In this document: piece after piece, positions 1 through 32,000 of the stretch
Numbering within the stretch: position 1 is the first letter of the stretch
Layout: each line of letters starts with the position of its first letter
Origin: Planctopirus limnophila DSM 3776
GTDB taxonomy: Bacteria; Planctomycetota; Planctomycetia; Planctomycetales; Planctomycetaceae
Direction of reading: 5' to 3'
Assembly: GCF_000092105.1 (NCBI RefSeq)
Contig: NC_014148.1
Coordinates: 510,001-542,000 of the forward strand
Length of the DNA stretch: 32,000 nt
Position numbers and translations under genes: made by a program
Notes under the pieces: generated by a model
Told to the model about the DNA's origin: nothing
Seen by the model: the letters and a program-made list of their open reading frames with translations, nothing else
The model's database searches: none

Positions 1-422
1 GTATAGGCAAAGTCAAACTGTGGCCAGAACTGACGGATAATGGCTTTGGACTCGCGAATCTCTTGAGCCGTGTACAAATTCGGTGCCACCCCACCATCCG
101 CCGGAGTGGCCCAGAGTGTCGCTGTTTGTGGAATGACAATGCGGCTGGGGGGATGGATTCCATACTCTTTCTCAAAGGCGACACAGGCCGATTCGATTGC
201 ACTGATTTCTGTACGCACCTGAGCAATGGTTGCTCTGCGGCGGGCGCCGTTAATGGCAGGCAAGAGGAGAGCGATCAGTATCGAGATCACCACAATGACA
301 GCCAGCAATTCAATCAGCGTGAAGCCCGCACGAGGCCCGGAGGAGCCACCGTCTGACTGTGTACTGGAATCGCATCCGCGCCCGGCAAAACGAAGGCTGT
401 AGGGGTTGGTTTTCAGGAACAT
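1..422 (-). CDS. Prepilin-type N-terminal cleavage/methylation domain protein (type IV pilin / GspG-like pseudopilin). The 3' end runs off the window.
   Basis: Absent from the ORF track because the window edge truncates it. Minus-strand ATG at 422-420 is preceded by GGAG with a 6-nt spacer. Translation: MFLKTNPYSLRFAGRGCDSSTQSDGGSSGPRAG/FTLIELLAVIVVISILIALLLPAINGARRRATIAQVRTEISAIESACVAFEKEYG... This is the canonical G/FTLIE prepilin-peptidase site followed by a hydrophobic helix. The frame stays open to position 1. Confidence 0.85.
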   Translation of the reverse strand, partial: MFLKTNPYSLRFAGRGCDSSTQSDGGSSGPRAGFTLIELLAVIVVISILIALLLPAINGARRRATIAQVRTEISAIESACVAFEKEYGIHPPSRIVIPQTATLWATPADGGVAPNLYTAQEIRESKAIIRQFWPQFDFAY

Positions 423-625
423 GATGAACTCCAGTCGCAGCGATGATAGCCGGTGGTCGATGGATGAATTTCTTGGGTTACAAACAATTCGTTCAAGGCG
501 AAGATCGCAAAGGGCTGTTCAGACACTGGAAACACCTCGCCCCTGAAATCAGAGATTTCTCTGATGAATCGAGGCTGGCGACATGCTTCCGTGTCAGTTT
601 CCACCCAGTGCAGTTTCAACCGGGA

Positions 626-1885
626 TCAGGACAGGTCGTTCAGCAACTGAATCAGAGGCATGAAGAGGGCAATCACAATGAAGCCCACAATCAAGCCCAG
701 CACCACGACCATGAGTGGTTCGAGCATGTTGATCAGACCTTCGACCAGCACGCCCACTTCTTCGTCGTAGACATCGGCGACTTTATAGAGCATGTTGTCG
801 AGTGCTCCCGTTTCTTCACCGACGTCGACCATATTGACGACGATCTCGTCGTAAATTTTTGTTTCTCGGAGAGGAACAGCCATCGATTCCCCTTCGCGAA
901 TAGCCGCATTGACGTGCTCGAAAGCCTTCACGAACACGGCGTTTCCAGCGGTATCACGGGTAATCGACAATGCTTCCAGAATCGGTACACCTGAGGCCAC
1001 GAGTGTTCCCAGCGTGCGGCACGTTCTCGCGATAATCGACTTTTTCAAGATCAGCCCCAGCATGGGAATGCGGAGTGAAATCCAGTCGACAACAAAGGCC
1101 CCGGTTTTGTTCTTTTTGATAATCTTGATCAGCAGCCAGATCGAAATCGGAATGACGGGCCCCAGGTACCAGTAGTTCACGACCGCACTACTGGTGCCGA
1201 TCAAGACTTCCGTCATCATGGGCAGTTTCGTACCGAAGTCGTCGAAGATCTTTTTGAACTTCGGGATAATCCAGTACATAATGAAGCCCACGATCAACGT
1301 GGCCACAGTGATCACCGCTGCCGGGTAGATCATGGCGCCTTGAACTTTACGCTTCAGGCTTTGCTGCCGTTCTTTGAATTCTGCGAGTCGCTGGAGAATC
1401 ACTTCCAACGCACCGCCTGCTTCACCGGCCCTCACCATGTTCACGTAGAGATTATCAAAAGCTTTGGGCTGCTTACCCATGGCTTCCGATAGAGTGCTAC
1501 CGGATTCAATATCTTCGATGACGCCCATCAAGGAGTTCTTAAGGGCACCAGGCTTGGCCTGCACTTCCAGAATTCGCAGACTTCGAAGAATGGGTAGACC
1601 AGCATCCTGAAGTGTCGACAATTGCCGTGTAAAGGTGCAAAGCTGCTTGGCACCTACCCCACCAATCGTGAACGTTCCCTTCTTGCGGGCGTTGGGTTTC
1701 TTCTTCCCATCCTTGGCTGGGCTTGTGTCTTTTTTCTTCTTGGTGCGACCTTTTTCAGAGATCTTGGTGACATAGAAGCCACGCTCGCGGATCTTCGATT
1801 GAGCCTCCTGTTCGGTGGCGGCTTCAATCGTATCCTTGACTTCCATGCCCTTGTTGTCCATCGCTTCGTACATGAAGGTGGGCAT
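626..1885 (-). CDS. pilC: Type IV pilus platform protein PilC (GspF family)
   Basis: 419-aa ORF with two GspF-type repeats (LSTLQDAGLPILRSL... and LGTLVASGVPILEAL...), three TM segments and the typical C-terminus LFMPLIQLLNDL. AAGGAA Shine-Dalgarno upstream. Sits between pilB and the pilin gene. Confidence 0.94.
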   Translation of the reverse strand: MPTFMYEAMDNKGMEVKDTIEAATEQEAQSKIRERGFYVTKISEKGRTKKKKDTSPAKDGKKKPNARKKGTFTIGGVGAKQLCTFTRQLSTLQDAGLPILRSLRILEVQAKPGALKNSLMGVIEDIESGSTLSEAMGKQPKAFDNLYVNMVRAGEAGGALEVILQRLAEFKERQQSLKRKVQGAMIYPAAVITVATLIVGFIMYWIIPKFKKIFDDFGTKLPMMTEVLIGTSSAVVNYWYLGPVIPISIWLLIKIIKKNKTGAFVVDWISLRIPMLGLILKKSIIARTCRTLGTLVASGVPILEALSITRDTAGNAVFVKAFEHVNAAIREGESMAVPLRETKIYDEIVVNMVDVGEETGALDNMLYKVADVYDEEVGVLVEGLINMLEPLMVVVLGLIVGFIVIALFMPLIQLLNDLS

Positions 1886-2037
1886 TATCAGTTCCTTATC
1901 TGAAAAAGATGCAGAAGTAGTAGACTCTCAAGACTCAAGCAAACATGTTTCAATCGATCGATTGATCGTGAAGTGTCCAGAACGTCATCAAATCCCGTCG
2001 AGGGAATCATGAAAAACCAGCGAAGAGCCCATGATCT

Positions 2038-3771
2038 TTAGCCTTCGCCATCTTCCGTAATTGTTTCCCTCACAATTTCATCAATCGTGGTCACACCGTC
2101 AAAAATCAGCTTCAATCCGGCCTCTCGCAAAGTGGTCATCCCCTGCGAGCGGGCAAAATTACGGATGTCGTCCACAGAAGCACTCGCGGCAATCAGATCG
2201 CGAATATCGTCTGTGACATCCAGCAGTTCGTAAATTCCGCAACGGCCTTTATAGCCAGAGTTGTTACAACGCTGGCAACCTTTGCCGTAGTAGAAATTAT
2301 ATTTACGAGCCTGCTGAATCGGCAGTTGCAACTCCATCAGCAATTCATCACTGGGATCAAACTTCGTGCGGCATTCTGTACAGATTCGTCGCACCAGCCG
2401 CTGAGCCAGTACTGCTTCAACACAAGCCGTAATCAGGAAGGGTGGGACACCCATATCCCGCAATCGAGTAATCGCCGATGGGGCATCGTTGGTATGCAGC
2501 GTACTGAAGACCAGGTGCCCCGTAAGTGCGGATTGAACTGAAACTTCAGCCGTTTCGTAGTCGCGAATCTCACCCACCAGAATCGTGTCAGGATCGTGAC
2601 GCAAAATCGCTCGCAGCACCGTCGCGAAAGTCACCCCGATATCATGGTTCACAGGCACCTGCAGCAGGCCCTCGATTTCGTATTCAATCGGGTCTTCTGT
2701 CGTAATGATCTTGGTTTCAACGTCATTGAGTTCATTTAAAGCCGAATACAGCGTGGTCGTCTTGCCAGAACCTGTCGGTCCCGTCACCAGCACAATGCCG
2801 TTCGGCCGCTTGATCATGCTGCGAAAGCGTGTCAGCGTATTGGCGTCCATCCCGATTTTATTCAGATCGAGCTGCACGACCGTTCGGTCCAGCACTCGCA
2901 TAACGACCGCTTCGCCAAACAGTGTGGGCAGAATACTGACTCGCAAGTCCACACTGTTCCCACCCACGTTCAGCTCAATTCGACCGTCCTGGGGGAGCCG
3001 ACGTTCAGCAATATCCAGATCACTCATAATCTTGATACGACTGACAATGGCATTCGCCAGGTGACGAGGGGGTGGCACCATTTCATAGAGCATCCCGTCC
3101 GCTTTCACACGCACCTTGAACTCGTCTTCAAACGGTTCAAAGTGAATGTCGCTGGCCTGATCCTTAATGGCCAGCAGCAGAATCATGTTCAGCAGCTTAC
3201 GAATCGGTGCGGCATCAGCCAGCTCGGCTTCATCGAGATTATATTCACGGCTATTCTGGCCGCCGGTCCCTCCATAAGATTCCTCCATCGAGGTAATCAG
3301 ATCTTCAATACTATCCTGCTTGTCGGCGTAGTAACGGGCAATAGCCGCTTCGACATCCTTCAAGTTCGAAATCGCACCGCGGACTTCGGCTCCCAGAAAA
3401 TTCCTCAAATCATCCAGGGCCGCCACATTCTGCGGGTCAGCCATGGCGACTGTCAGCACATTATCCTTCAGAGAAATGGGCATGATCTTGTAAAGTTCAG
3501 CCATCGTCTGGGGCACCATTTCAATGGCGCGGGGTGGGATTGTTGTTTCTCCCAGATTGACGACTGGCATCCCCCATTGTTCCGCCAGAGCTTCTGTGAC
3601 CTGTGCTTCGGTCACCAGACCCATGCGGATCGCTACCTGGCCGATGATCTCCCCCGGACTGCGCTTCTGCTCCTCCAGCACATCCCAGAGTTGATCCTCT
3701 GAAATGTACCCCAGGTCGACCAGAATCTGTCCGAGTTTACGCTGTGCCATACGTCCAACTTTATCTAACAA
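2038..3771 (-). CDS. pilB: Type IV pilus assembly ATPase PilB (GspE family) with N-terminal MshEN-like domain
   Basis: 577 aa. Walker A GPTGSGKTTT, Asp box/Walker B ILVGEIRD, His box [13 protein letters not shown], tetracysteine CTEC...CQRC. N-terminus KLGQILVDLGYISEDQLWDVLEEQ resembles the MshEN motif. The true start may be the internal Met at MAQRKLG. Confidence 0.93.
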   Translation of the reverse strand: MLDKVGRMAQRKLGQILVDLGYISEDQLWDVLEEQKRSPGEIIGQVAIRMGLVTEAQVTEALAEQWGMPVVNLGETTIPPRAIEMVPQTMAELYKIMPISLKDNVLTVAMADPQNVAALDDLRNFLGAEVRGAISNLKDVEAAIARYYADKQDSIEDLITSMEESYGGTGGQNSREYNLDEAELADAAPIRKLLNMILLLAIKDQASDIHFEPFEDEFKVRVKADGMLYEMVPPPRHLANAIVSRIKIMSDLDIAERRLPQDGRIELNVGGNSVDLRVSILPTLFGEAVVMRVLDRTVVQLDLNKIGMDANTLTRFRSMIKRPNGIVLVTGPTGSGKTTTLYSALNELNDVETKIITTEDPIEYEIEGLLQVPVNHDIGVTFATVLRAILRHDPDTILVGEIRDYETAEVSVQSALTGHLVFSTLHTNDAPSAITRLRDMGVPPFLITACVEAVLAQRLVRRICTECRTKFDPSDELLMELQLPIQQARKYNFYYGKGCQRCNNSGYKGRCGIYELLDVTDDIRDLIAASASVDDIRNFARSQGMTTLREAGLKLIFDGVTTIDEIVRETITEDGEG

Positions 3772-3911
3772 CGGGCTAACAATTCTGTTTGCCGTCGATA
3801 CGAATACTCAAACTGAAACCAGTACTCAGCACCCACTCAAACATCGCTTCAATCCGATGTGCAGAAGGTGGGGCGTTCCTTTAAGGCGAGATCGATCTAC
3901 TGCCACGAAGA

Positions 3912-5033
3912 TTATTCCTCGTCCTCTTCGTCTTCAGGTTCATCATCCAGCAATCCCTTCTTGGCCCGGGCAATACGGGCTTTCAATTCGCCAGGCTGAT
4001 TGGATCGAACCACCACGTCATCTTCTTCGCAGATCTGGTTTTTCCACAGATTGAAGAGCGCATCGTCCAGAAGCTGCATCCCGAACTTGCGGCCTGTCTG
4101 AATGGCCGAGTTAATTCGGTAAGTCTTTGCTTCACGAATCAGGTTCGCGATCGCAGGCGTCACCACGAGAAGTTCATAAGCTGCCACCACACCCTTGGGT
4201 TTTCGCGGCAACAGCGCTTGTGAAAGAATCCCGATAATCGAAGTCGAGAGCTGGGTTCGAATCTGCTCCTGCTGGTTGGTCGGAAACACGTCGATAATTC
4301 GATCCACAGTTCCCTGAGCACCGGTAGTGTGCAAAGTTCCAAAAACCACGTGGCCTGTTTCGGCTGCGGTAATCGCAGACGAAATCGTCGCCAGGTCACG
4401 CATTTCCCCCACGAGAATAATGTCCGGATCCATACGCAGCGCACGTCGGAGTGCTTCTGGAAAATCAGGTACATCCACACCGACTTCCCGCTGATTGATC
4501 GTCGCCTTTTTATGCTGATGGTAATACTCGATCGGATCTTCCAGTGTGATGATGTGCGCATCATCATTGTCATTCAGGTAGTTGATCATACTGGCCAGAG
4601 AGGTGGTTTTGCCCGAACCGGTCGGCCCGGTCACCAGAAACAAACCTCGCGGCCTGCGGATCAGATCTCGAATGATCGGGGGCAATCCGAGTTGTTCGAA
4701 CGAAAGAAACTCATTCGGAATACGCCGCAGCACCATCCCGATGTGGCCGCGCTGCTTGAACACAGCCACACGAAATCGAGCCTTATCACCAAACGCAAAT
4801 CCGAAGTCAGTTCCACCAACCTCCTGGAGCTCCTGCTGGTTACGCTCAGGCGTGATACTTTTCATGAGAGCGACTGTGTCTTCAGGCTCCAATGATTTGG
4901 TATCCAGCCGGACCATGTGACCACTGACACGTACCACGGGAGGCTGCCCAGTCGTGATGTGCAGGTCGCTGACACGCTCGCGAACCACTGTTTCCAACAG
5001 TTTGTCGATTTGCAGAAAAGCCATGGCACCCAA
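3912..5033 (-). CDS. pilT: Twitching-motility retraction ATPase PilT
   Basis: 373 aa. Walker A GPTGSGKTTS, HIITLEDPIEY, ILVGEMRD, GHVVFGTLHT and the PilT signature AIANLIRE (AIRNLIRE-type). Acidic C-terminal tail DDEPEDEEDEE. Confidence 0.94.
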   Translation of the reverse strand: MGAMAFLQIDKLLETVVRERVSDLHITTGQPPVVRVSGHMVRLDTKSLEPEDTVALMKSITPERNQQELQEVGGTDFGFAFGDKARFRVAVFKQRGHIGMVLRRIPNEFLSFEQLGLPPIIRDLIRRPRGLFLVTGPTGSGKTTSLASMINYLNDNDDAHIITLEDPIEYYHQHKKATINQREVGVDVPDFPEALRRALRMDPDIILVGEMRDLATISSAITAAETGHVVFGTLHTTGAQGTVDRIIDVFPTNQQEQIRTQLSTSIIGILSQALLPRKPKGVVAAYELLVVTPAIANLIREAKTYRINSAIQTGRKFGMQLLDDALFNLWKNQICEEDDVVVRSNQPGELKARIARAKKGLLDDEPEDEEDEE

Positions 5034-5700
5034 GTTTCTGTCGATAGTTCACAGATCAAGAAATCGCACACGGAGAAAATTACAGAGAACAGAGATCAAA
5101 TGCTGTTCAATTGTCTGATCAACCACACAAATTGGCAAAAACTCACTTATCCTTCTGCGAGCATTCGTCTTGCCAAAAACAGTGTCGAAGTTGAATAAGA
5201 ACTATGAGATCTCTCTGCCAGATTTCCGTGAATCCGTATCAGTTTTCGGTGAAGATCGAGTCAGAAGGAAAACAAGACGAAAGGAATGACGAAATGGTGT
5301 GTGAAAAGCGAAATGAAATGAATGACTGAGAGTGACCTGAGAACCAGATCAAAATTCGTTTGCGAAAAATCGGTCAAACACTGTGAGTATGAAAGAAAAC
5401 TGATCGATGGCCCGCTGAAGACATTATTCATCGCTTCCCGACGATCTCAAGCCATCGCATCAAAAGCTCCTCATTTTGCTTTCAAGTTCACGGCTAAGCA
5501 GCAACACGTCATCCGCCATCTGTTGCACTTCCTGATTTCCCGGCAAGCAAATTTGTTGAGCTCTCAATCTCTCACCTTGCCCAGGAAGATGTTGCAGAAC
5601 GAAGGGCTCTGCCGAAACCTGTGCTCACTTCTGCAACATTCAAGGTGATGCATAGAGCTGAAGTCAGCAGGCAAATCTTCAGCCGTCTCCCCTTCACCAT

Positions 5701-5729
5701 TGGCAATCAAGATTTCCTCTTGATTGCCA
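5701..5729. other. Perfect 11-bp stem / 7-nt loop hairpin in the pilT-gspE spacer
   Basis: TGGCAATCAAG (5701-5711) and CTTGATTGCCA (5719-5729) are exact reverse complements. No U-tract on either strand, so this is not a canonical terminator. Confidence 0.5.
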
Positions 5730-5808
5730 GGCCGCTTGGAGTGCTGTCGTACTACCCGTAAGCTGAGGCCGAGCTCAATAGATTGTATTGCACGCAGTGC
5801 GAAAGAAG

Positions 5809-5832
5809 TTCGGCGCTGCTTTCGGCGCCGAA
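5809..5832 (-). terminator. Hairpin immediately downstream of the second GspE gene (candidate intrinsic terminator)
   Basis: Perfect 8-bp GC-rich stem: TTCGGCGC (5809-5816) pairs with GCGCCGAA (5825-5832), 8-nt loop. Starts 15 nt after the stop at 5847. On the minus strand it is followed by ACUUCUUUC, which is only moderately U-rich. Confidence 0.45.
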
Positions 5833-5846
5833 AACCTAACTTCCGC

Positions 5847-7544
5847 CTAGTGTCCGCTCCCCTTGTCAAGCTTGTAAGCCTCAAGCAGCGTTGACTTTCC
5901 GATCAAGGCCTTGTCGACGGCATCTTCGACCAGCGTCTTCATGCCGAACAGTCGCGCCTGTCTCCGCAGTGACTGGGAAGGTTCCCCTTTAAATGTCATT
6001 TCACGCAATGTGGAGTTCATCATCATCAGCTCGAACACAGCGGCTCGACCTCGATAACCTGATTGCTGGCAGTGATTACAACCCTTGCCTCGCATAAAGT
6101 TCGCTCCTGCAACCTGTTCTGGTGTCAGGGCAAAGTGTGCAATTTCGCTGGGGTCGGGTGCATAAGGTTCTTTGCACTTCGGACAGACGGTACGCACCAG
6201 TCGCTGCGCCATAATGGCCACAATCGACGATGCCACCAGAAATGGCTCGACCCCCATGTCAATCAGACGTGTAATAGAACTGGGTGCGTCGTTCGTGTGA
6301 AGAGTACTGAAAACCAGGTGTCCAGTTAAAGAAGCCTGAATTGCCATCTGAGCGGTCTCGGCATCTCGAATTTCCCCCACCAGAATGATGTTCGGAGCTT
6401 GCCGCAACATCGCACGAATAATGCGTGCAAAGTTCAATCCAATGTCGGCCTTCACTTCGACCTGATTGATTCCGGGCAGGTAATACTCGACAGGGTCTTC
6501 AGCCGTGATGATCTTTTTGTCCGGCCGGTTCATTTCGCCCAGGGCACTGTACAAAGTGGTGGTCTTCCCGGAACCGGTGGGCCCTGTCACCAGGAAGATT
6601 CCGTTCGGACGTCGAATCGTGTTGTTGAACCTGCGGTAATTCTCGTCCGACAACCCCAGGCTGCGGATCCCCACTTTAATATTGTTGCGATCGAGGATTC
6701 GCATCACGATGGCCTGGCCAAAACCAGTGGGGAGAATGCTGACTCGCAGGTCAAAGTCCTGGCCGTTGATGCGGGTCTTGATGCGTCCGTCCTGGGGCCG
6801 CCGCTTCTCGGCAATATCCATATTTCCCATAATCTTGAAACGGGAAATCAGTGCCGAATGCAGCCGCTTGGGGGGGCTGTCTCGTTCGACCAGCACTCCG
6901 TCAATTCGGTAGCGAACACGCACCTTGTCTTCAAAAGGCTCAATATGAATGTCGGAGGCACGCATGTTCACGGCTTCACTGACAATCAGATTTGCCAGGC
7001 GGACAATCGGGGCATTCTCCTCCGCAGTCGTGGCAGCCGATGAAGGAATATCCGTCGCCGTAAAATCAATGGCTGTTTCGGTGAACTCCAGCAGAATCGA
7101 ATCGACAGATTCCGTTTCACTCTGGCCATAATGCCGATTGATGGCATTTTGAATCGATTCTTTCGAGGCCACTGCCAGATCGATATCACGGTTCAGCAGA
7201 AATCGGAGTTTATCAAGCACCTCATAGTTCATCGGGTCGCTGATCGCGATCTTCAGCCGGTCGTCGTCCATCGCCAGCGGGATCACGATGTTTTCGCGAG
7301 CAACCGATTCGGGAAGCAGCCCGATCACACCACTGGAGATCTCCATCCCGTCCAGACTGACATACTGGTAGCCGAAAGCGGCGGCCTGCCTCTGGCCCAA
7401 CTCGCTCGCTCCCACGTACCCCAGTTTAATGAGGGCGTCAGAAATCGAGATCCCCATACTGCGGCCGAGGTCCTCTGCTTCACCAAGCTGATCCTTACTG
7501 ATGAGACCATCCTTGATCAGTTTGCGAAGGTAATCATCCGCCAT
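5847..7544 (-). CDS. GspE/PilB-family secretion ATPase, second paralog
   Basis: 565 aa. [31 protein letters not shown], tetracysteine CPKC...CNHC. The N-terminal T2SSE_N-like region has a degenerate MshEN motif with no RLG. Confidence 0.9.
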   Translation of the reverse strand: MADDYLRKLIKDGLISKDQLGEAEDLGRSMGISISDALIKLGYVGASELGQRQAAAFGYQYVSLDGMEISSGVIGLLPESVARENIVIPLAMDDDRLKIAISDPMNYEVLDKLRFLLNRDIDLAVASKESIQNAINRHYGQSETESVDSILLEFTETAIDFTATDIPSSAATTAEENAPIVRLANLIVSEAVNMRASDIHIEPFEDKVRVRYRIDGVLVERDSPPKRLHSALISRFKIMGNMDIAEKRRPQDGRIKTRINGQDFDLRVSILPTGFGQAIVMRILDRNNIKVGIRSLGLSDENYRRFNNTIRRPNGIFLVTGPTGSGKTTTLYSALGEMNRPDKKIITAEDPVEYYLPGINQVEVKADIGLNFARIIRAMLRQAPNIILVGEIRDAETAQMAIQASLTGHLVFSTLHTNDAPSSITRLIDMGVEPFLVASSIVAIMAQRLVRTVCPKCKEPYAPDPSEIAHFALTPEQVAGANFMRGKGCNHCQQSGYRGRAAVFELMMMNSTLREMTFKGEPSQSLRRQARLFGMKTLVEDAVDKALIGKSTLLEAYKLDKGSGH

Positions 7545-7834
7545 CGGTGGCTCCTGAGTTTTCTGAAGTCAATCGAGTTCAAAGATGCACAGAATATGCG
7601 TTCAATTCAGATAAATCGGCGGCTGTAAAATCGTCAGTTCATGACTGTCCCAACCACTCAGATGGCCGGCGGCAGCCCAGTGAAATGCTTGATCAGAAGG
7701 CAATATTGAAGCAGGCGACTACGGAGCCATTGGGCAACGATGTTGATCGAGCTGTGTTGATCGATCTGTATTGCCCAAATAGTCCCGATCATCACCTGTG
7801 ATTTGGCATGATATGAAATTTGAAAGGACAAGCT

Positions 7835-7868
7835 GAGAAACGCCACACAACAGGTTTCTCTCTTTTGC
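7835..7868 (+). terminator. Terminator-like hairpin with T-tract, plus-strand orientation
   Basis: GAGAAAC (7835-7841) pairs with GTTTCTC (7854-7860), 12-nt loop, followed by TCTTTTG. No annotated plus-strand gene lies upstream. The stem is short and the loop large. Confidence 0.3.
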
Positions 7869-8053
7869 GAATTGTGGGGTTGCTCAACAAGAGAAGTCAA
7901 GGACGCAAGTGCCCATCGATTCGATGGTTACACGCATTTCTCCGCATCCCCGCCCAATTGGCTTATCTCAACTGATTTTGGGTTCAGCTGACAAAGGGAC
8001 TTCCGGCCCTGGAGCCTGAGCAGTTCTCAGCCTTTCAACTCGACCGTCGAGTG

Positions 8054-8278
8054 CTATTCCGGAGCACCTTGCATATCCGAGGTCAGCGCGCGGTAACTCC
8101 CCTGGTTCGGAACAGACGCTTCGGATGGCGCACCCTGGGTTGATTCACTGTCGGCTGATTTCATCTCAGAGGAACCTGAAGATGACCTTAGCACCCGATT
8201 CATTGACCAGGTCATTGTCAGAATCACAATCGTCCACGCCGGAATCAGCATCGCCCACGCGGCCCATGTCATGGTCAC
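8054..8278 (-). CDS. Hypothetical small membrane protein (one N-terminal TM helix, S/E-rich tail)
   Basis: 74-aa ORF MTMTWAAWAMLIPAWTIVILTMTW... GAGGTG lies about 9 nt upstream of the ATG. No recognisable family. It sits in an otherwise ORF-poor gap. Confidence 0.25.
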   Translation of the reverse strand: MTMTWAAWAMLIPAWTIVILTMTWSMNRVLRSSSGSSEMKSADSESTQGAPSEASVPNQGSYRALTSDMQGAPE

Positions 8279-8759
8279 ACCACCTCAACGGAAAACCAGA
8301 TCAGCGAAAATTCAATCAGTCATTCAGCATCGTAGCTCTCACCAGTGACATTTGACACAGATTTCAGAATTTCACACCGCGTGAAGTGCCATGCCTGTGT
8401 TCTGTTCTCTCGAAATTCATCCCGAGGCAACGGCGATCACTTTCCTCAATGCGATCCTTCGAGACCGGAAAACATAGGCACGAAAACCCATCATGGTCTG
8501 GTCTGCATAACAGTCGAAGTCCAAAGAAGTCGCACACTGATCAGAATCATCGATCCACGACGCTTCAGCCCGACCTGAGATTCAGACCCGTTTTCGGGGC
8601 TTACAGCTAAGCGACAATTCCCTCCTCGATCAAAAATTCAGGAAAATGAGTCGCCGAAGGGTACTTTTCGTCATCTGCAGAAATTCTCATGCGTATTCCT
8701 TTCTGGTGGTTGCTTGAGAAGCTTTTGTCATCCAACATTTTTGGCAGGAGTGTCCATCG

Positions 8760-9290
8760 ATGCCTTACAATTCTGTTCTGTCACAACCGGGGTTGTTGAA
8801 AGACTTCCACATCAGAGCAGGGCATGCTGTGAATCCAGCCAAACCACCACTCCATACACCGGTGATCCTCCCGAAGGGACAGAAGTTGTCCTCTCTTCCA
8901 GAGGCCGATGCCGATGTTGACGCCACACAAACACTGAATTCCGTCGATCTGGATCGTCTCCTGACGATTCAAAAGTGGGCTCGTTTACTCGATGCTCGTT
9001 TCACTATTCCCGGCACCAGCATTCGCTATGGCTGGGATTCCATCATTGGCCTGGTTCCGTGGGCAGGGGATTTACTGACCGGGCTGGTCGGAGCATGGCT
9101 GGTATATCTGGCCTATCGAGTGGGTCTCCCTCGATGGCTGTTGCTGCAGATGTCGGCCAACATTGTTCTCGATTTCGCAGCCGGGAGCATTCCCGTTGTG
9201 GGAGATCTCTTCGATCTTGCCTTCAAAGCCCACATCCGCAATGCCATTCTGGTCGAGAATTACGTCAAAACCCAGCAAGCCGAACTGTAA
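8760..9290 (+). CDS. DUF4112 domain membrane protein
   Basis: 176 aa. The core LLDARFTIPGTSIRYGWDSIIGLVPWAGDLLTGLVGAWLVY...IPVVGDLFDLAFKAHIRN matches my recollection of the DUF4112 signature. GGAG lies about 10 nt upstream of the ATG. Confidence 0.8.
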   Translation: MPYNSVLSQPGLLKDFHIRAGHAVNPAKPPLHTPVILPKGQKLSSLPEADADVDATQTLNSVDLDRLLTIQKWARLLDARFTIPGTSIRYGWDSIIGLVPWAGDLLTGLVGAWLVYLAYRVGLPRWLLLQMSANIVLDFAAGSIPVVGDLFDLAFKAHIRNAILVENYVKTQQAEL

Positions 9291-9593
9291 GCCGTGGCTC
9301 TCATGGATCGAGTGGGCTATCAACGCGCGATCGGCAGGCGGGATGATCGTTTGGCAACCAGACTCAGGGCGATTCTTTTGAGGTCTGTCTGATCAACAGT
9401 CATCGCGAGATCGAGATTCTTCCCGGTCAATGTTTGGTACACGTCGTGCAGAGATTTGGGAATTGATAGTCTCCATGCGCGGTGAGGTATTGTTGTGCGA
9501 GCGCCTTTGTCTTCATCCGGGTCATGGATTTCACGCAGATTTAGGGCCTGATGGTCACAAAAAGCGAAATCCCAGGCATTTCGCTCCCTGAAA

Positions 9594-11519
9594 ATGAGGT
9601 TGCTGATGGTTCCAGCGAACGTCTCTGTTGAAAATCGTGTATCGGTTGAAAATCAGGCATCGAAACCATCAGAAACGGCTCCTCATCATGCGGGCATGGG
9701 GGCGATTCTTACACAACAAGGTGTGGCCTTCCGTGTTTGGGCACCACACGCCGAGGCCGTCTCTGTGGTGGGAGACTTCAACGACTGGCAGGAGACTCGA
9801 CATCCACTTTCCCAGGAGTACCGCGAGCAATTGGAAGATCATGAGCAGGCAGGAACTGCTCCAGAATCTGTCGCAAGTGGTTTCTGGTACGGCGAAGTCA
9901 CAGGGCTCAGTGTCGGTGCAGAGTATTTGTACGCCTTAAAACTTGGCGAGAAGTGGATGACGCGCATTGACCCCTACGCGAAAGAGGTCACGAATTCCGT
10001 GGGTCACGCCGTCGTGACAGATCCTCATTTTGACTGGCAGAACGATGCCTTCGAACTGCCACCCAGGAACGAACTTATCATTTATGAGATGCATATTGGC
10101 ACCTTCGCCAAAGATGCCGGCGATGGCCAGCCTGGAACACTTTCTTCAGCAATTCGCCAGCTCGATCATCTCAGACGCACGGGTGTAAACTGTGTCGAAA
10201 TCATGCCTCTGGCAGAATTCGCTGGCGATTTCTCCTGGGGTTACAATCCTGCTCACATTTTCGCTGTCGAGTCGAGTTATGGCGGGCCGAAAGCCTTTAA
10301 GGAGTTCGTTCGCGAAGCTCATCAAAGAGGCATCGGGGTCATTCTTGATGTTGTCTACAATCACTTCGGTCCATCTGATCTGAGTCTATGGCAATTCGAT
10401 GGCTGGAATGAAAATCAACTCGGCGGTATCTACTTCTATAACGACTGGCGAGCTGAAACTCCCTGGGGCAGCACCCGCCCGGATTACGGCCGACCCGAGG
10501 TTCGACAATACCTGTGTGATAATGCACTCCACTGGCTTGAAGACTTTCATTGCGATGGCCTCCGCTTTGATATGACGTTATATATTCGCAGTGTGCGTGG
10601 CGATGGCGACCCCGGCGGTGATCTCCCTGATGGGTGGTCTCTAACGCAGTGGATCAATCGCGAAATCCATGCGCGCCATCCCCAGGCCCTGACAATCGCG
10701 GAAGATCTTCACAATAAAGATGATCTGACAGCACCCGTCGAACGAGGCGGAGCTGCCTTCTCCGCGCAGTGGGATGCCAGGTTTGTTCATCCAGTACGAG
10801 AAGTCCTGATTGAACCCGATGATGATGACCGTTCACTCGATTCCATTAAGGGGGCCATCTTCGCCACTTTCAACGGCGACCCATTTGAACGTGTCATCTA
10901 TACCGAATCTCACGATGAGGTAGCAAACGGCAAAGCCCGCATCCCTTCAGAAGTCATGCCGCTCGAAACTCGCAACTGGTTTGCCCAGAAGCGCGCCACT
11001 TTAGGCCTCGCCCTGGTCATGACAACCCCCGGAATTCCAATGGTCTTTCAAGGACAGGAATTTCTGGAAGACGGCTGGTTCCGCGACGACGTGCCACTCG
11101 ACTGGGATAAAGCTATTGAACTCAAAGGAATTCTCCGGCTATTCCGGGATCTTTGCCACTTGAGACTCAATAACAAAGGCGTCTCTCGCGGATTGACAGG
11201 TTCAGGACTTGCACTGCTATATGAAGACCACACCGCTAAAACATTAGTATTCCACCGCTGGCATACACCAGCCCCACACGACGATATAGTAGTGATCCTC
11301 AATTTTTACCGCGAACCCCGGCAGGTCGAGTTCAATTTCCCTAATGCAGCGACCTGGCAACTGGAATTGAATTCAGACGCCAGGATTTACAGTCCAGAAT
11401 TCGCCAATACGCCCTGTATCGATCAGCTGAATCTGCAGGATGAAGCCACCAATCCAGCTCACCATGTTTCGCTCGAAGTCGGCCCTTACTCGGCCTTGAT
11501 CTTTTCGCGTCAAACGTAG
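9594..11519 (+). CDS. GH13 alpha-amylase-family enzyme with N-terminal CBM48-like domain (1,4-alpha-glucan branching-enzyme-like)
   Basis: 641 aa. GVAFRVWAPHAEAVSVVGDFNDWQ (CBM48-like). GH13 regions: ILDVVYNHFGP, DGLRFDMT, ITIAEDL, YTESHDEV. The start is ambiguous between 9594 and the Met at 9696 (MGAILTQ). Exact specificity (branching versus TreZ-like) cannot be decided by eye. Confidence 0.88.
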   Translation: MRLLMVPANVSVENRVSVENQASKPSETAPHHAGMGAILTQQGVAFRVWAPHAEAVSVVGDFNDWQETRHPLSQEYREQLEDHEQAGTAPESVASGFWYGEVTGLSVGAEYLYALKLGEKWMTRIDPYAKEVTNSVGHAVVTDPHFDWQNDAFELPPRNELIIYEMHIGTFAKDAGDGQPGTLSSAIRQLDHLRRTGVNCVEIMPLAEFAGDFSWGYNPAHIFAVESSYGGPKAFKEFVREAHQRGIGVILDVVYNHFGPSDLSLWQFDGWNENQLGGIYFYNDWRAETPWGSTRPDYGRPEVRQYLCDNALHWLEDFHCDGLRFDMTLYIRSVRGDGDPGGDLPDGWSLTQWINREIHARHPQALTIAEDLHNKDDLTAPVERGGAAFSAQWDARFVHPVREVLIEPDDDDRSLDSIKGAIFATFNGDPFERVIYTESHDEVANGKARIPSEVMPLETRNWFAQKRATLGLALVMTTPGIPMVFQGQEFLEDGWFRDDVPLDWDKAIELKGILRLFRDLCHLRLNNKGVSRGLTGSGLALLYEDHTAKTLVFHRWHTPAPHDDIVVILNFYREPRQVEFNFPNAATWQLELNSDARIYSPEFANTPCIDQLNLQDEATNPAHHVSLEVGPYSALIFSRQT

Positions 11520-11570
11520 CTGGCCTTAGACGATCAGTGGCTGAAGCGATTGGATCTCATGCCATAAAAC

Positions 11571-11594
11571 GGGCGACTCTACCATGAGTCGCCC
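11571..11594. terminator. Bidirectional intrinsic terminator between convergent genes
   Basis: Perfect 9-bp stem: GGGCGACTC (11571-11579) pairs with GAGTCGCCC (11586-11594), 6-nt loop. Flanked by ATAAAAC upstream and TCTTATTGT downstream. Lies between the GH13 stop (11519) and the minus-strand stop at 11636. Confidence 0.6.
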
Positions 11595-11635
11595 GTCTTA
11601 TTGTAATGCATACTGAAAAAAGAATGCGAGAACGG

Positions 11636-11866
11636 TTACCAATGGCGAAGACGCCAGCCCAGTACAAATCCGATACCCAGGCAGACCATTGCCGCAGTGC
11701 CAGGTTTTTCACGGGCGTAGACTTTCAGGTATTCTCCCAGATCATGAAATGGCTGAAGCTCACAACTCGGCTGCAAGGCATGAGAAAGCATCTCACTTTC
11801 TGGTAGTGAATTGTCTCTCTCTTGGCCAACTGGAATCGTCGCCTGATAACCTTCACTGGTAATCAT
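11636..11866 (-). CDS. Small tail-anchored protein with YqjD/ElaB (DUF883)-like C-terminal membrane anchor
   Basis: 76 aa ending ...YAREKPGTAAMVCLGIGFVLGWRLRHW, the pattern of the DUF883 C-terminal anchor. Last gene of a co-directional small-protein cluster. Confidence 0.5.
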   Translation of the reverse strand: MITSEGYQATIPVGQERDNSLPESEMLSHALQPSCELQPFHDLGEYLKVYAREKPGTAAMVCLGIGFVLGWRLRHW

Positions 11867-11965
11867 GATTGACTTTCTATGATAACTTGTTCTCGTGAAA
11901 CTCTATGAATCAAGCGGATTTCCGCCAGAGAATGAAACGTAGTAAGTGATCCAGAAAACGAATGA

Positions 11966-12442
11966 TTAGGGGCCTGTTGAGTCGTTGCTCTCATCCTGGT
12001 GTAATAGATGTCTCATCCATTGGAGATTAGCTCGGAACTCCTCCTGATTACTGGCGAGTGGTTCAATGGCACGCTGTAATCTCATCACAGCCCACGCCAA
12101 TGTTGTGACTGCGATGATCACACCCATGGCGGCTGTGCAAGCTAGAGACGCTTCTTGGGATAAGCCGACAGTCGTTTTCAGCCAGGCAGCTATCGCCATC
12201 AGTGCGATGGGTAAACTTCCCAGGAGTAGTGCACTACCTAGTGAAAACAGTCCCAGTGCCAGTTGCGATCTCTTCCAGAACTCAACAATGTCCATCTGGA
12301 AAAGTTGTAGTTGAAGATCGGCCAGTTTGAGACACTCGTGAACGATGGTGATGAGTGTCGGTGGCTGCTCATTGTTTCTGAAATTGCCGCGGCTGGCAGG
12401 TACCGGCTCGCGTTCATTCATCGCGATCTTTTCTGAATCCAT
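11966..12442 (-). CDS. YqjE-like / holin-X family (PF07332-like) two-TM membrane protein
   Basis: 158 aa with two long hydrophobic helices (LALGLFSLGSALLLGSLPIALMAIAAW and ACTAAMGVIIAVTTLAWAV). The alternative start at 12421 gives an ATGA overlap with the upstream stop. Confidence 0.6.
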   Translation of the reverse strand: MDSEKIAMNEREPVPASRGNFRNNEQPPTLITIVHECLKLADLQLQLFQMDIVEFWKRSQLALGLFSLGSALLLGSLPIALMAIAAWLKTTVGLSQEASLACTAAMGVIIAVTTLAWAVMRLQRAIEPLASNQEEFRANLQWMRHLLHQDESNDSTGP

Positions 12443-12714
12443 CCCCAGGTTGCTCCCATAGTCGCAGCGATCAAGAGGCTCATGGCCGCATTCTGCGCAA
12501 TCCAGCGATTCGCCACATCCCAGGCATCAACAGGTCTCTGTAAGCGACCGTTGTCGATCGTCCTTACGAGAAGCTTATTCTCAGTGAATCCCTCGGTAAC
12601 CCGTAATGCCTGAGTCGGATTCTCTCGTACTCTCATTTCCGATAGCACCCCATGATGTTGTGAAGAATTAGAATGGCTGCAGACAGGCCCTCGGTCAAAG
12701 CGATCTGCGATCAT
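12418..12714 (-). CDS. Hypothetical tail-anchored membrane protein (DUF883-like C-terminus)
   Basis: ORF-track entry 12418..12717 begins at a GTG. The ATG at 12714-12712 overlaps the upstream TGA by 1 nt (TGATG). C-terminus WIAQNAAMSLLIAATMGATWGWIQKRSR. Confidence 0.5.
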   Translation of the reverse strand: MIADRFDRGPVCSHSNSSQHHGVLSEMRVRENPTQALRVTEGFTENKLLVRTIDNGRLQRPVDAWDVANRWIAQNAAMSLLIAATMGATWGWIQKRSR

Positions 12715-13220
12715 CACCCATGGTAGAGGTGAAGGTTGTTTTCCGGTATTGGCGTATTTCGCGAATGGATATCATGAGTGCCGGGAGCATTGAACGTATC
12801 TGATGATGGATGCTCAGTCGCTGTTTGAACAGAGTTAATCAAACGATCAATTTGAGAAACACCATAGTTGATTGCACTGCGTAGGAGAAATTGGCTCGCA
12901 ATCGTCACTCCCGTCTGCCACAAAGTTGGTACAGCAGGTGACTGGCTGATCGGCTCATTGAACTGCTGTCGCTGAAGTTGCTTGACGATTTCCCGTCGCG
13001 TTGCCTCATCGATTTCTACCTGCACAGCAGGCGTTTTCCTCGGGATCAATAGATAACCGGCTGCCGCTGCAATTCCCACACTCAGGAGAGGGTGCTGGCT
13101 GACCTGATACTTCCAGTCCAGCCAGCGGTGGGCCTGAGCGCTCCACTCGCTGGAATGCTGATCAAGTTGTCGCCTCAACCGCCGCATCTTGAATCGAATT
13201 CTCTCTCGATCATCCATCAT
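12714..13220 (-). CDS. YqjK-like hypothetical membrane protein
   Basis: 168 aa. The N-terminal basic coiled segment DRERIRFKMRRLRRQLDQHSSEWSAQ followed by the TM HPLLSVGIAAAAGYLLIP recalls E. coli YqjK. First gene of the overlapping small-protein operon. Confidence 0.5.
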   Translation of the reverse strand: MMDDRERIRFKMRRLRRQLDQHSSEWSAQAHRWLDWKYQVSQHPLLSVGIAAAAGYLLIPRKTPAVQVEIDEATRREIVKQLQRQQFNEPISQSPAVPTLWQTGVTIASQFLLRSAINYGVSQIDRLINSVQTATEHPSSDTFNAPGTHDIHSRNTPIPENNLHLYHG

Positions 13221-13252
13221 ATGTCTTTCGGCGGTGAGGCTTTTTATTGAAG

Positions 13253-13281
13253 TATATAAGTAGCGTTTATAATAGCTACAA
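13253..13281 (-). promoter_or_regulatory. Candidate sigma70-type promoter for the yqjK-like operon
   Basis: Minus strand reads TTGTAG (13281-13276), a 17-nt spacer, then TATATA (13258-13253). This lies 32 nt upstream of the ATG at 13220, in an AT-rich 77-bp intergenic region. Consensus rules for this phylum are uncertain. Confidence 0.3.
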
Positions 13282-13297
13282 GATCGGGAACTTGTTA

Positions 13298-13723
13298 TCA
13301 GGCTCGGTCAGAACGTAGCAGCAGCGTGACGACGACTCCTGCCAGTAGTCCCACACCAAAGGCTGTCGTAATCGACTCGAGTGGACGCGATGCAACCATC
13401 TTGTGTGCTTCCTGCATCCCCGATTCAATCCCGCTCTCAATCGATCCCAATCCCTTGCCAGCGGCATGGGCAGCTGTCTGGGCATATTCACGAACTGTTT
13501 GTCCTGCATTGCCCAGGAAGTTCTGTCCGTTTTTCACCGCCCCTTGAACAAACTGCTCCAGTTGACGACGTGATTCTCCAGTCTTGCTTTCGAGCAGACC
13601 GATCAATTGCTCAGTATTCCCCTGGGCCTGCTGAAGTTCATCATCACTGATTTGGCCCCAGCGTTCCCGAATCTGACCTTTAAGGTGTGTCCACTGTCCT
13701 TGGATTTCTTCACGTGTAATCAT
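13298..13723 (-). CDS. CsbD-like general stress protein fused to a DUF883-like C-terminal membrane anchor
   Basis: 141 aa. The N-terminus EEIQGQWTHLKGQIRERWGQISDDELQQAQGNTEQLIGLL is a typical CsbD domain. The C-terminus ASRPLESITTAFGVGLLAGVVVTLLLRSDRA is a tail anchor. Confidence 0.82.
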   Translation of the reverse strand: MITREEIQGQWTHLKGQIRERWGQISDDELQQAQGNTEQLIGLLESKTGESRRQLEQFVQGAVKNGQNFLGNAGQTVREYAQTAAHAAGKGLGSIESGIESGMQEAHKMVASRPLESITTAFGVGLLAGVVVTLLLRSDRA

Positions 13724-13772
13724 GCTGATCGATTCCTAAACAAAAGTTCACTGTGTTGAGCGAGCGTCCCGT

Positions 13773-13803
13773 ACTAGTGATCTGATCCGATCAGAACACT
13801 AGT
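13773..13803. repeat. 15-bp inverted repeat (1 mismatch, 1-nt spacer) between the DUF1328 and csbD-like genes
   Basis: ACTAGTGATCTGATC (13773-13787), C, GATCAGAACACTAGT (13789-13803). Could be a terminator hairpin for the upstream gene or an operator for the downstream one. Confidence 0.5.
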
Positions 13804-13826
13804 CATCTTATTTATAGAGTGTCGAT

Positions 13827-13997
13827 TTATATCGAGGGGCGTCGTACTCCGCCCATAATCAGGCTCAATAAGAACAATATGATAAATACCACGAATAACA
13901 GTTTCGCAATCCAGGCTGCTGTACCAGCAATCCCGCCAAATCCCAAGACGCCGGCAATGATTGCCACAATCAAAAATGTCAGTGCCCAGCTCAGCAT
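13827..13997 (-). CDS. DUF1328 (YtjA-like) small membrane protein
   Basis: Within ORF 13827..14135, the internal ATG at 13997 is preceded by GGAGAGCATC. It gives the 56-aa [53 protein letters not shown], the characteristic DUF1328 sequence and length. Confidence 0.82.
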
Positions 13998-14549
13998 GAT
14001 GCTCTCCAATCTTCTGAATGCGTCATTTCGAAAAGTGTGAGACCTCGCCTGGCTTTCACAAAGCATTGGCAGCCTGATGTTCACACGCTTAAGAAATGAC
14101 TTTAGGAAATGGTTCGATTCGCAGTCGTAACTCAAAAAATTGTGTTGACTGATGAGCCCTGCAAAGCACGGGTCGTGCCAAACGCTCGAAAGTCACCAAT
14201 CGACTCGCGAATTCCTGTTTTTGACCCCGATCGATGGCGGGTCACCGCCCAACTGGTTGCCAATCGACCAGTTGGCAGTCGAAATCTTCTCATTTCCTTG
14301 GCCGCGGAGGTGCGGTCTTTATCAAGAAGATGAATCCCATGCGGCGAGCTGACTTAAAGGGTTATCTCCATTTCTCAGCCTCACGTGTGACAGTGCACTA
14401 AAAACATCTCTCAAAAAAGCTCCGGGGAAATGGGTGGCTTTCGACAGTTGCGGCCATACGGCATGCATCCCGGCCTCTACGAATACCAGGATTTGACAGC
14501 GCTGTAAGTGCCATGCTTGCGGCTCCGAGCAAGCATGCGTGACAGATTC

Positions 14550-14822
14550 TCAACGCGCCATTGATTGCGGAATGCGTATCACAGCGCCATGAACGGCAGG
14601 CTCACAGGCACAAAACTTTTGAATCCGGGGTACGAAATTTGCCTGATGATTTTCATCAACCAGCCTGATCCCTCCAAAAAGCGGCTCAACAAGACCAGAC
14701 CATTTTTTTCTGATCCCAACGGGATACGAAAGCTGGCCAAGAGTTACATCGCGCCCAGTTCCAACAGGTGTTCCAAGTATGCGATCCATGCCGCCTGGGG
14801 AATCGCATGATGACCTTTTCAT
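14550..14822 (-). CDS. Hypothetical protein, coding status uncertain
   Basis: 90-aa ORF with no family recognised. Its ATG overlaps (ATGA) the stop of a 30-codon ORF at 14819-14911. A perfect 9-bp hairpin (14512-14537) follows the stop. Confidence 0.25.
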   Translation of the reverse strand: MKRSSCDSPGGMDRILGTPVGTGRDVTLGQLSYPVGIRKKWSGLVEPLFGGIRLVDENHQANFVPRIQKFCACEPAVHGAVIRIPQSMAR

Positions 14823-15287
14823 GCGCGATCACAAGCTGTGATTTGCACACCTTCGATCTTCAATTTTCCATCAGGAGTCACATTTTGATCCTTCAGACCA
14901 CCGCCAGTCATTTGTTCAAAACACCAGTGAAGCGATCACAACCACGAAAAGAGTCGCTGGATCGGCAGTGGAATGATCCCTCCGTCGAGGAAATTTTTCT
15001 CGCCTGCCAGCAGATTCAGTCGGAGTGGCCCCCCGCAGAAAAGCGCAGGCGTCGATGTGCGGCTTTCCTGTGGAGTGACGAATTGCCCATTGAATTCCAT
15101 TAAATCTGAAGGTGAATACGTGTACTTCAGTCACCATTAACCGATTGAGCAGCAAGATTTTCGCTGTTAATCCAACGTGTAGATCCCGTTGATGGAGTGG
15201 TTTCAATCGACCATTGAAAGCCCTCCGCAAAATTTCTGTGGAAACTTTGCTGGTGAAGCAGGGCTCCAGGTATTTATCATTCGTGAT

Positions 15288-16313
15288 ATGAACACGATTG
15301 ATTGGAAACCGATTGTCCCGCTGATTGAATCTCATCAACGCATTCTGGTATCGAGCCATGTTCGACCAGACGCGGATGCCATTGGATCGGCTTTAGGCTT
15401 AGCCTGTCTGCTCAAACATCTCGGCAAGACAGTCCGCATTGTGAATCCCTCGGCACCGCCGGCCAATCTGTTCTGGATTGACCCCGAGCAGATGGTCGAA
15501 ACGTTTGGCGGCTCTGTGAATGGTGCCAGTCTGGCTGAGACCGATTTGCACATCATTGTCGATACCAGCGCCTGGCAACAATTGGGCGAACTCGGCAAAT
15601 GGATGCGCACGACCACCATTCCGAGGATCGTCATCGATCATCACGTCAGCAGTGATGATCTCGGAGCCATGGAATTCAAAGACACTCGATCGGAAGCGAC
15701 AGGTTCTTTGATTTTCCGTCTTTGCGAATTCATGAATGTTCCTCTTACCCAAGTCGCAGCGACGGCCCTTTATGCGGCCATTGCCACTGATACGGGCTGG
15801 TTCCGCTTTCCTGCCACCAATGCGCAAACGATGCAGATCGCGGGTGCACTCATGGAGCGTGGGGCCGACCCCACAGATATCTACCGTCATCTCTACGAGC
15901 AATCGACCCTTGCCAGGCTCCACCTTTGTGGCCGAGTTTTAGGGCGTGCTCAACTCGATGCCGATGGCCTGCTGGCATCGACAGTTGTGAAATGGAGCGA
16001 CTTTGTCGAACTCGGAGCAGTGCCTGCAGACACCGAAGATCTCGTGAACGAATGTCTGCGCATTGCTGGCACCAGAGCGGCCTACATCGGCGTTGAACAG
16101 ATGAATAGCCAGATCAAATTCAGCTTTCGCAGTCGTGGTGGACTGAACGTAGCTTCCATTGCCGAAAAGTTCGGGGGTGGTGGTCATAAACAGGCTGCCG
16201 GTGCAACTCTTCCCGGCCCCCTCGATGTGGCACACGCGCGAGTTCACGCAGCCATGCTCGAAGGCTTGAAAGCCCTTCCCGATCCTGCCAGCAGTTCAAT
16301 TCCTGCCAGTTAA
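15288..16313 (+). CDS. nrnA: DHH/DHHA1 family phosphoesterase (NrnA-like oligoribonuclease / pAp phosphatase)
   Basis: Motifs ILVSSHVRPDADAIGS, IVDTS, VIDHH and the DHHA1 motif GGGGHKQAAGA. The ORF opens at 15189, but the Met at 15288 (MNTIDWKP) gives the usual N-terminal spacing. Confidence 0.88.
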   Translation: MNTIDWKPIVPLIESHQRILVSSHVRPDADAIGSALGLACLLKHLGKTVRIVNPSAPPANLFWIDPEQMVETFGGSVNGASLAETDLHIIVDTSAWQQLGELGKWMRTTTIPRIVIDHHVSSDDLGAMEFKDTRSEATGSLIFRLCEFMNVPLTQVAATALYAAIATDTGWFRFPATNAQTMQIAGALMERGADPTDIYRHLYEQSTLARLHLCGRVLGRAQLDADGLLASTVVKWSDFVELGAVPADTEDLVNECLRIAGTRAAYIGVEQMNSQIKFSFRSRGGLNVASIAEKFGGGGHKQAAGATLPGPLDVAHARVHAAMLEGLKALPDPASSSIPAS

Positions 16314-16493
16314 GACAAACTCGGTTAAGACAAATCGAATCATATTTTCAAATCGGTGTATTTCGATGGGTTGACCGCGGCGGTATACTCAGGTTTCCAA
16401 GCAGGTTGTCAAAATGCCGACAGGAAGTTCGTCGTGTCAGCATTTGACATCCATTCCCTCCCACCCGAATTCCCACCGAGCGGTGTTTCCTTT

Positions 16494-17153
16494 ATGACGA
16501 CCAAACCCAGCGTGGCGTCTGAGTCTGAGGGATCACATCTCTCACCTCCTGCTCCAGCAGAGGCGATCGTTTCGCAGACATCAACCGATTTAGCGCCCTC
16601 GCGACGCGACGCTGTCGCAGCCATGCTCGCCTGTGGATCGTTTCTGGCTGCTGTCGCCATCCCGGTCTCTGCCGCAGTCGGCCTGACTCTCGATCCTCTC
16701 CTCAGAAAGTCCGGTAGCACTGCGGATTCATCTCCAGGAGGCAACCCGGCAGCAGAACTCGCCAGTGGATTTTTGCCAATCATCAGGTTTGACGAACTTC
16801 CTGAAGATGGAACTCCTGTCAAAAGTGTCGTGCGGATTGATGTCCGCGATGCCTGGCAGGTTTTTCCTGATCAGCCAGTCGGAACCATCTACCTGAGAAG
16901 ATTTCCAGATCGAACCGTCGTGGTCTTCAGCGATATCTGTCCGCATCTGGGTTGCAAAGTCGATTACGAAGCCGATCAAAGCCGGTTTTTCTGCCCCTGT
17001 CACTCCAGTGCCTTTGCGCTCGATGGCCAGGCCATGAATAAAGTCTCGCCCCGGCCGCTGGATCAATTGGAAGCACGCATTGATCCCTCCGGAATGGTCT
17101 GGGTCAAGTATCAGGAATTTCGAACCGGGATCCCGGAAAAAGTCGTTGTTTGA
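16494..17153 (+). CDS. Rieske [2Fe-2S] subunit of a cytochrome bc-type complex
   Basis: Cluster-binding boxes CPHLGCKV and CPCHSSAF. Tat-like SRRDAV motif followed by a TM helix. The ORF opens at 16356, but the ATG at 16494 (MTTKPS) is the more likely start. The cytochrome b gene follows directly. Confidence 0.88.
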   Translation: MTTKPSVASESEGSHLSPPAPAEAIVSQTSTDLAPSRRDAVAAMLACGSFLAAVAIPVSAAVGLTLDPLLRKSGSTADSSPGGNPAAELASGFLPIIRFDELPEDGTPVKSVVRIDVRDAWQVFPDQPVGTIYLRRFPDRTVVVFSDICPHLGCKVDYEADQSRFFCPCHSSAFALDGQAMNKVSPRPLDQLEARIDPSGMVWVKYQEFRTGIPEKVVV

Positions 17154-17252
17154 CAGCCCACAACAGACCTCGAACTCGACTCCATCTCATCAACCTTGAA
17201 GTGTCAGTTCGGCGTACAGCAGGTTCTCGCTGGCATTGAGGAATGCGGCAAT

Positions 17253-19085
17253 ATGCATCGAGTGAGTCATTGGTTAGAAGCACGCACCGGATTGATCACC
17301 TGGTTTCGAGAGCTGGCAAACGCTCCCGTAGCGGGTGGCCCGCGCTGGCGTTACGCCTGGGGTTCTGTGCTGGTTGTGCTCTTTATCACTCAACTCGTCA
17401 CTGGCCTCGCCATGGCGGGCACATATTCGCCAGGCCGCCTGTCTTCGTGGGAGAGCACATACTACATCCAGCATCAATTGCATTGGGGCTGGCTTGTCCG
17501 CGGAATTCACCATTATGCCGCCCAGGCCATGGTCGTCGCTCTGGCTTTACAGGTGCTGCAGATTGTCTGGGATCGCTGGTATCTGGCTCCGCGTGAATTG
17601 AGCTTCTGGGCCACGATTGCAGGCGGGCTCTGTATTTTGGGATTGTCGCATACTGGCTATCAGCTCCCTGGTGACCAGCGGGCTCATGCCGCCACCAGCA
17701 TTTTTCTGAACATCATGTCTTCAGCCCCCGTGGCCGGTCCTTATTTGCAGGAACTGGTGCAGGGGAGCAGTCGTTACGGAAATCTCACCTTATCGCGGCT
17801 CTATGTTCTGCATGTAGGCTTACTTCCACTCGCTTACCTGGGGGTATTGTGCCTGCAAACCCTTTTGTGGCGAGCCGAAGCCAGACGAAACCGGCAGGAC
17901 GATGTCCCGCTCAACGCGACTCGATTCTGGCCCGGGCAAGCACTTCGTAATGGAATCTTTTCGTTGCTGGCTGTCGTGGCTGTTGTCGGTTTGACTTTGA
18001 TACAACCGGCTGAACTGGGAGCCCCCATGAACCCTGCCGAGGCGTTTTCTGCTGCCCGGCCGGAATGGTACTTTCTCTTTCTGTTCCGCTTCCTGAAGTT
18101 CGAATTCGTTCAACAACTGGGCGGCCTGGTGTTCGGTGCCATTTACCTGCCCACACTCATTGGCCTGGTCATCCTGATCATGCCCTGGACGGGACGTTCC
18201 CGTTGGGGTCACAAGGCGAATGTCGCCTTCCTGCTGCTCCTTTTAGCAGGTGTGGGTTATCTCACTGTCACCACTTTGCGAGAAGATGCTCTCAATGTCG
18301 ATCATCAACTCGCGCTGCACCACAGCGAGCAACTCGCCCAACGAACAGTTGATCTTGCTTCGCAGACCGGTATTCCAGCCAGTGGTGCGGTCGCTTTGCT
18401 GGCTAACGATCCACTCACGCAAGGGCCACGGCTATTTCAGAAGAACTGTGCCGCTTGTCATCACCACGAAGCTGTCGCGGCAAGCCATGCAGCTCATCCT
18501 CCCCAATTTTCGGCGGCGGATTTGAGTCATTTCGGCTCACGCGAATGGATGAAAGCCATCCTGATCGATTACGCCACTGTTCTGGCTCCGCTCAAAAATC
18601 ACTCCGATGCCACCGTCGCAGCCCGGTTTCTCGAAGGCGATATGGCCAGCTGGTCCAGTGACAACCGCGATCTGTTGTTGGCTCCAGAAAATGCCACCAG
18701 CCTGGCGGCACTGCTCGAATTCATGGCGCAGCAGTCCGGCCGGAAAGATCGGGGGACCATTGATGAGAAACTGGCGCTGCAAGGTCGTGAAGTCTTTGCC
18801 ACGGGCAAGCTCGCCAGTGGAAGTCTGTCATCCGCCTGCATCGATTGCCATGCCATGCATGTTCGCGGGGAAGACAAGCCTCTTGCCGAAAACTCCGGGA
18901 CAGGAGCACCCACACTCACAGGCTATGGCGGAAGCCAATGGCTCACGCAATTCCTGAAAGCACCTGGTAGCGACGATTACTTTGGTGCGAAAAACGCCAT
19001 GCCCGCATTCGACAAGTTACCGCCACGAGAACTCGAAATGCTCGTGCAATGGATGACGGGCGATTACTGGCTACCGGCAAGATAA
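17253..19085 (+). CDS. Cytochrome b (b6 + subunit IV-like) fused to a C-terminal dihaem cytochrome c domain
   Basis: N-terminal multi-TM cytochrome b with His ligands (RGIHHYAAQ, LHVGLLP) and the Qo-site PEWYFLF motif. The C-terminal soluble part has two CxxCH haem-c sites (CAACH, CIDCH). The ORF opens at 17196. The Met at 17253 (MHRVSHWLEARTG) is the typical cytochrome b N-terminus. Confidence 0.9.
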   Translation: MHRVSHWLEARTGLITWFRELANAPVAGGPRWRYAWGSVLVVLFITQLVTGLAMAGTYSPGRLSSWESTYYIQHQLHWGWLVRGIHHYAAQAMVVALALQVLQIVWDRWYLAPRELSFWATIAGGLCILGLSHTGYQLPGDQRAHAATSIFLNIMSSAPVAGPYLQELVQGSSRYGNLTLSRLYVLHVGLLPLAYLGVLCLQTLLWRAEARRNRQDDVPLNATRFWPGQALRNGIFSLLAVVAVVGLTLIQPAELGAPMNPAEAFSAARPEWYFLFLFRFLKFEFVQQLGGLVFGAIYLPTLIGLVILIMPWTGRSRWGHKANVAFLLLLLAGVGYLTVTTLREDALNVDHQLALHHSEQLAQRTVDLASQTGIPASGAVALLANDPLTQGPRLFQKNCAACHHHEAVAASHAAHPPQFSAADLSHFGSREWMKAILIDYATVLAPLKNHSDATVAARFLEGDMASWSSDNRDLLLAPENATSLAALLEFMAQQSGRKDRGTIDEKLALQGREVFATGKLASGSLSSACIDCHAMHVRGEDKPLAENSGTGAPTLTGYGGSQWLTQFLKAPGSDDYFGAKNAMPAFDKLPPRELEMLVQWMTGDYWLPAR

Positions 19086-19102
19086 GCAGCTCTCGCGTTC
19101 AC

Positions 19103-20323
19103 CTAATGATGCGTGCTCAGCTTAAAGATCGGCAGCAGCATCCCCAGGGCAATTGTGCCAATTACCAGGCCCATTACAGCGACCATAATGGGCTCGATGA
19201 GGCTGGTGGCCGATTTAATCGAGACGGCCACCTCGCGATCATAATGATCACTCAACTTGCCCAGCACAGTTCCCAATTGCCCCGTCTGCTCTCCCGCAGC
19301 AATCATCTGCACGACCGATTTGGGAAAGACAGGGTTCGTCGCCATGATCTGCGCGATCGACTGACCAGAGGTCACATGCAAGGCCACATCTTCCATCGCA
19401 TCCTGAAAGATGCGGTTTCCAGCCACTTTGGCAGCAAGTTCGAGTGCAGGCAGTACAGGCACACCGGCCGAGACTGTTGCCGAAAGTGTTCTTGCAATCC
19501 GAGCGAGAATGGTTTTACGAACCAGTGGCCCCAGAATAGGCAATTGCAGCATCAGGCGGTCGCGAAGACGTTGACCCCATTCCTTTGAGAGCAAATAAGC
19601 ATTCGCCGCCACCAGGGCCACGACACCAAGGATCCACGCCCACCAGTAACCTGTCAGCGAATTCGAAACTGTCAGCAGAATGCGTGTCGCTGCTGGCAAT
19701 TCAATCCCCCGGCCAGCGAACATCGGAGCAATTTTTGGGAAGACATACGTCAGCAGAAAAATACAGGCTCCGACACACATCAGCAGCATGGCGGCAGGGT
19801 ACATCATCGCCCCCTGTACTCTTTGCCTCGTTTCGGATTCTTGCTGAAGCTGTTCCGCCAGCCGACTGAGAATTGGCCCCAGATGACCTGTCGCTTCACC
19901 GGCTTTGACAAGATTGACGTACCGTGCATCAAAGCTTCGCGGGAACTCACTTAAAGCCGTCGAAAAGTCGTCTCCTGATTTCACACGTTCTTCGATGGTC
20001 GTCAGCATCTGTTTTAGTGCGGGCGAAACCGCTTGTGAGGCCAGTCCTTCCAGAGCCACAGAAAGTGCCACGCCGGCATCGACGACAACGGCCAGTTGGC
20101 TCGTCATCGAAACAATATCTGCCTGCCTGGGTTTACGTGTCAACCAGGGCTTCAATTGAAGAGAGACTGCCGATTCCACCAGTTGGACAGGATACAATCC
20201 ATCCGTTTTGAGCTGACGAACTGCCATCGCCAGCGTTTCAGCTTCCACGCTGCCCGAATGGGTCGTGCCCTGAATATCACGTGCTGTGTAGGTAAACGTG
20301 CTCATTACGGGCACCAGGTCCAT
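19103..20323 (-). CDS. GspF/PilC-family platform protein, second paralog
   Basis: 406 aa with two GspF repeats, ending ALGMLLPIFKL. Directly downstream of the third GspE gene. Confidence 0.92.
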   Translation of the reverse strand: MDLVPVMSTFTYTARDIQGTTHSGSVEAETLAMAVRQLKTDGLYPVQLVESAVSLQLKPWLTRKPRQADIVSMTSQLAVVVDAGVALSVALEGLASQAVSPALKQMLTTIEERVKSGDDFSTALSEFPRSFDARYVNLVKAGEATGHLGPILSRLAEQLQQESETRQRVQGAMMYPAAMLLMCVGACIFLLTYVFPKIAPMFAGRGIELPAATRILLTVSNSLTGYWWAWILGVVALVAANAYLLSKEWGQRLRDRLMLQLPILGPLVRKTILARIARTLSATVSAGVPVLPALELAAKVAGNRIFQDAMEDVALHVTSGQSIAQIMATNPVFPKSVVQMIAAGEQTGQLGTVLGKLSDHYDREVAVSIKSATSLIEPIMVAVMGLVIGTIALGMLLPIFKLSTHH

Positions 20324-20460
20324 TGCAGGCCATCAGAGGAAATCAGTCTCAAACACATCTCATCACCAACGCAGATTTCAGATGAACTTGGCCGATAATC
20401 TCACTTTGCAGTCTCGCTTTGACCAGTCATTAACTTCTTCCCGACATTAACTTCCTGCCA

Positions 20461-22194
20461 TTAGCTTCTCAGCGGTAACCAGCCTTCATCACTCGCCTGA
20501 AAGACTTCTTCAATCGTCGTTAAACCTTCGCGAACTTTGCGGAATCCATCAAAACGAAGTGGCATCATGCCCTGCTTCTGGGCGTAGCTTTTCAGCTCTC
20601 CCAGTGCTGGCGATTGAGCAATCAGATCCCGCATGCCGTCGTCGACCACCAGCAGCTCATGAATCGCGACTCGTCCCGAAAATCCCGTGTTCCGACACTT
20701 CTTGCACCCCACTCCCCGGAAGAATTCCTTAGCTTCCATCCCCATTTTTCCCATGGCCAGTTGCATGGCTTTGGGTGGTTCATATGACTGCTTGCACTTC
20801 GGACAGATGCGCCGGCACAGTCGCTGTGACAGCACCATGTTCAGGCTGGCAGCCAGCAGGTAGCTTTCGATACCCATGTTGATCAGACGTGTTACCGCGG
20901 AGCAGGCATCGTTCGTATGCAGCGTGCTGAATACCAGATGACCCGTCAAAGCTGCCTGAATCCCGATGCGGGCCGTCTCATTATCGCGGATTTCACCCAC
21001 CATGATGATATCCGGATCCTGCCTGAGCAGGCTCCTGAGCACTGCCGCGAACGACAGCCCGATTTTTTCATTCACTTGAAACTGATTGACCATCGGCAAC
21101 TGAAATTCCACCGGGTCTTCCACAGTGCAGACGTTCTTTTCCATCGAAGTCACGGCATTGATGGCCGAGTAGAGCGTCGTACTTTTGCCACTTCCCGTCG
21201 GCCCCGTCACCAGGGCAATTCCATTGGGATGATGAATCTGGGCAATAAATTTCTCCAGAATCTCGGCACTGAATCCCAATTGAGAAAGTGTCAGGTTGAT
21301 CTTCTGACTGTCGAGAATTCGAATGACCACCTTCTCGCCATGCGGCAATGGCAAGGTGCTCACCCGCAGGTCGATCGGTCTCCCTTCCATCAAAACATGA
21401 ATGCGTCCATCCTGAGGCAGGCGACGCTCACTGATGTCGAGGGTCGCCATAATCTTGATGCGCGAAGCAATCGCTGGAGCAATATGTAAAGGCAATTCGA
21501 GTGCCTGATGCAACGCTCCATCCACGCGATAACGGACACGAATCTGGCGTTCAGTCGGTTCGATATGCACATCGCTGGCACCATCCCGCACCGCGCTGAA
21601 GATCACATAATTCACCAGCTTGATAATCGGGCTCTGACCGGCAAGATCAACATCAAACGAAATATCGTCGATCGATTCCTCGATTAATTCGACAGCTTCG
21701 GTGTTCACGTCATCGATAATGTCATCGATCACAAACACTTTGGAGTTCGGCAGGTACATCTGGAATGTCCGCCGTATATCTCGACTGCTCGCTACTGCCA
21801 GTTGAATGTCGCAGCCCGAGATCTGCCGCAATTGATCGATGATAAAAATGTTCGAGGGTTCTGCCGTCGCGACAGTTAATGTCTGGCGAACTTTGAACAA
21901 CGGCAGAATGCAGTTCTTTTCGAGAAACTCCCGAGGCAGCAACTCGACAGCGCGTGGATCAAACAGTCGGCTGTCGAGACGGATGTAAGGAATGCCGCAA
22001 TCATCAGCGACGCATTCGAGTACCTGGTCTTCAGAGCAATAGCCTTGAGCGACGACAATCTCGCCCAGCAGTTGCATCCCCCCACTGCTGTGCTGCTGGG
22101 CTAAAGCTTCATCCAGATGCTCTGCACTGAGATATCCCTTCTGGACAAGCAGATCGCCAAGTCGCGGTTTATTGAGTTGAAGTAAACCAGCCAT
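20461..22194 (-). CDS. GspE/PilB-family ATPase, third paralog, with canonical MshEN c-di-GMP-binding motif
   Basis: 577 aa. [35 protein letters not shown]...CKKC. The N-terminus [24 protein letters not shown] fits RLGxxLVxxGxLxxxxLxxxLxxQ exactly. It is followed by a second copy, [24 protein letters not shown]. Confidence 0.93.
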
Positions 22195-22245
22195 TTCAGT
22201 TGCCGAGCTTTCGAATGAGAGGCCACTTAAGACGTGGAGTCGATT

Positions 22246-22593
22246 TCACGACTGGAAACTTCCGACAGCATCGATCATCGATTCATACAGGTCGAATTCT
22301 TCATCGAGCCTGGTGACATGAAAGATCTTGCGGCCCGTCTCTGTCAGTGCGCAGATTTTGACGTTTCCGCCCTGTTCGCGAAGTCTTTCATGCAGGTCAA
22401 CCAGAGCTGTCAGACCAGCACTGTCCAAGGTTTCGCTGCGATCCATCTGCAACACGACGCTTTTCAGCCCTGCCTGCAGATGCGTCTCGATGGCTTCATG
22501 AAATAATCGTGTCGTTTCTTCGGTCAACTCCTCCGGAGTATGAGCGACCAGCACGTTTCCAAAGGTTTCTGTCGAGACCTGCATATCATTCAC
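22246..22593 (-). CDS. STAS-domain protein (anti-sigma-factor antagonist family, SpoIIAA/RsbV-like)
   Basis: 115 aa. VVLQMDRSETLDSAGLTALVDLHERLREQGGNVKICAL aligns with the SpoIIAA/RsbV core and retains the Ser of the DSxGL motif. Confidence 0.85.
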   Translation of the reverse strand: MNDMQVSTETFGNVLVAHTPEELTEETTRLFHEAIETHLQAGLKSVVLQMDRSETLDSAGLTALVDLHERLREQGGNVKICALTETGRKIFHVTRLDEEFDLYESMIDAVGSFQS

Positions 22594-22643
22594 CGTTCAC
22601 AGGAAGATTCAGCTCTGCATCGAATGGGATCAAGTCAGGCAGG

Positions 22644-23066
22644 TTATGGCCGGAAGTGATTCGTCAGATCCGTAATCTCGACCGAATCGTGTCCACCAGG
22701 ATTCAATAATCGGATCGCTGTCTGCACAACTTCTTTCGGGCTGAAGGGTTTGACGACCAGTGCCGAAACTCCCAGCCGCTCCTGAAGTTCCGCTTCGTCC
22801 ATTTCGTAACCTTTAGCGGTCAGCAGAATGGCTGGCAGATGCCGTGTTGCCTCGCAACTACGGATCTTTTCAATGAGTTGCAGGCCACTCATATGCGGCA
22901 TATTGCAATCAGTGATCACCACATCGGGCTGTTCTTCCAGAATTTTTGACCAGGCAATCCCGCCATGTTCTGCCATCTGCACATCAAACCCCGATTTGCG
23001 GAACTTGAGTGACAAAGGCAACAGCACATGCGGTTCGTCATCACATAACAGGACACGGTAATTCAT
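22644..23066 (-). CDS. Stand-alone response-regulator receiver (CheY-like)
   Basis: 140 aa. Acidic pocket LLCDDE, phosphoacceptor context DVVITDCNMPHMSG, ILLTAKG and K in VVKPF. No output domain. Confidence 0.92.
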   Translation of the reverse strand: MNYRVLLCDDEPHVLLPLSLKFRKSGFDVQMAEHGGIAWSKILEEQPDVVITDCNMPHMSGLQLIEKIRSCEATRHLPAILLTAKGYEMDEAELQERLGVSALVVKPFSPKEVVQTAIRLLNPGGHDSVEITDLTNHFRP

Positions 23067-23133
23067 GATCTTCCCAATTCGCAGTTGTCAGTATCGCAGT
23101 TGAGATGACAGTGCTTCTGATGGCAGCGCTTCT

Positions 23134-24882
23134 TCAGTTATCGAGCAGGACGTGGTCGTTAACACGATGTGTTTTTCGAATGCGATGACCAGCCGGTATG
23201 CTGATCGTAAAGCAGCTTCCTTCACCTTGTTTGGAAGAGACGCTGATGGATCCGTCGTGGATGCTGGAAATGATGTATTTCACAAGTGCCAGGCCTAAAC
23301 CCGTTCCTGCAGCAGCTTTCATATTCTCCGGGACTCGATAAAACCGCTCAAAGAGTCGAGGCAGGCTGGCCGCCGGAATCCCCATGCCGGTATCCCGGAC
23401 TTCAATCAGGACACGATCTTCTTCCAAACGGCTTTTGAGGGAAATCTTCCCGCCGGCTGGGGTGTACTTCACGGCGTTCGATAACAGATTCACGACGGCC
23501 TGGCTGAAGAGGTCTTCATCGACATGGGCGGGGATATAAAGATCACTCAGTAGCGATTCGACGGTCTGCGATTTCGCTGCAGCCTGAGGAGTCACCACAT
23601 CGAGCGCACTCTTGAGCAAGCGGTTGATTTCGACATCTTTTCTCTGAACTCGAATCACACCACTTTCAATCCGTGCCAGATTCAGCATATTGTCGACCAG
23701 CCGGCTCAGGCGATCAACCTGTTCATCGATGAACACCAGAATCTTCTGCTGTTCTTCAGCTTCATCAATCTCGCCATCGCGCAGTAGCTCTGCATAAGCT
23801 TTAATGCTCGACATGGGTGTCTTGAACTCGTGGCAGACCGAAGAGACAAACTCCGCATGCCGGCTGCGATCCTGCACCTCTCGCCCGATATCCTGCAGAA
23901 CCAGCGCGGCCCCCAGCAGGGTGTTTTCGTTCTCTTTGAGAGTATGTGCATGAATTCGATACGTCGTGGTCAGACAGGGAATATCGGCTGTTCTGCGATC
24001 ACTCGCCACTCGCCGCGTCAAAGTCTCCTGCAGCAGCGGCTTCATCCCTTCGAGAATGTCAATCAGCCCCGTCTGTTCTTGAATTTCCCGTGCAAGTTTC
24101 TGGCTGATCTGTTTGTAAAGACTTCTCGCAGATTCATTCTGGTACAGCGCATGCCCATTGACATCGGTCACGACCACTGGTTGTTCCATGTCATCCAAAG
24201 CCATTTCCAGACGGCGGACGTGACGTTTCTGCACTTTGAATCGCGCTTCGACAGTCGCTCGGGCATGCACTGCTTCTGCCGTTCGTTTTTCGGCCTGCTG
24301 TAAGAGATGGTTGGCTTCCGAGATAATGTTTCGAAACAGCACCAGATCTGCTGTCAATTGTGTGCGATTCTCAGGTTGACCAAGCCTCCTGGCGGCATCG
24401 GCTTCGTAGCGGGCGGCAATCATAGCGCTGATCAGCACACCACCCAGACAGAACAAAAAGACGATCAAAGAACTGATGGGCGTGCCAAACAGCAGAATAC
24501 AGAGCAGAACTGCGGTCTGGCCAAAGACAGCCACCGGGATAATCAGCGGCAAAAGAACCGAATAATGGGCCTGAAAAATCCGCCGTTGTGGCGGCTTGCC
24601 GGGCGATGGGCTCGAAGAAGATTGTGGTTCCAGATCGTGCGCCCGAGTTGTTGAACCCTGAGAAGTTGAAGTGCGAGCAGCTTTGTCAGACTTCGATCCT
24701 TCTCTCGTCGAGTGAGGGTCGATTCCCGAAAGCTGTTGACAGAGCTTCGCATTTCGATCTGTCCCCTCTTCCGAGGGAATATCGAACTCGGCCGAGAGGG
24801 CATTGAGCCTGGCATCGAGTGCAGGCAGGTCGCCCCTCATGAGTTGCAGTAGTCGAGTTGAGGATTGTGAACTATTGGACAC
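23134..24882 (-). CDS. Sensor histidine kinase (membrane, PAS-HisKA-HATPase_c)
   Basis: 582 aa. About 105 aa of low-complexity N-terminus, then closely spaced TM helices (ILLPLIIPVAVFG...LFCLGGVLISAMIAA), a coiled coil and a PAS-like segment. H-box VCHEFKTPMSS, N-box LLSNAVKYT, G-boxes DTGMGIP and GTGLGLALV. Confidence 0.92.
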   Translation of the reverse strand: MSNSSQSSTRLLQLMRGDLPALDARLNALSAEFDIPSEEGTDRNAKLCQQLSGIDPHSTREGSKSDKAARTSTSQGSTTRAHDLEPQSSSSPSPGKPPQRRIFQAHYSVLLPLIIPVAVFGQTAVLLCILLFGTPISSLIVFLFCLGGVLISAMIAARYEADAARRLGQPENRTQLTADLVLFRNIISEANHLLQQAEKRTAEAVHARATVEARFKVQKRHVRRLEMALDDMEQPVVVTDVNGHALYQNESARSLYKQISQKLAREIQEQTGLIDILEGMKPLLQETLTRRVASDRRTADIPCLTTTYRIHAHTLKENENTLLGAALVLQDIGREVQDRSRHAEFVSSVCHEFKTPMSSIKAYAELLRDGEIDEAEEQQKILVFIDEQVDRLSRLVDNMLNLARIESGVIRVQRKDVEINRLLKSALDVVTPQAAAKSQTVESLLSDLYIPAHVDEDLFSQAVVNLLSNAVKYTPAGGKISLKSRLEEDRVLIEVRDTGMGIPAASLPRLFERFYRVPENMKAAAGTGLGLALVKYIISSIHDGSISVSSKQGEGSCFTISIPAGHRIRKTHRVNDHVLLDN

Positions 24883-25261
24883 AGTGCTGCCTTATCGCAT
24901 TCTGAGCCGCAGGATGCCGTGCCAGAACTGGTGAGTCGCTTGTGGCAAAACGGCAACAGGCTGGGCCTGCGTGGCAACCGTAGGTCAGGATTTCCACTCA
25001 GTCCAACAAGAACTCGGGACAGCGGGAGAACTATCTCCAACTCCCGGCATCACTGATGGCTCGTGACGAAAATCTCGCCAGAGACAGACCTCGCGAGTCC
25101 GCGACCCGACGAGATCAGTTCAAGATCTTCGCAGGCTCAATTTCCTGGGGATCACTGCGAGTGGCTTCCACAAGTGCATCCTGTAATCGATTCCTCAATG
25201 AAAATCGATACTGACGGAATCAACGCGCCATCCGGAGCAATCGATAGTTCTGAAAGCAATC

Positions 25262-26506
25262 CTACGATTCGCTCGAAGCAGGATCCTGCTGATCATCGTC
25301 CGCATCAACTTGCAAAACCTGGCTGAGAATCTGCCCATCGGCCACCAGAGTTGCCAATCGATCACCCACTTGCACTTGCTTGACGGATTGAATCAGGTCA
25401 CCACCGGGTACTCGTTTGCTGATCGAAAAGCCACGTTCCAGCACTGCCAGTGGACTCAATGCCTGGAGTGCCCGGCCCGCACTCTCCAGTTCTGCATTCA
25501 GGCTGGCCAGTTTTCTTTTCCAGCTTTGCTTAAGGCGAGTTTCGAGATCATCCAACTCCCGCGAGAAACGATGGATCTGTTCCAGTGGCTTCGCCAACGC
25601 TCTTCGCTTCTTCAGTTGCTCAAGTTCTTTGCGACGACTGTTCGTCAACGCGACTAGCGAGGAACAGAGCCGATCACGGAGCTGATCGAGATGCTGAACC
25701 CACTCCGCCTTAACCGGAATGACACGCTCGGCAGCTTCACTGGGAGTCAATGCTCTTTGGTCGGCGACCAGATCGGCAATCGTCACATCGGTTTCATGCC
25801 CCACCGCACTGATCACGGGAATCCGGCATTGGGCAATGGCCCTGGCCACAAGCTCTTCATTAAAGGCCCAGAGGTCTTCCAGGCTTCCCCCACCGCGACC
25901 GCAGATCACGACATCCACATCTGGCAGTCGATGGACCATTCCTAAAGCCGCTGCAATTTTTGGGGCTGCCTCTGGCCCCTGCACAGGCACGGGAACTACA
26001 ACCACATTCACGCCGGGCCAGCGTCTGAGAAGGATCTGCAGAATGTCATGCACCGCCGCACCGGCAGGACTGGTGATCACGGCAATCCGTTTGGGAAAGC
26101 GAGGCAGTGGTCGCTTCCTTGCCACATCAAACAAACCCTCCGCCGCGAGCTTGGCATGCAATTGACGAAATGCCAGTTCAAGGGGCCCAATCCCCTGAGG
26201 CGTCAGCCGCTCCACCATCAACTGGTATTGCCCACGTGGTGCATAGACTTCGACACCTCCAATCGCTTCGACGGCTAAACCATCGCGGAGGTCGAACTTC
26301 AACTTGATGGCCGATGATCGCCACATCACCGCCTTGATCTGCGAGGCTTCATCCTTGAGTGTGAAGTAAACATGCCCGGAACTGGCTCGGGTTAACCCTG
26401 AGATCTCTCCAGTGACGATTACTCGCGGAAATGCCATTTCCACGATTTCCCGGAGACAATCCGAGAGCTGCGAAACTGTCAATTTGGGCAAGTCGTTTCC
26501 CGGCAA
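25262..26506 (-). CDS. xseA: Exodeoxyribonuclease VII large subunit
   Basis: 414 aa. N-terminal OB fold (VIVTGEISGLTRASSGHVYFTLKD), catalytic region IAVITSPAGAAVHDIL...CGRGGGSLEDLWAFN...VISAVGHETDVTIADLVAD, and a C-terminal coiled coil. Confidence 0.93.
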   Translation of the reverse strand: MPGNDLPKLTVSQLSDCLREIVEMAFPRVIVTGEISGLTRASSGHVYFTLKDEASQIKAVMWRSSAIKLKFDLRDGLAVEAIGGVEVYAPRGQYQLMVERLTPQGIGPLELAFRQLHAKLAAEGLFDVARKRPLPRFPKRIAVITSPAGAAVHDILQILLRRWPGVNVVVVPVPVQGPEAAPKIAAALGMVHRLPDVDVVICGRGGGSLEDLWAFNEELVARAIAQCRIPVISAVGHETDVTIADLVADQRALTPSEAAERVIPVKAEWVQHLDQLRDRLCSSLVALTNSRRKELEQLKKRRALAKPLEQIHRFSRELDDLETRLKQSWKRKLASLNAELESAGRALQALSPLAVLERGFSISKRVPGGDLIQSVKQVQVGDRLATLVADGQILSQVLQVDADDDQQDPASSES

Positions 26507-26618
26507 ACCAGATTCTCCGAATGCATTTCATAGAAAGCGAGTAGACCACCGAAGCGGTATTCGGTGGTCTACAATTCAACGATCATTGTTAAAAGAGCTT
26601 ATCGGGAACAGCACCTGG

Positions 26619-28466
26619 TTAGAAGCCTGGCGGCAGTTCCGTTGTGGTCTGAGAGACCAGCGATGTTGACGGTGCCACAACCACTGGCTGGCCGGTTCTG
26701 GTGGGAGCCGGTGGAACATGCATGTTTGTTGCTGAGGTTTCGAGATTTGTGGCCGGTGACGAGGGCTGTTGGATCACTCCCGGCAACACCAGCGTTTCCG
26801 TGGGTGTCGAAAGTACCTGAATTGGCGTGCCACTGCGGTTGGATGTTGTCGCGGGAGCAGTCGTCGTGTGCGATGCACTCACCACGGTTGGTTCCTGCGG
26901 GGGAGGTGTAAAGGCTGGAACCTGAGCTGGTGCTGACGTTTCTACAGGCGAAACTTCTTTACGACTGGTGGCATTCGTCATCGGCAATGGATGATAGCTG
27001 ACAGGGAAGATCGTTTCCGATGTTCCGGGATTTGGCACCGAACTGACCATGGGCGAACGAACAGCCGCTGGTTGCTGCTGGTACAATGGTGGCGTAAATG
27101 TCGTCGCATGGTTCTGTGTTGCGAAATTCTGTGTCGCCGGTGCCATCATGGCCTGGGCGCCGTATGTAGTTTGTGGCTGCGAAGCTTGTGGAATCACCAT
27201 GGCCGTCATGCCATTCGCTGGTACTCCATAGTTTTGAGGCCACTGATAAACCACCTGCATCGGTTGAGTCTGAACGGGCTGTGCCTGAGTCACAACGCCC
27301 TGTGGAAGCATGGCAGGCTGAACTCCCGCTGGCTGTGACATCACCGGCTGGTAAGAAACCTGGTATTGCTGGGGAACCTGTTGCTGAGCAACCTGTCCCT
27401 GCGGCACCAAGAAGGCGACTGGCTGTGGAAGAATCACATACCGATATCCTGGGACCGGTGATGGAGCCTGTGCAGGTGCCTGCCACTGCACCATATTCCC
27501 TTGTGGCATCGCCGAAACCTGGCTGGCCATGGCGAATTGAGCAGGTGCATTCATCGCAGGTGAAGCTGCAATCGGTGTCGGCTGGCGAGCCGGAATGGGC
27601 TGCAATGCTGGTCGATGCTGAGCCACCTGATTGATAGCCGGTTGGTTCTGGGCCTGCTGCTGGACAGCCTGATGGGCGTTTTGCGGGGCCCGCCGGGCGA
27701 TTGAAGTTGGTGCAGCAGTCGGAGAGACAGGGGTTTTCTGGCCGGACGCGATTGGGTGCAGAACTGAAGGGACTTTGGGCATCGACTGAGCAAGCTGTGT
27801 AGCAGGCATACTTCCCGGATGAGCCTGGTTGGCCGTCGCCATGAGTTTCGCCTGCACATCCGGCTGATGCACATTCGCCGCCAATGATTGTTGATACATC
27901 TGGCTGGCCATAGCCACATTCCCCTGAGCCTGATGGATCTCGCCCAGTTGCGCTAGAACTTTGGGCTCGTTGGGCTGGACTCGCAGTGCCTGCTGCAATG
28001 TCTGCTGAGCTGCACTCAGATCACCTGTCTTCTGTTGAGCCGAGGCCAGGCCGACATAAGCATCAGGATTGTAAGGCTGTGAACCCACCCAGGTCTGCAT
28101 CACTCCGACAGCTTCGGAAGAGCGTCCCGTATCGATCATCAGACGTGAGAGCGCTGCGTAAGTCGGTTCGTGCGAAGGATCAATGGTTAAATTGTGCTGC
28201 AGAATCTGTTCAGCCTCAGCCACTTGTCCAAGTCGCGATTGGGCCACAGCCAGATTGAAACGATAGTCAGGATTGAGCGGGTCGTCATAGACGGCTCTGG
28301 CAAACTCATTGCGAGCCATTTCAAACTCACCGCGCTGGTAGTACGCCGCACCAGAACTGTTCATCACCCAGCCACTCATGGGGGCACAACCAACAGTAGA
28401 TCCAATTGCCCAGGCCAGACTGGCAGCACAGGCAAAACGACGAATGTTGACAAGACGAACAGGCAT
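26619..28466 (-). CDS. TPR-repeat putative lipoprotein with a long Q/P/A/S/T-rich low-complexity C-terminal region
   Basis: 615 aa. Signal peptide ending STVGC (lipobox-like). About 200 aa of TPR repeats (AYYQRGEFEMARNEFARAV..., YVGLASAQQKTGDLSAAQQTLQQAL...). Then about 400 aa of biased composition. Shadow ORFs on both strands fit a low-complexity coding region. Confidence 0.85.
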   Translation of the reverse strand: MPVRLVNIRRFACAASLAWAIGSTVGCAPMSGWVMNSSGAAYYQRGEFEMARNEFARAVYDDPLNPDYRFNLAVAQSRLGQVAEAEQILQHNLTIDPSHEPTYAALSRLMIDTGRSSEAVGVMQTWVGSQPYNPDAYVGLASAQQKTGDLSAAQQTLQQALRVQPNEPKVLAQLGEIHQAQGNVAMASQMYQQSLAANVHQPDVQAKLMATANQAHPGSMPATQLAQSMPKVPSVLHPIASGQKTPVSPTAAPTSIARRAPQNAHQAVQQQAQNQPAINQVAQHRPALQPIPARQPTPIAASPAMNAPAQFAMASQVSAMPQGNMVQWQAPAQAPSPVPGYRYVILPQPVAFLVPQGQVAQQQVPQQYQVSYQPVMSQPAGVQPAMLPQGVVTQAQPVQTQPMQVVYQWPQNYGVPANGMTAMVIPQASQPQTTYGAQAMMAPATQNFATQNHATTFTPPLYQQQPAAVRSPMVSSVPNPGTSETIFPVSYHPLPMTNATSRKEVSPVETSAPAQVPAFTPPPQEPTVVSASHTTTAPATTSNRSGTPIQVLSTPTETLVLPGVIQQPSSPATNLETSATNMHVPPAPTRTGQPVVVAPSTSLVSQTTTELPPGF

Positions 28467-28517
28467 CGGAAAACTCCGGAGTTCGCTGCAGCGGGCAGGA
28501 ATGGGCAGCAGTGAGGT

Positions 28518-28568
28518 GAGAAAGAAACAGTGTGGAGAGAGAAACAGCGTGGAGAGAAAACAGATTCA
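28518..28568. repeat. Imperfect 17-nt tandem repeat (about 3 copies) upstream of the TPR lipoprotein gene
   Basis: GAGAAAGAAACAGTGTG (28518-28534), GAGAGAGAAACAGCGTG (28535-28551), GAGAGAAAACAGATTCA (28552-28568). Lies 52-102 nt upstream of the minus-strand ATG at 28466. Confidence 0.6.
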
Positions 28569-29017
28569 GGCAGGAAGTGATCGCTACCGGTATCAGAAGC
28601 TGAATACAGGCGAGCTCACGGTTCACAGGTAATGAGAGTTGGGGCAAGGGCAGGAGCAGGTGGCGGGAAGAAAACAGGCACGTATCAAGATTGCCTGTGA
28701 TGCTTTTCAAGGTGCGAAACCCTGACCAACCCGACGAGCATTCTCGATAGTTCCACAAGGTGTATGCCATCTATTCAAGTGGATCAAGACGAACTTGAGT
28801 CGATTTAACGGCAGATTCTGCAGGCCGCAACAAGTGCAGAATCTCTCTCTCAGGCGTCATCGATAAACTCCCGTTGCTCCCCAAGCCCTTCTACAGCTAC
28901 AGTCCTCGTGGCGTAAATCCCTGACGAACAGGACTGCGCCGATATCGGAAGTCGTTTCTTGGCTGCACACCGCTGGTGAGCAGCGAGCGAGACTTCCAAA
29001 AATCATGAATTGCGTTC

Positions 29018-30874
29018 ATGCGGAATGGATTCTGCCTGATGATGCTGACAACTCGACAACGATGGGGTCTCTTGCTGGCCGTGGGGCTGGTCTTTTTCAC
29101 TGGCCTGGGAAGCCCCTGGCTCTTTGATGAAGATGAGCCTAAAAATGCCGAGTGCGGCCGTGAAATGTATGTTCGCGGCGACTGGCTCGTCCCCACATTC
29201 AACGAAGATCTCCGCACTGACAAACCCATTCTCATCTATTGGTTGATGCTGACCTCGTTCCACCTCTTTGGTGTTTCCGAACTCACCGCCCGGCTGCACT
29301 CCTCCATCTTGTCTGTAGGAAGTGTCCTGCTTGTCTGGCAGTTGGGAAAATCACTCTTCAGATCAGAAACTGGTCTCTTGGCAGGTTTGATTCTCGGCAC
29401 GAGCCTGATGTTCGCCGCCGTTGGTCGATCAGTCACCCCCGATGCCACGTTAATCTTTTGCATCCTGCTGACAATGACCGCTTATGTCACTGCCGTCGCC
29501 CGTCGTCATGGCGGAAGATTCGGCCAGGCCGATAGTGATGGCAATGTGGTGGCTCAAAGATTGTGGGGTGAATACGTTCCCCAATCGACCTGGGAGTTCG
29601 CCAGCATCTATGCCAGCATGGGATTAGCGATCCTCGCCAAGGGCCCAATTGGTTTTCTGTTGCCCATGGCAATCTGGGGGCAGTTCCTCTTGTTGCAAAG
29701 GTATCGAGACCGCACTGAGTGCGGAAACAGCGTCATCGATGCCAGGCAGCATTGGTTGAGCCGGACATTCCTCATGACGTGGGAGTTGTACCATCCCCGT
29801 GCCTTCTGGGAGGCACTCCGCGAGATGCGAGTCGTTCAAGGAACGATGATAACAGCGCTCGTGGCCTTGCCCTGGTACATTGCCGTCGGGTTTGCGACTC
29901 AAGGAGCGTGGCTCGCAGGTTTTCTTGGCGGGCATAATGTCGATCGCTTCATGCGGCCGATGGAGAATCACTCTGGCCCTATCATCTACTACATTCCCGT
30001 AATTGCTTTGGGCTTCTTCCCCTGGTCGATTTTTCTGCCGGCAGGGATCTGGCAGATGACCCGGCAAGTGCGAAAACCTTCAAACGACCGTGCGGCAGTC
30101 ACCTTTGTCGCCACCTGGGCCATGGTCTGGATTGGTTTCTTTTCGCTGGCCAGCACCAAATTGCCCAACTATGTCCTGCCCAGCTATCCGGCCCTCGCCT
30201 TACTTGTAGCCAATTACCTTTCTGAATGGATGCAGGAAGCCTCTCACATCCGTTCGCTGGGATTTCGCAATGCCTGCCGGCTCCTTTCGGTGGTTGGCAT
30301 CGTCGCTATTCCAGCCCTGATCTACGCCACCAGCATTTACCTGCCGAATGAAGTCTGGCTTGCCAGTCTGGGGGTCATTCCTCTGGTTGGTGGAGTCCTC
30401 GCTTTCAGTGCTGCTCAAAAGGCATTAAGGCATCGAGCCGTTGCGATCTGCTGTGCTTCGGCACTGCTGCTTTCTTTAGGCATGATGGGCGTCGCTGCCC
30501 CACGCATCAGCCGCTACCAGGATTCTCCTCAATTGGCCAAACTGATCCGGCATGAAGCCAACGGACGCCCGGTGCGGATCGCGACACACAATTATTCAGC
30601 CCCCAATGTCGTCTTTTATGCGGCACAACGCATCGAAAGGCTCGATTCTCCCAAAGACATTACAAAGTTCTTCCATGAGGCTCCCGAAGGTTATCTGATT
30701 ACCCGGGCGGATCGCATGGAAGACATTGTCGATGCGCTCCCTCAGGAGATCACGATTCTGCACCGCATGCCCAGATTTCTACGCCGGCATGACCTGATTG
30801 TGCTGGGCAATCAGAGTAAAGCCGCATCGATGACCGCTGCCGCACAGGATCTGGATCGTCTCCGCTGGCAATAA
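29018..30874 (+). CDS. GT-C fold glycosyltransferase, family 39 (ArnT/PMT_2-like)
   Basis: 618 aa, more than 10 TM helices. First-loop motif LFDEDEPKNAECGREMYVRGDWLVPTFNEDLRTDKPILIYWLM is typical of ArnT/PMT-type polyprenyl-phosphate-sugar transferases. Has a C-terminal soluble domain. Confidence 0.87.
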   Translation: MRNGFCLMMLTTRQRWGLLLAVGLVFFTGLGSPWLFDEDEPKNAECGREMYVRGDWLVPTFNEDLRTDKPILIYWLMLTSFHLFGVSELTARLHSSILSVGSVLLVWQLGKSLFRSETGLLAGLILGTSLMFAAVGRSVTPDATLIFCILLTMTAYVTAVARRHGGRFGQADSDGNVVAQRLWGEYVPQSTWEFASIYASMGLAILAKGPIGFLLPMAIWGQFLLLQRYRDRTECGNSVIDARQHWLSRTFLMTWELYHPRAFWEALREMRVVQGTMITALVALPWYIAVGFATQGAWLAGFLGGHNVDRFMRPMENHSGPIIYYIPVIALGFFPWSIFLPAGIWQMTRQVRKPSNDRAAVTFVATWAMVWIGFFSLASTKLPNYVLPSYPALALLVANYLSEWMQEASHIRSLGFRNACRLLSVVGIVAIPALIYATSIYLPNEVWLASLGVIPLVGGVLAFSAAQKALRHRAVAICCASALLLSLGMMGVAAPRISRYQDSPQLAKLIRHEANGRPVRIATHNYSAPNVVFYAAQRIERLDSPKDITKFFHEAPEGYLITRADRMEDIVDALPQEITILHRMPRFLRRHDLIVLGNQSKAASMTAAAQDLDRLRWQ

Positions 30875-30879
30875 AAAGC

Positions 30880-31959
30880 TCAATCAGAAGTCATTGGCCC
30901 GACATGCACGATCACCTGATCGTGCATTGTGTAAAGGCGATAGCGCAATCCATCGTGGACGATGATTCCGCTCGACTTATTTTCATCAATCGGCCTGAGT
31001 GGCCCGCCCGGATACTTCTCCCAGTGGTGTAAGTCGGTCGAGCGTGCCAGACCTGTCGCCCAGCGACGAGGTGTGGTGGCATCTCCCGAGCCGTGAAACA
31101 CCATGTAGTACATCCCTCCATGACGAAACACCTGATTCGCAGCAATCTGCAGGCGATCAAAATCCTGGGGCCCACAAACCATTACAGGGTCGTCCTGGAC
31201 CAGTTGCCAGACTTTGCCATCTGCAGACGTGGCGTGCCAGATCCCCAGATCCCGCCGCTCGTAGAACAGGTGCCATTGATTACCTTCAATCCACAATGTC
31301 GGTGTCCCATAAGGACCCGGCTCAATTGGTTCACCTGACCTTTTGCGGATGTCCACTTGTCCCAGATGCGACCACTCGATTCCATTTTGTGATTGAAACC
31401 ACTGCATCTGATCCCCTTCCCCTTCCGCGAACATCAGGAAAGGAGCAGAGGACGTGTTTTTCTGGCTGTTGTGCGTACGAACACACACATCTTCCACCCA
31501 ACGGCCGGGAATCAGTGGTTCAGGCTGACTCCGTTCAAATCGCAAACCATCTTTGGAATGTGCCAATCCCAGTTGTCGAATGCCGGTTTTGCTACCGTCG
31601 TAGCCTGTGTAATACAGTCGCCAGTCGTCAGGAGAGAGCCGCAGGATATCCCCTCGTTCACGAATTCGAGCATCCCAGGCCGGTTTTTCCTGGCTGGAAA
31701 GTTCTTGCGATGTCGGTAAACCTCGACCTGTAAAAATGGGCTCTAATGAAAGAGGCGTAAATTCTGTAAGTGCTCGCGGCCAAGGTCGCGCAGGTGGCAC
31801 AGAAGAGATGTTATCTTCCGCGATCACCCACCGCTGGCTCATGAGAATCACCGCACAACTGGCCAGCAGAAATCGATGCATCGCTTTTTGCCACATTTCA
31901 GAGATCACAGGGAGACTCCCGTCTGTCGATCTTTTCGCCAACCAGCCTGATTCGTACAC
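30880..31959 (-). CDS. Secreted beta-propeller glycosidase-like protein (GH43/GH130/DUF377-like)
   Basis: 359 aa. Repeated blade-like motifs (WRLYYTGYDG...LGLAHSKDGLRFER; WHLFYERRD...WHATSADGKVWQ; MYYMVFHG...GLARSTDLHHWEKY). Signal-like MHRFLLASCAVILMS. Coding is confident, but the family assignment is approximate. The start is probably an internal Met. Confidence 0.6.
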   Translation of the reverse strand: MYESGWLAKRSTDGSLPVISEMWQKAMHRFLLASCAVILMSQRWVIAEDNISSVPPARPWPRALTEFTPLSLEPIFTGRGLPTSQELSSQEKPAWDARIRERGDILRLSPDDWRLYYTGYDGSKTGIRQLGLAHSKDGLRFERSQPEPLIPGRWVEDVCVRTHNSQKNTSSAPFLMFAEGEGDQMQWFQSQNGIEWSHLGQVDIRKRSGEPIEPGPYGTPTLWIEGNQWHLFYERRDLGIWHATSADGKVWQLVQDDPVMVCGPQDFDRLQIAANQVFRHGGMYYMVFHGSGDATTPRRWATGLARSTDLHHWEKYPGGPLRPIDENKSSGIIVHDGLRYRLYTMHDQVIVHVGPMTSD

Positions 31960-32000
31960 TGTAGGGGGCCCATGGTTTTACCAGCGATCCGACCTTGATT

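Follow-up and report, generated by a model that had tools for sequence, protein, structure and literature searches.

A planctomycetal gene cassette links a two-component pair and a STAS gene to a type IV pilus-type motor pair

Results

The window analysed here is a 32,000-nt stretch of the Planctopirus limnophila DSM 3776 genome. A check of its open reading frames confirmed all five genes of the cluster under study on the minus strand, where they and the features associated with them are arranged as follows:

24883–25261, minus strand: intergenic region 5' of the kinase gene (379 nt), candidate promoter site
23134–24882, minus strand: histidine kinase (Pfam HisKA, 9e-19; HATPase_c, 6e-28)
22644–23066, minus strand: stand-alone receiver, 140 aa (Pfam Response_reg as sole domain, 2e-21)
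22246–22593, minus strand: single-domain STAS protein of the SpoIIAA/RsbV type (PF01740, 1e-16)
22420–22422, minus strand: codon for the conserved STAS serine in the DSAGL motif, read directly from the sequence
20461–22194, minus strand: PilB/GspE-type ATPase, 577 aa (T2SSE, 1e-137; MshEN, 3.5e-19)
22093–22164, minus strand: 24-residue MshE-type c-di-GMP motif, ATPase aa 11–34 (strict regular expression and NF053729)
19103–20323, minus strand: PilC/GspF-type inner-membrane platform, 406 aa (T2SSF in two repeats, 3e-56)

From kinase to platform, the gaps between successive genes measure 67, 50, 51 and 137 nt which, together with the Pfam domains, bears out the description in an earlier note of five co-directional minus-strand genes lying 50–137 nt apart. 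The same note had the cluster ending convergently against cytochrome bc genes, and we find 17 nt between the end of the platform gene and the convergent stop of a cytochrome b/c fusion gene (17196–19085). Upstream, the neighbours are XseA, a TPR protein and a divergent PMT_2 gene. From their spacing and shared strand, we infer that the five Planctopirus genes are co-transcribed. The most likely location for the operon promoter is the 24883–25261 region, which is the sole long gap on the strand of the cluster. When positions 18800–26800 were scanned for sigma-70-like and terminator-like sites, none fell in the intergenic regions of the five genes; all the sites found were inside coding regions, at counts no higher than expected from shuffled sequence. 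tRNA and Rfam scans of the whole window gave no matches.

The first 100 or so residues of the kinase form a low-complexity extension, followed by a transmembrane hairpin (approximately residues 102–160), a PAS-like region (approximately residues 220–335), HisKA and HATPase_c, and hydropathy analysis indicates that a periplasmic domain is absent. It had been called a membrane PAS histidine kinase. The hairpin and the two catalytic domains fit the membrane and histidine kinase parts of that name, while the PAS domain has no Pfam match in the window kinase and is PAS-like on the basis of alignment to PhoR/PnpS/WalK-type models, which extends over aa 208–563, and of PAS matches in orthologs. The residues expected of a two-component pair are in place. 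In the kinase, the H-box histidine (H351), E352, P356, the N-box (N469) and the DxGxG and GxGxG G-boxes are invariant across 71 ortholog sequences. In the receiver, the acidic pocket and phospho-Asp (D9, D10 and D53) are invariant across 63 orthologs, and the Thr and Lys (T83 and K106) are each kept in 62 of them. Most receiver orthologs are 127–180 aa in length. Since Pfam identifies Response_reg alone in the window receiver, with no DNA-binding or enzymatic output domain, and the STAS protein has none either, both are expected to act through protein–protein contact.

In the family alignment, which has 18 invariant columns, homologues of the STAS protein start at the equivalent of its second methionine. 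This makes 22584 the probable true start and would give a protein of 112 aa. An exact look-up of the window protein in the contig collection returned no record. The serine of the DSAGL motif, Ser55 in the 112-aa form, is shared by 28 of 29 family members, in keeping with the earlier observation that a phosphorylatable serine context (LDSAGL) is retained. In a structural model (pLDDT 82.6), which matches SpoIIAA and RsbV with TM-scores of 0.85–0.90 and has PDB 1th8 and 6m36 among its top fold matches, Ser55 sits at the N-terminus of helix 2 (residues 55–70), at the position equivalent to SpoIIAA Ser58, the phosphoserine of SpoIIAA/RsbV. This single-domain architecture, with a conserved serine starting helix 2, is that of a partner-switch STAS protein, and the conservation of the serine suggests that a serine kinase and phosphatase are encoded outside the cluster.

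These features invite a conventional explanation, which we regard as unlikely: that the STAS protein works as an ordinary anti-anti-sigma factor, with the sigma factor, PP2C phosphatase and RsbW-type kinase/anti-sigma factor of its switch encoded elsewhere in the genome, that its place in a pilus operon serves only co-expression, and that it acts on transcription (of pilin genes, for instance) rather than on the motor. Besides the fold and the nearly invariant serine, it is favoured by the existence of further STAS paralogs in Planctopirus, as PDB 3t6o is a Planctomyces limnophilus STAS protein only 20% identical to the one in the window. Against it, an RsbW/SpoIIAB-type kinase, a PP2C phosphatase and a sigma factor are all absent from the window ORFs, as had been claimed, and RsbW/HATPase_c_2-type kinase, PP2C and sigma factor genes are likewise absent from six Pfam-annotated neighbourhoods in relatives. 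The sole small-ORF candidate for such a kinase, a 134-aa ORF right after the STAS gene in one relative (locus L047), was rejected as it encodes a VanZ-family protein.

In the ATPase, the T2SSE match (PF00437) spans aa 185–565, and both a GPTGSGKT-type Walker A motif and a C-terminal tetracysteine CKKC are present in the translation. Its N-terminus is a predicted c-di-GMP receptor domain of the MshE type. Residues 11–34 fit the strict MshE pattern, RLGxx(L/V/I)(L/V/I)xxG(L/V/I)(L/V/I)xxxxLxxxLxxQ, with tyrosine, which we allowed there, at motif position 11, and the N-terminus scores 55.9 bits against NCBIfam NF053729 (cutoff 38), so that the MshEN motif reported from the sequence alone holds. 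The strict motif recurs in 46 of the 59 STAS-linked ATPases of relatives. Several Gimesia-type ATPases carry a Gly-to-Glu change within it, and a cyclase gene is present at their loci nonetheless, a point against the reading favoured below.

To see whether a STAS gene adjoins an ATPase and platform elsewhere, gene neighbourhoods were compared starting from the STAS side, where 130 relatives were found in species-representative genomes, the best 80 of which are all from Planctomycetota. A recurring order emerged in Planctomycetales and Pirellulales: histidine kinase, receiver, (GAF-GGDEF cyclase), STAS, PilB, (PilT), PilC, in which the genes in brackets are variable. PilB lies immediately 3' of STAS at 63 of the 76 loci for which 1.5 kb or more of downstream sequence is available, mostly at a spacing of less than 100 nt, and at many loci the stop and start codons overlap by 1–4 nt. 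Upstream of STAS, the kinase is found at 62 of 64 loci and the receiver at 62 of 73. All 59 STAS-linked ATPases are nearest to the cassette ATPase among the three ATPases of the window (59–100% identity), and all 41 cassette-linked platforms are nearer to the cassette platform than to the other of the two in the window. When PilB orthologs were chosen independently of STAS, in a search that listed those of at least 63% identity only, the three on long contigs, including that of the cultured Stratiformator vulcanicus, all had kinase, receiver, GGDEF and STAS genes upstream. The order is thus strongly conserved across two orders of Planctomycetia, the opposite of a lack of synteny, so the proposed functional link passes the synteny test. 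Seen from both the STAS and the PilB side, the association of the ATPase/platform pair with genes for a kinase, a receiver and a STAS protein is no accident, although gene order by itself does not point to the protein that STAS contacts. The overlap of stop and start codons between STAS and PilB, kept over order-level divergence, exceeds what co-expression would usually need, and this too counts against the anti-anti-sigma reading.

The c-di-GMP input that the earlier note had proposed is supported by the motif and reinforced by the cyclase gene that intervenes between receiver and STAS in many relatives. At 33 of 73 loci a GAF-GGDEF gene lies directly 5' of STAS, at a spacing of 10–12 nt in Gimesia-type loci, and 37 of 41 in-cluster cyclases have an intact GGEEF. 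The Planctopirus window contains no GGDEF gene. Conversely, in a clade of 114-aa STAS proteins (about ten loci, for example L041, L042, L047 and L050), the kinase, receiver, GGDEF and STAS genes are intact, while PilB and PilC are absent up to 10 kb downstream. This implies that the STAS gene is tied most closely in evolution to the signalling genes and not to the ATPase, and the retention of STAS without PilB can also be counted in favour of a conventional anti-anti-sigma role.

It further raises the idea that the STAS protein belongs to a signalling triad, in which it would bind the GHKL ATPase domain of the kinase, the receiver or the cyclase and tune the phosphorelay or c-di-GMP output, with PilB reached only through c-di-GMP or the receiver. 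Kinase, receiver and STAS are the invariant core of three architectures (with PilB; with cyclase and PilB; with cyclase and without PilB), GGDEF and STAS in Gimesia-type loci are those 10–12 nt apart, HsbA and HsbD provide a documented STAS–cyclase pair, and SpoIIAA and RsbV dock on GHKL-fold kinases, as in the 1th8 and 6m36 fold matches. However, the cyclase-less loci of Planctopirus, Schlesneria-type genomes and Pirellulales keep STAS directly 5' of PilB, and we know of no case in which a STAS protein regulates a classical histidine kinase. Overall, we consider this arrangement improbable.

The earlier note held the ATPase/platform pair to be structurally orphan, having seen no pilin with it. 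For the five-gene cluster the absence is real, as no pilin, prepilin peptidase, PilM/N/O/P or secretin gene lies within it. It does not extend to the window, which has a prepilin with a GFTLIEL motif and an N_methyl match at 3–422 and a second PilC/PilB/PilT/PilB set at 1–7544. In Gimesia-type genomes and Pirellulales, moreover, the cassette forms the 3' end of a full locus with a GspH-like minor pilin, PilM, PilN, PilO, a possible PilP and a secretin. Of the 47 loci whose upstream flank reaches 9 kb or more, 22 have alignment genes and a secretin gene, the latter within 10 kb, ahead of the cassette, and in many relatives a PilT-like retraction ATPase lies inside the cassette itself. PilM/N/O and a PilT-like retraction ATPase are hallmarks of type IVa pili, and their presence in relatives argues for a type IVa pilus rather than a type II secretion system.

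That the ATPase and platform might instead drive a type II secretion-like endopilus, making the cassette a regulator of protein secretion rather than of a surface pilus, seems to us very unlikely indeed. The sequence models barely discriminate: GspE/GspF models score nearly as high on the window pair as PilB/PilC models, with the ATPase reaching 606 bits against TIGR02538 PilB (cutoff 675.65) and 594 bits against TIGR02533 GspE (cutoff 630.25). The GspH-like gene could be a minor pseudopilin, there is a weak T2SSB match upstream of the cassette in relatives, and the second PilB/PilT/PilC/pilin set in the window could be the true type IVa pilus of Planctopirus. What stands against it is that relatives carry PilM_2, PilN and PilO, not GspL/GspM, in many cases with the in-cassette PilT-like ATPase.

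Three pilQ-like genes have been reported in P. limnophila (PMC11958385). Together with the complete loci of relatives and the prepilin and second motor set in the window, they mean that the description of the pair as orphan does not hold, and the isolation of the Planctopirus cassette looks like a derived split from a complete pilus locus, as the two-order distribution suggests. A search with the PilM of a relative gave no match named Planctopirus, most matches carrying no name. The TPR lipoprotein-like gene of the window (26619–28466) was considered as a counterpart of the secretin–kinase TPR gene of Gimesia-type loci and set aside, as the similarity is only generic (28% over 180 aa, pairwise E 2e-7).

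Discussion

Taken together, we think it fairly probable that the cassette represents the motor and its regulation within a planctomycetal type IVa pilus locus, and that it exerts post-translational control over the extension motor. There is a precedent in pilus extension driven by c-di-GMP binding to MshE (PMC7096442). As the membrane kinase has no periplasmic domain, its input would probably come from the membrane or from the PAS-like region in the cytoplasm. The kinase would then phosphorylate the stand-alone receiver, and receiver and STAS protein, each working by protein–protein contact, would target the PilB extension ATPase, switching its activity or its docking to PilC on or off. A second gate would be c-di-GMP at the MshEN N-terminus, with the messenger made locally in relatives by the in-cluster cyclase. 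The STAS protein, whose predicted partner is the PilB ATPase, would serve as an adaptor or switch between the phosphorelay, plus the cyclase where present, and the ATPase, and a kinase encoded at another locus may phosphorylate its serine. The Planctopirus cassette stands apart from the alignment and secretin genes and has neither a cyclase nor a dedicated PilT.

Parts of this arrangement are familiar from other systems. The MSHA pilus of Vibrio cholerae shares an extension ATPase with an N-terminal 24-residue c-di-GMP motif, although MshE and the window ATPase are family-level relatives only. The MSHA locus also runs in the order alignment genes, secretin, TPR gene, ATPase and platform, like Gimesia-type loci; to our knowledge, its stretch from the secretin/TPR genes to the ATPase contains no gene for a kinase, a receiver, a cyclase or a STAS protein. 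The Moorella thermoacetica stressosome has a GAF-GGDEF cyclase as its downstream partner. It requires RsbR, RsbS, the RsbT kinase and the RsbX phosphatase, all absent here, and has no link to a pilus motor; what it shares with the cassette is STAS proteins tied to second-messenger signalling, as in the title of PDB 3ztb, one of the fold matches. In Nostoc punctiforme HmpU/HmpV/HmpW, the STAS protein HmpV is described as a partner-switch output acting on an undefined non-sigma effector, but the system has its own serine kinase and PP2C phosphatase, is not beside pilB and includes no two-component pair.

In the HptB-HsbR-HsbA-HsbD pathway of Pseudomonas aeruginosa, a phosphorelay feeds into the single-domain STAS protein HsbA. 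HsbA binds HsbD, a diguanylate cyclase, in a pathway that modulates motility (PMC5085249), and relatives of the window have a GGDEF gene directly 5' of STAS. HsbR, however, combines a receiver with a PP2C phosphatase and a serine kinase that act on HsbA, both of which the window receiver lacks; Hpt, PP2C and HATPase_c_2 proteins are absent from the window ORFs; and the Hsb genes adjoin flagellar genes rather than pilB/pilC, while the window itself has no cyclase. In the PilZ-FimX and PdeK-PdeR systems of Xanthomonas and Pseudomonas, PilB is positioned or activated with the help of a two-component system and a c-di-GMP sensor, and PilZ, a small protein of about 120 aa, binds to the N-terminal domain of PilB (PMC11656802). 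The folds differ, being PilZ and EAL/GGDEF there and STAS here.

The activation of type IV pilus extension ATPases is an active question. Known cofactors (c-di-GMP, PilZ/FimX, CheY-like proteins and SgmX/MglA) derive from a handful of models among proteobacteria, myxobacteria and cyanobacteria, in a review in which STAS proteins and anti-sigma antagonists do not occur (PMC11656802). A STAS gene beside pilB in two orders of Planctomycetia is a candidate regulator of a different fold. The earlier note did not recognise the coupling of STAS to a GspE/GspF pair as a described module, and our literature search agrees in finding no description of the STAS-linked pilus motor cassette, which points to a new form of pilus-extension control. 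The comparison also corrects the local picture, from an orphan motor to what looks like a fragment split off from a complete pilus locus.

Tentatively, we raise the possibility that the STAS protein represents a new class of direct PilB cofactor, switched by phosphorylation or partner choice without a sigma or anti-sigma factor, and alternating between signalling proteins (phospho-receiver, kinase GHKL domain or cyclase) and the MshEN N-terminus of PilB. Little is understood about surface fibres and attachment in planctomycetes, and the existence of genetic tools for P. limnophila, including pilQ deletions (PMC11958385), makes the hypothesis directly testable. As a regulator of the motor, the STAS protein would give partner-switch proteins an output of a new type. 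If the cofactor proposal is true, the STAS protein would gate the docking of the motor on PilC, two-component, partner-switch and local c-di-GMP signals would meet on one motor, and a whole bacterial class would have recruited partner switching to control an ATPase of the secretion superfamily.

Results

A compact cluster of kinase, receiver, STAS, ATPase and platform genes

All five minus-strand open reading frames described in the earlier note were recovered, with the following Pfam assignments.

23134-24882, minus: histidine kinase, HisKA and HATPase_c
22644-23066, minus: receiver of 140 aa, Response_reg only
22246-22593, minus: STAS protein, STAS
20461-22194, minus: ATPase, T2SSE and MshEN
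19103-20323, minus: platform protein, two T2SSF repeats

The genes are separated by gaps of 67, 50, 51 and 137 nt, and 17 nt remain between the end of the platform gene and the converging stop codon of a plus-strand cytochrome b/c fusion gene. This neighbouring region (16356-19085, plus) encodes a Rieske protein followed by a 629-aa cytochrome b with a fused C-terminal c-type cytochrome domain.

The kinase had been described as a membrane PAS kinase. Its membrane character stood, in the form of two neighbouring hydrophobic segments at about residues 102-160 without a periplasmic domain. Pfam, however, identified no PAS domain in the window kinase; a PAS-like region is suggested only by PAS matches in orthologs and by full-length alignment with models of the PhoR/PnpS/WalK type. 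At its N-terminus the protein is extended by about 100 Ser/Pro-rich residues (24580-24882), read from a presumed GTG start codon, which are absent from most orthologs (480-520 aa, versus 582 aa in Planctopirus). At 25262-28466 (minus), XseA, the exonuclease VII large subunit, is encoded between the kinase gene and that of a 615-aa TPR protein whose N-terminus is lipoprotein-like (…STVGC) and whose long tail is rich in Pro and Gln.

The gene order is conserved among planctomycetes

A search of a large protein collection returned 58 homologs of the STAS protein at 52-99% identity, nearly all of 111-114 aa, and all those with a named source were planctomycetal. Around three divergent members, the gene order was in each case kinase, receiver, (GGDEF), STAS, PilB, (PilT), PilC. 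Scanning species-representative genomes with the STAS family alignment yielded 130 relatives, of which the best 80 all belong to Planctomycetota; these include Planctopirus, Schlesneria, Gimesia and further Planctomycetaceae, together with Pirellulales, Thermogutta and Blastopirellula at 40-47% identity. The window DNA itself is 94-95% identical to that of Planctopirus hydrillae JC280 and of a pond Planctomyces MAG. Open reading frames in the fetched loci were labelled by BLASTP, with the window proteins and references drawn from three loci as the comparison set. The resulting counts, which include a few redundant copies of one contig, were as follows.

Genes around STAS in the fetched loci (denominators are loci with enough flank)
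PilB as the next gene after STAS: 63/76 (at least 1.5 kb downstream)
Kinase upstream of STAS: 62/64
Receiver upstream of STAS: 62/73
GGDEF gene between receiver and STAS: 33/73
PilC within 5 kb of STAS: 39/56
PilT-like gene between PilB and PilC: 16/56
Secretin upstream of STAS: 22/47 (at least 9 kb upstream)

The gap between STAS and PilB is mostly below 100 nt, and in many loci the two genes overlap by 1 or 4 nt. The same was true in reverse: when three PilB orthologs on long contigs were picked independently of STAS, one of them from the cultured Stratiformator vulcanicus, all three had kinase, receiver, GGDEF and STAS genes directly upstream. Moreover, each of the 59 linked ATPases is nearest to the cassette ATPase of the window (median 67% identity, versus 43% and 40% for the two paralogs), and each of the 41 linked platforms is nearest to the cassette platform (48%, versus 30% for the other platform in the window). 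Because of this, the linked loci are orthologous cassettes and not repeated chance pairings. The placement of a STAS gene beside a GspE/GspF pair, for which the earlier note had proposed a neighbourhood search, proved to be conserved among planctomycetes.

The signalling unit takes three forms. In Pirellulales, Planctopirus and Schlesneria-type loci, kinase, receiver, STAS, PilB and PilC follow one another; in Gimesia-type loci and others, a cyclase precedes STAS, and PilT may lie between PilB and PilC. In the third form, found in a clade whose STAS protein is 114 aa long (fetched loci L032, L038, L041, L042, L047, L048, L050, L055 and L070), kinase, receiver, GAF-GGDEF cyclase and STAS are followed by unrelated genes, such as VanZ and DUF1501 in L047, and PilB is absent up to 10 kb from STAS in L041, L042, L047, L050 and L055. 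It follows from this clade that the signalling unit can exist apart from the motor genes. The kinase, receiver and STAS genes make up the constant unit, and PilB is its usual, not universal, neighbour.

In many relatives the cassette is part of a type IVa-like pilus locus

The ATPase/platform pair had been noted as looking structurally orphan, a reading that does not hold. In Gimesia-type genomes and Pirellulales, genes for a GspH-like minor pilin, PilM, PilN, PilO, a small protein (possibly PilP), a secretin and sometimes a TPR protein directly precede the cassette; a full locus for a type IVa-like pilus thus has the cassette as its motor end. The TPR gene of Gimesia-type loci lies between secretin and kinase, and its product resembles the window TPR protein in a generic way only. 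In Planctopirus, Schlesneria-type loci and S. vulcanicus, the cassette stands without those upstream pilus genes; since the joined form occurs in both orders, Planctomycetales and Pirellulales, the detached form is most simply taken to be derived. Three pilQ-like genes have been reported elsewhere in the P. limnophila genome (PMC11958385). A search with a relative's PilM did not locate the Planctopirus alignment genes, most matches being without organism names.

A second set of pilus genes lies at the left edge of the window.

3-422, minus: prepilin running off the left edge, GFTLIEL, N_methyl
626-1885, minus: PilC
2038-3771, minus: PilB-like ATPase, KLG variant of the c-di-GMP motif
3912-5033, minus: PilT
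5847-7544, minus: PilB-like ATPase, MshEN domain without the motif

With this set (1-7544), the window holds three extension-type ATPases, only 40-43% identical to one another, and two platforms. In the roughly 800 nt that separate PilT from the PilB-like gene upstream of it (5034-5846), no open reading frame has a Pfam match, and the two of about 106-108 aa in this stretch gave no matches. The PilT encoded within relatives' clusters shares only about 40-46% identity with the window PilT and is therefore a paralog; the Planctopirus cassette is without a dedicated retraction ATPase.

Elsewhere in the window, several genes for small proteins of stress or membrane type stand in a row at 11966-14135 (minus).

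11966-12442, minus: Phage_holin_3_6-like protein
12714-13220, minus: 168-aa protein without a match
13298-13723, minus: CsbD-like protein
13827-14135, minus: DUF1328 protein

Scored against NCBIfam, the cassette ATPase reaches 606 bits with PilB and 594 bits with GspE, each under its equivalog cutoff. With pilus genes adjoining many of its orthologs, we consider a secretion machine, rather than a pilus machine, very improbable.

Catalytic and motif residues are largely intact

The c-di-GMP motif noted in the ATPase was confirmed, a 24-residue stretch near its N-terminus fitting the strict form used and the protein scoring 55.9 bits against the NCBIfam MshE-related motif model (cutoff 38 bits). 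This strict form is kept in 46 of the 59 STAS-linked ATPases, while Glu replaces the central Gly in several Gimesia-type cassettes. The PilB N-termini of seven fetched loci (L001, L051, L054, L057, L059, L064 and L075) read RLGDLLVYKEY…, with this Glu, and the same loci encode an intact GGEEF cyclase. In-cluster cyclases of relatives are GAF-GGDEF proteins with GGEEF intact in 37/41; an RxxD site was not detected at the expected place.

The H-box His, the N-box Asn and the two G-boxes do not vary among 71 kinases, nor do D9, D10 and D53 among 63 receivers, of which 62 keep T83 and 62 keep K106. The STAS family alignment has 18 invariant columns, and the phosphorylatable Ser context reported from the window is a family feature, the DSAGL Ser being present in 28/29 members. 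A model built from this alignment (pLDDT 82.6) has SpoIIAA topology, with that Ser located at the N-terminal end of helix 55-70. Superposed on SpoIIAA, on RsbV and on further antagonists, it gives TM values of 0.85-0.90; sequence profiles match the same proteins. The fold search also returned PDB 3t6o, a STAS structure from Planctomyces (Planctopirus) limnophilus only 20% identical to the cassette protein, indicating further STAS paralogs in the genus.

This antagonist-like fold raises the possibility of a conventional partner switch, operating with an unlinked kinase, phosphatase and sigma factor. As the earlier note had observed, none of the window ORFs was identified as an RsbW-type kinase, PP2C phosphatase or sigma factor. 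The six neighbourhoods with a Pfam gene list likewise yielded no Ser kinase, PP2C phosphatase or sigma factor, and we regard such a switch as rather unlikely. The sole other partner-switch-like gene noticed near any cassette is a SpoIIAA-like gene (PF11964) in the S. vulcanicus locus (L087, 3044-3427), about 6.5 kb upstream on the opposite strand and probably unrelated.

Discussion

Taken together, the conserved cassette, its intact catalytic and motif residues and its type IVa pilus context make it probable that this is the motor-plus-control cassette of a planctomycetal type IVa pilus, with kinase, receiver and STAS acting on the PilB motor. The kinase would phosphorylate the receiver. Because neither receiver nor STAS protein has an output domain, both would act by binding other proteins, with the PilB motor as their putative target; c-di-GMP, presumably made locally where the cyclase is present, would be a second gate on the same motor. 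Direct binding of PilB by the STAS protein is a more tentative proposal.

Precedents are partial but real. HsbA is a STAS protein that lies downstream of a phosphorelay and has the cyclase HsbD as a binding partner; this pathway reportedly modulates type IV pili (PMC5085249). The PilB N-terminus is bound by small proteins such as PilZ (PMC11656802). The HsbA case, like the clade in which STAS and cyclase occur without PilB, also bears on an alternative in which the STAS protein acts only on the cyclase or inside the signalling triad; with STAS kept directly before PilB in Planctopirus, Schlesneria-type and Pirellulales loci that have no cyclase, we judge this improbable, slightly more so than a conventional partner switch.

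The earlier suspicion that the module is undescribed agrees with the literature searched, whose coverage is incomplete: we found no description of a STAS-domain protein with PilB and type IV pili, an absence of evidence and not proof, and a single paper, on the Nostoc system, brought together an anti-sigma factor antagonist, the type IV pilus and PilB. A 2024 review of PilB cofactors leaves STAS proteins and anti-sigma antagonists unmentioned (PMC11656802). The family of each component is already known, and so is the control of PilB through c-di-GMP and through two-component proteins; what is new is the conserved coupling of a STAS gene to pilB and the architecture of the cassette. As genetic tools now exist for P. 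limnophila (PMC11958385), the idea of a STAS protein acting with PilB is directly testable in this organism.
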